Shown here: one piece after another, positions 1 to 15,640 of the stretch
Layout of the letters: each line of letters begins with the position of its first letter
How positions within the stretch are numbered: the stretch's first letter is position 1
Origin: a virus
UHGV virus genome: UHGV-0333408
DNA: 15,640 nucleotides
Reading direction: 5' to 3' (one strand)
Made by a program: the position numbers and the translations under genes
The notes under the pieces: generated by a model
Databases searched by the model: none
The model's input: only the letters and a program-made list of their open reading frames with translations
What the model was told of the DNA's origin: nothing

Positions 1-120
1 ATATCGAATGTGATTACAATCGGTGGCGGCGGCACAGTTGGTGTGGCGGCCTCAGTCCGGAACAATTTGAAAACAAGAACCTCGCTTAGGCCTGTGTCCA
101 TATTACGTGGGTAGGATCAT

Positions 121-419
121 AATGCGCTGAACTGTGCAGGATGCGAGCTGATTTTTGAAGACAAGATAAGCGGCACAAAGTCCGAAAGGCCGGGACTGAA
201 AAAACTGCTCAGGACATTATCGGCAGGTGACACTCTGGTTGTCTGGAAGCTGCTCGCGCACAGGGACGAATTGGTGGACGTCGTCCCAAACTTACACCAG
301 AACAATGGGCGCAGGCCGGGCGATTAATTGCATCAGGCGTTCCTCGCCAGAAGGTGGCGATCATCTATGATGTTGGTATATCGACACTGTATAAGAAGTT
401 TCCGGTCGGAGATAAATGA
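121..419 (+). pseudogene. Remnant of a Pin/Hin/Gin-family DNA invertase (serine recombinase): N-terminally truncated, with an internal out-of-frame deletion
   Basis: Frame A (121-252) reads NALNCAGCELIFEDKISGTKSERPGLKKLLRTLSAGDTLVVWKL, matching the N-terminal domain of Pin-type invertases from about residue 21. Frame B (about 253-419) reads ARAQGRIGGRRPKLTPEQWAQAGRLIASGVPRQKVAIIYDVGISTLYKKFPVGDK, matching the C-terminal HTH. A stop at 112-114 lies immediately upstream in frame, so the catalytic-serine N-terminus is missing, and about 55 codons between the two blocks are absent with a frame change. Confidence 0.8.
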
Positions 420-439
420 AACCGTAGCACGTCGTATGC
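402..439. repeat. Imperfect direct repeat, copy 1 (CCGGTC..GAAACCGTAGCACGTCGTATGC)
   Basis: Found by eye. Copy 2 at 1436-1468 shares CCGGTC, GAAA(A)CCGTAG, (A)CAC and GTATGC in the same order, about 26 of 33 positions. The two copies bracket the GIY-YIG gene. Confidence 0.5.
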
Positions 440-479
440 AAGAAGATCGTGCTGCGGTTTATGCTTATCACTTAAAGAC

Positions 480-1298
<819 letters not shown>

Positions 1299-1435
1299 TC
1301 ATTGCAAGGGCTCACAACCAGTAGTGTTGAGAAAACCATCGGAGAAATGAGGCTAAGCCTTTGAATTTACATAGTACAAAAAAGATACTTTTCCTCATAA
1401 TGTGAGCTAATTTTATGTTTCGTTTGATGATTGGA

Positions 1436-1468
1436 CCGGTCTCGAAAACCGTAGACACATAGTATGCG
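1436..1468. repeat. Imperfect direct repeat, copy 2
   Basis: See copy 1 at 402-439. Confidence 0.5.
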
Positions 1469-1659
1469 TTAATTTATGAACAAACTACTTGTCTGCTGTT
1501 TTTCTGTCATTAGCCGTATATAGAATGATTCTCTATGCCTAACAAAGCATCACCAGTGCTAGATTACGTTGTAGTCACTGTTTAAATATCCAGATAAAAC
1601 ATTTCCTTCTGGGTTGAATGAGTGATAAAGTTTCACCCATTAGACCCCTTGGAGGAATT

Positions 1660-3093
1660 ATGTCTGAATTTGAAGTGTTGGCACAGCATCTGCTGAAGGA
1701 AGCCGAGGCGGAAGAAAAGCTGCGACAGGAAAATGATAAAAAGCTTATCGAGAAAGTGCTGGAAATCTATGATCAGAAGTATGTGGCTGAATTACTGAGA
1801 AAAGTCGGAAAAAATGAGTGGAGCCGTGAAACCATTAACCGCTGGATTAATGGCAAGTGTTTACCAAAATCGTTGACTTCAGTAGAAGAGTCTCTTCTGC
1901 GTAAGATGCTACCAGAACCACCTGCAAACCATCCGGAATATGCTTTCCGCTTCATTGACTTATTTGCTGGAATTGGAGGGATACGGAAAGGTTTTGAGGC
2001 CATTGGAGGCCAGTGTGTTTTTACCAGTGAATGGAATAAAGATGCTGTGCGTACATACAAGGCCAACTGGTTTAACGATGAACAGGTGCATAAATTCAAT
2101 CTCGATATTCGGGAAGTCACGCTGAGTGATAAAACCGATGTATTGGAAACGGATGCTTATGCATATATTGATGAGCATGTGCCGGATCATGATGTGCTTC
2201 TTGCGGGGTTCCCGTGCCAGCCATTTAGCCTTGCTGGTGTTAGTAAGAAAAACTCACTTGGTCGTGCGCATGGTTTTGAATGTGAAGCACAAGGAACACT
2301 TTTTTTTGACGTGGCACGTATTATACGAGCAAAAAAACCGGCAATTTTTGTGCTGGAAAATGTCAAAAATCTGAAGAGCCATGATAAGGGTAAAACTTTC
2401 AAAGTCATTATGGAGACCCTTGACGAGCTGGGCTACGAAGTTGCCGATGCTGCAGAAATGGGAAAAAACGATCCAAAGATTATCGATGGGAAGCATTTTT
2501 TGCCTCAGCATCGTGAACGCATTGTTCTGGTCGGATTTAGACGAGATCTGAATATTCACAAGGGGTTTACCTTGCGTGATATCAGTCGTTTTTATCCGGA
2601 ACACCGCCCATCATTTGGTGAATTGCTGGAGCCTGTAGTCGACAGTAAATATATACTTACGCCAAAACTATGGGAGTACCTTTATAACTACGCCAAAAAG
2701 CATGCAGCCAAGGGGAATGGTTTTGGCTTTGGGTTGGTCAATCCTGAGAATAAGGAAAGCATTGCACGCACACTTTCTGCCAGATATCACAAAGACGGAT
2801 CAGAAATTCTTATTGATCGTGGTTGGGATATGGCAACGGGAGAGGCTGACTTTATGAATGAGAGTAATCAGGCTCGTCGACCACGCAGGCTGACTCCCCG
2901 AGAGTGCGCACGCCTTATGGGATTTGAAAAACCTGGAGGGAAACCATTCCGTATTCCGGTTTCAGATACTCAGTCATATCGGCAGTTCGGTAACTCAGTT
3001 GTGGTGCCAGTATTTGAAGCTGTTGCCAGACTTCTGGAACCCTATATCCTCAAAGCTGTTTCTGCTGATGCTGGTAAGACTGGGCAGCCTTGA
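1660..3093 (+). CDS. ecoRIIM: DNA (cytosine-5) methyltransferase, Dcm / M.EcoRII-like (CCWGG family), 477 aa
   Basis: C5-methyltransferase motifs are present: [15 protein letters not shown] (motif I), [11 protein letters not shown] (motif IV, catalytic Cys), ENV (motif VI), [10 protein letters not shown] (motif X). The whole protein is near-colinear with E. coli Dcm as I recall it. The start is placed at the ATG at 1660 (GGAGG four nt upstream) rather than the first in-frame ATG at 1618 (no SD), giving 477 aa, the length I recall for M.EcoRII. Confidence 0.92.
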
Positions 3094-3099
3094 GAACAT

Positions 3100-3122
3100 C
3101 TCCCGGCCTTTTAAGCCGGGAG
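3100..3122. terminator. Stem-loop between the convergent M and R genes (CTCCCGGC-cttttaa-GCCGGGAG)
   Basis: An 8-bp perfect inverted repeat lies exactly between the two stop codons (3091-3093 and 3128-3130). There is no clear U-tract on either side, so function as a terminator is inferred from position only. Confidence 0.4.
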
Positions 3123-3127
3123 TCAGC

Positions 3128-4342
3128 CTATGATAGTTCAGCGTAAAGCTCTATCAGCTCAGTAATGAATGCTCCGAGCGTTATTAATTCTTCTCTAACT
3201 GCTTCTGGGTATTTTTTATGTAAAGTTGATGGTACAACGAGTCTGACACCCGCATCTTTCATTTCTCGGTATTGTGCTGAAGAAACACCTTCTTGCAGTG
3301 TAAATAAATGTACCTGATGGATTTTATCTGCTTCATTCAGTATCTGACGCCAGCGATCTTTGCAGGTGGTCTTTACTGCCAGCATACGTAAGTTTTCTAC
3401 AGGAAATTCAACGTTATGATATGCCTCTGCTGAAGGAAACAGGAAATCTGGTTTTTTATTACCTTCAGTAACTGCCTGAGTGGAGAAATGCCGTAGTCCG
3501 TGCTCGATAAAAAGCTTCTCTAGGTGAAGTTCAAGTGATTTGCCTGCCCTTGATTTACGTCGATTACTGACAGAGTTGGCTAATGCAATAAACTCATCTA
3601 CAGAATCGAATCCTTTCTTAATAATATCAAGAACATGTAATTCCTCGACGAGTAGAAAAATATCATACTCGACACGCCGACGGTCAATCAGTTGCTCATC
3701 TGGATCCTTGGAGTTTTTAGCATAATGGCCAGCAGCATATTGAATAATTTCGTTTCCAGAAGGAAAACGCTTCTTCCAGTCTTCAGGAATAACATATTTA
3801 TGATTTACTGGAGTTTGCTGAAGAGACAATCCGCCCAAAATTTGTCCGGCAGGGCCGGAAATTAGGGTTCCAGGTATGATTTCGCCAATAGCAGACTCGA
3901 TGATATCCTCTTCATCGGGATTGACGCAGACCCATATATCTACCTCGGAACAGTCAGTGTTCTGTTCGTTTAACCTGAAAGCAAGAATTGTGAGGGCTCC
4001 TGTATTTTCAGGGTTCTGTAATGGACTTCCTCTCCCCCAGCGCGTAATTCTTTTTTCGTTTCGGGTCTTACCAAAATAACGGTTGTTGTAATAAATTGCG
4101 CGTGCTTGGGTATCAGGGCAATCATGGGATGATACATGCGCAGTAAGGAAGACTGAAGGGTTCAGTTCGCGAGTATGATTGATAGATGGAAAAAGCTTTT
4201 CAACGATATTTGAGGGGATATAAAGTCCGACCTGATGGCCACCTGTTGCGCCTGTGTCGTTTGCAGAAAGGCGTTTGATGTAGATAAAGTAATTCCCGCT
4301 TGCGATATCAAGCAGCCAGTTATGAAAAACCGACATATACAT
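3128..4342 (-). CDS. ecoRIIR: Type IIE restriction endonuclease, EcoRII-like, 404 aa
   Basis: 404-codon ORF convergent with the Dcm-like gene. Numbering from the first ATG puts Asp299 in KPDFLF, Lys324 in LAVKTT and Glu337 in ILNEADK, which are the catalytic residues I recall being published for EcoRII. The length equals the recalled 404 aa. A better Shine-Dalgarno (AAGGGA) serves the ATG two codons downstream at 4336, so the start is ambiguous by two codons. Confidence 0.88.
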   Translation of the reverse strand: MYMSVFHNWLLDIASGNYFIYIKRLSANDTGATGGHQVGLYIPSNIVEKLFPSINHTRELNPSVFLTAHVSSHDCPDTQARAIYYNNRYFGKTRNEKRITRWGRGSPLQNPENTGALTILAFRLNEQNTDCSEVDIWVCVNPDEEDIIESAIGEIIPGTLISGPAGQILGGLSLQQTPVNHKYVIPEDWKKRFPSGNEIIQYAAGHYAKNSKDPDEQLIDRRRVEYDIFLLVEELHVLDIIKKGFDSVDEFIALANSVSNRRKSRAGKSLELHLEKLFIEHGLRHFSTQAVTEGNKKPDFLFPSAEAYHNVEFPVENLRMLAVKTTCKDRWRQILNEADKIHQVHLFTLQEGVSSAQYREMKDAGVRLVVPSTLHKKYPEAVREELITLGAFITELIELYAELS

Positions 4343-4412
4343 CCCTTTGTTAACATACAGTCAGGGTTAACATTTTTCCATAGTTATAGATAAGCGGCTA
4401 GGAACTTAAGGG

Positions 4413-4447
4413 AAAAACAAAAAGCCCGCATAAGCGGGCTTTTGTGT
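4413..4447. terminator. Bidirectional rho-independent terminator (AAAAAGCCCGC-ataa-GCGGGCTTTTG)
   Basis: A 6-bp GC stem with a 4-nt loop, flanked by an A-run on the 5' side and a T-run on the 3' side, so it can terminate on both strands. It sits between the att core and the R gene start, insulating the R gene from read-through out of the prophage. Confidence 0.7.
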
Positions 4448-4570
4448 CACTCGAGAGCCGCGGCTCCTTTGCGTATCCTTTTTTGTCTCCTCACCGTCTG
4501 GTCGGTGTCCTGCTGAGACTGCTAACTTCCTGTTTTTGTTGGTGTTGTCCTTACACCGTCCAATCATGAT

Positions 4571-4607
4571 TGGTGGAGCTGGCGGGAGTTGAACCCGAGT
4601 CCGAAAT
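4571..4607 (-). other. 37-bp copy of the 3' end of tmRNA (ssrA), one mismatch; putative prophage att core (attL-type junction)
   Basis: The + strand reads TGGTGGAGCTGGCGGGAGTTGAACCCGAGTCCGAAAT. This is the reverse complement of the E. coli ssrA 3' terminus (...ATTTCGGACGCGGGTTCAACTCCCGCCAGCTCCACCA) with a single C-to-A change. No tmRNA body follows, because 4615-5439 is protein-coding, so this is a partial att-type duplicate and not the gene. Confidence 0.8.
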
Positions 4608-4614
4608 AATTTAA

Positions 4615-5439
4615 CTATTTGTTTTTATTGTAATCGTGTTCATTTATAAAATCTGCGTAGCTTTTGCGTATCCTTTGACGTATTGCAGCAGTCCTACTTT
4701 TATTGAGCTTTTTAAACGTAAAGCTTGCGACATAGTCTATTGAACCATTAAAAGTCTGCGAGTCGACCAATGCGACTTCGGTTTCAAATAATTCAACAAT
4801 ATGTTTACCACCAATATCTTGATATTTTATTTCTAACATTGGTCCTTTAGTTTTATAAATATCGATTTGACCCTTAAGGTTTAGCATTATATCGTTCATT
4901 AAAAAGACTAAGGAAAGTGTTTGAAATTTTAGCTCAGCCTTTGTTTTTTCTACACTGTATGGTAAAAAACATTGTATGAATTCACTTTCCTTATTAATTA
5001 TATGTGTCATCATTCGGAGGTTGCTTCTTGAATAAAAGATTAGGTCGTTGTCACTTTCTTCAAAATGATAATTAAATAAAAATCTAGATGGGTCGGCTGG
5101 AGCTTCAGCGGAATTTAATTTATATAGCCTCTGCTGAAGATATTGTGCATATTCTTGGTGGTTGAAAATCCATTTATACTCGATATTTACAGCAGCACCT
5201 AATCCCGGATTTATTACATTGATTTTATATTCGTTATAAGTATTCCCATTTAAAATGTCTAAATCAAAGTCGTTTTTTACATTGCATTTACCTTTGAAGT
5301 GAAAATTTTGAGGTATGATCTGTGGTCTATACATACTTCTTCTCTGCATTATGGCTTGATAAATACCACAAGCAGCAAGAAATGCTGATATCATTGCAGC
5401 AATGCTGGAAACTACAGCTATCCATCGATCTAAAGTCAT
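4615..5439 (-). CDS. Hypothetical membrane-anchored protein (274 aa), AT-rich moron between att core and int
   Basis: Uninterrupted ORF. One predicted N-terminal transmembrane helix (WIAVVSSIAAMISAFLAACGIY) is followed by a basic stretch (QRRSMYRPQ), suggesting a cytoplasmic C-terminal domain. GC content is visibly much lower than the flanking prophage backbone. No motif I recognise. Confidence 0.7.
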   Translation of the reverse strand: MTLDRWIAVVSSIAAMISAFLAACGIYQAIMQRRSMYRPQIIPQNFHFKGKCNVKNDFDLDILNGNTYNEYKINVINPGLGAAVNIEYKWIFNHQEYAQYLQQRLYKLNSAEAPADPSRFLFNYHFEESDNDLIFYSRSNLRMMTHIINKESEFIQCFLPYSVEKTKAELKFQTLSLVFLMNDIMLNLKGQIDIYKTKGPMLEIKYQDIGGKHIVELFETEVALVDSQTFNGSIDYVASFTFKKLNKSRTAAIRQRIRKSYADFINEHDYNKNK

Positions 5440-5476
5440 AATGAAATCTCTGCCTAAAAGAGACAGAGATTATTTG
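5440..5476 (-). terminator. Hairpin between the int stop and the downstream membrane-protein gene
   Basis: On the minus strand: AATCTCTG-(loop)-CAGAGATT followed by TTTCATT. The position immediately after int fits a terminator or processing site, but the hairpin is weak. Confidence 0.3.
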
Positions 5477-6652
5477 TTATTTTTTGATTGTTTTCAATGC
5501 ATTTGCTGATGTGTTGTTATCGTAATCCTTTAGATACCTACCATAGTGCCTAAATAGCATTTCAGGCCCTTTATGACCCATTTGAGCCGCCAACCAGAAT
5601 AAGTTCACACCACGACTGATTTGTCGAGTCGCGAAGGTATGGCGTGTTTGGTATGGATTTCGGTACCGAATACCAGCCTTTCGCAATGTTGGCACCCATG
5701 CTTTTTTTCTAATTGCATCAGCACTTGCCCAGGGCTTATTGGTCTTTGGATCTTCAAAGACAGTAGCATCCTTCATGAATGTAAATGGCTTCTGGTTTAT
5801 CAACGCCAACATTGCTTCTTCAGTCAGTTCAACTTTACGGGTACCGGCTTTTGTCTTTGTCCCTTTGATAACACCAACAACACTTGCGCTCTGGACATGG
5901 GCAGTTTTCCCAACAAAGTCGATATCTCGCCATCGAAGGGCACATAATTCAGAACTACGCAGGCCTGTATGTATAGCGAACCGGAACAGATTTTCCCATT
6001 GTTTGTTTGCGGCTGCTGCTAGTAATGCATCAACTTCTGCTGGTGATAGCGGATCAACCACGTAGCTGCTTTCTGCTTCTGACTTATCACTTTGGTAGCG
6101 CGAAGCAGTTACTAACGATACGGGGTTAATTTGAAGTACCCCATCGGTCACGGCTTCATCAAGTGCTGACCGCAGGAAAGATAACTGGTTGCGAATGGTT
6201 TTTAAGGTAGTTTTCTGGCTTTGAATCCACGCTTTCAGGGTTGCTGGTGTTAATTCACTTGCAGGGCAAATGTGAAGTGAGGCTAACGCACTACGGCATT
6301 TTTTATAACCACCAATCGTAGAGGGTGAAAGTTTTCTTGTTTCGCAGATTTCAAGATATTCGTCTAGGTACATTTTTACCGTTTTGCCTGCAGCAGCATT
6401 ACCAAAAATTTTCAAACGAGCAGAACTGGGAAAATATTCCGCATAAATGAATGTTCCCCTTTCGATCTTATTATGAATTTCGCCGAGTGTGCGCTCGGCG
6501 TATTTAATGTTCTTTGGTGTTACTTCCAGATTGGAAAGAGGCTCACGACATTTAACACCTTTGTAGGTGAAAGTTATATTGATCGTTTCGCCCTGGCGGT
6601 GTTTCCTGATTGTTACGCCGCGCGGTAGTTTGAGCAGTTTTGTCTGGCCCAT
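5477..6652 (-). CDS. int: Tyrosine-type site-specific integrase (lambda Int family), 391 aa
   Basis: The C-terminal catalytic region has the conserved RHTFAT and FRHYGRY (tyrosine nucleophile) blocks. GAGG lies 8 nt upstream of the ATG. The gene reads toward the ssrA-derived att core, with an excisionase-like gene overlapping its 5' end, as in lambda. Confidence 0.93.
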   Translation of the reverse strand: MGQTKLLKLPRGVTIRKHRQGETINITFTYKGVKCREPLSNLEVTPKNIKYAERTLGEIHNKIERGTFIYAEYFPSSARLKIFGNAAAGKTVKMYLDEYLEICETRKLSPSTIGGYKKCRSALASLHICPASELTPATLKAWIQSQKTTLKTIRNQLSFLRSALDEAVTDGVLQINPVSLVTASRYQSDKSEAESSYVVDPLSPAEVDALLAAAANKQWENLFRFAIHTGLRSSELCALRWRDIDFVGKTAHVQSASVVGVIKGTKTKAGTRKVELTEEAMLALINQKPFTFMKDATVFEDPKTNKPWASADAIRKKAWVPTLRKAGIRYRNPYQTRHTFATRQISRGVNLFWLAAQMGHKGPEMLFRHYGRYLKDYDNNTSANALKTIKK

Positions 6653-6819
6653 TTTGCAACCTCACTAAGATCAATCCACCTCTCCTTAACGCCTTCAACC
6701 TTTAAAACCTGAACACCTTCACGCCAAACACCGCGCTGTACACGTTTGTTTATTGCTTCAGGAGTTTCGCCAGTTTCTTTGCAATAAGTTGAGATAGGAA
6801 CACAATCGAGGTTCAGCAT
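6613..6819 (-). CDS. xis: Excisionase-like small DNA-binding protein (68 aa)
   Basis: Small ORF immediately upstream of int, overlapping it by 40 bp (lambda xis and int overlap in the same way). GGAG lies 6 nt upstream of the ATG at 6819. The ORF track begins at a GTG at 6831. Confidence 0.6.
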   Translation of the reverse strand: MLNLDCVPISTYCKETGETPEAINKRVQRGVWREGVQVLKVEGVKERWIDLSEVAKWARQNCSNYRAA

Positions 6820-6878
6820 ATGTTTCTCCACTTAGCCCGCTGCACATGGGCAGTAATATCAAATTCCAGTCCTGATAA

Positions 6879-7094
6879 TTAATTTTGTTCTCTGGTTGCT
6901 ACTTGTTTTATTGGCCTGATGCTGTCCAGTAGCAGACGGCGACGCATGTTAGGTGCACCCCAACGGTAACCAGTCTTTTTGTCGTAGGATTCACAACGTC
7001 CGGCAACCCAGGACGTTTCAGTGGAATGTAATTTCATCCGCTTTTCACCGTCTCGGGTGATAACAATTCCTGTATGAGTTTTTATCACGCTCAT
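6879..7094 (-). CDS. Hypothetical prophage protein (71 aa)
   Basis: ORF whose start overlaps the stop of the upstream gene (ATGA-type coupling). No recognisable motif. Confidence 0.5.
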   Translation of the reverse strand: MSVIKTHTGIVITRDGEKRMKLHSTETSWVAGRCESYDKKTGYRWGAPNMRRRLLLDSIRPIKQVATREQN

Positions 7095-7453
7095 TTCTTA
7101 GTCTCTGGTGCTTTCGGCATTACTGCCCAGTGAGTGATATTGACGTTTTCAAGGTCCCCGACCTGAAATGTCCACTGCCATTCTCCGGTTTCTTTTTGTC
7201 CCCAGGTGTACCAGAGAGAACGCCAGCCAATCAGCCAGCCTTCTCCGTTAGCATCGAATAACAAAACACTTTCATTTGCTGGTGGCAGTTCAGTTGACAC
7301 TGGTATTACTTTGTTTTCCTGTGCTGCACATTTAGCTTCAAGCGCATCGAATTTACGCACCAGGTATTCAGCATCTGTTTCATTTACTTTCAGATCTCGC
7401 GGTACACATCTCCCACGAAGAAAACCTTCCATTTCGAAAACATTCATGCGCAT
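7091..7453 (-). CDS. yfdS: DUF551-like prophage protein (120 aa), YfdS-like
   Basis: The C-terminal NITHWAVMPKAPE resembles the conserved THW-MPLP-P end of DUF551 proteins. The length matches what I recall for E. coli CPS-53 YfdS. An alternative ATG at 7447 overlaps the upstream stop as ATGA. Confidence 0.55.
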   Translation of the reverse strand: MRMNVFEMEGFLRGRCVPRDLKVNETDAEYLVRKFDALEAKCAAQENKVIPVSTELPPANESVLLFDANGEGWLIGWRSLWYTWGQKETGEWQWTFQVGDLENVNITHWAVMPKAPETKK

Positions 7454-7980
7454 TTGCGTAACTCCGATAACTCGTTAAAGCGTTCCATAAACATCCCGTA
7501 GGCATGGCCCGGTGCCAGTGGAATCACGTTGAACATCTCTGTTGCCGGGATACCTTCCAGTACAGGCCAGAAAGAGCCATCATCAAGCCCGAGATCGCGG
7601 CGTTCGGTTGCCAGCATGATGAGATCGGCATATTTCACGGGCGTACTCATAACCGGGGGTAATCCGTATTTCTCACGGATTACGGAGTCTATTTTTTCTT
7701 CCATTTGTTTATAGTCAGGAAGAAGGCGTTTCAGTGGTGCGGGAATGTCCTGGCAATACGCTTCTGTTGCATCATGCATTAACGCTTCAAAAGCAAATTC
7801 CTGCGGCACCAGCTGGCTGCAAAGAACCGCATGTTGGGCGACGCTGTAGAAGTGCGAAAGATGACCGGCAAAGCGACAGATATTTGAAAGGGAAACCGCG
7901 ATATCGTTAATATCGATGTCGTCTTTATTTATCCTGTCATAATAAAAATGCTTCCCGGAAAAAGTTTTAATAAATGACAT
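7444..7980 (-). CDS. yfdR: HD-domain phosphohydrolase (YfdR-like 5'-nucleotidase family), 178 aa
   Basis: HD-superfamily metal-binding pattern: CRFAGH ... SVAQHA ... MHDATEAY ... D. The start is placed at the ATG at 7980 (GGAG 6 nt upstream) rather than the GTG at 8007, giving 178 aa, the length I recall for K-12 YfdR. Confidence 0.7.
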   Translation of the reverse strand: MSFIKTFSGKHFYYDRINKDDIDINDIAVSLSNICRFAGHLSHFYSVAQHAVLCSQLVPQEFAFEALMHDATEAYCQDIPAPLKRLLPDYKQMEEKIDSVIREKYGLPPVMSTPVKYADLIMLATERRDLGLDDGSFWPVLEGIPATEMFNVIPLAPGHAYGMFMERFNELSELRKCA

Positions 7981-8107
7981 TTTGTTCTCCACGTATATGC
8001 GCTGCACCGCGCTGAATTTGGGTAAAAGGAAGCCCTCACCATCCGGTGATTATTGAGTTAATTACGTTTCCATAAATGCCCCCGCAGGGGCATTTGCAGT
8101 AATGAAA

Positions 8108-8932
8108 TCAGGCGGTGAAAGTACCAATAAAGGTTTCTACTTTGCTGTCCTTGAATTTCTCAACAAGCAGATCACGAAATTCGTTAGCCATTTCTTCCTG
8201 CACCGCCTCCAGCTGAATAATGCGCAGAACCAGTACCGGACGATCGCCAGTGATAATGCTGAGGCGTAATTTAAACGGACGTTCTTTCAGACCTTCAAAC
8301 GGAATGCATTTAAATTCAAATGCCACTGGCATAATGTCTTTGGTCTTCGCTTCGACAGACTCCATCAGGGAGCGTTTGCCGCTGAAGTCATTATCTTCAA
8401 AATCAGCGGTCTGGTTTGCTTCAATCGTGATTTTACGGACCGCCGCAGCCGCTTTTGTTGCCTGAATGGTGTCACCATTAGCATCAAAGCCCACAAGGTA
8501 GTCGGCCCAGTCTTCAATCCATTCTGCCAGTGATTTCTGGGAGTTACGCTCGCCATTAACAGACAACAGAGCAGAGAACGGTGCTGTCTTTTTCAGTTTG
8601 AGAGTGGCGGTGTTATCTGCGTGACCTGGTTCATCAATAGTACCCAGGTTAAGCACACTGACGGCACGCATATTATCAGCATCGATAAAGCAGCGGGTGC
8701 CTTCATCTGCAAGATCTTTAGAATAACGGGTAAAGTCATCGATGCTGGCAGTGGAAAGCGCACCACGGAAACGGAAGCGATTTAAATTAAATTTTTCCAG
8801 ATCATGAATGCGGAAATTCTCAGGCAATGCCACAGCATCGGCACCAATCTTACTGATAATTTCATTAACACCCTGAGCAGAAATAAGGGCATGGATTTGA
8901 TTAATTGCGGTTGCGTCTAAGTTCTGAGACAT
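8108..8932 (-). CDS. yfdQ: Conserved prophage protein, DUF2303 / YfdQ-like (274 aa)
   Basis: Uninterrupted ORF with an RBS. Length and position (upstream of the HD-domain gene) match the yfdQ-yfdR arrangement I recall from K-12 CPS-53. Function unknown. Confidence 0.6.
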
Positions 8933-8997
8933 AATAAGTCCTCACTATATAAAGATATTCAGTGATGAGATAAATAATCAGTTAATTAAGAACGATA

Positions 8998-9360
8998 TTA
9001 ATGACCTGCTGCGCGGAGTTTTCCGTCAGGTTCACCGGCAAGAGTCAGTAATTGTCCCTGGTCTTCCTGCAGAATAGTCAGGCGACCACCGCGATTGACA
9101 TACATCGGCGTTTCGGTGGTGTCTTCTTCGGAAATTTTCCCGCGGTTAGTCGGGCGAACATATGAGAGTTTGTGTTTGATTTTCACACGGTTCTCATCAA
9201 ATGGTTCGATTTCCAGGTTGAGTGAGACCTTACCTTTGGTTTTCGTGTTCATCACACCGGAAGCGACTTCACTGAGAACTGCGCCGATTTTGGTTTCAAA
9301 TACGCCGCCGTCCAGCTCCCCGATAAATGCCTGCACATCAGTACTGCGTTCGCTAGCCAT
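8998..9360 (-). CDS. Hypothetical prophage protein (121 aa), possibly YfdP-like
   Basis: The start is placed at the ATG at 9360, which has AGGAG 7 nt upstream. The longer 182-aa ORF would start in a Cys/Arg-rich stretch with no RBS. Confidence 0.55.
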   Translation of the reverse strand: MASERSTDVQAFIGELDGGVFETKIGAVLSEVASGVMNTKTKGKVSLNLEIEPFDENRVKIKHKLSYVRPTNRGKISEEDTTETPMYVNRGGRLTILQEDQGQLLTLAGEPDGKLRAAGH

Positions 9361-9988
9361 TTTGCTGCTCCTCATCATATCGACCCTGCAAGGCCGGTTG
9401 GTTTCTCCACAAAACAGAGAAGAACACCTGCGGTGGCAGCCGCCCGGATGGATTGGGTTATGAGCCCGTCGTCCGGTGATGCTCTTCTCTGTTTTGTAAA
9501 AAGAGCGGTACCAGCCGGAAGCAAGTGTACAAACTGGTACCGCCAAAGCAGTGGCTGTTGTGGTGACCGGTGCTGATCTCCGGCTTGCGGTTATTTCAGA
9601 CTCTCACGGGCGTTTAATTGCCCCGCCGAACAGCTCTTTTCCGCAATAGCTGCAATGTCTTTCGCGCATCAGCCTGCGCATTCACCACAACGCTGAGAGC
9701 ACTTAGCCAGTTACGGCACCACACTTTGTCGCGGTTCCATAAATGCCCTCATCGTTGCACCCTGGTCTCTTCCCAGGCGTCAAACCGAATCGCCACGCTG
9801 GTTAGGCGTCTTATCAGCATCATCATTGACTTGCACATTCCGGCTACCTGGTTTGTTTGCCCGAGCAAGGAGTGGATTGTCCCCTTTAACGTCACCAGAC
9901 CGCTAACGACGCATGTGCCATACGCCGTGTTACAACCAAATTTTGTTAGTACCTTGTTTGTTGGTCTGGAAAGAAAGATAAAATGAAG

Positions 9989-10027
9989 TTGCGCATTATG
10001 CAAGTGTTTTTATTGCGAGATATGCAA
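9989..10027. promoter_or_regulatory. OL-like operator pair (two TTGC-N7-GCAA dyads) and probable leftward early promoter
   Basis: TTGCGCATTATGCAA (9989-10003) and TTGCGAGATATGCAA (10013-10027) share a dyad pattern with the OR site at 10796-10810. They lie just beyond the cI terminator, where lambda carries OL/pL. Confidence 0.5.
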
Positions 10028-10039
10028 TTTTGTGGGTAA

Positions 10040-10062
10040 TGAAAAGCCACCTTCGGGTGGCT
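10040..10062 (-). terminator. Rho-independent terminator downstream of the cI-like gene
   Basis: On the minus strand: GCCACC-cgaa-GGTGGC followed by TTTTCATT, about 20 nt after the cI stop. Confidence 0.7.
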
Positions 10063-10082
10063 AATTGATGAGGAGGTAAGGG

Positions 10083-10775
10083 TTAATTGTGTCGCTTAAG
10101 GGTTTGTGACTGGCTGATTAAGACCTTTCCAAAGACCATAAACCGGTGTTCATTTTCGCTGGTAATTCCCCATTCACGGTAAATCTGGTTATCAGAAATC
10201 ACCAGTAGTTTGTCAGGTATCATTTGCAGTCGTTTGACATAAATTTTATCATCAAAACCAAATACATAGATACCATCTCCATCAAACTGATTGATACTGA
10301 CATCAACGAAGATGAGATCTCCTGGCTCAATGGTTGGACACATACTGTCCCCACGAACGTTGATAACTTTGATGTGATTGGCTGGTCGTCCGCCGAACAT
10401 TGATACAGCATTATCAGTTCTGTATTCGATGGCATGAATCACATCAATGACATCACCGCCCTGGATAAGGCCATTTCCCGCACTGGCACTGACATCCAGC
10501 ATTTCAATACGGAATACATCCTTCACCTGCGCAACATCCTCACTAATACTGTTTTTACATACAGTATTACTTTTGAAGTCTGAGGTAAAGAGATCAGCAA
10601 TATCAACACCTAAGCTCCTGGCAATATTACTCAGGGCTTGTTCAGTGAATTGTTTCTGCTTACCTGTTTCCAGGCGTGAGATATTCGCCGCATCCACTCC
10701 TATTGCTTCAGCGAGATCGGCGATTTTCATGTTCTTCGCCTGGCGAAGTTGTCTGACTCGATTTCCTATGTTCAT
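10083..10775 (-). CDS. cI-like prophage repressor (HTH_XRE plus S24 LexA-type autopeptidase), 230 aa
   Basis: N-terminal HTH (KIADLAEAIGVDAANISRLETGK). C-terminal S24 peptidase with the Ser nucleophile in RGDSMCPTI and Lys in YVKRL. A candidate Ala-Gly autocleavage site lies in SASAGNG. The gene is divergent from a cro-like gene. Confidence 0.9.
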   Translation of the reverse strand: MNIGNRVRQLRQAKNMKIADLAEAIGVDAANISRLETGKQKQFTEQALSNIARSLGVDIADLFTSDFKSNTVCKNSISEDVAQVKDVFRIEMLDVSASAGNGLIQGGDVIDVIHAIEYRTDNAVSMFGGRPANHIKVINVRGDSMCPTIEPGDLIFVDVSINQFDGDGIYVFGFDDKIYVKRLQMIPDKLLVISDNQIYREWGITSENEHRFMVFGKVLISQSQTLKRHN

Positions 10776-10872
10776 GCGTTTATTACATTTCTTTATTGCG
10801 CGTTAAGCAAATCAACTTGCGCAAAATATTTGCGTGAAATAATATGCTTATCGCGCAATATGTGGAGGTTAT
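10776..10872. promoter_or_regulatory. OR-like divergent promoter and operator region between cI-like and cro-like genes
   Basis: A 97-bp intergenic region holds a TTGC-N7-GCAA dyad (TTGCGCGTTAAGCAA, 10796-10810), a second dyad TTGCGCAAAAT/ATTTGCGTGAA (10817-10838) and a third TTGCGC-containing element (about 10848-10860). Confidence 0.6.
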
Positions 10873-11133
10873 ATGCAATCACCATTACGGAATGTGCGTA
10901 AAGCGCACGGATTTACTTTGCAGCATGTTGCTGCGGGCGTTCAGGTCAATCCAGCGACGCTGAGTCGTATTGAAAGACTGGAACAAATTCCATCTATCGA
11001 CCTTGCAGAACGTCTGGCCAATTTTTTTAAGGGTGAAATCAGCGAAATGCAGATTCTTTATCCGGCACGTTTTCAATCTAGCCAAAACCAGAATGGGTTT
11101 AAACCACAGGAACAGGAGGTAAGCCGTGGGTAA
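10873..11133 (+). CDS. Cro-like HTH transcriptional regulator (86 aa)
   Basis: HTH_XRE signature (GFTLQHVAAGVQVNPATLSRIERLEQ). GGAGG lies 5 nt upstream of the ATG. Divergent from the cI-like gene across the operator region. Confidence 0.8.
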   Translation: MQSPLRNVRKAHGFTLQHVAAGVQVNPATLSRIERLEQIPSIDLAERLANFFKGEISEMQILYPARFQSSQNQNGFKPQEQEVSRG

Positions 11134-11677
11134 GCATCACTGGAAAGTGGAAAAACAACCTGACTGGTACGTGAAAGCTGTCAGAAAAACTATCGCGGCA
11201 TTGCCAGGTGGTTACGCTGAAGCTGCTGATTGGCTGGATGTAACAGAGAACGCATTATTTAATCGCCTTCGTGCCGATGGTGATCAGTTTTTTCCGTTGG
11301 GATGGGCAATGGTTTTACAGCGCGCGGCTGGCACTCACTACATTGCGGATGCTGTCGCACAGTCTGCTGGTGGGGTGTTCGTATCGCTTCCTGAAATTGA
11401 GGAAGTAGAGAACGCCGATATAAACCAGCGCCTGCTGGAAGTCATCGAACAGATCGGGAGTTACTCAAAGCAGATTCGTTCGGCAATCGAAGATGGGGTC
11501 GTGGAGCCACACGAGCAGACAGCAATTAATGATGAGTTGTATCTGTCAATTTCGAAGCTCCAGGAGCATGCAGCACTGGTCTACAAAATCTTTTGCGCTC
11601 CAGAAAAGAGTGACGCCCGCGAGTGTGCAGCTCCGGGCGTCGTGGCGTTTTGTGTCTGTGGAGAAACTAACGCATGA
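11126..11677 (+). CDS. CII-like regulator (CP76 / YdaT-like family), 183 aa
   Basis: GTG start with AGGAGG 7 nt upstream, overlapping the cro stop. Lies immediately downstream of cro, as CII and YdaT homologues do. The family call is from recalled resemblance and position, not a confirmed match. Confidence 0.55.
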   Translation: MGKHHWKVEKQPDWYVKAVRKTIAALPGGYAEAADWLDVTENALFNRLRADGDQFFPLGWAMVLQRAAGTHYIADAVAQSAGGVFVSLPEIEEVENADINQRLLEVIEQIGSYSKQIRSAIEDGVVEPHEQTAINDELYLSISKLQEHAALVYKIFCAPEKSDARECAAPGVVAFCVCGETNA

Positions 11678-12825
11678 ACAGTTTAACGGCAAATAACCGT
11701 TTGTCGCAACAACCGGTGGTCAGCGTCGCTGAACACCGGTTGTTATGGCATGAATGCAGATTACCAAATCACCTGGCTGTAAGTAACCACAGAGAACTTT
11801 ACCTGACTGTGGGGGGCGAGTTGTGCAGGAACTTAACCGCTGGTTTCGTGACGGAAGAGGACTTTATGTTCATGTTATTCGTTGGGAGCCAGAAACACAG
11901 CGCGTTATCTATCTTCGCAAAGACTACCCGCATGAGTGCTTTAGTCCTTTGTGGAAATTCAGGCGTGATTTTGTTGAGTGTGAAGGACCACCAGCACATT
12001 GATTCTGCCATTCCGGGACGTTACACTGTTCAGGCACCTTATAAAACGGGTGCCGGGCGTGGAAACCCGGAATTCACCAAAGCGCACAACCGCGCTCTTG
12101 CGGTTTTTTTGTGTCATGAGCAGCATTACGCCCAAATTATGGTGGGGCGTGCAGGGCCAACTTCGGTTGGGCCGGGTTCTTTGGTGACCGGTATTTCCAC
12201 CCCTGTACGTCTCACCACCAATAAGGTCGTGGAAAGCCTTGGTGGTGAGTTATTAAAAATCACCAAAGAGGCTGCCATCATGGCTACGATCCCAACCCTC
12301 ACTCAACCTGAAATTGCCATCGTTGATGGTCAGGCTGTTACTTCATCCTTGGCTGTTGCCAACTTCTTCTCCAAACGTCATGACGATGTACTGAAAAAGA
12401 TCCGCACGCTTGAATGCTCAGCATCATTCACTGCCCGCAATTTTTCGGTGAGTGATTACACTGATTGCACAGGTCGCAAACTTCCTTGCTACCAAATCAC
12501 ACGCGACGGTTTTGCGTTTCTTGCTATGGGTTTCACGGGTAAACGTGCTGCCCAGTTCAAGGAGGCATACATCAATGCCTTTAACCAGATGGAGAAACAG
12601 CTTTCAAAGCCCTCTGTACCGAGCGACGTTGCACATAACGCCAGCGTTCTCTGTTCCTACATTTCATCAATTCATCAGGTCTGGCTGCAGCAGCTTTATC
12701 CTATGTTGGCAAAAGCCGAATCTCCGCTGGCTGTTAGCTTGTATGACTATATTAATGATGCTTCGGCACTGGCCTGCCTCATAAATTTGTCGCTGAACCC
12801 TTCAGAGGTATGGGGGCGCAAATGA
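11674..12825 (+). CDS. Rha-domain phage regulatory protein (383 aa as read; N-terminal ~200 aa of uncertain coding status)
   Basis: The C-terminal ~180 aa (from the ATG at 12280, which has AAGAGG upstream) reads as a Rha / ORF6N-type domain (PTLTQPEIAIVDGQAVTSSLAVANFFSKRHDDVLKKIR ... ITRDGFAFLAMGFTGKRAAQFKEAYINAF). The N-terminal 200 aa has atypical composition, and an alternative-frame ORF exists at 11823-12002. Confidence 0.6.
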   Translation: MNSLTANNRLSQQPVVSVAEHRLLWHECRLPNHLAVSNHRELYLTVGGELCRNLTAGFVTEEDFMFMLFVGSQKHSALSIFAKTTRMSALVLCGNSGVILLSVKDHQHIDSAIPGRYTVQAPYKTGAGRGNPEFTKAHNRALAVFLCHEQHYAQIMVGRAGPTSVGPGSLVTGISTPVRLTTNKVVESLGGELLKITKEAAIMATIPTLTQPEIAIVDGQAVTSSLAVANFFSKRHDDVLKKIRTLECSASFTARNFSVSDYTDCTGRKLPCYQITRDGFAFLAMGFTGKRAAQFKEAYINAFNQMEKQLSKPSVPSDVAHNASVLCSYISSIHQVWLQQLYPMLAKAESPLAVSLYDYINDASALACLINLSLNPSEVWGRK

Positions 12826-13046
12826 TCCGGAATATTTTCAAACGGTTTACCAATCAGACTTTCCGTTGTCCTCGCCCCGGTCAGTGGTACACCACGCCTG
12901 CAGGGCATGTTCTACGTGTCAGCCTGGTTGACCGTGAATGTCAGAAGGTGATTTGTGAACCGCTGGGCCGTAATTATCGCGTCAGTATGCCGCTTATAGC
13001 CTTTCGCTCCGGAAAAAACATGAAGCATCTCGGAGGTGCAGCATGA
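12822..13046 (+). CDS. Small prophage protein (74 aa)
   Basis: The ATG at 12822 overlaps the upstream stop as ATGA and has GGGGG upstream. It is part of a chain of translationally coupled genes. Confidence 0.5.
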   Translation: MIRNIFKRFTNQTFRCPRPGQWYTTPAGHVLRVSLVDRECQKVICEPLGRNYRVSMPLIAFRSGKNMKHLGGAA

Positions 13047-13861
13047 GTATGGAGCTGATGGTTAAAGCGATGAAAATTCGAGTGGGAAATCCATTGCGAA
13101 AACTGGTTCTGATCAAGCTGGCTGATAATGCCAGCGATCAGGGGGAGTGCTGGCCCAGCTACCAGCATATTGCTGACCAGTGCGAGATTAGCAAACGTTC
13201 TGTGATGAATCATATTGCGGCCCTTTGTGAGTCCGGGCTGGTAAAAAAAGTCACCCGGAAAGGTGAAAAAGGTAACTCAAGTAATATCTATCTCCTTCAT
13301 CTGGATGGTGCAGGAGATTCACTAGGGGGTAGTGCAAATAATTCACTATCTGGTGCAGCAAATTCACCAGGTAGTGCAGGAGTTGCACCAGGGGGTAGTG
13401 CAGGAGATTCACCCAGAACCAGTCACTCTTTTGAACCAGTCAAAGAACCAGTCAATGAACCAATAGCTGTTGGTGCATCAGTTGATGAGTCCGTGCGAGT
13501 TCGTTCAAACCGACCGGAATACTCTCCGGAGTTTGAGCAGGCATGGCTGGCATACCCCAAACGTGCTGGTGGCAATTCAAAATCTGCAGCCTTCAAAGCC
13601 TGGAAAGCCCGTTTGAATGAGGGGGTAAAACCCGAAACCATGCTGGAAGGTGTGAAACGCTACGCGGGCTGGGTATCTGCGATGGGTAACAGCGGCACAC
13701 AATTTGTGAAACAGGCTGTCACGTTCTTTGGTCCGGATCGTCATTTCGAAGAATCCTGGGAAGTTCCTGCGGTATCTGCAGCCAGACGCGAGGACCCGTA
13801 CTTCAAAGCCAGTTACGACAACGTGGACTACAGCCAGATCCCGGCAGGATTCAGGGGGTAA
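13043..13861 (+). CDS. Replication initiator, lambda O-like (N-terminal winged-helix HTH, internal repeat linker), 272 aa
   Basis: The N-terminal RKLVLIKLADNASDQGECWPSYQHIADQCEISKRSVMNHIAALCESGLVKK resembles replication-initiator HTH domains. The middle of the gene is encoded by tandem DNA repeats (iteron-like). The start overlaps the upstream stop as ATGA. Confidence 0.6.
   Translation: MSMELMVKAMKIRVGNPLRKLVLIKLADNASDQGECWPSYQHIADQCEISKRSVMNHIAALCESGLVKKVTRKGEKGNSSNIYLLHLDGAGDSLGGSANNSLSGAANSPGSAGVAPGGSAGDSPRTSHSFEPVKEPVNEPIAVGASVDESVRVRSNRPEYSPEFEQAWLAYPKRAGGNSKSAAFKAWKARLNEGVKPETMLEGVKRYAGWVSAMGNSGTQFVKQAVTFFGPDRHFEESWEVPAVSAARREDPYFKASYDNVDYSQIPAGFRG
13305..13465. repeat. Iteron-like tandem repeats inside the O-like gene (putative prophage replication origin)
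   Basis: About five tandem copies of a ~21-bp unit (GGT(A/G)GTGCAGGAGATTCACC and variants) at 13305-13415, followed by three copies of GAACCAGTCAA at 13418-13460. Lambda also carries its ori iterons inside O. Confidence 0.55.
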
Positions 13862-13863
13862 TC

Positions 13864-14349
13864 ATGAGTCTTTTGAATGAAGTTCAGAAATTCATTGAAG
13901 CCCATCCGGGGTGTACTTCCGGAGACATTGCGGATGCTTTTGCAGGTTACTCACGGCAGCGCGTTCTGCAGTCAGCAAGCAAGTTACGTCAGAGTGGGCG
14001 TGTGGCTCACCGTTGTGAAGGAGATACACGCAGACATTTCCCACGCCTGACTGAGAGAGCGCAGGAGCCGGAACCACAACCAGTTCGTGAAACCAGACCT
14101 GTGCGCAATTTCTATGTCGGCACTAACGATCCCCGGGTGATTTTGTTGACCCGCCAGGCGGAAGAACTGGAGTCCAGGGGCTTATACCGTCGTGCTGCAA
14201 CGGTGTGGATGGCGGCATTCCGTGAAAGCCACTCCCAGCCAGAACGAAACAATTTTCTGGCGCATCGTGAGCGGTGCTTACGGAAAAGCAGCAAGCGCGC
14301 TGCATCGGGTGAAGAGTGGTATCTGTCAGGGAATTACGTGGGGGCTTAA
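13864..14349 (+). CDS. PerC-family-like transcriptional regulator (161 aa)
   Basis: The block AEELESRGLYRRAATVWMA matches the LE.RG.WRRAA.VW signature I recall for PerC/Pch proteins. An N-terminal winged-helix-like region precedes it. Confidence 0.5.
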   Translation: MSLLNEVQKFIEAHPGCTSGDIADAFAGYSRQRVLQSASKLRQSGRVAHRCEGDTRRHFPRLTERAQEPEPQPVRETRPVRNFYVGTNDPRVILLTRQAEELESRGLYRRAATVWMAAFRESHSQPERNNFLAHRERCLRKSSKRAASGEEWYLSGNYVGA

Positions 14350-15002
14350 TGAGTAATAAATATTGCCAGGCGCTGGTGGAGCTGCGGAACAAACCAGCCC
14401 ATGAACTGAAGGAAGTGGGCGATCAGTGGCGCACGCCGGACAACATTTTCTGGGGAATTAACACCCTGTTTGGCCCGTTTGTTCTGGATCTGTTTACTGA
14501 TGGTGATAACGCCAAATGTGCCGCTTATTACACTGCGGAAGACAACGCGCTGGCGCATGACTGGTCAGAACGTCTTGCGGAGCTTAAAGGTGCTGCCTTT
14601 GGTAATCCCCCGTACAGCCGCGCCAGTCAGCATGAGGGGCAATACATCACCGGCATGCGTTACATCATGAAACATGCCAGTGCTATGCGTGATAAAGGCG
14701 GGCGCTATGTTTTCCTGATCAAAGCTGCCACCAGCGAAGTGTGGTGGCCGGAAGATGCAGACCATATTGCTTTTATTCGCGGGCGTATTGGTTTTGAACT
14801 GCCTGTCTGGTTTATCCCGAAAGACGAGAAGCAGGTGCCGACAGGAGCTTTCTTCGCTGGTGCTATTGCTGTTTTTGACAAGACCTGGAAGGGACCGGCA
14901 ATCAGCTACATCGGGCGCGATGAACTTGAGGCATGTGGTGAGGCGTTTCTGGCGCAGGTTCGCCAGCAGGCGGAAAAACTGCTCAGGGAGATGGCGGCAT
15001 GA
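14349..15002 (+). CDS. Phage Dam-like N6-adenine DNA methyltransferase (217 aa)
   Basis: Catalytic NPPY motif (GAAFGNPPYSRAS). The ATG at 14349 overlaps the upstream stop (TAATG) and has GGGGG upstream. The ORF track begins earlier at 14316. Confidence 0.8.
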   Translation: MSNKYCQALVELRNKPAHELKEVGDQWRTPDNIFWGINTLFGPFVLDLFTDGDNAKCAAYYTAEDNALAHDWSERLAELKGAAFGNPPYSRASQHEGQYITGMRYIMKHASAMRDKGGRYVFLIKAATSEVWWPEDADHIAFIRGRIGFELPVWFIPKDEKQVPTGAFFAGAIAVFDKTWKGPAISYIGRDELEACGEAFLAQVRQQAEKLLREMAA

Positions 15003-15325
15003 CGACGTTAACTCAATGCCAGCAGCAGGTGCTGGATATGCTGATTTCTTATCAGAAAGAACGTGGCTTCCCGCCAACCAATCAGGAGGTGGCAACCATG
15101 CTGGGATACCGTTCAGTGAATGCAGCGGTGGAGCATCTTCGAGCACTGGAGAAAAAAGGCGTCATCACGATAAAGCGTGGCGTGGCCAGGGGTATCACTC
15201 TTCATACCGCGGTGAAGGACGACGACAGCGAGGCGGTCGGGATTATCCGCTCACTGCTTGCCGGTAAGGAAAACGCCAGGCTGCGTGCAGCCCACTGGTT
15301 ACATGAGAGGGGCCTGAAAGTATGA
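14999..15325 (+). CDS. LexA DNA-binding-domain-like small protein (108 aa), no peptidase domain
   Basis: LTQCQQQVLDMLISYQKERGFPPTNQEVATMLGYRSVNAAVEHLRALEKKGVI resembles the N-terminal winged-helix of LexA. The start overlaps the Dam stop as ATGA. Confidence 0.6.
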   Translation: MTTLTQCQQQVLDMLISYQKERGFPPTNQEVATMLGYRSVNAAVEHLRALEKKGVITIKRGVARGITLHTAVKDDDSEAVGIIRSLLAGKENARLRAAHWLHERGLKV

Positions 15326-15640
15326 AGCTGATCCTGCCTTTTCCGCCCAGCGTGAACACGTACTGGCGACACCCCAACAAAGGGGCGTTTGCTGGTAAGA
15401 GCCTGATAAGCGCGGCGGGGCGCAAATTCCAGAGCGCGGCGTGTGCAGCAATAGTTGAGCAGTTACGTCGTCTGCCGAAACCAACGTCGGCACCTGCTTC
15501 AGTGGAGATCGTGTTGTTTCCTCCGGATAACCGGATCCGCGATCTGGACAACTATAACAAGGCGCTGTTTGACGCCCTGACCCACGCGGGTGTGTGGGAA
15601 GACGACAGTCAGGTGAAAAGAATGCTGGTGGAGTGGGGAC
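15322..15640 (+). CDS. rusA: RusA-family Holliday-junction resolvase (5' part; continues beyond the window)
   Basis: LPFPPSVNTYWRH ... RDLDNYNKALFDALTHAGVWEDDSQV matches the RusA pattern (LPWPPS.N ... DLDN ... FDAL ... W.DD.QV). The start overlaps the upstream stop as ATGA. The ORF is open to the window edge. Confidence 0.75.
   Translation, partial: MKLILPFPPSVNTYWRHPNKGAFAGKSLISAAGRKFQSAACAAIVEQLRRLPKPTSAPASVEIVLFPPDNRIRDLDNYNKALFDALTHAGVWEDDSQVKRMLVEWG

What the first reader, a model, noticed from the sequence alone, without database searches (positions are those of the whole stretch)
1618..4342. Complete chromosomal EcoRII-like R-M pair with no vsr partner
The methyltransferase is Dcm-like along its whole length and carries all the C5-methyltransferase motifs. 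The convergent 404-aa ORF places Asp, Lys and Glu at positions 299, 324 and 337 in KPD / AVK / NEAD contexts, which are the EcoRII catalytic residues as I recall them. Neither gene is disrupted. There is no vsr gene after the methyltransferase, unlike the chromosomal dcm-vsr operon. The M gene has two in-frame starts (1618 and 1660) and only 1660 has a strong SD. Because host Dcm has the same specificity, a dcm-plus host can tolerate loss of this M gene, which affects how addictive the system is. EcoRII itself is a known system; the context is what is notable.
Basis: partly seen in the sequence, partly recalled or inferred. Interest (0 to 1): 0.45.

Follow-up and report, generated by a model that had tools for sequence, protein, structure and literature searches.

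The report
Prophage-borne EcoRII-type restriction-modification pair
The two genes are an intact, very common E. coli copy of the well-known EcoRII restriction-modification system, carried as cargo at the attachment-site end of a temperate phage next to a second known restriction gene, so the finding is real but ordinary.

Summary
Window 1660-3093 (+) encodes a 477-aa C5-methyltransferase and 3128-4342 (-) a 402/404-aa endonuclease, convergent and undisrupted. The endonuclease aligns without gaps to EcoRII (PDB 1NA6, E 3e-243; 87% identical to a plasmid EcoRII). All 28 published catalytic, CC:GG-recognition, base-pocket and effector-domain residues are conserved. The methyltransferase is 90.6% identical to the plasmid EcoRII methylase and only 64% to K-12 Dcm.

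The interpretation needs correcting. The pair lies on a temperate-phage arm: IS3-disrupted pin invertase, CMoRE/PD-T4-3 (a type IV enzyme for hmC DNA), M, R, terminator, then a 37-nt ssrA 3' fragment (att core). A second cargo gene, an integrase and a lambdoid early region follow. Lack of vsr matches the one plasmid EcoRII locus examined and is covered by host dcm-vsr, present in 5359 of 5426 complete E. coli genomes. Both proteins are exact RefSeq entries. This allele occurs in about 261 of 5426 complete E. coli genomes, usually abutting ssrA, and in at least 33 IMG/VR viral contigs. That Dcm neutralises EcoRII addiction is published.

Verdict: already known, low interest. Open point: whether the junction is a phage attP or two tandem prophages.

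The parts
1..118 (+). Right end of an IS3-family insertion sequence (transposase C-terminus, bases 3-89, then terminal repeat), inserted into the pin gene
   Evidence: Frame-3 peptide [28 protein letters not shown] hits Pfam rve_2 at E 7.6e-6, above the cut-off. Bases 1-119 have no counterpart in any related locus fetched.
119..419 (+). Remnant of a pin-type tail-fibre invertase gene: lacks about 18 N-terminal codons and has an internal deletion of about 180 nt
   Evidence: Translation matches pinE of L005 at residues 19-63 (frame 1) and 127-184 (frame 3). Split BLAST pieces 120-252 and 243-4597 appear in related loci.
480..1253 (-). CMoRE / PD-T4-3: GIY-YIG type IV restriction endonuclease specific for 5hmC and glucosyl-5hmC DNA; neighbour of the R-M pair, separate module
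   Evidence: PADLOC PD-T4-3 E 8.7e-140; PDB 9U75 E 3.3e-170; function from PMC12923530. Adjacent to this M gene in 239 complete E. coli genomes; present alone in many more (823 in total).
1577..1659 (+). Conserved leader/promoter region of the methylase gene, including the upstream in-frame ATG at 1618 and the GGAGG Shine-Dalgarno at 1651-1655
   Evidence: Homology to a plasmid EcoRII locus starts at about 1577; both ATGs and the SD are conserved. An operator function is inferred from the published M.EcoRII autorepression (PMC12707154) and was not tested here.
1660..3093 (+). C5-cytosine methyltransferase, M.EcoRII orthologue (477 aa; the ORF extends to 1618)
   Evidence: Identical to RefSeq WP_001288444.1. 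90.6% identical to the methylase of the plasmid pACN001-A EcoRII locus, 64% to K-12 Dcm. NCBIfam PRK10458 927 bits against a cut-off of 710. Pfam DNA_meth_N + DNA_methylase. dN/dS 0.033 against the plasmid gene.
3100..3122 (.). G+C-rich hairpin between the convergent stop codons (8-bp stem, no U-tract)
   Evidence: Folds on both strands (-16 and -20 kcal/mol, z -2.0 and -2.7). The stem is conserved in the plasmid EcoRII locus although the flanks diverge.
3128..4342 (-). EcoRII-type type IIE restriction endonuclease (404 aa; 402 aa from ATG 4336)
   Evidence: Gapless alignment to PDB 1NA6, E 3e-243. 86.9% identical to the plasmid EcoRII. 28 of 28 functional residues conserved (residues from PMC2770665). 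Identical to WP_000110239.1. dN/dS 0.048.
4420..4443 (-). Intrinsic terminator (10-bp stem plus T-run). In lysogens it stands between ssrA and the co-directional R gene.
   Evidence: Terminator scan; -22.3 kcal/mol, z -3.9.
4571..4607 (-). 37-nt 3' fragment of ssrA (tmRNA) = att core, with one mismatch (A4598 against C in ssrA)
   Evidence: Alignment with R-to-ssrA junctions of two lysogens. BLAST break-points at 4607 (R-M side) and 4570 (int side). Weak Rfam tmRNA hit at 4571-4695, E 5e-5.
4615..5439 (-). ORF274: low-GC cargo gene of unknown function (N-terminal membrane helix) between att core and integrase; not part of the R-M pair
   Evidence: PHROG 7259 (unknown function) only; no Pfam, PADLOC, NCBIfam or PDB hit. 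GC 0.32-0.35. The same slot holds DarTG or other cargo in related prophages.
5477..6652 (-). Tyrosine integrase of the lambdoid (mEp460-like early region) prophage
   Evidence: Pfam Arm-DNA-bind_2 + Phage_integrase. Found at the ssrA-distal end of prophages in 8 other assemblies.

Best explanation
This is a functional EcoRII-type (type IIE, CCWGG-specific, 5mC-sensitive) restriction-modification pair carried as accessory cargo ('moron') on the tail-fibre/att-proximal arm of a temperate E. coli phage that integrates at the 3' end of ssrA.

Shown here:
- Both genes are intact.
- R keeps every published catalytic, CC:GG-recognition, flipped-base-pocket and N-terminal effector-domain residue of EcoRII.
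- M is an M.EcoRII orthologue with all C5-methyltransferase motifs and the N-terminal domain of that subfamily.
- Both genes have evolved under strong purifying selection since splitting from the plasmid EcoRII.
- The pair travels with phage tail-fibre genes and abuts an att core.

Inferred from the EcoRII literature:
- M methylates the inner C of CCWGG and represses its own promoter.
- R binds one unmethylated CCWGG with its N-domain as an allosteric effector and cuts another with its C-domain dimer.
- A lysogen would therefore destroy incoming DNA that carries at least two unmethylated CCWGG sites, that is, DNA from dcm-minus sources.
- The adjacent CMoRE/PD-T4-3 enzyme cuts 5hmC or glucosyl-hmC DNA but not 5mC DNA. 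The two systems are therefore compatible and cover complementary cytosine states.
- No vsr is needed on the element because nearly every E. coli host supplies dcm-vsr. For the same reason the pair cannot act as an effective addiction module in these hosts.

In this particular window the arm is decayed (IS3 insertion and a deletion in pin). The R-M side is joined through the att core to the integrase end of a lambdoid prophage. The most likely cause is that a second phage integrated into ssrA in front of an older R-M-bearing prophage.
For: - Identity of R.
- Identity of M.
- Exact RefSeq proteins.
- Purifying selection: dN/dS 0.033 for M and 0.048 for R, at dS about 1.65.
- R and M kept together: 263 records each at 99% identity or more, with only one truncated R seen.
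- Phage context: pin remnant, CMoRE, att core, integrase, lambdoid early region.
- Same cassette at the tail-fibre end of prophages with Mu-like or lambda-like tails, next to smpB-ssrA.
- Same cassette in a 43.7-kb circular phage genome, between tail genes and attP-dinI-int.
- At least 33 IMG/VR viral contigs carry the identical R.
- mEp460 map: Stf - dinI - int, so the cassette occupies the lambda b-region-like slot.
- Host dcm-vsr in 5359 of 5426 genomes.
- CMoRE ignores 5mC (PMC12923530).
- EcoRII mechanism and methylation sensitivity (PMC2770665).
- M.EcoRII autorepression (PMC12707154).
Against: - No enzyme activity, methylation or expression was measured, so CCWGG specificity rests on 87-91% identity and conserved contact residues.
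- No sigma-70-like promoter scoring 9 of 12 or better was found in the 77 bp between the terminator and the R start. How R is transcribed is unknown.
- Homology to the plasmid R-M stops about 10 bp upstream of the R start, so R regulation may differ.
- None of 50,697 deposited phage genomes carries this pair. Packaging in an infectious virion is therefore inferred from prophage and circular-element contexts only.
- Because about 99% of E. coli are dcm+, the defensive value against coliphages grown on E. coli should be small. This leaves open why the pair is so well conserved.
Confidence: 0.85

Rival explanations
1. The pair is mainly a selfish addiction (post-segregational killing) module that stabilises the prophage or island, rather than a defence system.
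For: EcoRII causes post-segregational killing, and unstable M mutants enhance it (PMC3874152). The R-M pair is retained even where the surrounding phage arm is decayed: IS3 in pin here, and truncated prophages of about 17-19 kb in strains 13C1079T and ETEC1716.
Against: Host Dcm has the same specificity and abolishes killing after EcoRII loss (Takahashi 2002, as cited in PMC3874152; PMC3424554). dcm-vsr is present in 98.8% of complete E. coli genomes, so addiction cannot operate in nearly all hosts that carry the cassette.
Confidence: 0.1
2. The pair is silent or functionally decaying. The methylase is redundant with Dcm and the endonuclease is unexpressed or inactive cargo that hitch-hikes with the phage and CMoRE.
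For: No recognisable promoter for R was found. A terminator stands directly upstream of R. Defence value in a dcm+ species appears low. The adjacent phage arm is decayed in this window.
Against: dN/dS of 0.03-0.05 over saturated synonymous divergence from the plasmid EcoRII. All 28 functional residues are intact. R and M copy numbers are equal (263 and 263 records), with one truncated R seen. The exact protein is in 10,426 assembly blocks.
Confidence: 0.12
3. The genes serve the phage's lytic cycle. M pre-methylates progeny DNA so that it escapes plasmid-borne EcoRII in the next host even after growth in dcm-minus cells. R degrades unmethylated host or competitor DNA.
For: A comparable role was proposed for the EcoRII-C/Vsr/methylase module of Burkholderia phage KL3 (PMC3091744). 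Plasmid EcoRII-type systems are common in Enterobacterales: 566 plasmid records cover at least 80% of the region.
Against: The cassette lies in the b-region-like accessory slot, outside the early and late operons, with its own leader and terminators. This position is typical of lysogen-expressed morons. Most E. coli already methylate CCWGG.
Confidence: 0.1
4. Structural alternative for this window: the R | att core | ORF274-int junction is the attP of a single phage genome (free, excised or circular), not a junction between two tandem prophages.
For: Related prophages in 13C1079T and ETEC1716 have a near-identical integrase/early region at one end and the CMoRE-M-R arm at the other, abutting ssrA. 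Excision of such a prophage would give exactly this order. A circular 43.7-kb element shows R - attP - cargo - int.
Against: The arm is damaged here by an IS3-family insertion and a deletion in pin. In 8 other assemblies the ORF274-int end faces whatever lay downstream of ssrA: other islands or the native flank. An R gene preceded by a P4-like satellite at this site shows that stacking of elements occurs (L019). The junction 40-mer was not found in IMG/VR or GTDB representative genomes, and no IMG/VR contig with R continues into ORF274.
Confidence: 0.3

Closest known systems
EcoRII restriction-modification system of enterobacterial plasmids (R.EcoRII PDB 1NA6/3HQF/3HQG; M.EcoRII)
   Same: Same two-gene convergent layout with a conserved hairpin between the stop codons. 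R has the same length (404 aa), aligns without gaps and is 86.9% identical; M is 477 aa and 90.6% identical. All catalytic and DNA-contact residues are conserved, as are the 83-bp methylase leader and SD. Neither locus has vsr.
   Different: DNA is only about 80% identical. Homology ends about 10 bp upstream of the R start, so the R promoter region is different. The carrier is a temperate phage arm next to an ssrA att site rather than a plasmid, and the left neighbour is CMoRE.
E. coli chromosomal dcm-vsr operon
   Same: Same methyltransferase subfamily (NCBIfam PRK10458), same N-terminal domain, and presumably the same CCWGG target.
   Different: Only 64% identical. Dcm is an orphan with an overlapping vsr and no endonuclease. 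Here there is a cognate endonuclease and no vsr.
EcoRII-C endonuclease / Vsr / methylase module of Burkholderia phage KL3
   Same: An EcoRII-family R-M carried by a temperate phage as an accessory module (PMC3091744).
   Different: The KL3 enzyme matches only residues 169-395 at 39% identity (no N-terminal effector domain matched). Its genes are co-directional and it includes its own vsr. The E. coli cassette has full-length EcoRII and relies on host Vsr.
Prophage-encoded defence cargo at att-proximal hotspots (e.g. PD-T4-3/CMoRE, DarTG next to integrase)
   Same: Variable accessory genes flank attP on both sides. CMoRE-M-R sits on the tail-fibre side. ORF274, DarTG or AAA-ATPase+methylase sit on the int side in related prophages.
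   Different: Nothing essential; this is one more instance. The tight pairing of CMoRE with this R-M (239 of about 261 genomes) did not turn up in the papers I searched.

Membership tests
EcoRII restriction endonuclease family (type IIE) | Two-domain architecture: N-terminal B3-like effector domain plus C-terminal PD-(D/E)XK catalytic domain | tested here: met
   Pfam EcoRII-N (18-165, E 3.9e-61) and EcoRII-C (229-393, E 2.4e-71). Full-length gapless alignment to 1NA6.
EcoRII restriction endonuclease family (type IIE) | Active-site residues Glu271, Asp299, Lys324, Glu337 | tested here: met
   All four present at the same positions. Residue list from PMC2770665.
EcoRII restriction endonuclease family (type IIE) | CC:GG recognition triad Lys328-Asp329-Arg330 plus Asn260, and flipped-base pocket Arg222, Glu225, Tyr226, Phe229, Arg265, Ala266 | tested here: met
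   All ten residues conserved.
EcoRII restriction endonuclease family (type IIE) | Effector-domain contacts Asn28, His36, Gln37, Tyr41, Arg81, Tyr85, Lys92, Thr93, Arg94, Glu96, Arg98, Thr100, Arg101 | tested here: met
   All conserved. N-domain 148 of 172 residues identical to the plasmid EcoRII.
EcoRII restriction endonuclease family (type IIE) | Cleaves unmethylated CCWGG only when a second site is bound; blocked by 5mC at the inner C | not testable with these tools
   Needs enzyme assays. Inferred from sequence conservation only.
M.EcoRII / Dcm subfamily of C5-cytosine methyltransferases | Conserved motifs I (FxGxG), IV (PCQ), VI (ENV), VIII (QxRxR), IX (RE), X (GN) and the N-terminal DNA_meth_N domain | tested here: met
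   FAGIGG, PCQ, ENV, QHRER, TPRE and GNS seen in the translation. Pfam PF00145 E 4.7e-78 and PF18284 E 7.1e-27. NCBIfam PRK10458 927 bits, above the 710 cut-off.
M.EcoRII / Dcm subfamily of C5-cytosine methyltransferases | Methylates the inner cytosine of CCWGG; represses its own promoter | not testable with these tools
   90.6% identity to the plasmid EcoRII methylase and a conserved 83-bp leader make both likely. The primary paper on the operator (PMC332081) is not held.
dcm-vsr type operon | A vsr (very-short-patch repair endonuclease) gene overlapping or following the methyltransferase gene | tested here: not met
   tblastn with K-12 Vsr: no hit better than E 1.5 in the window. The gene after M is the convergent R gene.
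Temperate-phage accessory cargo (moron) at the att site | Lies between tail-fibre genes and attP/att core, is present in a circular or excisable phage genome, and is variable among otherwise related phages | tested here: met
   pin remnant and att core flank it here. It lies between tail genes and attP-int in circular NZ_CP081704.1. It is found with Mu-like and lambda-like tails. It is absent from mEp460, which has the same early region.
CMoRE / PD-T4-3 (neighbouring gene 480-1253) | Full-length similarity to the characterised GIY-YIG 5hmC/5ghmC-dependent endonuclease | tested here: met
   PADLOC PD-T4-3 covers 1-256 of 257 residues, E 8.7e-140. PDB 9U75 E 3.3e-170.

The most novel reading that the evidence does not exclude
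CMoRE (cuts 5hmC and glucosyl-hmC DNA, ignores 5mC) and the EcoRII-type pair (cuts unmethylated CCWGG, marks self with 5mC) may form a co-selected, phage-borne 'cytosine-state' restriction cassette. It would move as one unit between phages with different tails and integrases and would be kept by selection for combined coverage: unmodified foreign DNA plus T-even phages. This would explain why a CCWGG R-M that looks redundant in a dcm+ species is conserved so strictly. A weaker add-on: because integration places R co-directionally just downstream of the very strongly transcribed ssrA gene, terminator read-through could supply lysogen-specific R expression.
Probability: 0.3. Interest if true: 0.3.

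Novelty: already known. Interest (0 to 1): 0.12.

Why it matters
The finding matters little on its own. EcoRII is a textbook type IIE system, and these exact proteins are already in RefSeq and in thousands of assemblies.

The useful outcome is a corrected annotation of the locus. It is phage cargo at the ssrA attachment site, paired with the recently characterised CMoRE type IV enzyme, in roughly 5% of complete E. coli genomes, including ST131-labelled isolates.

That raises one modest question. Why is an R-M system whose target is already methylated by the host's own Dcm kept intact under strong purifying selection in a dcm+ species?

For practical work, strains with this cassette should restrict DNA prepared in dcm-minus cloning hosts.

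Tried and rejected
1. vsr anywhere in the window or beside a plasmid EcoRII locus: tblastn negative.
2. CCWGG avoidance as a sign of restriction pressure: none. 35 sites observed against 23.8 expected; 2 against 3.4 in the two genes.
3. Locating the source contig:
   - A 40-mer across the core/ORF274 junction gave no exact match in IMG/VR or GTDB representative genomes.
   - No complete E. coli genome covers the junction.
   - No IMG/VR contig with R continues into ORF274.
   - CP057893 is not in the annotated collection.
   - Tandem prophages versus attP therefore stays open.
4. The idea that the GIY-YIG neighbour might be a Vsr substitute: rejected. It is CMoRE/PD-T4-3, a characterised 5hmC-dependent type IV enzyme that works as a single gene, and it occurs without this R-M in most genomes that have it.
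5. Reading the primary paper on the M.EcoRII operator: PMC332081 is not held.
6. ORF274:
   - No Pfam, PADLOC, NCBIfam or PDB hit.
   - The single-sequence AlphaFold model is unusable (pLDDT 37.8), so no fold search was run.
7. My first count of 376 genomes mixed the prophage allele with plasmid-type copies at about 80% identity. Gene-by-gene searches give about 261 genomes for this allele.
8. A promoter for R between the terminator and the start codon: nothing reached the scan threshold.
Full report
**Observation**

The window has an ORF at 1618-3093 (+), with a second in-frame ATG at 1660, and a convergent ORF at 3128-4342 (-). Neither has an internal stop. The 34-bp spacer holds an 8-bp G+C-rich hairpin at 3100-3122 that folds on both strands. 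Its stem is conserved in a plasmid EcoRII locus although the flanks differ.

The 404-aa product aligns end to end without gaps to EcoRII (PDB 1NA6, E 3e-243).

**Identity of the endonuclease**

I took the functional residues from the EcoRII-DNA co-crystal paper (PMC2770665):
- active site: E271, D299, K324, E337
- CC:GG readers: K328, D329, R330, N260
- flipped-base pocket: R222, E225, Y226, F229, R265, A266
- effector-domain contacts: N28, H36, Q37, Y41, R81, Y85, K92, T93, R94, E96, R98, T100, R101
- also R88, the residue changed in the 1NA6 crystal as I recall it

All 28 are conserved. Against a plasmid copy (pACN001-A) the protein is 86.9% identical. The substitutions are spread over both domains. 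dN/dS is 0.048 at saturated dS of about 1.65.

**Identity of the methyltransferase**

From ATG 1660 it is 477 aa, the same length as the plasmid EcoRII methylase. It is 90.6% identical to that protein and only 64% identical to K-12 Dcm. It passes the NCBIfam PRK10458 cut-off (927 bits against 710). It has the DNA_meth_N and DNA_methylase domains and motifs I, IV, VI, VIII, IX and X. dN/dS against the plasmid gene is 0.033.

So it is an M.EcoRII orthologue. 'Dcm-like' is true only at subfamily level.

Start 1660 has GGAGG four bases upstream and matches RefSeq WP_001288444.1 exactly. However, the 1618 ATG and its open frame are also conserved in the plasmid locus. Homology to that locus begins at about 1577. 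The conserved 83-bp leader is where the published M.EcoRII autorepression would act (PMC12707154). I could not check the operator sequence because the primary paper is not held.

R is identical to WP_000110239.1, which RefSeq starts at the third codon (4336). That start has the better AAGGG spacing.

**Context**

The window is not plain chromosome. From left to right it contains:

| Coordinates | Feature |
|---|---|
| 1-118 | Right end of an IS3-family element (rve_2 hit) |
| 119-419 | pin-type tail-fibre invertase gene, cut by that IS and carrying an internal deletion of about 180 nt |
| 480-1253 (-) | GIY-YIG protein identified as PD-T4-3/CMoRE (PADLOC E 8.7e-140; PDB 9U75 E 3.3e-170) |
| 1660-3093, 3128-4342 | M and R |
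| 4420-4443 (-) | Strong intrinsic terminator |
| 4571-4607 (-) | Last 37 nt of ssrA (tmRNA), one mismatch |
| 4615-5439 | Low-GC gene of unknown function (ORF274) |
| 5477-6652 | Tyrosine integrase |
| from about 7047 | Lambdoid early region 96-98% identical to phage mEp460 and several Stx phages |

CMoRE is a type IV enzyme that cleaves 5hmC and glucosyl-5hmC DNA but neither 5mC nor unmodified DNA (PMC12923530).

**The cassette elsewhere**

In complete E. coli genomes the stretch CMoRE-M-R-terminator runs straight into a full ssrA gene next to smpB. It sits at the tail-fibre end of prophages that have either Mu-like baseplates or lambda-like J/Lom/Stf tails.

In NZ_CP081704.1, a 43.7-kb circular record labelled 'plasmid', the order is tail genes - acyltransferase - CMoRE - M - R - attP - dinI - int - early genes. 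That record is a circular phage genome. Phage mEp460, which shares the early region but lacks the cassette, goes Stf - dinI - int. The R-M pair therefore occupies the accessory slot equivalent to the lambda b region.

**Tandem prophages or attP**

The R | core | ORF274-int junction in this window would arise in either of two ways. It could be the attP of one phage. Or a second phage could have integrated into ssrA in front of an older R-M-bearing prophage.

I favour the second reading, at roughly 0.6-0.7, for three reasons:
- The R-M arm is decayed here (IS3 insertion, pin deletion).
- In eight other assemblies the ORF274-int end faces whatever lay downstream of ssrA.
- Stacking of elements at this site is seen elsewhere (L019).

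The exact junction was not found in any collection I could search. Either way the pair is phage-derived cargo.

**The missing vsr**

Vsr is indeed absent. It is equally absent from the plasmid EcoRII locus I examined. dcm-vsr is present in 5359 of 5426 complete E. coli genomes, so the host supplies very-short-patch repair.

A phage-borne EcoRII-family module that does carry its own vsr is known from Burkholderia phage KL3 (PMC3091744). Its endonuclease matches only the C-terminal part of this R at 39% identity.

It is also established: Dcm attenuates killing after loss of EcoRII (Takahashi et al. 2002, as cited in PMC3874152; PMC3424554).

**Prevalence**

- This allele (99% identity or more) of R is in 263 records (261 genomes), and of M in 263 records, out of 5426 complete genomes. 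Only one truncated R was seen.
- My earlier figure of 376 genomes also counted plasmid-type copies at about 80% identity.
- CMoRE is directly adjacent to M in 239 genomes. CMoRE itself is in 823, so the two are frequent but separable neighbours.
- The exact 402-aa R protein is listed in 10,426 blocks of the assembly collection. At least 33 IMG/VR viral contigs encode an identical R.
- 566 plasmid records carry the classical allele over at least 80% of the region.
- No deposited phage genome (50,697 records) carries this pair. tblastn finds only KL3 and two metagenomic fragments.

**Mechanism**

Shown: intact genes, conserved functional residues, purifying selection, phage carriage.

Inferred from the EcoRII literature:
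- M methylates the inner C of CCWGG and autoregulates.
- R needs two unmethylated sites, binding one through its N-domain as an effector and cutting the other through its C-domain dimer.
- A lysogen would restrict DNA from dcm-minus sources.
- CMoRE covers hypermodified T-even DNA and ignores the 5mC that M makes, so the two neighbours are compatible and complementary.

Unresolved:
- No promoter-like site was found for R in the 77 bp after the terminator.
- The R upstream region is unrelated to that of the plasmid system.
- The benefit in a species that is about 99% dcm+ is unclear.
- CCWGG sites are not depleted in the window or in the two genes.

**Verdict**

This is a real, intact and almost certainly functional EcoRII-type R-M pair. 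It is an already catalogued and very common allele. Its 'notable context' is the ordinary one of prophage accessory cargo at an att site. Novelty: already known. Interest: low.

The only mildly new angle is the tight pairing with CMoRE, together with the strict conservation of a seemingly redundant specificity.

Noticed in passing
window 480-1253 (-): The left neighbour of the methylase is CMoRE/PD-T4-3, a GIY-YIG type IV restriction enzyme for 5hmC and glucosyl-5hmC DNA (PDB 9U75, E 3e-170). It lies next to this M gene in 239 complete E. coli genomes and occurs in 823 overall.
   Followed up: yes
window 1-419: The first 118 bases are the right end of an IS3-family insertion sequence (rve_2 hit). 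It cuts a pin-type invertase gene, which also has an internal deletion of about 180 nt. The phage arm carrying the R-M pair is therefore decayed in this source.
   Followed up: yes
window 4571-4607 (-), and 4419-4570: A 37-nt 3' fragment of ssrA (att core; A4598 differs from the C in ssrA) lies between the R gene and ORF274/int. The 150 bp on the R side resemble the native ssrA downstream flank (by my estimate, about 92% identical) but are a distinct allele that travels with the R-M arm.
   Followed up: yes
window 4615-5439 (-): ORF274 is a low-GC (0.32-0.35) gene with an N-terminal membrane helix and no Pfam, PADLOC, NCBIfam or PDB match (PHROG 7259, unknown function). It sits in the att-int slot where related prophages carry DarTG, an AAA-ATPase plus adenine methylase, or STAS-like genes. 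It is a candidate uncharacterised defence or exclusion gene. The single-sequence AlphaFold model was unusable (pLDDT 37.8).
   Followed up: partly
window 12021-12222 (+): Rfam finds isrK (67.9 bits) and C4 antisense RNA (83.6 bits), plus a weak match to their a1/b1 target. All lie inside the 383-aa 'Rha/ASH' ORF at 11674-12825. This looks like a P1/P7-type antisense-controlled antirepressor module in the early-right operon.
   Followed up: no
window 14316-15002 (+): A second, orphan DNA methyltransferase lies in the same window: a phage Dam-type N6-adenine methylase (PF05869 in the matching genes of related loci).
   Followed up: no
L004 (NZ_CP081704.1, 43,680 bp circular 'plasmid unnamed3'); also NZ_CP081794.1: These records, typed as non-mobilizable plasmids, appear to be circular temperate-phage genomes. 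L004 has tail sheath/tube and baseplate genes, CMoRE, M, R, attP, dinI, int, repressor and cro. Its att core is a different tRNA-like 3' end, not ssrA.
   Followed up: partly
L005 and L024 (R gene next to paoABCD): In a few assemblies the same R-M arm, including 25 nt of the ssrA-like core, abuts the pao aldehyde oxidoreductase genes instead of ssrA. This suggests a secondary integration site or a rearrangement.
   Followed up: no

What the first reader, a model, noticed from the sequence alone, without database searches (positions are those of the whole stretch)
4447..4607. tmRNA 3'-end copy marks a junction between the prophage and the defense islet, with a palindrome over the core edge and a possible small transcript
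The 37-bp ssrA 3'-end copy is not followed by a tmRNA body, so it is an att-type partial duplicate. Integrase reads toward it (lambda-like attL geometry), which implies the intact ssrA lies beyond the far end of the prophage. The R-M and GIY-YIG region on the other side would then belong to a second element or an older islet at the same hotspot, consistent with tandem occupancy. A perfect 14-bp palindrome CCAATCATGATTGG (4560-4573) overlaps the first TGG of the core. The 125 bp between the core and the strong terminator at 4421-4445 could yield a short minus-strand transcript ending at that terminator.
Basis: partly seen in the sequence, partly recalled or inferred. Interest (0 to 1): 0.5.

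Follow-up and report, generated by a model that had tools for sequence, protein, structure and literature searches.

The report
Prophage attachment scar at tmRNA gene
This is the leftover 3' piece of the tmRNA gene (ssrA) that a lambda-like prophage leaves at its integrase end, and the 125 bp beside it is the other arm of the same kind of phage attachment site, not a small RNA gene; it is an ordinary feature of a well-known integration hot spot.

Summary
Window 4571-4607 copies the last 37 nt of E. coli ssrA on the minus strand (36/37 identical, with a perfect 27-nt block) and has no tmRNA body. A tyrosine integrase reads toward it, and a strong terminator lies 125 bp away.

The integrase is 87% identical to that of the isolated ssrA-integrating lambdoid phage LLS. 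That phage's attP region has the same gene order and is 89% identical in DNA.

The 125-bp stretch plus terminator is the integrase-distal att arm. It also serves as the ssrA 3' trailer and terminator when it lies next to intact ssrA. It carries tandem repeats that recur on the integrase-proximal arm at a conserved 195-196 bp spacing, and these repeats change in concert in the divergent phage LMessi.

The EcoRII-type R-M and PD-T4-3 genes form the end cassette of an LLS-type prophage. In more than 200 complete E. coli genomes this cassette abuts intact ssrA. Here its invertase gene is broken by IS3. Tandem occupancy with an older, decayed resident is therefore the favoured reading (about 0.7). 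A single element in attP form is not excluded.

The 14-bp palindrome is at chance level and is not the crossover site. No promoter supports an independent small transcript.

The parts
1..119 (+). Right end of IS3, inserted into the invertase gene
   Evidence: 100% identity to the IS3-like element; 12,809 places in E. coli genomes
120..419 (+). Remnant of a pinE/Fin-type serine DNA invertase gene, cut at its 5' end by IS3 and carrying an internal deletion of about 199 bp near 250
   Evidence: Matches annotated pinE in two pieces that span 560 bp in the records against 361 bp here; sequence read
417..459 (.). 40-bp hairpin element just after the invertase stop codon; left boundary of the defence cassette
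   Evidence: Similarity to loci with other left-hand neighbours starts at 419. A second copy bounds the cassette at non-ssrA sites
480..1253 (-). PD-T4-3 / LEM-3-like GIY-YIG defence nuclease gene
   Evidence: PADLOC PD-T4-3, E = 8.7e-140; Pfam PF22945
1618..3093 (+). C5 cytosine DNA methyltransferase gene (Dcm/EcoRII-M type)
   Evidence: PF00145 plus PF18284; PADLOC MTase_II
3128..4342 (-). EcoRII-type type II restriction endonuclease gene
   Evidence: PF09217 plus PF09019; PADLOC REase_II
4420..4443 (-). Intrinsic terminator at the outer end of the integrase-distal att arm. It ends the ssrA precursor where this arm abuts ssrA. Here it would end integrase-side transcripts before the restriction gene (inferred)
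   Evidence: 10-bp stem followed by TGTTTTT. Compensatory stem changes among copies. Phages LLS and LMessi have a terminator at the same place
4446..4570 (-). Integrase-distal att arm (equivalent to the lambda P arm), which is also the ssrA 3' trailer
   Evidence: 99.7% identical to the stretch next to intact ssrA in more than 200 genomes. 89% identical to the phage LLS attP region. 91% identical to the stretch after psaA in K-12
4457..4481 (+). Tandem candidate arm-type integrase sites on the distal arm (GCCGCGGCTCC then TTTGCGTATCC, about 11-bp period). The first includes the 12-bp palindrome GAGCCGCGGCTC at 4455-4466
   Evidence: Exact 14-mer repeated at 4663-4676. Spacing conserved at 195-196 bp in L002 and L003. 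The motif changes in concert on both arms in phage LMessi
4523..4541 (+). Core-proximal repeat TAACTTCCTGTTTTTGTTG; candidate site for a bending or accessory protein
   Evidence: Partner at 4612-4630, spacing 89 bp in the window and in L003. 0.03 matches expected by chance. The AAAAACAGnAAGTTA core is conserved in Xenorhabdus, Proteus and Providencia
4560..4573 (.). Perfect 14-bp palindrome CCAATCATGATTGG spanning the CCA end
   Evidence: Present, but 1.1 expected per window. Broken in L002 and E. albertii, absent in LMessi and in type-B trailers
4571..4607 (-). Displaced 3' fragment of ssrA (att core). The T-loop at 4587-4593, flanked by GCGGG (4582-4586) and CCCGA (4594-4598), is the presumed strand-exchange region
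   Evidence: The crossover is confined to 4571-4597 because the same prophage abuts unrelated trailers immediately after CCA
4612..4630 (+). Core-proximal repeat TAACTATTTGTTTTTATTG on the integrase-proximal arm
4652..4676 (+). Tandem candidate arm-type integrase sites on the integrase-proximal arm (TCTGCGTAGCT then TTTGCGTATCC), inside the 3' end of ORF 4615-5439
4615..5439 (-). 274-aa protein of unknown function with a hydrophobic N-terminus, lying between the integrase gene and the att core
   Evidence: No Pfam or PADLOC match. 25% identical to LLS gp31, which sits in the same position. The exact protein is found in at least 24 contigs, always next to this integrase
5477..6652 (-). Tyrosine integrase with an N-terminal arm-binding domain
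   Evidence: PF12167 plus PF00589; 87% identical to phage LLS Int
6613..6831 (-). Putative excisionase
   Evidence: 88% identical to LLS gp33, annotated as putative excisionase; no Pfam match
6879..15640 (.). Early region of the lambdoid prophage: yfdR/yfdQ/yfdP-type genes, CI-like repressor, Rha/Ash antirepressor with C4 and isrK RNAs, replication genes
   Evidence: 97.7% identical to phage mEp460 over 7047-15640; Pfam; Rfam

Best explanation
Window 4571-4607 is the displaced 3' fragment of the tmRNA gene. It was left when an LLS-type lambdoid prophage (integrase 5477-6652, putative excisionase 6613-6831, early region to the right) integrated by site-specific recombination within the ssrA 3' end (4571-4597), most likely in its T-loop. 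The intact ssrA should lie one prophage length to the right of the window.

What lies to the left is whatever followed ssrA before that event. Here it is the integrase-distal att arm, terminator and end cassette (EcoRII-type R-M plus PD-T4-3) of an earlier prophage of the same att family. That earlier prophage is now decaying: its invertase gene is cut by IS3 and has an internal deletion. The junction therefore happens to carry both att arms, like an attP.

The 125-bp stretch is that distal arm. It carries tandem integrase arm-type sites and a core-proximal protein-binding motif. Phages of this family place an intrinsic terminator at its outer end, so after integration the arm replaces the 3' trailer and terminator of ssrA. 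In the window the terminator most likely stops integrase-side transcripts before the restriction gene.

Shown here: the sequence identities, the gene order, the repeats and their change in concert, and the variable left flanks. Inferred: integrase binding to the repeats, a T-loop crossover, the order of the two integrations, and which transcripts the terminator stops.
For: - Fragment and lack of a tmRNA body.
- Integrase domains. Int is 87% and the excisionase candidate 88% identical to phage LLS.
- The LLS genome has the order tail fibre, invertase, accessory genes, terminator plus trailer, annotated 'tmRNA pseudogene'/attP, ORF, int, xis. Its DNA is 89% identical to window 4419-4621. Its authors deduce integration into the ssrA 3' end from a 29-bp identity (PMC12315714).
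- The same ORF and integrase abut the glaH flank, the ypjA flank or P4-like integrase islands in other genomes. Identity to the window ends exactly at the CCA end.
- Window 4300-4607 is 99.7% identical to the stretch next to intact ssrA in many genomes (203 records at 99% or more). There it ends a prophage with the order lom, tail fibre, tail-fibre assembly, GIY-YIG, MTase, REase.
- In AZ146 one prophage of about 45 kb has this cassette at the ssrA end and a 94%-identical integrase at the other end.
- Arm repeats: an exact 14-mer on both arms, spacing 195-196 bp in three variants, and a second repeat pair with 0.03 expected by chance.
- In phage LMessi both arms carry a different tandem motif at the aligned positions: CACGTGCAT twice on one arm and AAGTGCAT twice on the other.
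- Lineage-specific tandem motifs occur in the distal arm in Xenorhabdus, Proteus and Providencia.
- Decay of the left element: IS3 and the deleted invertase.
- K-12 precedent: psaA followed by the same trailer at the right end of CP4-57.
Against: - The far end of the prophage and the intact ssrA are outside the window and cannot be checked for this genome.
- None of 5,426 complete E. coli genomes has a restriction-gene/trailer/core/integrase-proximal-arm junction with either arm type tested. The tandem arrangement is inferred, not seen elsewhere.
- The arrangement is collinear with the attP region of a free phage (LLS), so one element in attP form would look the same.
- No binding or recombination data exist for the proposed sites.
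Confidence: 0.7

Rival explanations
1. The window is one element in attP form: a circular, permuted or just-excised LLS-type phage genome whose own accessory region carries the R-M and PD-T4-3 cassette. On this reading 4571-4607 is the phage's attP core, not a junction between two elements.
For: The gene order is collinear with free phage LLS across attP. AZ146 shows that a single prophage can carry both this cassette and a 94%-identical integrase. Both att arms with matching repeats are present. The junction is absent from 5,426 complete chromosomes. IS elements do occur in inducible phages, for example IS629 in Stx2a_WGPS2.
Against: The invertase gene is both cut by IS3 and internally deleted, which points to decay in a chromosome. 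The junction was not found in the viral contig collection or in phage records. The same integrase module occurs elsewhere as a chromosomal prophage with other left flanks.
Confidence: 0.2
2. The 125 bp between the core and the terminator encode an independent small minus-strand RNA of about 120-150 nt, or a small protein.
For: A strong minus-strand terminator. The 198-nt fold has z = -3.0. One palindromic stem, GAGCCGCGGCTC versus GAGTCGCGACTC, shows a paired change. An ATG at 4567 opens a 53-codon frame (read from the sequence).
Against: No sigma-70-like promoter on the minus strand between 4445 and 5469. No Rfam family reaches its gathering score. Conservation is explained by att-arm repeats that recur on the other arm and change in concert in LMessi. 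The ATG and the frame are not kept in other genera, single-base indels shift the frame in K-12 and L002, and no Shine-Dalgarno sequence precedes the ATG. Next to intact ssrA the stretch is simply the precursor trailer.
Confidence: 0.03
3. The 14-bp palindrome over the CCA end is a functional site: the integrase core-binding inverted repeat or crossover point, or a hairpin that guides 3' processing of the tmRNA precursor.
For: It is the only perfect 14-bp palindrome in the window. It is kept in LLS, K-12 and most E. coli copies. Xenorhabdus, Proteus and Providencia have a different palindrome, ACCAAATTTGGT, over the CCA end.
Against: 1.1 are expected per window. It is broken in L002 and E. albertii, and absent in LMessi, Enterobacter soli, Arsenophonus and all type-B trailers. 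The palindrome in the other genera is centred 2 nt away. The same prophage joins type-B trailers directly after CCA, so exchange happens inside ssrA and not at the palindrome.
Confidence: 0.06

Closest known systems
attP of Escherichia phage LLS (PQ299149.1; Genome Res 2025, PMC12315714)
   Same: Int is 87% identical and the excisionase candidate 88% identical. An ORF lies between int and the core in both. The ssrA 3' fragment, trailer arm and terminator are 89% identical in DNA. An invertase gene and accessory genes lie on the far side.
   Different: LLS is a free phage with an intact invertase and different accessory genes. The window carries the EcoRII-type R-M and PD-T4-3 cassette and an IS3-broken invertase. 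The integrase-proximal arm and the 274-aa ORF have diverged (25% identity).
psaA (b4645), the ssrA 3' pseudogene at the right end of cryptic prophage CP4-57 in E. coli K-12
   Same: A displaced ssrA 3' fragment marks the distal end of an element integrated at ssrA. It is followed by the same trailer and terminator, 91% identical.
   Different: psaA is 14 nt long and lacks one T. It was made by a P4-type integrase (IntA) that lies next to ssrA and reads away from it. Excision of CP4-57 damages ssrA (PMC10107115). Here the fragment is 37 nt and the integrase is LLS-type and distal. The single mismatch lies outside the exchanged part, so excision should leave ssrA unchanged (inferred).
Bacteriophage lambda attP, with the int-proximal attL geometry and the tI/sib region beyond the P arm (own knowledge)
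   Same: The integrase has an arm-binding domain and reads toward the core. Arm-type repeats lie on both sides at a scale of about 60-130 bp. A terminator lies just beyond the distal arm.
   Different: The core lies inside a tmRNA gene T-arm rather than in an intergenic attB. The distal arm is homologous to the host flank. No evidence for sib-like retroregulation was obtained.
Tandem genomic islands at tRNA and tmRNA genes (Islander database, PMC4383910; Williams 2003, own knowledge, paper not held)
   Same: The integrating element restores the target gene and the displaced fragment marks its end. Repeated use of ssrA builds arrays: up to 5 copies of this trailer and core per E. coli genome, and P4-like islands lie behind the same prophage.
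   Different: Nothing in principle. This particular pairing, an LLS-type prophage in front of the R-M/PD-T4-3 cassette, was not found in 5,426 complete genomes.

Membership tests
Displaced target-gene fragment at the end of an integrated element (att junction at a tRNA or tmRNA gene) | The fragment matches the 3' end of the target gene and lacks the rest of the gene | tested here: met
   36 of 37 identical, 27 nt exact; no tmRNA body
Displaced target-gene fragment at the end of an integrated element (att junction at a tRNA or tmRNA gene) | A tyrosine integrase gene lies next to the fragment, inside the element | tested here: met
   Int at 5477-6652 with PF00589 and PF12167, 870 bp from the core
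Displaced target-gene fragment at the end of an integrated element (att junction at a tRNA or tmRNA gene) | The same element is found with different sequence beyond the fragment | tested here: met
   L005-L012 show the glaH flank, the ypjA flank or P4-like islands; identity ends at the CCA end
Displaced target-gene fragment at the end of an integrated element (att junction at a tRNA or tmRNA gene) | The intact target gene lies at the other end of the element in the same genome | not testable with these tools
   It is outside the window. It is met in the relative AZ146, where ssrA lies about 45 kb from the integrase end
LLS-type ssrA-integrating lambdoid phages | Closely related integrase and excisionase, and the same att region | tested here: met
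   87% and 88% protein identity; 89% DNA identity over 4419-4621
Lambda-type attP (complex att site with arms) | Integrase with an N-terminal arm-binding domain | tested here: met
   PF12167, E = 4.6e-23
Lambda-type attP (complex att site with arms) | Arm-type repeats on both sides of the core, distinct from the core sequence | tested here: met
   TTTGCGTATCCTTT at 4468-4481 and 4663-4676, each with a tandem partner. Spacing is conserved in three variants. The motif changes in concert on both arms in LMessi
Lambda-type attP (complex att site with arms) | Integrase and accessory proteins bind these sites, and recombination depends on them | not testable with these tools
   Needs footprinting and recombination assays
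Functional tmRNA gene | Complete tRNA-like domain, tag reading frame and pseudoknots | tested here: not met
   ARAGORN finds none; Rfam gives 34.7 bits against 47, 5'-truncated
Independent small RNA gene | Own promoter upstream of the terminator | tested here: not met
   No promoter-like site on the minus strand between 4445 and 5469. This is a consensus scan only
Independent small RNA gene | Match to a described RNA family | tested here: not met
   All Rfam matches in 4350-4700 other than tmRNA fall below their gathering scores and rest on the terminator hairpin

The most novel reading that the evidence does not exclude
The defence cassette (PD-T4-3, methyltransferase, EcoRII-type endonuclease) together with the distal att arm and the first 23 nt of the ssrA fragment (window 419-4593) may be a unit that the phage integrase itself moves between prophages. 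At non-ssrA sites, in 273 complete genomes, the cassette ends exactly at the edge of the T-loop (4593/4594). There it is joined to a hairpin element whose start (TGAAACCG) resembles the core (TGAACCCG). This is what an integrase-made mini-circle inserting at a secondary site would leave. Ordinary microhomology-mediated recombination between prophages fits the data equally well.
Probability: 0.15. Interest if true: 0.55.

Novelty: new member of a known kind. Interest (0 to 1): 0.22.

Why it matters
The result fixes one end of a prophage to within 27 bp. It shows that the R-M and PD-T4-3 genes are cargo of a neighbouring, older prophage rather than a free-standing islet, and it removes a false small-RNA lead.

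More generally, LLS-type phages carry a replacement 3' trailer and terminator for the host tmRNA gene inside their att arm. The sequence following ssrA in most E. coli, including the stretch after psaA in K-12, therefore looks like a fossil phage att arm. This helps in annotating the ssrA hot spot but does not change how such sites are understood.

Tried and rejected
- Finding the source or the same junction. No complete E. coli genome covers 80% or more of 4300-4700 or 4400-6700. A chimeric query with the AZ146-type integrase-proximal arm also found none. An exact junction pattern gave no match in viral contigs. Phage records cover only 7047-15640, or the att region alone.
- CP057893.1, which carries the same integrase module, is not in the annotated collection. 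The ssrA-proximal end of this exact prophage could therefore not be read.
- Williams 2003 could not be fetched. It is cited from my own knowledge only.
- Small ORF in the trailer (53 codons from the ATG at 4567): rejected. There is no Shine-Dalgarno sequence, frame-shifting indels occur in K-12 and L002, and the ATG is missing in other genera.
- RNA-hairpin reading of GAGCCGCGGCTC: one paired change supports a palindrome constraint. In other genera and in LMessi, however, the position holds a tandem direct repeat. I therefore treat it as a protein-binding site. The paired change remains unexplained.
- Lambda-sib-like retroregulation by the terminator: considered but not testable. A homologous trailer follows the integrase end in single lysogens as well, so no difference between phage and prophage states is evident.
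- The truncated invertase ORF has no usable start codon, so it could not be used to trace the source lineage.

Full report
**What is in the sequence**

Window 4571-4607 reads TGGTGGAGCTGGCGGGAGTTGAACCCGAGTCCGAAAT. Compared with intact ssrA from E. coli genomes fetched here, it is the reverse complement of the last 37 nt of the tmRNA gene. There is one difference: A4598, where ssrA has C. The first 27 nt (4571-4597) are identical. To the right the sequence departs at once from ssrA. ARAGORN finds no tmRNA gene, and Rfam at gathering score finds none. A permissive local scan gives only a 5'-truncated tmRNA match of 34.7 bits against a gathering score of 47. In that alignment the mismatch breaks the outermost pair of the T stem. 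The T-loop is at 4587-4593, flanked by GCGGG (4582-4586) and CCCGA (4594-4598).

The terminator is real: stem 4420-4443 on the minus strand, 10 pairs, followed by TGTTTTT. The palindrome CCAATCATGATTGG at 4560-4573 is real too. Perfect 14-bp palindromes, however, occur 1.1 times per resampled window (first-order Markov), and 65% of resampled windows have at least one.

**Genes around it**

To the right, all on the minus strand:
- a 274-aa ORF with no family match (4615-5439);
- a tyrosine integrase with an arm-binding N-domain (5477-6652; PF12167 and PF00589);
- a 72-aa ORF overlapping the integrase start.

From 7047 to the end, the window is 97.7% identical to the early region of lambdoid phage mEp460.

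To the left:
- an EcoRII-type endonuclease (3128-4342);
- a Dcm-type methyltransferase (1618-3093);
- a GIY-YIG protein that matches the defence protein PD-T4-3 over its full length, E = 8.7e-140 (480-1253);
- a pinE-type invertase gene with an internal deletion of about 199 bp, cut at its 5' end by the right end of IS3 (window 1-119, 100% identical to IS3).

**The right-hand element ends in the core**

The exact 274-aa protein occurs on many E. coli contigs, always next to the same integrase and early genes. The DNA beyond the ssrA fragment differs between contigs:
- a trailer followed by glaH-lhgO-gabDTP (L011, L012);
- a trailer followed by the ypjA region (L007-L009);
- a P4-type integrase island with an unrelated, shorter trailer of the kind that follows ssrA in K-12 (L005, L006, L010).

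Identity to the window stops exactly at the CCA end in the contigs with the unrelated trailer. The recombination point therefore lies inside 4571-4597, and whatever lies to the left was there before integration. This also rules out the palindrome, which lies mostly in the trailer, as the crossover site.

**The left-hand block is the end of another prophage**

Window 4300-4607 is 99.7% identical to the stretch lying directly next to intact ssrA in many complete E. coli genomes (203 records at 99% or more). In those genomes the order is lom, tail fibre, tail-fibre assembly, GIY-YIG, methyltransferase, endonuclease, trailer, ssrA, smpB.

In strain AZ146 the other end of that prophage lies about 45 kb away. 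It has an integrase gene 94% identical in DNA to the window's, then an ssrA fragment, a trailer and glaH.

**The 125-bp stretch is an att arm**

The isolated phage LLS (PQ299149.1) has, in one free genome, the order tail fibre, Fin invertase, accessory genes, terminator, trailer, annotated 'tmRNA pseudogene'/attP, ORF, integrase, putative excisionase. Its DNA is 89% identical to window 4419-4621. Its integrase and excisionase candidate are 87% and 88% identical to the window's. Its authors deduce integration into the ssrA 3' end from a 29-bp identity (PMC12315714). The trailer and terminator are therefore phage-borne.

They carry repeats that recur on the integrase side:
- TTTGCGTATCCTTT at 4468-4481 and 4663-4676. 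These are the only exact copies in the window. Each follows a degenerate partner 11 bp before it.
- The spacing of 195-196 bp is kept in two diverged variants, L002 and L003.
- A second pair, TAACTTCCTGTTTTTGTTG and TAACTATTTGTTTTTATTG, brackets the core at 89 bp spacing, with 0.03 expected by chance.

In the divergent ssrA phage LMessi, the aligned positions on both arms hold a different tandem motif: CACGTGCAT twice on one arm and AAGTGCAT twice on the other. In distal arms next to ssrA in Xenorhabdus, Proteus and Providencia, the tandem motif again differs by lineage, while AAAAACAGnAAGTTA stays the same.

Repeats that change together on both arms are what arm-type integrase sites do. This is comparative evidence, not binding data. 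By lambda naming, the integrase-side arm is P' and the trailer is P. Every member examined ends the distal arm with an intrinsic terminator. After integration the phage thus supplies ssrA with a new trailer and terminator.

**The host flank**

In K-12, the right end of CP4-57 carries psaA, a 14-nt ssrA fragment lacking one T. It is followed by the same trailer (91% identical, including the palindrome and the terminator), then ypjA and the invertase pseudogene pinH. The usual E. coli sequence after ssrA therefore looks like an old arm of this phage family. About 4,870 of 5,426 genomes hold at least one copy, and some hold up to five.

**Model**

An LLS-type prophage integrated into ssrA. At that time ssrA was followed by the distal arm and defence cassette of an earlier, related prophage. 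The window shows the distal junction: the integrase-proximal arm, the displaced fragment, then the older element's arm, terminator and cassette.

The A4598 mismatch lies on the phage side of the T-loop, so neither integration nor excision should alter ssrA (inferred). This contrasts with CP4-57, whose excision deletes T357 and inactivates tmRNA (PMC10107115).

No promoter-like site lies on the minus strand between 4445 and 5469. The terminator most likely ends transcripts that come from the integrase side and shields the restriction gene. Where the arm abuts ssrA, it ends the tmRNA precursor.

**What remains open**

The junction has both arms and is collinear with a free phage's attP. A single element in attP form would therefore look the same within 15.6 kb. 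The IS3 insertion and the deletion in the invertase gene favour a decaying chromosomal resident, so I favour tandem occupancy at about 0.7. The exact junction was not found in 5,426 complete genomes, in viral contigs or in phage records. Only the full assembly can settle the question.

**Side observation**

The cassette 419-4593 travels as a unit into prophages at other sites, for example ones bounded by a tRNA-Thr fragment. It takes the trailer and 23 nt of ssrA with it. It ends exactly at the edge of the T-loop, against a hairpin element that also sits after the invertase stop codon (window 417-459). The hybrid junction is present in 273 complete genomes. Microhomology (TGAA) or an integrase-mediated secondary-site event could both produce this, and I could not separate the two.

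**Verdict**

The att and tandem reading is largely right. The palindrome and small-transcript ideas are not supported. The feature is a new member of a well-known kind.

Noticed in passing
window 419-4593; L016, L018, L020, L019, L022: The PD-T4-3, methyltransferase and EcoRII-type cassette moves as a unit, together with the ssrA trailer and 23 nt of ssrA, into prophages at non-ssrA sites. It ends exactly at the T-loop edge, against a 40-bp hairpin element that also follows the invertase stop codon. The hybrid junction is present in 273 complete E. coli genomes.
   Followed up: partly
window 4615-5439: A 274-aa protein with a hydrophobic N-terminus lies between int and the att core. It has no Pfam or PADLOC match and is only 25% identical to the protein in the same position in phage LLS. 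It also differs among related prophages. It may be a fast-evolving exclusion or defence gene.
   Followed up: partly
window 12034-12222: isrK (67.9 bits) and C4 antisense RNA (83.6 bits) lie side by side inside the Ash/Rha antirepressor-like ORF 11674-12825. This resembles a P1/P7-style antirepressor control module in a lambdoid early region.
   Followed up: no
window 1-419: The right end of IS3 is inserted into a pinE-type invertase gene that also has an internal deletion of about 199 bp.
   Followed up: yes
L105 (K-12 2777972-2778146) and L003: In K-12, psaA is followed by the same trailer and terminator, then ypjA and the invertase pseudogene pinH. The usual E. coli flank of ssrA therefore looks like the fossil of an LLS-type prophage end.
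   Followed up: partly
window 4455-4466 versus L002: The 12-bp palindrome GAGCCGCGGCTC becomes GAGTCGCGACTC in the AZ146-type copy. This mirrored double change keeps the palindrome. It is not explained by the tandem-repeat reading of this position.
   Followed up: partly
L104 (phage Ayreon, MF807953.1): Phage Ayreon carries the distal att arm (85.8% identical to window 4447-4566) joined to a different core and a different integrase. The break lies at CCAATCA, just at the ssrA end, which suggests that an integrase module was swapped beside a retained arm.
   Followed up: no

What the first reader, a model, noticed from the sequence alone, without database searches (positions are those of the whole stretch)
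4615..5439. AT-rich single-gene moron for a membrane-anchored protein wedged between the prophage att core and int
A 274-aa ORF with one N-terminal transmembrane helix and a ~240-aa domain with no motif I recognise sits in the 870 bp between the ssrA-derived att core (4571-4607) and the integrase stop (5477). Its stop codon is only 8 bp from the core. Its GC content is visibly far below the surrounding prophage, suggesting separate acquisition. The att-int junction is a known hotspot for anti-phage cargo, and membrane-anchored single-gene systems there typically act in superinfection exclusion or abortive infection. The tight abutment to the core also raises the question of where the integrase arm sites are.
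Basis: partly seen in the sequence, partly recalled or inferred. Interest (0 to 1): 0.75.

Follow-up and report, generated by a model that had tools for sequence, protein, structure and literature searches.

The report
Uncharacterised membrane protein in prophage defence hotspot
A real, AT-rich gene for a membrane-anchored protein of unknown function sits in the slot between a prophage's integrase and its attachment site, where sister phages carry known anti-phage systems or nothing at all, so it is a good but untested candidate for a new single-gene phage-defence family.

Summary
ORF 4615-5439 (-) encodes a 274-aa protein with one N-terminal TM helix. It lies between a 37-nt copy of the ssrA 3' end (4571-4607) and int (5477-6652). 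Its GC is 32.5% against 44% for int.

The gene is a moron. It is under purifying selection (dN/dS 0.10-0.14) and has its own conserved sigma70-like promoter. It is also polymorphic: of 58 prophages with the same integrase, sampled through the integrase, 15 carry a family member. Six are empty. The rest carry other AT-rich cargo, including AbiL, DarT1-NADAR and a PtuA/AriA-like ATPase. The slot is therefore a demonstrated defence hotspot.

The protein belongs to PHROG 7259, function unknown. The wider family has 878 clusters and has no Pfam, NCBIfam or PADLOC match and no detectable PDB fold relative. Relatives occur in prophages, integron-type cassette arrays and islands. Charge distribution places the beta-rich domain in the cytoplasm.

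Two 11-nt repeats (AAAGGAKMCGY) lie in the ORF's last 20 codons, where they encode the conserved RIRKSYA, and a second pair lies in the P' arm.

An anti-phage function is inferred, not shown (about 0.5).

The parts
4615..5439 (-). Cargo gene: 274-aa protein with an N-terminal TM anchor, a beta-rich domain and a C-terminal helix. Member of PHROG 7259.
   Evidence: (phrog_7259, E 4.5e-51, full length). AF2 pLDDT 79, pTM 0.70. dN/dS 0.10-0.14.
5350..5424 (-). Codons for the TM helix (about residues 6-30). It contains the family-invariant S18, A22, Q28 and, just after it, Q32/R33.
   Evidence: K+R count is 3.6 after the helix and 0.2-0.6 before it in 67 of 69 family members, implying N-out/C-in.
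5469..5497 (-). Sigma70-like promoter of the cargo gene: -35 TTGAAA (5497-5492), 17-nt spacer, -10 AATAAT (5474-5469). The -35 lies in the last int codons and the int stop codon lies in the spacer.
   Evidence: 10 of 12 matches. TTGnnn-17-(A/G)ATAAT in all 20 distinct alleles, with variable spacer sequence. Activity not tested.
5445..5471 (-). Hairpin between the -10 and the start codon. Its 3' arm (AGGCAGAGAUU) carries the SD-like purines 6-16 nt before the ATG.
   Evidence: dG -11 to -19 kcal/mol and z -3.4 to -7.7 in 15 of 15 alleles, with different stem sequences; 4 of 5 consensus pairs show compensatory changes.
4655..4676 (-). P-arm pair of 11-nt direct repeats (AAAGGATACGC at 4676-4666, AAAAGCTACGC at 4665-4655). 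These are candidate integrase arm-type sites, read as codons R-I-R-K-S-Y-A of the cargo protein.
   Evidence: third codon positions conserved; the same pair at the same distance from the core in every cargo class, including empty sites.
4612..4629 (-). AATAAAAACAAATAGTTA block covering the last four sense codons, the stop codon and 3 nt beyond. It is conserved at the DNA level. Possibly a bending-protein (IHF-like) site; this is inference only.
   Evidence: codons -5 to -3 have third positions 0.95 conserved; a related A-rich block occurs in other cargo classes.
4571..4607 (-). Copy of the ssrA 3' end (att core region). The T at 4598 would break a T-arm pair, so this is the non-functional copy.
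   Evidence: No tmRNA gene in the window.
4416..4570 (-). P'-type arm with a second pair of repeats (AAAGGATACGC at 4481-4471, AAAGGAGCCGC at 4470-4460) and a terminator (4420-4443).
   Evidence: The same sequence follows ssrA at attL in L014 and lies in the attP of free phage LLS. Terminator. Exact repeat matches.
5477..6652 (-). Tyrosine integrase with an N-terminal arm-binding domain.
   Evidence: PF12167 at 4.6e-23 and PF00589 at 3.6e-17. It is 86-97% identical to the integrases of 80 IMG/VR prophages.
6613..6831 (-). Probable excisionase (72 aa), overlapping the int start.
   Evidence: Assigned by position only. The syntenic LLS gene 33 is annotated 'putative excisionase'. No family hit.

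Best explanation
The window shows the junction of two tandem prophages at E. coli ssrA. The right-hand prophage ends with xis-int, a cargo cassette, the P arm and an ssrA 3' copy.

The cassette is one allele of a single-gene moron that occupies a variable cargo slot between int and attP. It carries its own sigma70 promoter, overlapping the end of int. A hairpin follows the promoter. Read-through int transcripts would contain the whole hairpin, which would mask the ribosome-binding site or end the transcript. Transcripts from the gene's own promoter would start inside the 5' arm and lack the hairpin. The gene could therefore be expressed in the lysogen independently of int (inferred).

The product is anchored in the inner membrane by one N-terminal helix (N-out, C-in). 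A roughly 210-aa beta-rich cytoplasmic domain has diverged to 22-34% identity between alleles. The last 20 codons are fixed because they are also the integrase's two P-arm binding repeats.

The most likely function is prophage-encoded protection of the lysogen against other phages (inferred). The variable cytoplasmic domain would recognise a phage component. The conserved, small-residue and glutamine-bearing TM helix would act at the membrane, either by abortive membrane perturbation or by blocking DNA entry from the inner face.
For: Tandem junction: the left flank (1-4607) is 99.6-99.9% identical to the P' end of a complete ssrA prophage in other E. coli (pinE, GIY-YIG, MTase, EcoRII-type REase, P' arm, ssrA).

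The cargo is phage-borne: free phage LLS has xis, int, a family member, attP and a P' arm.

The slot is variable. In 58 int-anchored loci, 15 carry the family, 6 are empty and the others carry different AT-rich cargo. These include AbiLi (4e-101) with AbiLii (3e-29), DarT (2e-13) with NADAR-DarT1 (1.4e-89), and a PtuA/AriA/GajA-like ATPase (1e-20).

Allele reassortment: against L002, int is 96-100% identical in nucleotides but the ORF only 36-52%. Against L003, the ORF is 92-99% identical but int only 73-88%.

The gene is real: dN/dS is 0.10-0.14.

Promoter and hairpin are conserved with covariation and are specific to this cassette.

Topology: positive-inside rule in 67 of 69 sequences. P0104 (signal peptide plus extension) and P0140 (an extra upstream TM after a KK-rich stretch) agree with it.

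Arm repeats.

The family occurs in other mobile contexts: the first gene after an integron-type integrase in Shewanella, cassette-like arrays in V. parahaemolyticus, a Serratia prophage beside xis-int, and an island with BrnT/HigB.

Against: Location in a hotspot is only circumstantial, since hotspots also carry non-defence cargo. Close alleles show purifying, not positive, selection, so an arms race is not demonstrated. The promoter and the transcription start are predictions, and the overall promoter count in the region is at chance level. The hairpin could simply be the int terminator. Binding of Int to the repeats is not shown.
Confidence: 0.5

Rival explanations
1. It is a lysogenic-conversion or fitness gene unrelated to phage defence, for example a membrane-associated modulator of host physiology, stress tolerance or envelope processes. 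It rides in the same cargo slot.
For: Cargo slots next to att also carry non-defence morons. There is no match to any defence model. Purifying selection in close alleles and no recognisable effector motif fit this reading. One distant relative sits next to an acyltransferase_3 gene in Psychromonas rather than in an obvious mobile element.
Against: The recognisable alternative occupants of this exact slot are defence or TA systems. The family is sporadic, AT-rich, highly divergent and tied to prophages, integron-type arrays and islands. This is the usual signature of conflict genes.
Confidence: 0.25
2. It is an accessory of the integration module itself, for example a membrane-tethered regulator of Int/Xis or of att-site choice. 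On this view its fixed position and its conserved C-terminus reflect a recombination function.
For: In all 33 loci recovered through the gene, it directly follows this integrase, and in every locus where the core could be scored except L001 its stop codon lies a fixed 21 nt before the core's TTCAAC. Its C-terminal codons coincide with the arm repeats.
Against: That sample was biased, because the loci were found through the gene. Prophages with the same integrase are empty or carry unrelated cargo in 43 of 58 int-anchored loci and keep the same arm repeats. Distant relatives lack the C-terminal tail and sit beside other integrase types or in cassette arrays. The conserved C-terminus is explained by DNA-level constraint: third codon positions are fixed in codons -21 to -15.
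Confidence: 0.05
3. It is a classical superinfection-exclusion protein that blocks genome entry of incoming phages without killing the cell, like P22 SieA, T4 Imm or lactococcal Sie2009. This is a sub-variant of the defence reading.
For: It has a single-pass inner-membrane anchor and is encoded next to int, as are Sie2009 and Ltp in Gram-positive phages (established knowledge, not tested here). A constitutive-type promoter is present.
Against: The bulk of the protein is predicted to be cytoplasmic, whereas several entry blockers act from the periplasmic face. There is no similarity to SieB or any other Pfam family. Sequence alone cannot separate this reading from abortive infection.
Confidence: 0.2

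Closest known systems
PHROG 7259 (phage protein family of unknown function)
   Same: Full-length profile match (residues 4-274 to profile positions 6-277, E 4.5e-51).
   Different: The family has no assigned function, so membership says nothing about mechanism.
Cargo ('moron') hotspots next to attP/int in temperate phages and satellites, such as lit between att and intE in e14 and the P2/P4 defence hotspots (established knowledge)
   Same: The slot has conserved flanks (the int 3' end and the arm repeats). Its AT-rich content is interchangeable and includes AbiL, DarT1-NADAR and an ABC-type ATPase, and empty sites exist.
   Different: This hotspot belongs to the ssrA-targeting Arm-DNA-bind_2 integrase module of lambdoid and Mu-tail phages. 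The cassette boundary lies inside the last ~10 codons of int. The cargo's 3' end overlaps the arm repeats.
Membrane-anchored prophage exclusion/abortive proteins (P22 SieA/SieB, lambda RexB, lactococcal Sie2009, S. thermophilus Ltp)
   Same: A single small gene in the lysogeny region with an N-terminal membrane anchor, expected to be expressed in the lysogen.
   Different: No sequence or profile similarity. The protein is larger, with a ~210-aa beta-rich domain predicted to be cytoplasmic and no detectable solved fold relative.
Lambda-type attP architecture (core flanked by arm-type Int sites; tI/sib hairpin after int)
   Same: The integrase has an arm-binding N-domain. Tandem direct repeats at about one helical turn lie in both arms. 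A hairpin directly follows int.
   Different: The repeat consensus AAAGGAKMCGY is unrelated to the lambda sites. The P-arm pair lies in coding sequence: in the cargo gene here, and at the int stop codon in empty sites. Here the hairpin lies between the cargo gene's -10 and its start codon.
'Brigantia', a single-gene transmembrane anti-phage cassette of the V. cholerae chromosomal integron (bioRxiv 10.1101/2024.07.02.601686)
   Same: A single gene with a TM domain and no known domain, carried as an integron cassette. Relatives of ORF274 also occur in integron-type arrays.
   Different: The relationship is untested, because the sequence was not retrievable. No hit in the family searches is labelled V. 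cholerae.

Membership tests
PHROG 7259 | Full-length match to the family profile | tested here: met
   E 4.5e-51, 174.8 bits, residues 4-274 against profile positions 6-277 of 277.
Moron (independently expressed accessory gene in a phage genome) | Own promoter, separate from neighbouring operons | tested here: met
   TTGnnn-17-(A/G)ATAAT is conserved in 20 of 20 alleles despite a variable spacer. This is a prediction only; no transcript data.
Moron (independently expressed accessory gene in a phage genome) | Base composition distinct from the surrounding phage genes | tested here: met
   GC 0.325 against 0.439 for int. The same holds for all alleles (0.31-0.35).
Moron (independently expressed accessory gene in a phage genome) | Present or absent among otherwise closely related phages | tested here: met
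   15 of 58 int-anchored loci carry it, 6 are empty and the others carry different cargo. mEp460 shares the early region at 97.7% identity but not this module.
Known anti-phage defence systems (PADLOC-DB v2) | Profile match to a catalogued defence protein | tested here: not met
   0 families at E up to 1.
Known anti-phage defence systems (any) | Reduces phage plating or propagation when expressed | not testable with these tools
   Needs cloning and phage challenge.
Defence hotspot occupant | The same slot in sister elements holds recognised defence systems | tested here: met
   AbiLi/AbiLii, DarT with NADAR-DarT1, and a PtuA/AriA/GajA-like ATPase.
SieB / other Pfam or NCBIfam exclusion and Abi families | Pfam or NCBIfam domain match | tested here: not met
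   No Pfam family at E up to 0.1 and no NCBIfam family at E up to 0.01. Ten distant relatives also have no credible Pfam match; only P0140 gave hits (E 0.027-0.071), all below the curated cut-offs.
Lambda-type attP with arm-type sites | Integrase carries an N-terminal arm-binding domain | tested here: met
   PF12167 Arm-DNA-bind_2, E 4.6e-23, residues 10-77.
Lambda-type attP with arm-type sites | Repeated short sites in both arms, distinct from the core and conserved across relatives | tested here: met
   AAAGGAKMCGY pairs at 4655-4676 and 4460-4481. These include the only three exact matches in the window. The same pair sits at the same distance from the core in all cargo classes and in phage LLS.
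Lambda-type attP with arm-type sites | Int N-domain binds these repeats | not testable with these tools
   Needs EMSA or footprinting.

The most novel reading that the evidence does not exclude
ORF274 may be a founding member of a large, uncatalogued family (878 clusters at 50% identity, mostly Gammaproteobacteria) of single-protein, membrane-anchored anti-phage immunity factors. On this reading a cytoplasmic domain without a detectable solved fold relative serves as an allele-specific sensor and a conserved TM helix serves as the effector. The family would spread as a swappable cassette through prophage int-attP hotspots and integron arrays. In the ssrA phages the cassette is wired so that its 5' end shares sequence with the end of int (promoter plus insulating hairpin) and its 3' end doubles as the integrase arm sites.
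Probability: 0.35. Interest if true: 0.7.

Novelty: new member of a known kind. Interest (0 to 1): 0.55.

Why it matters
If the gene does protect lysogens, it adds a compact, single-gene, membrane-anchored defence family that current catalogues miss. The family has hundreds of divergent alleles ready for specificity mapping.

Whatever the function, the locus is a clean, well-delimited defence hotspot in ssrA-integrating coliphages. Its left anchor is the int 3' end, its right anchor is the arm repeats, and empty sites are known. It can be mined for further unknown systems: several other occupants also have no annotation.

The locus also shows how cargo can be inserted without disturbing site-specific recombination. 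The arm-type sites are kept at a fixed distance from the core and are simply read through as coding sequence.

Tried and rejected
1. Gene-anchored synteny (33 of 33 loci with int directly upstream) first suggested a universal part of the int module. I rejected this as ascertainment bias after the int-anchored sample.
2. The genome-contig scans were useless. The peptide patterns found no relative. The DNA pattern GATACGCAAAAGCNNCGCNGA hit only unrelated taxa by chance.
4. Literature searches by accession and PHROG number, and by ssrA/exclusion terms, found nothing. The phage LLS paper does not discuss gene 31. The Brigantia sequence could not be retrieved.
5. The first repeat definition, TACGCARA, was refined to the 11-nt unit AAAGGAKMCGY after comparison across cargo classes. 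With 2 mismatches allowed the pattern is at chance level in the window; only the exact copies are informative.
6. The 277-aa gene next to ssrA at the other prophage end in L014 is unrelated. None of the alternative cargo ORFs is a family member.
7. The RNAalifold consensus on the MAFFT alignment recovers only 5 pairs, because loop lengths differ. Per-sequence folds are the better evidence.

Full report
**1. The observation**

The minus strand of 4615-5439 is an ATG-initiated ORF of 274 codons. Its stop codon (4615-4617) lies 7 nt from 4571-4607. That segment is the reverse complement of the last 37 nt of E. coli ssrA, with one mismatch at 4598 that would break a T-arm pair. Neither ARAGORN nor Rfam finds a tmRNA gene in the window, so this is the displaced copy.

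Upstream lies int (5477-6652, minus strand), with an Arm-DNA-bind_2 domain (E 4.6e-23) and a Phage_integrase domain (E 3.6e-17). GC is 0.305-0.335 over the ORF and 0.455-0.47 on both sides.

**2. The setting: two prophages in tandem**

Window 1-4607 is 99.6-99.9% identical to several complete E. coli genomes. In strain EC21Z-147 the same stretch is the right end of a complete prophage with a Mu-like tail. The order there is tail fibre genes, pinE, a GIY-YIG protein, a Dcm-type methylase, an EcoRII-type endonuclease, about 155 nt with a terminator, and then intact ssrA.

To the right of the ssrA copy the window carries the ORF, int, a probable xis, and early genes. These early genes are 97.7% identical to phage mEp460 from position 7047 onward. 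mEp460 lacks this int module.

The 155 nt left of the ssrA copy (4416-4570) also follow ssrA at the other end of a related prophage (L014). They also lie in the attP of the isolated phage LLS. The window therefore shows: prophage A (P' end) | ssrA copy | prophage B (P arm, cargo, int). The repeat that flanks such prophages is about 190 bp, not 37 bp.

**3. The gene is real and belongs to a large unnamed family**

It matches PHROG 7259 (unknown function) over its full length (E 4.5e-51). It has no hit in Pfam, NCBIfam or PADLOC. Close relatives (46-100% identity) come from Citrobacter, Kluyvera and unnamed assemblies. Relatives at 22-34% identity come from E. coli, Salmonella, Citrobacter, Klebsiella aerogenes and Raoultella.

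A profile search of 1.84 billion representatives finds 878 clusters at E<=1e-3 and 255 at E<=1e-10. Nearly all are 240-290 aa. None of ten sampled distant members has a credible Pfam domain; only P0140 gave hits, all below the curated cut-offs.

Close allele pairs give dN/dS of 0.14 and 0.10, so the protein is under purifying selection.

**4. The protein**

AF2 on a 28-sequence alignment gives pLDDT 79 and pTM 0.70. The model has a helix at residues 2-36, then a mainly beta domain with three helices, then a low-confidence C-terminal helix at 249-268.

Lys+Arg counts are 3.6 in the 15 residues after the hydrophobic helix and 0.2-0.6 before it, in 67 of 69 family members. One relative has a signal peptide plus an extension before the helix. 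Another has an extra upstream TM preceded by a KK-rich stretch. All of this points to N-out/C-in, so the large domain is cytoplasmic. This is inferred from the positive-inside rule.

Invariant positions are S18, A22, Q28, Q32, R33, P39, Q40, an NxGxGxAxN motif (77-85), P160, YxD (206-208) and RKSY (258-261). This is not a recognisable catalytic set. Conservation is highest in the TM and juxtamembrane part and in the last 20 residues, and lowest in between.

**5. The slot is a cargo hotspot**

My first sample was found through the gene, and it showed int directly upstream in all 33 loci. That result is biased. I therefore sampled 80 IMG/VR prophages through the integrase (86-97% identity).

Of 58 loci with enough sequence after int, 15 carry a family member. 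Six loci have the ssrA copy only 70-82 nt after the int stop and so are empty. The others carry unrelated cargo of 1.2-2.5 kb in either orientation. All of it is 31-44% GC.

Recognisable occupants are:
- AbiLi (E 4.2e-101) with AbiLii (3.2e-29);
- DarT (2.1e-13) with the DarT1-associated NADAR antitoxin (1.4e-89);
- a 595-aa ATPase resembling PtuA, AriA and GajA (1.1e-20);
- a DUF4325 STAS-like protein (8.1e-15) beside an unannotated 307-aa protein.

Several occupants have no annotation. None is a member of the TM family.

The integrase tail after ...YLKEYD differs by cargo class, so the left boundary of the cassette lies inside the last ~10 codons of int. Alleles and integrases reassort. Against L002, int is 96-100% identical in nucleotides but the ORF only 36-52%. 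Against L003, the ORF is 92-99% identical but int only 73-88%. All family alleles are 31-35% GC, so low GC is a property of the cargo class, not a sign of recent arrival.

**6. Where the arm sites are**

The last ~20 residues (QRIRKSYADFINEHDYNKNK) are almost invariant even between alleles at 25% identity. At the DNA level, codons -21 to -15 and -5 to -3 are fixed in their third positions too. Codons -14 to -6 show ordinary wobble with the amino acids kept. Both DNA-level and protein-level constraints therefore act here.

The fixed DNA contains two 11-nt direct repeats, AAAGGATACGC (4676-4666) and AAAAGCTACGC (4665-4655). A second pair, AAAGGATACGC AAAGGAGCCGC (4481-4460), lies on the other side of the core. 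The three exact matches to AAAGGAKMCGY in the whole window are these.

The same pair sits at the same distance from the core in every cargo class. It is also present in empty sites, for example AAAGGAGCCGT AAAGGAGCCGT starting at the int stop codon. Phage LLS has related repeats.

Since the integrase has an arm-binding domain, these are the best candidates for its arm-type sites. Binding is not shown. In the TM family the repeats are translated as R-I-R-K-S-Y-A.

**7. Expression signals**

All 20 distinct alleles have TTGnnn, exactly 17 nt of variable sequence, then (A/G)ATAAT. In the window this is -35 at 5497-5492 and -10 at 5474-5469. The int stop codon lies inside the spacer.

A hairpin starts at the end of the -10 (5471-5445). 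It is stable in 15 of 15 alleles (dG -11 to -19 kcal/mol, z -3.4 to -7.7), with different stem sequences and compensatory changes. Its 3' arm holds the SD-like purines 6-16 nt before the ATG.

A start about 7 nt after the -10 (near 5462) would fall at the end of the 5' arm. The inference is as follows. Read-through int transcripts would fold the hairpin, which would mask the ribosome-binding site, end the transcript or protect its 3' end. Transcripts from the gene's own promoter could not fold it. Other cargo classes have their own hairpins after int but not this promoter.

**8. Function**

Several lines favour a prophage-encoded anti-phage role. The gene is a stand-alone, lysogen-type unit in a slot shared with Abi and TA systems. 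The family is sporadic, AT-rich and highly divergent. Relatives occur as the first gene after an integron-type integrase (Shewanella), in cassette-like arrays with Imm33-like and Barstar genes (V. parahaemolyticus), beside xis-int of a different integrase type (Serratia), and in an island with BrnT and HigB.

The cytoplasmic position of the variable domain and the conserved small and polar residues of the TM helix suggest sensing inside the cell and action at the inner membrane.

None of this has been tested, and I put the probability at about 0.5. Rival readings are a non-defence conversion gene (0.25) and an integration accessory (0.05). The integration-accessory reading is contradicted by the empty sites.

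**9. Comparison and verdict**

The kind of thing is known: a moron in a phage hotspot next to att, as with lit in e14 or the P2/P4 hotspots (established knowledge). The family is uncharacterised, and no membership in a catalogued defence family could be shown.

The added findings are the delimitation of the hotspot, the candidate arm repeats embedded in coding sequence, and the promoter-hairpin arrangement. Interest is moderate (0.55). It would rise if a phenotype is found.

Noticed in passing
window 1-4570: The left flank is the P' end of a second ssrA prophage. It holds a pinE fragment, a GIY-YIG protein (480-1253, -), a Dcm-type methylase (1618-3093, +) and an EcoRII-type endonuclease (3128-4342, -). 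The R-M pair therefore occupies the other att-adjacent cargo position, and the window spans a tandem prophage junction.
   Followed up: yes
window 12034-12222 (+): Rfam finds isrK (67.9 bits) and a C4 antisense RNA (83.6 bits) side by side in the early region. This is the arrangement that controls antirepressor expression in P1/P7-type immunity. Relatives carry Rha/ANT genes nearby.
   Followed up: no
window 7047: A mosaic joint. From here rightward the window is 97.7% identical to phage mEp460 and to several Stx phages. These have a different integration module, so the int-cargo-attP block moves as a unit.
   Followed up: partly
window 5477-5510 and L066-L145: The last ~10 codons of int after the conserved YLKEYD differ according to which cargo follows. 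In empty sites the arm repeats begin at the int stop codon. Cargo exchange therefore rewrites the integrase C-terminus.
   Followed up: partly
L059 7001-7732; L064/L065 33-746: Distant family members are the first gene after an integron-type integrase in Shewanella algae. In Vibrio parahaemolyticus they sit in cassette-like arrays with Imm33-like and Barstar genes. This suggests the family also travels as integron cassettes. attC sites were not checked.
   Followed up: partly
L012 (K. aerogenes) 6001-6813: A family member survives in a decayed remnant next to smpB/ssrA. There the integrase is reduced to a 127-aa fragment beside an IS3 transposase. This hints at retention of the cargo after the prophage has decayed.
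   Followed up: no
L067, L071, L077, L091, L095, L133 (int-attP slot): Several alternative occupants of the hotspot have no Pfam or PADLOC match. Examples are a 271+129-aa pair, a ParA-like 283-aa protein with 137- and 221-aa partners, 307/378-aa proteins paired with DUF4325, and a 272-aa multi-TM protein. All are further candidate systems.
   Followed up: partly
window 4406-4567 (-): The 53-aa ORF listed here lies wholly inside the conserved P'-type arm and terminator region. It is probably not a gene.
   Followed up: no
window 8108-8932 (-): A second ORF of exactly 274 aa. By synteny with relatives it is the YfdQ/DUF2303 protein and is unrelated to the cargo gene.
   Followed up: no

Follow-up and report, generated by a model that had tools for sequence, protein, structure and literature searches.

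The untranslated leftward early leader of a phage genome consists of five RNA modules shared with unrelated phages

In the phage genome UHGV-0333408, 610 untranslated bases separate the leftward early promoter (pL) from the first early-left gene, and the list of open reading frames (ORFs) contains no N-like antiterminator gene, as a reading made from the sequence alone (here, the sequence-only reading) had remarked. What such a leader encodes is the question raised by this locus. The sequence-only reading had offered a terminator array, a cis-acting antiterminator RNA like HK022 put, a small RNA, or a decayed gene. Analysis of the window, the whole stretch of 15,640 nt, reveals a leader composed of five RNA modules, each of which is also present in unrelated phages, and the repeats that had drawn attention to the region are helices of conserved modular RNAs that adjoin tRNA genes in many unrelated phages. 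We propose, at a probability of roughly one half, that the pL leader represents a stable-RNA cassette, built of modules like those which phages carry in and around their tRNA clusters, rather than a protein-gene remnant or an element of the put type.

On the leftward transcript, with a start near 9968, module B comes first, followed by S, A, T, and H (Table 1). The hexamers of the candidate pL (-35 TTGCAT at 10003-9998; -10 TATCTT at 9980-9975) were placed by eye and were not listed by a promoter scan; SfV has TTGACA-17-ATAATG at the equivalent site. A cI-like gene (10083-10775) ends in a terminator hairpin at 10062-10045. The first early-left gene (8998-9360) is a homologue of yfdP, on the basis of the ORF list and of RefSeq and GenBank, both of which annotate identical DNA as yfdP.

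Table 1. Positions of the promoter region, RNA modules, and first start codon in the window
Feature	Position	Strand	Description and basis
OL/pL	9975..10027	-	operator-like repeats TTGCGCATTATGCAA (9989-10003) and TTGCGAGATATGCAA (10013-10027)
Module B, conserved non-coding RNA of ~185 nt	9757..9941	-	variable central insert; homology and paired 3' hairpins
Module S, stem-loop	9692..9755	-	12-bp stem UGAGGGCAUUUA (9751-9740) / UAAGUGCUCUCA (9705-9694); swappable interior
Module A, cloverleaf tRNA-like RNA, 131-nt span	9559..9689	-	covariance model R1, covariation
A P1, 7 bp	9689-9683 / 9565-9559	-	abuts P4
A linker AAU	9682-9680	-	between P1 and P2
A P2, 5 bp	9679-9664	-	GCGCA-GGCUGA-UGCGC
A variable P3 domain	9663-9585	-	variable across family
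A P4, 5 bp	9584-9566	-	GCCGG-AGAUCAGCA-CCGGU; abuts P1
Module T, intrinsic-terminator-like hairpin	9498..9544	-	GGCGGUACCAG...CUGGUACCGC, 13 pairs with G-U; then UCUUUUU (9504-9498)
Module H, three-way junction including the 15-bp repeat	9402..9502	-	fold and compensatory changes
H outer stem	9497-9475 / 9428-9409	-	extendable over U-tract to 9502/9402
H arm Ha	9476-9470 / 9450-9444	-	compensatory variants
Ha cap ACGGGCUCAUAACCCAAUC	9451..9469	-	contains CGGGCUCAUAACCC
H arm Hb	9443-9430	-	compensatory variants
Shine-Dalgarno GAGGAG (9373-9368) and ATG (9360)	9360..9373	-	start of first early-left gene

Two inverted repeats had been described in the leader. The longer one does have a perfect 15-bp core, at 9409-9423 and 9483-9497, but its second arm had been placed one base off, at 9484-9498; its full arms are 25 nt long (9409-9433 and 9473-9497) with 84% complementarity, and the nested GCTCTT/AAGAGC pair appears in the inverted-repeat listing as reported. 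The other repeat is also present, but is of 10 bp (9505-9514 and 9534-9543) and not 9 bp. In 200 dinucleotide shuffles of 9361-9988, perfect inverted repeats reached 11 bp at most, compared with the 15 bp observed; a 10-bp repeat on its own turns up in about 6% of shuffles, so that the case for the T hairpin is one of conservation and not of chance statistics. The earlier description of the region as non-coding and structured on the leftward transcript is supported. The whole leader has a folding z-score of -4.2, and the MFE fold of that transcript, the check that had been suggested, independently recovers S, A (P1, P2, and P4), T, and H. Separate z-scores are -8.0 for the long hairpin, -4.6 for the terminator hairpin, -3.1 for S, -1.2 for module A, and +0.1 for the 3' part of B.

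Module A contains neither of these repeats and is the most conserved element of the leader. The covariance model R1 finds it as the sole copy in the window (93.4 bits, E=3e-24). Across the family, 97.8% of cells are paired and double changes occur at 15 of the 22 pairs, a result equaled by none of 500 shuffles. When P1 was not used for selection, exactly seven P1 positions paired at 92-99% (8.08 pairs, versus 5.66 with permuted partners), and dozens of different P1 sequences are seen; compensatory variants of P2 occur in the set anchored on P4 alone. Because the sequences were collected by exact 20-mers, the conservation of P2 and P4 is partly a matter of ascertainment. The geometry is that of a tRNA: P1 is stacked directly on P4 to give 12 bp (142 of 143 copies have no nucleotide between the two), P2 occupies the place of the D arm, and a dispensable variable domain stands in the place of the anticodon arm. 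The loops themselves are neither T-loop nor D-loop sequences. In 93-95 of 95 sequences those of P2 and P4 could pair with each other (GCUGA with UCAGC); since they never vary, they offer no covariation test, and a kissing contact between them is unproven. The unpaired nucleotides are highly conserved across proteobacterial classes, and module A, at least, is under strong purifying selection.

The A family has members in more than 200 viral contigs and in bacteria of at least 120 species, and the exact P2 20-mer is present in genomes of alpha-, beta-, gamma-, and deltaproteobacteria. Relatives of the modules are co-oriented with tRNA genes in P1, in phiV10, in the late leaders of Klebsiella lambdoid phages, and in T1-, N4-, and Vi01-like phages. 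Phage P1 has three to four A copies within its tRNA-to-ban region, a genuine tRNA-Arg sits in the position of A in phiV10, and 18 of the 19 tRNAs near A copies are co-oriented with them. One copy (L118) has a full tRNA nested in P3, another (L194) is a minimal form of 64 nt without any P3 stem, and one contig (L111) has the order tRNA-Asn, tRNA-Arg, H, A. The sequences flanking A fit pre-tRNA-like substrates, as far as base composition can tell: U occupies position -1 in 52% of copies (background, 21%), CC positions +2/+3 in 28 of 128 copies (9.7 expected), and G falls to 10.6% over +1 to +9, compared with 27%. Only 11 of 131 copies end in NCCA.

The covariance-model search of known RNA families proposed earlier, run with Rfam at the gathering score and at E<=10, gave no relevant match on the leader and 12 related loci. 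ARAGORN calls no tRNA gene in the window, and Rfam tRNA has no match at either cutoff in 9250-10100. Self-cleaving ribozymes (hammerhead, twister, pistol, hatchet, and HDV-like) have no Rfam match in the leader, the only hammerhead seen being a P3 insert of one A relative (L019, 28 bits). C4 antisense RNA (RF01695) does not match the leader either; its sole copy in the window is at 12135-12222 on the plus strand. IsrJ (RF01393) reached a sub-threshold 26 bits (gathering score, 37) in one relative, over the 3' half and terminator only, and homology to A was rejected: by R1 the Gifsy-1 isrJ carries no A element, and just a spacer and terminator are in common. Membership of B in the A family was likewise rejected by the A covariance model search. 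Module A belongs to no family of Rfam 15, and no published description of it was found in literature searched by sequence and by topic; Fremin et al. (2023) have 10,006 candidate structured RNAs without names, and A may be one of these. It is a well-supported RNA family with deep covariation; its members occur in hundreds of phages and in prophages whose hosts span several proteobacterial classes and at least 120 species.

Module T has the form of an intrinsic (Rho-independent) terminator with a G+C-rich hairpin; a U-run comes directly after it on the minus strand, as the sequence-only reading had observed, and termination itself is predicted. The fold is of -21 kcal/mol, and a consensus terminator scan missed it because the loop, at 13-19 nt, is above the 8-nt limit. 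It is the only terminator-like site found in the leader, which leaves no array of terminators. A stable hairpin and T-run are found immediately upstream of H in 102 of 125 distinct H contexts, and the stem at this position changes by compensation in relatives, at least eight different stem sequences being known (e.g., GUCGGCGUC/GACGCCGAC in Salmonella F1055). Complementarity of part of P3 (AAAAGAGCUGU) to the T 3' arm and U-tract is probably due to chance, since phage P1 carries the same P3 without such a terminator after it.

Module H (-51 kcal/mol) folds as a three-way junction that bears an initiator-tRNA-like anticodon loop, and the 15-bp repeat forms its outer stem. H occurs in at least 120 IMG/VR contigs. 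Its outer stem has 25 consecutive pairs (G-U included) around the perfect core, more than the near-perfect duplex of ~20 bp by which a putative RNase III site is recognized. The stem is maintained by compensation (AGAGAAG/CUUCUCU to AGAAAAG/CUUUUCU), as are Ha (CCGGACG/CAUCCGG, CCGGGCG/CACCCGG, CCUGAUG/CAUCAGG, and CCAGGCG/CACCUGG) and Hb; the conservation of base pairing that was to be looked for in relatives is thus present in A, T, and H. The stretch CGGGCUCAUAACCC in the Ha cap is identical at 14 of 14 nt to the anticodon arm of E. coli tRNA-fMet. The 77-nt tRNA used for this comparison, which we take to be the initiator tRNA, is annotated as tRNA-Met and occurs at 100% identity in all 5426 E. 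coli genomes, a median of four times in each; three G-C pairs are the hallmark of the initiator tRNA anticodon stem. In Klebsiella lambdoid phages, a short-stem H directly follows tRNA-Arg/Asn. Module A is detectable at only about 15 of 100 T-H loci, a count made with default search filters, which weak variants may escape.

Module B shares 80% identity with the trnI-ban spacer of phage P1 and 82% with phiV10 DNA upstream of tRNA-Arg; an exact 22-mer of it is present in at least 120 IMG/VR contigs, and a same-strand tRNA lies at a fixed distance in 51 of 117 copies. Its two 3' hairpins hold their pairing via double changes (e.g., GCCUGG/CCAGGG to CCGG/CCGG to CCUCG/CGAGG); the rest is invariant, so that the structure of B there is unproven. 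The stem of module S has compensatory variants (e.g., GGGUAUU/AGUACCC in P1-like DNA) and elsewhere wraps different interiors, including tRNA T-arm-like fragments (Stx2a_1447, O157 strain 293, and F1055). Its 3' strand sits ahead of 17 of 129 A copies and of the phiV10 tRNA-Arg, against a background of 0.3%. The modules look derived from tRNA genes.

If the leader is a cassette of stable RNAs, loss of the repressor would cause pL to yield mainly an RNA of ~465 nt with its end at T. Module A, and perhaps B, would be excised by the tRNA-processing machinery and accumulate as stable small RNAs, RNase P cutting on the 5' side of P1 and RNase E or exonucleases acting on the 3' side. The C4 and P4 CI RNAs of phages arise in this way, and the small RNA suggested earlier agrees with this insofar as the leader holds small-RNA-like units. 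T would throttle entry into the early-left operon. Read-through transcripts would fold H, in whose duplex of 25-30 bp the U-tract is absorbed. RNase III is likely to cleave this duplex, and a cut there would part the yfdP mRNA from the cassette and might set yfdP translation. The most plausible role for the released tRNA mimics is to engage host proteins that recognize the shape of tRNA. Some points tell against the cassette reading: what would be a strong terminator stands before all early-left genes in a phage with no N gene, so that read-through needs explaining, the z-score of A is unremarkable, and the 3' part of B folds no better than shuffles. The absence of a tRNA call for A by Rfam or ARAGORN, its non-canonical loops, its rare NCCA ends, the invariant loop pairs, the 20-mer seeding of the A set, and the placement of pL by eye weigh on the same side.

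Other explanations must be weighed against this one. In HK022, put acts in cis on RNA polymerase and is blocked by mutations in the zinc-binding domain of rpoC. Processive antitermination in cis could likewise be the work of A or B, put-like in action yet unrelated to put: the nascent RNA would bind the transcribing polymerase and carry it past T and later terminators into the early-left operon, in place of N. This is consistent with a terminator-like site ahead of every early-left gene where no N-like gene is found, with the position of A 14 nt upstream of the T hairpin, and with conserved unpaired nucleotides of the sort expected for a universal partner such as RNA polymerase; moreover, A members often head operons (before RecT, yfdP, holin, and small terminase genes), 23 of 140 have a terminator within 90 nt, and a weaker copy lies upstream of tciA in P1. 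We nevertheless judge it rather unlikely. The HK022 put-like RNA of the sequence-only reading finds no sequence similarity to putL here; A can lie antisense to its neighbors (Klebsiella phage 6991), follow tRNAs directly, contain a nested tRNA, or be repeated several times in one operon, and it is also found downstream of Q-controlled late promoters, where antitermination already exists; and most T-H loci have no detectable A, subject to the filters mentioned above. The same scarcity of A at T-H loci weighs on the very improbable idea that A is a ligand-sensing riboswitch or other cis-regulator, with T as the expression platform for yfdP and the early-left operon. Conserved junction and loop nucleotides around a variable peripheral domain would suit a riboswitch, as would the terminator, or ribosome-binding site and start codon, that often follows A by 20-120 nt. 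However, T and the 3' strand of P1 do not overlap, about half of the A copies lack both a terminator and a gene start in their vicinity, and some lie antisense to their neighbors. No downstream gene is shared, those that follow encoding RecT, YfdP, holins, small terminase, and small basic proteins, and A therefore lacks the single gene family or pathway by which a riboswitch is recognized.

Two further readings concern what the modules are for and where they came from. The tRNA mimics could be decoys for anti-defence or host takeover, the H anticodon loop and the tRNA-shaped body of A being offered to enzymes of the host or of rival elements that bind or cut tRNA, such as VapC-type toxins or enzymes attacking acceptor ends; this concerns function and is compatible with the biogenesis described above. 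VapC-type toxins cleave tRNA-fMet in the anticodon loop, and phage tRNA genes are thought to counter tRNA-targeting defences. The 14-nt match of H to the tRNA-fMet anticodon arm, the resemblance of the 12-bp stack of A to the acceptor/T stack with elbow-like loops, the occurrence of both families in virulent and temperate phages of many hosts, and their place among phage tRNA genes argue for decoys, whereas the variable P3 is not anticodon-like, H retains just three of the five anticodon-stem pairs, the H of the window is buried in an mRNA leader and is not a released CCA-ended molecule, and the literature search turned up no description of such decoys. On balance we regard this as unlikely. 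Alternatively, the leader could be the inert fossil of a tRNA cluster, its modules kept only by lambdoid block exchange and functionless apart from spacing. Obvious tRNA 3'-half fragments inside the S of relatives, the failure of ARAGORN to call a tRNA in the window, module joints that coincide with BLAST breakpoints, as in a mosaic, and a B so nearly invariant that selection on its structure is unproven all favor a fossil; it is made improbable by the deep covariation of A, with its many P1 sequences in phages of distant hosts, by compensatory changes that preserve the T and H helices in E. coli, Salmonella, and Klebsiella phages with different downstream genes, and by the integrity of every A and H helix in the window. 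Decay of a protein gene, or an unrecognized one (ORFs of 122, 84, and 47-49 amino acids), is scarcely credible, although GenBank records hypothetical proteins at the leader (mEp460_036 and mEp460_037; phiSTEC1575 genes 14-16). No ORF of the region matches Pfam, and the 122-aa plus-strand ORF runs into stops in every frame in the P1-lineage copies of module B DNA, in keeping with the earlier verdict that no ORF here is credible; RefSeq annotates no gene across the leader, and homologous pieces differ by indels of arbitrary size, and it is as RNA helices that they are conserved. Of the decayed gene there survives only the looser sense in which the modules resemble descendants of tRNA genes.

The cassette reading has a wider bearing, as many lambdoid prophages have no N gene, among them Stx2a-, Stx2c-, and Stx2k-converting phages, SfV/SfII, cdtI, and mEp460, and in its place they carry a conserved structured-RNA cassette followed by a predicted terminator. 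Through H, the anticodon loop of the initiator tRNA is reproduced at the start of early or late operons. Together, A and H make it testable why phages keep extra RNAs beside their tRNA genes (P1, mEp460, and SfV being tractable), and the modules flag spurious ORF annotations in several reference genomes. A bolder proposal, which we regard as unlikely, is that A and H each represent the first members of a hitherto undescribed family of phage tRNA mimics and that they engage host machinery reading the shape of tRNA. H would then decoy or sense enzymes of the initiator anticodon loop, such as VapC-type toxins, and A would titrate or redirect a conserved tRNA-binding factor; if so, the repressor-controlled early promoter of Shiga-toxin-type prophages, and of P1, would fire tRNA decoys before any protein.

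Several known systems resemble parts of this leader. HK022 put is a non-coding RNA of ~70 nt with two stem-loops that starts at +1 of pL (PMC9378689). Like it, the modules lie just downstream of an N-less lambdoid early promoter with terminators after them; unlike it, A is built as a four-way junction and can also be situated far from promoters or beside tRNAs, and the best match of putL in the window is 12 nt long and outside the leader. A two-hairpin element just after pL in SfV, SfII, and F1055 was considered as well and has no counterpart in the window. The C4 RNA of P1/P7 and the P4 CI RNA are, like the modules, small structured phage RNAs within longer immunity or early transcripts, and are released by RNase P because their closing helix imitates the tRNA acceptor stem; C4 differs from A in its 17-bp outer stem enclosing two target-pairing hairpins, and has no sequence match to the leader. 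The tRNA-like domain of tmRNA, and YrlA, a type of RNA that also occurs in phages, combine an acceptor/T module with a large foreign domain in the place of the anticodon arm, as A does, but keep the canonical T-loop and D-loop and are detectable with Rfam, whereas A has loops of its own (GGCUGA and AGAUCAGCA) and lacks a neighboring partner gene comparable to smpB or rsr.

H recalls the RNase III hairpin of the lambda N leader and the sib hairpin as a long duplex on the pL transcript just upstream of the first early-left ribosome-binding site; it has no sequence relation to either, and is distinguished by its three-way junction, its tRNA-fMet-like loop, and the terminator usually ahead of it. 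ROOL, GOLLD, and the stable "species 1 and 2" RNAs of T4 are also structured non-coding RNAs that phages encode beside tRNA genes; ROOL and GOLLD are of 500-800 nt and in Rfam, and nothing in the leader matches them. Another parallel is with phage tRNA genes and clusters. A departs from a tRNA in lacking an anticodon arm (P3 being variable or absent) and a GTTCRANYC T-loop, with a P4 loop of 9 nt, and H in lacking a D arm, the H of the window having a 25-bp outer stem and no CCA. Yet A resembles tRNA in its closing helix of 7 bp stacked on one of 5 bp, in its linker of 2-3 nt, and in a hairpin placed like the D arm; H has a CAU anticodon-like loop and in Klebsiella phages ends in NCCA, and the modules occupy the same slots, on the same strand, as the P1 trnA/trnT/trnI genes, the phiV10 tRNA-Arg, and the tRNAs between Q and the lysis genes.

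The window covers the immunity and early region of a lambdoid prophage of the SfV/mEp460 type. Across the leader region studied, phage mEp460 is 99% identical to it, and Stx2k-, Stx2a- and Stx2c-converting phages and cdtI are 97-99% identical. The placement of pL (a consensus promoter occupies the equivalent position in SfV) and the start of yfdP delimit an untranslated leader from about 9968 to 9361, transcribed leftward. This leader is shown here to be a co-oriented series of conserved RNA modules (B, S, A, T and H, 5' to 3'), which elsewhere are found beside tRNA genes or in place of them.

Features of the pL leader and its surroundings (window positions)
Feature	Position	Strand	Description
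cI-like repressor gene	10083-10775	minus	ends in terminator hairpin 10062-10045
Operator-like repeats	9989-10003 and 10013-10027		two, 15 bp
Candidate pL	-35 10003-9998; -10 9980-9975	minus	TTGCAT, TATCTT; placed by eye
Module B	9941-9757	minus	
Module S	9755-9692	minus	12-bp stem, interior exchanged among phages
Module A	9689-9559	minus	architecture common to the homologous loci read on the tRNA strand
Parts of A, 5' to 3'			closing helix P1; linker AAU; P2; variable P3; P4
Hairpin P2 of A			GCGCA-GGCUGA-UGCGC
Hairpin P4 of A			GCCGG-AGAUCAGCA-CCGGC; abuts 3' strand of closing helix P1
Module T			13-pair hairpin, then UCUUUUU; z -4.6
Module H			three-way junction of long outer stem, Ha and Hb; z -8.0
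Arm Ha of H			CCGGACG/CAUCCGG, cap ACGGGCUCAUAACCCAAUC
Homologous piece	9764-9941		matches phage P1 trnI-ban interval
Homologous piece	9685-9928		matches phiV10 beside tRNA-Arg
Homologous piece	9556-9704		phage-P1-like plasmids, just 3' of tRNA-Asn and tRNA-Thr; 96% identity
yfdP homologue	8998-9360		first leftward gene; yfdQ next

The sequence-only reading had described the region as non-coding and rich in hairpins. No leader ORF matches Pfam, and all frames of the 122-aa plus-strand ORF, already judged not credible, are interrupted in phage-P1-lineage homologues. Both inverted repeats exist, with corrected limits: the longer one (9409-9433/9473-9497) has the perfect 15-bp core described, exceeding the longest in any of 200 dinucleotide shuffles (maximum 11), but its second arm had been placed one base off; the shorter, followed as stated by UCUUUUU on the minus strand, is 10 bp rather than 9 (9505-9514/9534-9543). 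The RNA folding and base-pairing checks proposed there gave a z of -4.2 for the whole leader and compensatory changes in the stems of T and H relatives.

When phage genomes were searched with the leader by sensitive BLAST, no single block of homology emerged; instead there were separate pieces, each of them non-coding DNA adjoining tRNA genes in unrelated phages; in nearly all cases the tRNAs lie on the strand equivalent to minus in the window. A roughly 40-nt core, at about 92% identity, recurs in T1-like, N4-like and Vi01-like phages and in phages of Klebsiella, Erwinia and Edwardsiella, as well as in one lambdoid prophage, where Q and the holin gene flank it. On one contig, tRNA-Asn, tRNA-Arg, H and A are consecutive.

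In exact-word scans of IMG/VR, the P2 word of module A was found in at least 120 contigs and the P4 word, separately, in at least 120. In a set not chosen on the closing helix P1, exactly seven of its positions pair (92-99%) and the three beyond pair in only 26-62%; the mean number of pairs is 8.08, against 5.66 ± 0.14 with partners permuted. The P4-anchored set shows compensatory variants of P2 (GAGCA/UGCUC, GCGUA/UACGC, GCGAA/UUCGC, GCACA/UGUGC, GCCCG/CGGGC and GCAAA/UUUGC). An alignment of 95 sequences has 97.8% of cells paired and double changes in 15 of 22 pairs, values attained by none of 500 shuffles; since this alignment was itself selected on pairing, the case rests on the tests free of such selection. 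The strand is identified by G-U pairs. The loop of P2 (GCUGA) is complementary to that of P4 (UCAGC); both are invariant and so give no covariation signal for this putative loop-loop contact. P3 ranges from 12 nt (stemless, L194) to about 190 nt and evidently accommodates whole functional RNAs. Related locus L118 (7021-7200) has a complete tRNA within P3 (Rfam tRNA, 40 bits), and in L019 (~3700-3780) the insert is hammerhead-like (HH9, 28 bits, under the gathering score).

By a covariance model from this alignment, the window has a single copy (93.4 bits, E = 3e-24) and the tRNA-to-ban region of phage P1 three or four, and SfV and SfII carry a weak variant. Phage P1 (AF234172) has two further copies upstream of tciA, scoring 65.8 bits (2779-2876) and 29.1 bits (2496-2615), both on the locus's minus strand; the stronger overlaps the annotated ORFs upl and plp on the opposite strand. 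These ORFs may be spurious, and a single RNA-rich transcription unit may span phage P1 DNA between tRNA-Asn and ban. At least 120 species carry the P2 20-mer in their genomes, most of them alpha-, beta- or gamma-proteobacteria and a few belonging to other groups. Exact matches outside the Proteobacteria are in MAGs labelled Flavobacterium, Coriobacteriia and Phycisphaerales (L452, L459, L494), and could be binning contaminants or reflect a truly wider host range. No Rfam 15 family matches module A, and its core sequences were not found in the literature searched by sequence.

The architecture of A parallels that of tRNA: its seven pairs stacked directly on five equal the 12-bp acceptor/T-arm, its linker and P2 correspond in position to nucleotides 8-9 and the D arm, with P3 standing in for the anticodon arm. 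In phiV10, B and S are followed by a true tRNA-Arg exactly where A begins in the window (AGCGUU|GUGGCAU-UA-GCUC... versus AGCGUU|GUGGUGA-AU-GCGCA...). There are 19 tRNAs less than 1.5 kb from an A copy, and 18 of them share its orientation. The flanks resemble pre-tRNA contexts: 52% of copies have U at -1 (background 21%), 28 of 128 have CC at +2/+3 (9.7 expected), and G is depleted to 10.6% from +1 to +9. A as a true tRNA was rejected: no tRNA detector calls it, and only 11 of 131 copies have an NCCA 3' end. The spacer and terminator (CAAACAAAUUCAAGCCUCGCCAUCGUGCGGGG…) of IsrJ, a Salmonella sRNA (Gifsy-1, L546 1501-1575) that lies downstream of Q between an antirepressor-like gene and tRNA-Arg, nearly match those after A in L072 and L018; A itself is absent from the IsrJ locus.

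Module B has three lineages, one found after trnI in phage-P1-like elements, another before tRNA-Arg in phages like phiV10, and a third in pL leaders. Its two 3' hairpins covary and the remainder is too invariant for judging; for its 3' part, folding is no stronger than in shuffled sequences. Of 129 A copies, 17 are preceded by the 3' strand of S (background 0.3%), and the interior of S holds tRNA T-arm fragments in some relatives. In Stx2a_1447 (L010), O157 FDAARGOS_293 (L011) and F1055 (L224), the stem contains two tRNA 3'-half-like pieces, …CTGGTTCAATTCCAGACAGTCCCA… and …GGTCCGTTCGATTCGGACACC…, not called by ARAGORN and absent from the window's S.

Module H is a separate family, found in at least 120 IMG/VR contigs; its outer stem, Ha and Hb all show compensatory changes, those in Ha being modest (5.93 pairs versus 5.48 permuted, permuted maximum 5.79). 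Its fold is a three-way junction and not a simple hairpin. The Ha cap includes CGGGCUCAUAACCC, a 14-nt identity to the anticodon stem-loop of the initiator tRNA, of which all 5426 E. coli genomes have copies (median 4). Of 125 distinct contexts of H, 102 have a hairpin and T-run directly 5' of it, the terminator stems being of at least eight kinds, and in 11 H directly follows a tRNA 3' end. Salmonella F1055 retains T and H ahead of another first gene. A short-stem H, with an outer stem of about 7 bp and then ACCA or GCCA, occurs between Q and the lysis genes of Klebsiella lambdoid phages. Examples (phages GZ7 and Chronis, L225/L226 ~1250-1170; IMG/VR L238, L240, L266, L272 and others) lie directly 3' of tRNA-Arg or tRNA-Asn, lack a D arm and have a CAU anticodon-like loop; this form may represent an atypical tRNA-like gene without a D arm, one that goes unreported by every tRNA finder. 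Pairing in the outer stem of H can continue across the U-tract of T, to which the 5' arm of H is complementary. P3 of A (AAAAGAGCUGU, 9630-9640) is complementary at 10 of 11 positions to the 3' arm and U-tract of T (9499-9509), probably by chance, because this P3 also occurs in phage P1, where no such terminator follows.

We propose that pL transcripts would mostly end at T, and that A, perhaps with B, would be cut out by tRNA-processing enzymes, as are phage C4 and CI RNAs. RNA reading through T, in a phage that has no N, would fold H, a likely RNase III site, parting the cassette from the yfdP mRNA. Acting as decoys would be an attractive role for the putative tRNA mimics. The suggestion of a put-like antiterminator RNA, after HK022, is weakened: the leader has no similarity to put, A is found stand-alone, antisense, tRNA-adjacent and in multiple copies, and T-H mostly occurs without detectable A. 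That the leader is a fossil is contradicted by the covariation.

Elsewhere, SfV (L223 ~2490-2420), F1055 (L224 ~2640-2570) and SfII (L012) carry directly after pL a conserved two-hairpin element of about 70 nt (AACAGGCAGGACGCCCACGAAGUAGCCGCC-UGGGGCAUAUGAAGUCCAGG-AUGAUUCG), absent from the window's phage, whose second stem shows a compensatory change (CCUGG/CCAGG to CCGGU/ACCGG). It is a candidate put-like RNA, placed like HK022 putL. On the window's plus strand, IsrK (12034-12110, 67.9 bits) and C4 antisense RNA (12135-12222, 83.6 bits), both Rfam families, lie back to back within a 383-aa ORF (11674-12825) that relatives label Rha, antirepressor or peptidase. This stretch looks like an immI-type c4-icd-ant module, as in phage P1, located in the pR operon, so the 5' part of the ORF is probably non-coding.

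Tested against sequence- or model-defined families, the leader belonged to none and shared only generic terminator and long-duplex features. We rate its modules as tRNA-like phage RNAs, a comparison made with named families rather than the unnamed candidates of large catalogues. Nearest in working principle are the tRNA clusters of phages, together with the C4 and CI RNAs, which RNase P processes; nearest in shape, the tRNA-like domains of tmRNA and YrlA; and nearest in position, put and the RNase III hairpin of the lambda N leader.

What the first reader, a model, noticed from the sequence alone, without database searches (positions are those of the whole stretch)
13043..13861. Replication origin candidate inside the O-like gene, with no helicase-loader gene downstream
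Five ~21-bp tandem repeats plus three GAACCAGTCAA repeats (13305-13465) encode a low-complexity Gly/Ser/Ala linker between an N-terminal HTH and a C-terminal domain, as iterons sit inside lambda O. The next genes are a PerC-like regulator and a Dam-like methyltransferase, not a P-, DnaC- or DnaB-like gene, so the replication module is either non-canonical or incomplete. Repeat-number variation here would also change the protein linker length.
Basis: partly seen in the sequence, partly recalled or inferred. Interest (0 to 1): 0.4.

Follow-up and report, generated by a model that had tools for sequence, protein, structure and literature searches.

The report
Phage replication origin inside initiator gene
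The repeats in this prophage gene are very probably the binding sites of the protein that the gene itself encodes, that is, a lambda-style replication origin hidden in a coding sequence, belonging to a large and so far undescribed family of such origins, and here working without any phage-encoded helicase or helicase loader.

Summary
ORF 13043-13861 (+) encodes a 272-aa initiator: an N-terminal winged helix (Pfam HTH_36), a disordered linker and a small helical C-domain. The linker DNA holds five 15-bp dyads GTGCA-N5-TKCAC (13308-13412, spacing 24/21/21/24). They abut a ~37-bp block with three GAACCAGTCA repeats.

Comparison with about 190 homologous loci from many gamma-proteobacterial genera shows that the DNA, not the peptide, is conserved:
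- The same dyad occurs in two reading frames.
- Linker GC3 is 0.12-0.27 against 0.5-0.9 in the flanking domains.
- Third codon positions of the block are 90-100% invariant.
- Each recognition-helix class has its own dyad, with the same geometry.

So the iteron and origin reading is well supported, though untested experimentally.

The absence of a loader gene is real. It does not mean the module is incomplete: the viable phages SfV, mEp460 and cdtI carry the same initiator-only module. Close relatives keep DnaC-like and DnaB-like genes right after rep, which implies use of the host DnaB/DnaC here.

The module matches type Eru6 of Stx phages, for which no replication data exist. It is a new variant of the lambda O/ori-lambda principle, of moderate interest.

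The parts
13043..13861 (+). rep gene: 272-aa replication initiator (N-terminal winged helix, repeat-encoded linker, C-terminal helical domain)
   Evidence: ORF list and translation. Pfam HTH_36: 44.1 bits against a cut-off of 25. PHROG 270 'replication initiation protein': 2e-88. The gene is 98-99% identical to the annotated replication protein of phages SfV, mEp460, cdtI, 2H10, Stx2a_WGPS2 and Stx2c phages.
13043..13303 (+). N-terminal winged-helix DNA-binding domain (aa 1-87). Residues 1-48 are invariant across the family. Residues 50-85 (recognition helix 51-64 plus wing) are class-specific.
   Evidence: AlphaFold model: H17-28, H40-47, H51-64, E67-73, E79-85, pLDDT 77-90. Variable against invariant segments across 78 loci.
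13308..13322 (.). iteron 1, GTGCAGGAGATTCAC (dyad 5-N5-5)
13332..13346 (.). iteron 2, GTGCAAATAATTCAC
13353..13367 (.). iteron 3, GTGCAGCAAATTCAC
13374..13388 (.). iteron 4, GTGCAGGAGTTGCAC (perfect GTGCA/TGCAC dyad, matches the pattern on both strands)
13398..13412 (.). iteron 5, GTGCAGGAGATTCAC. It ends exactly 2 nt before the invariant block, as in nearly all homologues.
13413..13450 (.). family-wide invariant DNA block CCAGAACCAGTCACTCTTTTGAACCAGTCAAAGAACC (encodes P-RTSHSFEPVKEP). Candidate unwinding or helicase-entry element, and the recombination junction between the N-domain/iteron module and the C-domain module.
   Evidence: 78 loci: third codon positions are 0.90-1.00 conserved, and variation sits at 1st/2nd positions. 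31-37 of 39 nt are identical between the window and Pseudomonas or Aeromonas genes whose N-domain codons are saturated. More than 120 IMG/VR contigs carry the block, each once. The divergence breakpoint against ST64B lies right after it.
13416..13466 (.). array of GAACCAGTCA repeats (13416, 13433, 13445; degenerate copy 13457), spacing 17/12/12. Copy number is 2-4 in relatives.
13520..13756 (+). C-terminal helical domain (aa ~160-238; motif FxxxWxxYPKR...KAW...QFVKQAxTFF), the presumed helicase- or loader-recruiting module
   Evidence: AlphaFold with a 64-sequence alignment: pLDDT 74.5, helices at aa 162-170, 180-193 and 197-217. No Pfam, NCBIfam or PDB sequence match. Foldseek matches in viral models are phage replisome organizers, DUF1376, RepA-like and DnaD-like proteins. 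The same domain is fused to other origin-binding N-termini. In relatives it is followed by DnaC-like and DnaB-like genes.
13826..13858 (+). C-terminal tail DYSQIPAGFRG. The ..P(A/P)GFRG ending is shared only by Reps whose loci lack a phage dnaB-like gene.
   Evidence: 5 of 5 loci; small sample, correlation only

Best explanation
Region 13305-13466 is the replication origin of this SfV/Eru6-type lambdoid prophage, embedded in the gene of its own initiator. Which steps are shown and which are inferred is marked below.

1. After derepression, rightward transcription from the cI/cro region expresses Rep (inferred from gene order).
2. Rep dimers bind through the recognition helix and wing of the N-terminal winged helix (aa 50-85) to five 15-bp dyad sites GTGCA-N5-TKCAC. 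The sites are spaced 21 or 24 bp apart, about two helical turns, so they lie on one face of the DNA. Binding builds an O-some-like complex. Binding itself is inferred. The co-variation of helix class and half-site, and the DNA-level conservation, are shown.
3. The array sits in fixed register with an invariant ~37-bp block of GAACCAGTCA repeats: the last site always ends 2 nt before the block. I take the block to be the place where the duplex opens and the helicase enters. It would be comparable to the AT-rich tract of ori-lambda or to the repeated 13-mers of oriC and RK2 oriV (inferred; about 45% confident).
4. The C-terminal helical domain brings in the replicative helicase. In relatives the partner genes (DnaC/IstB-like AAA+ protein and DnaB-like helicase, or lambda-P-like proteins for other C-domain classes) lie immediately downstream. 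In this lineage they are absent, so host DnaB with host DnaC must be used (inferred; about 50% for direct recruitment by this domain).
5. Unequal recombination among the repeats changes both the iteron number and the linker length (shown: 5 or 8 sites in complete phage genomes, 1-9 implied by protein variants).
For: Motif statistics: five sites against 0.10 expected.

DNA-level conservation:
- The identical 15-mer occurs in Pseudomonas, Pluralibacter, Enterobacter, Zymobacter and Aeromonas genes.
- It is read as GAGDS in one frame and as VQEIHQ in another. Compensating 23+22 spacings keep the geometry.
- GC3 of linker plus junction is 0.20-0.27 in Pseudomonas, where the N- and C-domains have 0.74-0.89. 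In the window the values are 0.12 against 0.52.
- At identical N-domain residues only 23-53% of codons are identical, yet the junction keeps 31-37 of 39 nt.
- Third codon positions of the junction are 0.90-1.00 conserved. In the protein-constrained motif RKLVLIKLAD they vary (0.43-0.81).

Specificity co-variation, with the geometry kept:
- SKRSVMNH goes with GTGCA..TGCAC.
- SKRSVMRH goes with GTGAC..GTCAC.
- xRSTVKxH goes with GGGC..GCCC.
- DRSTVRKH goes with TAGGC..AGCA.
- CSKSAVRxH goes with TGCC..GGCA.

Independent replication, on IMG/VR contigs seeded only by the DNA block:
- 109 of 111 blocks lie in such an ORF.
- 105 of 111 have a 4-5/5 dyad ending 2 nt before the block.
- The last spacing is 24 in 99 of 111.

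Modularity: C-domain class correlates with the downstream partner. ST64B shares the N-domain, iterons and junction (1-5% divergence) but not the C-part (17-40%).

Viability of the loader-less module: the complete genomes of SfV and mEp460 have no helicase, loader or primase annotated. The gene is present at 80% coverage or more in 897 of 5426 complete E. coli genomes.

Precedent: ori-lambda lies in the middle of O as iterons plus an AT-rich tract, and 4 against 6 iterons changes O by 13 aa (PMC7466680).
Against: - No experiment exists: Fagerlund et al. 2022 state that nothing is known about replication of Eru phages (PMC8951638).
- The block is only moderately AT-rich (GC 0.40-0.43).
- In this window the least stable 30-bp stretch lies left of the iterons (about 13265-13295). 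The block is only at the 5.5% quantile, although it is within the least stable 5% in 71 of 78 loci.
- The very low and very high copy-number variants come partly from short-read assemblies, which can collapse repeats.
- Dyad symmetry with compensatory half-site changes would also fit RNA hairpins. However, the RNA fold z-score is -0.57, and the co-variation with the recognition helix argues for protein binding.
Confidence: 0.78

Rival explanations
1. The dyads are genuine Rep-binding sites, but they serve autoregulation, copy control, incompatibility or a transcriptional roadblock. The site where replication actually starts lies elsewhere in the prophage.
For: Iterons in plasmids have such dual roles (general knowledge). 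In this window the least stable DNA is not in the block. No origin mapping exists.
Against: The sites lie mid-gene, not at a promoter, and no sigma-70-like promoter was found in 12700-14000. [quoted passage not shown] No other repeat array exists in the window.
Confidence: 0.1
2. The module is defective or helper-dependent. Loss of the DnaC-like and DnaB-like genes left a prophage that cannot replicate on its own, or one that uses another, unrecognised phage protein (Ash/Rha, the 78-aa ORF or the PerC-like protein) as loader.
For: Close relatives in E. coli (77% identity), Klebsiella and Citrobacter keep DnaC-like and DnaB-like genes directly after rep. 23 of 27 loci with the same C-domain class have them.
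Against: Isolated phages SfV, mEp460, cdtI, Ayreon, 2H10 and several Stx2 phages carry the same loader-less operon. It is present in 897 complete E. coli genomes at 95-100% identity. The neighbours (78-aa ORF, PerC, Dam, LexA-like) are not linked to rep in distant loci.
Confidence: 0.08
3. The repeats are only a slippage-prone low-complexity protein linker, or an mRNA structure, with no function as DNA.
For: The peptide is Gly/Ser/Ala/Pro-rich and predicted to be disordered. Copy number varies.
Against: The same DNA word is read in different frames. GC3 is depressed against host bias. Third positions are more conserved than first and second positions, and the reverse holds in a control motif. 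The RNA fold z-score is -0.57.
Confidence: 0.02

Closest known systems
Phage lambda O protein and ori-lambda (also lambdoid Stx phages P27 and 933W)
   Same: The origin lies in the middle of the initiator gene. Dyad-symmetric iterons are phased at about two helical turns and encode the linker between the DNA-binding N-domain and the partner-binding C-domain. An adjacent element is thought to open. Iteron number varies and changes the protein length (4 against 6 iterons = 13 aa; PMC7466680). N-domain and iterons are exchanged as a unit.
   Different: The protein is HTH_36, not Phage_rep_O. Sites are 15-bp 5-N5-5 dyads rather than the lambda iterons (18-19 bp, from my own knowledge). A sequence-invariant block with 10-12-mer repeats stands in place of a plain AT-rich tract. 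There is no P gene, and the C-domain is unrelated in sequence.
Eru6 replication unit of Shiga-toxin phages (Fagerlund et al. 2022, PMC8951638; representative Stx2a_WGPS2, AP012537)
   Same: The same gene: 98.3% nucleotide identity over the whole rep gene (H29). Same neighbours: an Rha/Ash protein and an HTH_36 protein.
   Different: That paper classifies the unit by gene content only and states that nothing is known about how Eru phages replicate. Iterons, the invariant block and the domain logic are not described there.
Replisome organizers of Gram-positive phages (SPP1 G38P type) and DnaD-like proteins
   Same: An N-terminal winged helix binds repeats inside its own gene, and a C-terminal part contacts the loader or helicase (SPP1: my own knowledge). 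There is a weak DnaD_N Pfam hit (24.3 bits). Foldseek matches of the C-domain go to 'replisome organizer' and 'DnaD' phage proteins.
Iteron plasmid origins with repeated DUE 13-mers (RK2 oriV/TrfA, F ori2/RepE) and oriC
   Same: An array of initiator sites lies next to short direct repeats where the duplex opens (general knowledge; review PMC4980987 listed, not read).
   Different: No Rep_3-type WH1-WH2 initiator. The origin is inside a coding sequence. No DnaA box was noticed on inspecting the block by eye (no scan was run).

Membership tests
lambda-type origin embedded in the initiator gene (functional class) | Array of repeated initiator-binding sites inside the initiator ORF, between the DNA-binding domain and the partner-binding domain | tested here: met
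   Five dyads at 13308-13412, in the linker between the winged helix (aa 1-87) and the C-domain (aa 160-238).
lambda-type origin embedded in the initiator gene (functional class) | Sites are constrained as DNA and co-vary with the DNA-binding domain of the initiator | tested here: met
   Frame-independent conservation, GC3 depression, and helix-class to half-site correspondence in 78 + 111 loci.
lambda-type origin embedded in the initiator gene (functional class) | Adjacent easily melted (AT-rich) unwinding element | tested here: inconclusive
   The block has GC 0.40-0.43. It is among the least stable 5% of windows in 71 of 78 loci, but only at the 5.5% quantile in this window.
lambda-type origin embedded in the initiator gene (functional class) | The region supports initiator-dependent replication | not testable with these tools
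   Needs a mini-replicon assay or marker-frequency analysis.
Phage_rep_O (lambda O protein family, PF04492) | Sequence match to the family profile | tested here: not met
   No PF04492 hit at E <= 0.01; the best hit is HTH_36.
Phage_rep_O (lambda O protein family, PF04492) | Cognate P-type loader gene immediately downstream | tested here: not met
   Downstream genes are PerC-like, Dam and LexA_DNA_bind. None is annotated in the complete SfV and mEp460 genomes.
HTH_36 (PF13730) winged-helix proteins | Score above the Pfam gathering threshold | tested here: met
   44.1 bits against 25, residues 17-67.
DnaD-like / replisome organizer | DnaD_N (PF21984) or DnaB_2-type C-domain above threshold, or a significant fold match | tested here: inconclusive
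Eru6 replication unit of Stx phages | Rha/Ash protein and HTH_36 protein in the early-right operon next to cI, like the representative AP012537 | tested here: met
   Ash+Rha ORF 11674-12825 and HTH_36 ORF 13043-13861. 98.3% identity to AP012537. Definition from PMC8951638.
Iteron-plasmid Rep (Rep_3, WH1-WH2) | Sequence match to Rep_3-type initiators | tested here: not met
   No such Pfam or NCBIfam hit.

The most novel reading that the evidence does not exclude
A pan-gamma-proteobacterial, modular origin design that appears undescribed. An invariant ~37-bp DNA block is conserved nucleotide for nucleotide from E. coli to Pseudomonas, Shewanella and Aeromonas, regardless of what it encodes. It is the common unwinding and helicase-entry element, possibly recognised by the equally invariant first 48 residues of the initiator. 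In fixed register with it sit interchangeable arrays of 5-N5-5 dyads, whose half-sites follow a simple, readable code set by the recognition helix. Swappable C-domains and C-terminal tails then decide which helicase system is recruited: phage DnaC/DnaB, P-like, or host-only with the ..PAGFRG tail.
Probability: 0.35. Interest if true: 0.65.

Novelty: new variant of a known kind. Interest (0 to 1): 0.5.

Why it matters
- It gives a concrete, testable origin (13305-13466) for a replication module found in about one in six complete E. coli genomes. The same module is carried by Shigella serotype-converting phage SfV, Salmonella ST64B, cdt phages and Eru6 Shiga-toxin phages, whose replication is uncharacterised although it drives toxin gene dosage.
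- The natural series of recognition-helix and half-site pairs with fixed geometry is a ready-made data set for decoding winged-helix specificity, and for building orthogonal origin-initiator pairs.
- The loader-less version, next to close relatives that keep DnaC/DnaB genes, offers a clean comparison for asking how a phage initiator hands the host helicase to an origin.
- The region is also a caution for annotation: 'low-complexity linkers' can be cis-acting DNA.

Tried and rejected
- C-domain identification failed by sequence: Pfam and NCBIfam at E up to 10 and PDB sequence profiles.
- The first whole-protein AlphaFold model was too poor in the C-part (pLDDT 56-71) and was redone with a deeper alignment.
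- Literature: searches for the repeat sequences, for SfV/ST64B origin descriptions and for HTH_36 iterons found nothing relevant. The SfV genome paper and Weigel & Seitz 2006 are not held, so an earlier in-silico prediction there cannot be excluded.
- The Eru1-3 types were checked and do not match.
- A 10-nt inverted copy of the block at 13102-13111 (I5) is confined to this window (1 of 83 loci) and was rejected as chance.
- RNA structure was rejected (z = -0.57).
- No promoter-like site was found, and only one chance-level terminator-like site, in 12700-14000.
- Inspecting the block by eye showed no convincing DnaA-box or IHF consensus (my own reading, not a tool result).
- Polymorphism among 48 close alleles showed fewer variable sites in the repeats (7 in 161 nt against 61 in 658 nt). 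The diversity is too low to carry weight, so divergent homologues were used instead.
- The neighbours (78-aa ORF, PerC, Dam, LexA-like) were tested for linkage with rep in distant loci and are not linked.

Full report
**What is there**

The window is the early region of a lambdoid prophage. From left to right it carries:
- an integrase (5477-6652, minus strand);
- a cI-type repressor (10083-10775, minus strand);
- cro (10873-11133);
- a CII-like protein (11126-11677);
- an Ash/Rha protein (11674-12825);
- a 78-aa ORF (12810-13046);
- the gene in question (13043-13861);
- a PerC-like gene, Dam, and a small LexA_DNA_bind protein.

The 272-aa product has an N-terminal HTH_36 winged helix (44.1 bits) and matches PHROG 270 'replication initiation protein' (2e-88). 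AlphaFold gives a confident winged helix for residues 1-87, a disordered stretch for residues 91-159, and a helical C-terminal domain.

**The observation**

Both repeat arrays are real. The informative unit is a 15-bp dyad, GTGCA-N5-TKCAC. It is present five times, at 13308, 13332, 13353, 13374 and 13398 (spacing 24, 21, 21, 24). Nowhere else in the 15.6 kb does it occur, against 0.10 expected by chance. Two bases after the last dyad begins CCAGAACCAGTCACTCTTTTGAACCAGTCAAAGAACCAGTCAATGAACC, with three exact GAACCAGTCA copies.

**Is it DNA or peptide that is conserved?**

I collected three sets of relatives:
- 80 close relatives from IMG/VR;
- 80 distant relatives from one genome per species;
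- 120 IMG/VR contigs found with the DNA block alone.

Five results point to the DNA.

1. Same word, different frames. Homologues of the same recognition-helix class carry the same 15-mer. They come from Pseudomonas, Pluralibacter, Enterobacter, Zymobacter and Aeromonas. One copy is typically read in another frame: GTG CAG GAG ATT CAC gives VQEIH, whereas (G)GT GCA GGA GAT TCA C gives GAGDS. Spacings of 23+22 replace 21+24, so the geometry is kept while the peptide changes.
2. Codon bias. In Pseudomonas genes GC3 is 0.74-0.89 in the N-domain and 0.74-0.81 in the C-domain, but 0.20-0.27 in the linker and junction. In the window itself the values are 0.52, 0.52 and 0.12.
3. Saturated flanks. Between the window and these genes, only 23-53% of codons are identical at identical N-domain residues. 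The 39 nt at the junction nevertheless keep 31-37 identities.
4. Codon positions. Across 78 loci the third codon positions of AGA ACC AGT CAC TCT TTT GAA CCA GTC are 0.90-1.00 conserved. The variation sits at first and second positions. A control in the same genes, the protein-constrained motif RKLVLIKLAD, shows the opposite pattern.
5. No RNA signal. An RNA-structure explanation has no support (z = -0.57).

**Specificity**

The first 48 residues of the protein are nearly invariant across the family. The recognition helix and wing fall into classes, and each class has its own dyad with the same 5-N5-5 form and the same 21/21/24 phasing:

| Recognition-helix class | Dyad |
|---|---|
| SKRSVMNH | GTGCA..TGCAC |
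| SKRSVMRH | GTGAC..GTCAC |
| xRSTVKxH | GGGC(A/G)G..CTGCCC |
| DRSTVR(K/R)H | TAGGC..AGCA |
| CSKSAVRxH | TGCC..GGCA |
| Shewanella TRRSVMTH | GTGAA..TTCAC |

The relation was reproduced in the independent sample seeded by the DNA block only:
- 109 of 111 blocks lie in an ORF with the conserved N-terminal motif.
- 105 of 111 have a 4-5/5 dyad ending exactly 2 nt before the block.
- 104 of 111 have three or more copies.
- The last spacing is 24 in 99 of 111.
- A further class appeared: MSRKTAIGH with GTGTA..TACAC.

This is the pattern expected of a DNA-binding domain and its cognate sites evolving together. It is also the pattern known for O and ori in lambdoid phages.

**Modularity and the missing loader**

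After the invariant block the proteins diverge into at least five unrelated C-terminal domain classes. The class correlates with the next gene:
- The class found here is followed by an IstB/DnaC-like AAA+ protein and/or a DnaB-like helicase (usually both) in 23 of 27 loci.
- Other classes are followed by a lambda-P-like protein, or by uncharacterised 268-aa or 174-aa proteins.

Even close relatives of the window protein keep DnaC-like and DnaB-like genes directly after rep. These are an E. coli variant at 77% identity, and Klebsiella/Raoultella and Citrobacter variants with the same iterons. The window lineage does not have them.

This is not decay:
- SfV and mEp460 are complete genomes of isolated phages with the same operon. 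Neither has a helicase, loader or primase annotated.
- cdtI, 2H10, Ayreon, Stx2c phages and Stx2a_WGPS2 carry the same gene.
- 897 of 5426 complete E. coli genomes hold it nearly full-length.

The most economical inference is that the C-domain recruits a DnaB-family helicase with a DnaC-type loader, and that in this lineage the host proteins serve.

The C-domain itself is uncharacterised:
- It has no Pfam, NCBIfam or PDB sequence match.
- Only weak Foldseek matches were found, to phage replisome organizers, DUF1376, RepA-like and DnaD-annotated proteins.
- It also occurs fused to Phage_rep_O, DUF1376 and other N-termini, and as a stand-alone protein. That fits a portable recruiting module.

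One small correlation is worth recording. The tail ..P(A/P)GFRG ends only Reps whose loci lack a phage dnaB-like gene (5 of 5). Reps with phage DnaC/DnaB end in ..NF..NW or ..AGxGQ.

**The invariant block**

Its function is the least certain part. It is single-copy per contig and in fixed register with the last iteron. It contains 2-4 copies of a 10-12-mer. It is among the least stable 5% of 30-bp windows in 71 of 78 loci.

By analogy with the AT-rich tract of ori-lambda (PMC7466680), and with the repeated 13-mers of oriC and RK2 (my own knowledge), I take it as the opening and helicase-entry element. Two facts weaken this for the window itself. The block is only moderately AT-rich, and the least stable stretch is left of the iterons.

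The block is also the recombination junction. ST64B is 1-5% divergent up to and including it, and 17-40% divergent after it.

**Copy number**

Complete phage genomes have five iterons, or eight in cdtI. The cdtI array is a clean 66-bp, three-site duplication that keeps the 24/21/21 phasing. The 12-mer occurs two, three or four times. Protein variants of 242-302 aa imply one to nine sites. Some of these come from short-read assemblies and may be artefacts. As in lambda against Stx phages, site number and linker length change together.

**Comparison with what is known**

Functionally this works like lambda O and ori-lambda. The protein is not a Phage_rep_O member, and there is no P gene, so it should not be filed in that family.

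The module equals 'Eru6' of Fagerlund et al. 2022 (representative Stx2a_WGPS2, 98.3% identical). That paper classifies by gene content and states that nothing is known about Eru phage replication.

I found no paper describing these sites. The SfV genome paper and the Weigel & Seitz review could not be read.

**Verdict**

- The origin reading is strongly supported by comparative evidence, but not experimentally shown (confidence about 0.78).
- The 'incomplete module' alternative is unlikely.
- It is a new variant of a known kind. Interest is moderate: a specialist would expect iterons in an O-like gene, but not the invariant block, the clean recognition code or the loader-less design.

Noticed in passing
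window 12034-12222 (+), inside ORF 11674-12825: Rfam gathering-level hits to the isrK Hfq-binding sRNA (12034-12110, 67.9 bits) and the C4 antisense RNA (12135-12222, 83.6 bits). They lie inside the 383-aa 'Ash/Rha' ORF. This suggests a P1/P7-like c4-ant immunity cassette upstream of the Rha/antirepressor part, and the long ORF call may be wrong at its 5' end.
   Followed up: no
window 480-4342: Cargo at the prophage end next to the integrase: a GIY-YIG (LEM-3-like) protein (480-1253, minus strand), a Dcm-type C5 cytosine methylase (1618-3093, plus strand) and an EcoRII restriction endonuclease (3128-4342, minus strand).
   Followed up: no
window 13826-13858; L094, L125, L162, L163 (Rep C-termini): The C-terminal tail ..IPAGFRG / ..VPPGFRG is shared by Reps with unrelated C-domains (classes C1 and C5). 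It is seen only in loci without a phage dnaB-like gene (5 of 5). Reps followed by DnaC-like and DnaB-like genes end in ..NF..NW or ..AGxGQ. It may be a short docking motif for the host helicase.
   Followed up: partly
L168 (ST64B) against window 13043-13861: Sharp mosaic boundary. N-domain, iterons and junction are 1-5% divergent, and everything after the 12-mer repeats is 17-40% divergent. The invariant block therefore acts as a recombination joint between modules.
   Followed up: yes
E. coli K-12 genomes (rows H96, H114): The cryptic prophage of K-12 keeps the last 74 nt of this rep gene next to yfdN, the PerC-family gene. K-12 thus carries a remnant of the same module. That this prophage is CPS-53/KpLE1 is my own knowledge, supported only by an annotation note in the mEp460 record.
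   Followed up: no
L084-L113 (Pseudomonas and others), gene after rep: Reps with the C2-class C-domain (PRCEIPADMPGPKD...) are followed in 17 of 21 loci by a conserved ~268-aa protein with no Pfam family. Aeromonas C4-class Reps are followed by a ~174-aa protein, also without a family. These may be unrecognised helicase-loader types.
   Followed up: partly
window 13262-13300: The least stable 30-bp stretch of the rep region lies just left of the iterons (GC about 0.33; AGTAATATCTATCTCCTTCATCTG). It is not conserved as DNA in Pseudomonas homologues. It is an alternative candidate for the opening site in this particular phage.
   Followed up: partly

Follow-up and report, generated by a model that had tools for sequence, protein, structure and literature searches.

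Three overlapping genes lie between a replication gene and rusA

The stretch of DNA analysed here, referred to as the window, comprises 15,640 nt of the virus genome UHGV-0333408. We found three intact open reading frames on its + strand: a PerC-like gene at 13864-14349 (161 aa), a Dam-like gene at 14349-15002 (217 aa counted from the ATG) and a LexA-like gene at 14999-15325 (108 aa). In the program-made list of open reading frames the Dam frame opens at a GTG at 14316, and we used the 654-nt form given in the SfV, mEp460 and PGAP annotations. The initial annotation had described the three genes as joined through overlapping stop and start codons, and direct reading of the sequence confirmed this. 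The TAA of the PerC-like gene (14347-14349) shares one base with the Dam ATG, forming TAATG at 14347-14351 (+), while the ATG at 14999 overlaps the Dam TGA (15000-15002), forming ATGA at 14999-15002 (+). Each start has its own Shine-Dalgarno-like run, which is GGGGG for the PerC-like and Dam genes and GGGAG for the LexA-like gene. The chain of overlaps runs past the trio, with a further ATGA at 15322-15325 (+) linking the LexA-like gene to rusA, and overlapping junctions were also found upstream, at cro/cII, cII/next ORF, Rha/phrog_1153 and phrog_1153/rep. Stop/start codon overlap is the commonest gene arrangement in bacterial and phage operons, and here it is nothing peculiar to the trio, being present at the neighbours on both sides. 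The overlaps are compatible with the translational coupling proposed for the three genes, and are not in themselves proof of it.

The names of the three genes also proved right. Profile searches, which had been suggested as a check on the PerC and LexA DNA-binding domain assignments, gave matches above the curated thresholds for both PF06069 and PF01726, and the methyltransferase was recognised equally clearly. All three genes are under purifying selection, with dN/dS values of 0.05 for Dam and 0.13 for the LexA-like gene (81 alleles each) and of 0.12 for the PerC-like gene, the last calculated from only three alleles. Three shadow ORFs in antisense or alternative frames over the block (14565-15146, -; 14755-15267, +; 14123-14392, -) gave zero matches in a Pfam search and were taken as non-coding.

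The trio occupies a nin-region position in a lambdoid early operon

The gene upstream of the trio, at 13043-13861 (+), encodes a replication initiator (HTH_36/DnaD-like; phrog_270) that corresponds to the SfV orf39 'replication protein', and it ends 2 nt before the PerC-like start. Downstream lies rusA (15322-15640, +; Pfam RusA, 7.8e-14), encoding a Holliday-junction resolvase and cut by the window end; RusA is annotated downstream of the trio in all related records. The rightward early operon that contains the trio is gated by a cI-type repressor with Pfam matches to HTH and Peptidase_S24 domains (10083-10775, -), from which cro (10873-11133) diverges beside a PRM-like promoter match at 10866-10839. 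Moreover, the window carries a YfdR-like ORF at 7444-8007 and an ORF with a profile match to DUF2303 (YfdQ type) at 8108-8932, and in a related E. coli prophage PGAP gives the names yfdP, yfdQ and yfdR to adjacent genes.

SfV, mEp460 and E. coli chromosomes share one gene order, namely rep, PerC-like, Dam, LexA-like, RusA and, further on, Q, while the order is rep, LexA-like, RusA in mEp390 and rep, PerC-like, LexA-like in SfIV. In these four phages the slot corresponds to the nin-region position of the PR early operon, from rep to rusA and on to Q, upstream of Q. The trio fills the slot of the lambda nin region, between the replication initiator and a rusA-(kilA-N)-(HNH)-Q segment. When the + strand was scanned from 13000 to 15640, no promoter-like and no terminator-like site was revealed. 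SfV carries an annotated 'dam promoter' (TTGCGC/TACGGA), which is weak and is not conserved, its TTG reading CTG in the window. Ahead of the block, at 12034-12222, this operon also holds isrK-like and C4-like RNAs whose hairpins resemble terminators, which makes simple read-through from PR into the trio an assumption and counts against the reading given below.

Our preferred reading, to which we give a probability of about 60%, is that the trio belongs to the normal delayed-early gene set of the rightward (PR) operon in a lambdoid phage of the SfV/mEp460/CPS-53 type. Upon infection or SOS induction, following cI cleavage, its genes would be transcribed alongside those for replication, probably on one long polycistronic message in which most adjacent genes overlap by 1-16 nt. 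The trio is in fact already annotated, ordinary and very widespread in the early operons of lambda-like E. coli prophages, and the block was matched, in part or as a whole, in 2675 of 5426 complete E. coli genomes. To describe its modularity, we used a sample of 80 rusA-anchored IMG/VR loci. All three genes were present in 53 loci, the PerC-like and LexA-like genes in 14 and the PerC-like gene with Dam in six; Dam alone occurred in three, Dam with the LexA-like gene in two and the LexA-like gene alone in two. Each gene is thus present or absent independently beside the same rusA, indicating that the trio is not one unit, and the three genes represent independent mosaic modules rather than a single functional cassette.

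The trio had initially been read as a cargo block with lysogenic-conversion functions, that is, a moron-like cassette acting on the host in the lysogen, with the PerC-like protein activating virulence loci, Dam reprogramming the host epigenetically and the LexA-like protein interfering with the SOS response. This reading can draw on the genuine PerC-family membership of the first gene, since Pch proteins control the LEE in EHEC (PMC5931665, PMC7369912), and on a promoter-trap study in UTI89, in which a urine-induced fragment set lay across rusA, the LexA-like gene, dam and yfdN1 (log2 1.6; PMC5404293), so some transcription in the lysogen state is possible. Overexpression of K-12 yfdN altered glycogen accumulation (PMC2853380), and overexpression of a Rha-to-Dam fragment of the same prophage type in UTI89 led to filamentation (PMC6206680; gene equivalence taken from notes). 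However, these overexpression phenotypes were derived from plasmids and not from lysogens, and the block lies inside the early lytic operon, between rep and rusA/Q, in every relative examined. The trio has neither a promoter nor a terminator of its own in the scanned region, its GC content is 0.52-0.58 with no AT-rich signature, and its three genes assort independently. True cargo in these phages adjoins int or att, as do the conversion genes gtrA/B/V in SfV and the accessory genes PD-T4-3 and Dcm/EcoRII, which lie next to the integrase in the window. The marks of a moron, namely a flanking promoter and terminator, a location at a module boundary or at att/int, and inheritance as a unit, are therefore all missing from the trio. 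We consider the cargo reading improbable; as found, the trio matters little, being a common piece of the lambdoid early operon, and the virulence or conversion label is an over-interpretation.

The first gene encodes a two-domain PerC-like protein

The PerC-like gene call was borne out by Pfam PerC (PF06069), which matched at 35.4 bits against a cut-off of 22.6, the match covering aa 97-148 only (profile positions 5-56 of 90), and by phrog_1324 'transcriptional activator' (1e-75). One match to the protein bears the source name 'CPS-53 (KpLE1) prophage protein'. The AF2 model showed a wHTH at residues 1-60 (pLDDT ~90), a disordered segment at 63-85 and helices at 90-148, so that the modelled protein consists of an N-terminal winged-helix domain, a disordered linker and a C-terminal three-helix PerC domain. 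Foldseek with this model returned only generic winged-helix matches with E > 0.001, and a PDB sequence search with the protein gave nothing significant. The LESxGLxRRAATVW core is conserved in the PerC domain, and the window copy has one residue missing, at a variable position, relative to all aligned homologues. We also observed a sub-threshold similarity of the PerC domain to NCBIfam ANR (AraC negative regulator) proteins, at 20 bits against a cut-off of 32. The gene, of the YfdN type, encodes a putative winged-helix and PerC-domain regulator.

The analogy to the Pch virulence regulators, which the initial annotation had brought up, turned out to be weak. PerC/Pch activators of the LEE are single-domain, PerC-only proteins of about 90-105 aa, a description that the 161-aa window protein does not fit; each group 1 pch gene spans 315 bp, corresponding to ~104 codons (PMC5931665). 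The divergent homologues PchD and PchE gave no activation of ler or less than 2-fold, and a yfdN deletion in the reporter strain of that study was made as a precaution (PMC5931665). In the literature searched, we found no documentation of ler activation by YfdN-type proteins. Both the two-domain architecture and the lack of meaningful ler activation by PchD and PchE speak further against the cargo reading.

The second gene encodes an orphan methyltransferase of the phage Dam family

The Dam-like methyltransferase call was likewise well founded: TIGR01712 (phage_N6A_met) matched at 256.5 bits against a cut-off of 97 and Pfam Dam (PF05869) at 156 bits against 28.1, and an NPPY motif at aa 86-89 agrees with the (D/N)PPY catalytic motif. 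Moreover, a match to the PADLOC MTase_II model spans the full length of the protein, which shares 99.5% identity with phage Dam genes already annotated and has relatives in 586 phage records. A PDB sequence search gave nothing significant, and a defence-system library run against the block returned generic methyltransferase models only. By sequence, the protein is an orphan phage N6-adenine DNA methyltransferase of the phage Dam family. It is most likely GATC-specific, by family-level analogy to M.EcoVT2Dam of VT2-Sakai, whose target is GATC (PMC6602927) and to which it is only 31% identical over 143 residues. GATC is neither depleted nor enriched in the window, with 50 sites observed against 60 expected.

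Host Dam is rate-limiting on high-copy DNA (bioRxiv 10.1101/2020.06.22.160242), and the phage enzyme may keep fast-replicating phage DNA fully methylated while host Dam is limiting. Such full methylation would protect progeny DNA from GATC-directed restriction and from MutH nicking. The gene also bears on anti-restriction and on retron-type defence systems able to sense the activity of Dam (bioRxiv 10.1101/2020.06.22.160242). Methylome sequencing had been suggested as a check on the block; given that the expected GATC motif is already saturated by host Dam (PMC6602927), the absence of a new methylation motif in the lysogen would be uninformative.

The third gene encodes a LexA DNA-binding domain with a conserved helical tail

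The claim that the third gene encodes a LexA DNA-binding domain without a protease domain was also substantiated. Pfam LexA_DNA_bind (PF01726) matched at 69 bits over aa 1-65, covering the full 65 profile positions, while the TIGR00498 lexA equivalog model matched at 69.3 bits, under its cut-off of 110.95, and only over the first 91 of 203 model positions. With its last residue at 108, the protein lacks the S24 peptidase/dimerisation domain and its Ser-Lys dyad. As modelled, the 108 aa comprise a LexA-type winged HTH (1-68), a short linker and a conserved helical hairpin (75-102). The AF2 model had a pLDDT of 77, and its top Foldseek matches were 1lea and 3jso, with rmsd values of 1.3-1.5 A.

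In a gap-free alignment with E. coli LexA, 35 of 69 residues are identical (51%), and S39, N41, A42, E45, R64 and G65 are kept while E44 is replaced by V; among the five residues of helix III listed in PMC3091678 as contacting DNA (S39, N41, A42, E44 and E45), four are therefore retained. All 14 divergent family members compared have S39, about eight retain N41/A42/E45 whereas about six change N41, A42 or E45, and none has E44. The tail, a predicted helical hairpin with a pLDDT of ~85, is conserved across ~12 clusters at 50% identity and in homologues as distant as 36% identity. The DNA-binding domain is the more constrained part, with a dN/dS of 0.04 compared with 0.28 for the tail. We also observed that A88-G89 aligns with A84-G85 of LexA, the Ala-Gly cleavage site, in a protein without the catalytic domain; the homologues carry V-G, T-G, A-E or A-N at this place.

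SOS boxes in the phage and possible roles of the LexA-like protein

A near-consensus LexA/SOS box, TACTGTTTTTACATACAGTA, lies inside the cI (S24 repressor) gene at 10547-10566 (no strand assigned), in the codons of the HTH/S24 linker. Its score was 25.8 with a PWM based on ~21 SOS boxes, and the maxima of shuffled sequences had a mean of 10.6 and a 95th percentile of 14.8. The identical box was found within the same cI allele in 110 of 120 IMG/VR loci, and a second cI allele carries TACTGTATATAAAAACAGTA at the equivalent place. We regard the cI-internal box as a candidate target of both host LexA and the LexA-like protein; no promoter was found near it, by scan or by manual reading of both strands. 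Consensus SOS boxes occur in this phage family in cI, at dinI and at a late methylase gene. CTGT...ACAG half-sites at the canonical N8 spacing are enriched in mEp460, with 5 found against 0.63 expected, and they are the only spacing to be so. Two possible associations of SOS boxes with the LexA-like gene gave no support. SOS-box density among the 80 rusA-anchored loci was the same with the gene (0.37 per 10 kb, n = 68) as without it (0.32, n = 8, a small control), and the joint presence of the cI-internal box and the gene in 38 of the 43 loci with enough flank reflects simple physical linkage within one prophage lineage.

The retained contact residues and the consensus boxes of the family give some support to the idea of SOS-box binding by the LexA-like protein. 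Its most likely binding sites are inverted repeats of the CTGT type, in the form of SOS-like boxes in the phage and perhaps in the host, and its two-helix tail probably mediates dimerisation. This binding would be timed to lytic growth, when host LexA is already destroyed. Given that the protein has no cleavage domain, RecA* cannot inactivate it. One proposal, which we hold tentatively and consider unlikely, is that it is a RecA-proof stand-in for LexA: made from the early operon only when SOS induction has already eliminated both host LexA and cI, and dimerised by its tail, it would re-occupy canonical SOS boxes, and the phage would in this way silence the SOS response again in a cell already bound for lysis. 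Its targets might include the cI-internal box, where repressor re-synthesis would be blocked, and the boxes at the phage dinI and late methylase genes; possible further targets are SOS promoters of the host and, in rival prophages, antirepressors under LexA control. If such an uncleavable SOS-box binder is real, phages could shut off the host DNA-damage response, and LexA-controlled rivals with it, after using the same response as their induction signal.

Alternatively, the protein may be a phage-specific regulator with its own operator, activating or repressing a phage promoter without acting on host SOS boxes. The precedent is gp6 of the Bacillus phage GIL01, a truncated LexA homologue that is 44% identical to host LexA, is made early, binds GaCACAnnTGTGaC, a phage palindrome that differs from the SOS box, at -35 of the late promoter P3, and activates P3 (PMC6182141). 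A role of this kind is favoured by the variable recognition helix among family members (NTIAGH, SNAVLLH, SKAVLLH and others), by the substitution of E44 in every one of them and by the equal density of SOS boxes with and without the gene. On the other hand, the E. coli clade that includes the window conserves S39, N41, A42 and E45, with its DNA-binding domain strongly constrained, and neither a phage-specific palindrome nor an enriched alternative CTGT half-site spacing, such as a differently dimerised protein might use, was found in the window or in mEp460. Nor is a late activator obviously needed, as late transcription in lambdoid phages already depends on Q. We consider a phage-specific regulator possible but not probable.

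A third explanation places the activity in the tail, which would contact other proteins (e.g. RecA*, host LexA, RNA polymerase or the adjacent replication and recombination proteins), with the DNA-binding domain serving only for localisation. The tail is indeed kept in homologues of as little as 36% identity, and A97 and L101 hardly vary; the gene always lies among replication and recombination genes (rep, Dam, RusA), and the small GIL01 protein gp7 modulates LexA through direct binding (PMC6182141). However, no partner was predicted by any of our results, and it is the DNA-binding domain and not the tail that is most constrained. A two-helix hairpin on a palindrome-binding wHTH is most simply read as a dimerisation element. 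We think it very unlikely that the protein acts mainly through such contacts.

Whichever role applies, this gene for a LexA DNA-binding domain with a tail, belonging to a block that has matches in roughly every second complete E. coli genome, marks a real knowledge gap: no experimental assignment of its function was found in the literature searched. It co-resides with consensus SOS boxes in odd spots, the interior of cI among them.

Comparison with known phages and regulators

The closest counterpart of the block is orf40-dam-orf42 of SfV (GenBank U82619.2/NC_003444), with the same genes, order, overlaps and neighbours (rep upstream and rusA downstream), and the same block is also found in mEp460, cdtI, SfII and the Stx2a/2c/2k phages. 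DNA identity to SfV-type blocks is 97-98% across 1462 bp, with a 3-nt in-frame deletion in the PerC-like gene of the window. In contrast, the cI/cro immunity region and the Rha/isrK/C4 insert of the window are unlike SfV and match mEp460. In K-12, a relative of the first gene is yfdN of CPS-53 (KpLE1), and the PGAP label on an orthologue is 'yfdN: PerC family transcriptional regulator'. We take CPS-53 to be only a degraded remnant, without an intact Dam or a LexA-like gene, whereas the window copy is intact.

The PerC domain, with PF06069 above threshold, is common to the window protein, PerC of EPEC and PchA/B/C of EHEC. Pch proteins have a single domain and their genes lie outside the early operon, whereas the 161-aa window protein has an extra N-terminal winged helix and disordered linker and is encoded inside it. 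The window Dam belongs to the same family as M.EcoVT2Dam, which is also encoded by a nin-region gene with overlapping neighbours, but the two differ in length (217 aa vs 175 aa) and strongly in sequence. The LexA-like protein is predicted to share the winged-HTH fold of the E. coli LexA NTD (PDB 1LEA, 3JSO) and has the same wing residues R64 and G65. Unlike LexA, it carries E44V and R28N substitutions, has no S24 autocleavage/dimerisation domain and hence no Ser119/Lys156, and bears a 40-residue helical tail in place of the C-terminal domain.

By analogy of domain content, the nearest characterised relative in kind is GIL01 gp6, which is likewise a LexA DNA-binding domain without a cleavage domain encoded by a phage early gene (PMC6182141), and the only experimentally characterised truncated phage LexA homologue that we found in the literature searched. 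While gp6 belongs to a Gram-positive tectivirus, has evolved its own operator and activates a late promoter, the window protein retains LexA recognition residues, adds a conserved tail and belongs to a lambdoid phage with Q-dependent late genes.

The PerC-like, Dam and LexA-like genes are part of the early operon

We found that the PerC-like ORF (13864-14349, plus strand, 161 aa), the Dam ORF (14349-15002, plus strand, 217 aa counted from its ATG) and the LexA-like ORF (14999-15325, plus strand, 108 aa) match PerC, Dam and the LexA DNA-binding domain, respectively, in profile searches, so that the family names in the initial annotation were right. The overlapping stop-start codons were also confirmed from the sequence: the PerC-like stop TAA and the Dam ATG have one base in common in TAATG (14347-14351), the Dam and LexA-like genes meet at ATGA (14999-15002), and a G-rich Shine-Dalgarno-like run precedes each start. 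These overlaps are consistent with translational coupling but are no proof of it. Moreover, the LexA-like gene overlaps the downstream rusA (15322 onward; RusA, Pfam 7.8e-14) by an ATGA at 15322, the upstream replication gene ends 2 nt short of 13864, and the junctions upstream of that gene likewise overlap; thus, the junctions do not set the trio apart. With 81 alleles each, Dam and the LexA-like gene had dN/dS values of 0.05 and 0.13; the PerC-like gene, with few alleles, had 0.12. These values indicate working genes, while antisense and alternative-frame ORFs over the block gave no family match.

Rightward from the minus-strand S24-type cI (10083-10775) lie cro (from 10873), a cII-like gene (from 11126), a Rha-type antirepressor region (up to 12825), phrog_1153 (from 12810), the replication initiator (from 13043), the trio and rusA; the leftward early genes (DUF551, YfdR-like, YfdQ/DUF2303) occupy 6600-10000. 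Past the trio, the operon of the related phages SfV and mEp460 continues with rusA, kilA-N, HNH/DUF968 and Q, followed by the lysis genes. Being upstream of rusA to Q, the trio occupies the place of the lambda nin region, within the PR delayed-early transcription unit.

Two Rfam RNAs were also observed, an isrK-like sRNA (12034-12110, 67.9 bits) and a C4 antisense RNA (12135-12222, 83.6 bits), which would constitute a P1/P7 ImmI-like antisense module in the early-right operon, upstream of the block; terminator-like hairpins are present in this module. Both fall within a mechanically called 383-aa 'Ash/Rha' ORF (11674-12825) and are overlapped by its Phage_ASH Pfam match, and the true start of the antirepressor is probably the ATG at 12280.

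The trio genes assort separately, and a conversion-cargo reading is not supported

The initial annotation took the trio for a cargo block pointing to host-regulatory or lysogenic-conversion functions. A consensus scan of the coding strand from 13000 to 15640 revealed no promoter-like or terminator-like sites; SfV has an annotated dam promoter, a weak pairing of TTGCGC and TACGGA, whose TTG reads CTG in the window. Many acquired inserts typically carry an AT-rich signature, which is absent from the trio (GC 0.52-0.58), the truly AT-rich stretch being 4800-5600, adjoining the integrase. Further, the gene order is rep, LexA-like, rusA in mEp390 and rep, PerC-like, LexA-like in SfIV. Of 80 IMG/VR loci that share this rusA as anchor, all three genes were present in 53, PerC-like with LexA-like in 14, PerC-like with Dam in six, Dam alone in three, and Dam with LexA-like or LexA-like alone in two each, indicating that the trio is not inherited as a unit.

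The conversion genes gtrA/B/V of SfV adjoin int, and the accessory and defence cargo of the window (480-5439) likewise adjoins its integrase (5477-6652, minus strand). This cargo comprises a PD-T4-3 defence gene (480-1253; a GIY-YIG protein, PADLOC 7e-139), a Dcm-like methyltransferase carrying an N-terminal regulatory domain (1618-3093), an EcoRII-type endonuclease forming a restriction-modification pair with it (3128-4342), and an AT-rich ORF of 274 aa with no family match (4615-5439, GC 0.31-0.34). In contrast, a related prophage at ssrA in E. coli 13C1079T carries PD-T4-3, Dcm and EcoRII at the att end opposite int, so that the window has either the circular or vegetative gene order or an att site other than that of this relative; no tRNA or tmRNA gene was found within it. 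Taken together, given the early-operon position, the lack of promoter and terminator of its own, the base composition and the separate assortment, we conclude that the trio consists of three mosaic modules, independent of one another, within the early lytic operon and is not a conversion cassette.

In a UTI89 promoter-trap screen, urine-induced fragments covered rusA, a hypothetical (LexA-like) gene, an SfV-type dam and yfdN1 (PMC5404293), so low-level transcription of the block in lysogens is possible. This prophage segment occurs twice in UTI89, in the C5098-C5102 and C2996-C3000 regions, and UTI89_C5103 is the LexA-like gene; a plasmid fragment from Rha to Dam (C5098-C5102, with gene equivalence taken from annotation notes) caused filamentation with a low score (PMC6206680).

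The block is already annotated, known and very common. With the 1462-bp block as megablast query, 2675 of 5426 complete E. coli genomes matched, 1610 of them with at least 80% of the query covered, in up to four places per genome. PGAP labels the genes "yfdN: PerC family transcriptional regulator", "phage N-6-adenine-methyltransferase", "LexA family transcriptional regulator" and RusA. At 95-99% identity, the block occurs in 50 phage records, including SfV (orf40, dam, orf42), mEp460 and Stx2c phages; the LexA-like protein is also encoded by SfII, cdtI and Stx2a/2k phages and shares 99% identity with a cluster containing 782 deposited sequences.

The PerC-like protein has the YfdN architecture

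The Pfam PerC match (35.4 bits, threshold 22.6) is limited to residues 97-148. In the AF2 model (pLDDT 74), a confident N-terminal winged-helix domain (1-60) is followed by a disordered linker rich in Pro and Glu (63-85) and then by three helices (90-148), on which the PerC match falls; Foldseek with this model returned only generic winged-helix regulators at non-significant E-values. This is the architecture of YfdN, whereas the 315-bp group 1 pch genes encode a single-domain protein. In the literature covered, yfdN was simply deleted from a ler-lacZ reporter strain, and the divergent homologues PchD and PchE activate ler less than 2-fold or not at all (PMC5931665); overexpression of K-12 yfdN alters glycogen accumulation (PMC2853380).

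The window gene lacks one codon relative to all 14 aligned homologues (VILLT against the consensus VIL[C/R/H]LT), an in-frame loss at about 14143-14150 (codon ~94), where the PerC domain begins and the position is a variable one. We also observed a sub-threshold match of PerC domain residues 96-128 to the NCBIfam ANR (AraC negative regulator) family (20.2 bits, cut-off 32), which may stem from a distant kinship of the two families.

The Dam protein belongs to a widespread phage orphan family

The Dam protein scored 156 bits against Pfam Dam and 256 bits (cut-off 97) against the NCBIfam phage N6-adenine methyltransferase equivalog, and carries NPPY at residues 86-89. This orphan family is widespread (586 phage records). 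In VT2-Sakai, a Dam-family gene likewise lies in the nin region with overlapping neighbours; its enzyme M.EcoVT2Dam, which targets GATC (PMC6602927), is 31% identical to the window protein. The initial annotation held that the absence of a new methylation motif in the lysogen would count against its reading; since lysogen methylomes cannot separate prophage Dam homologues from host Dam (PMC6602927), this comparison has no refuting power. Host Dam is limiting on high-copy DNA, and Dam has been viewed as a phage anti-restriction function sensed by retron-Sen2 (bioRxiv 10.1101/2020.06.22.160242). The window shows no depletion of GATC (50 observed, ~60 expected), and the predicted role of the enzyme would be full GATC methylation of replicating phage DNA.

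SOS boxes and the LexA-like protein

We scanned for SOS boxes using a weight matrix built from ~21 E. coli boxes, for which shuffle maxima had a mean of 10.6 and a 95th percentile of 14.8. A near-consensus box, TACTGTTTTTACATACAGTA (10547-10566, score 25.8), sits in the cI codons for the HTH-S24 linker, and no promoter was evident beside it by consensus scan and reading. At least 110 IMG/VR loci having this cI allele carry the box unchanged, and a second allele has TACTGTATATAAAAACAGTA in its place; the box might, for instance, act as a roadblock to transcription of cI. The second box, CACTGTTTAAATATCCAGAT (1576-1595, score 18.2), also exceeds the 95th percentile and lies ~25 nt upstream of the Dcm-like gene of the EcoRII-type pair, which may point to SOS control of the methylase.

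The cI-internal box is identical in mEp460, which has further boxes at 23255, 23283 and 41021. Two boxes lie at the promoter of its dinI homologue. Another falls on the opening codons of a DNA methyltransferase gene in the late region, between Q and the holin gene, and this last box is shared with SfV (11045). Only the canonical N8 half-site spacing was enriched in mEp460 (5 against 0.63 expected). In SfIV, a box (3765) falls in the gap directly after the LexA-like gene, and in a Klebsiella phage one (at 3994) precedes a leftward two-gene unit. Box density was alike whether the LexA-like gene was present (0.37 per 10 kb, 68 loci) or absent (0.32 per 10 kb, 8 loci), so that a link between these boxes and the LexA-like protein is a hypothesis and no finding.

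[quoted passage not shown] A gap-free alignment to E. coli LexA residues 2-69 gave 35/69 identities. Among the helix-III DNA contacts Ser39, Asn41, Ala42, Glu44 and Glu45 (PMC3091678), four are retained and Glu44 is replaced by Val; in the wing, Arg64 and Gly65 are likewise kept. Over 14 aligned members, Ser39 is invariant, Asn41/Ala42/Glu45 occur in about eight and Glu44 in none. In the AF2 model (pLDDT 77), disordered residues 69-74 separate the winged HTH from a helical hairpin (75-87 and 93-102), and the structures closest to this model are the LexA N-terminal domain, alone and DNA-bound (rmsd 1.3-1.5 A). A profile search of 1.84 billion representatives found this architecture in about a dozen clusters at 50% identity, and the tail pattern is conserved over the 14 members, down to 36% identity. 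Constraint is strongest in the DNA-binding domain, with a dN/dS of 0.04 compared with 0.28 in the tail, and the tail is most simply a putative dimerisation element.

Because the protein has no S24 domain, RecA* would be unable to inactivate it, and it could re-occupy SOS boxes after host LexA is destroyed, a role that we consider unlikely. Alternatively, it may be a phage-specific regulator with its own operator, for which gp6 of Bacillus phage GIL01 provides the precedent (PMC6182141), a possible but still doubtful assignment. A regulatory function of some kind through DNA binding is far more probable than either of these two versions. The remaining interest lies in this uncharacterised protein with a LexA DNA-binding domain and a tail, and in the unexplained SOS consensus box that lies within cI. 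The closest characterised analogue of the protein is GIL01 gp6, a truncated LexA homologue encoded among the early genes, which recognises a palindrome of its own and switches on the late promoter (PMC6182141).
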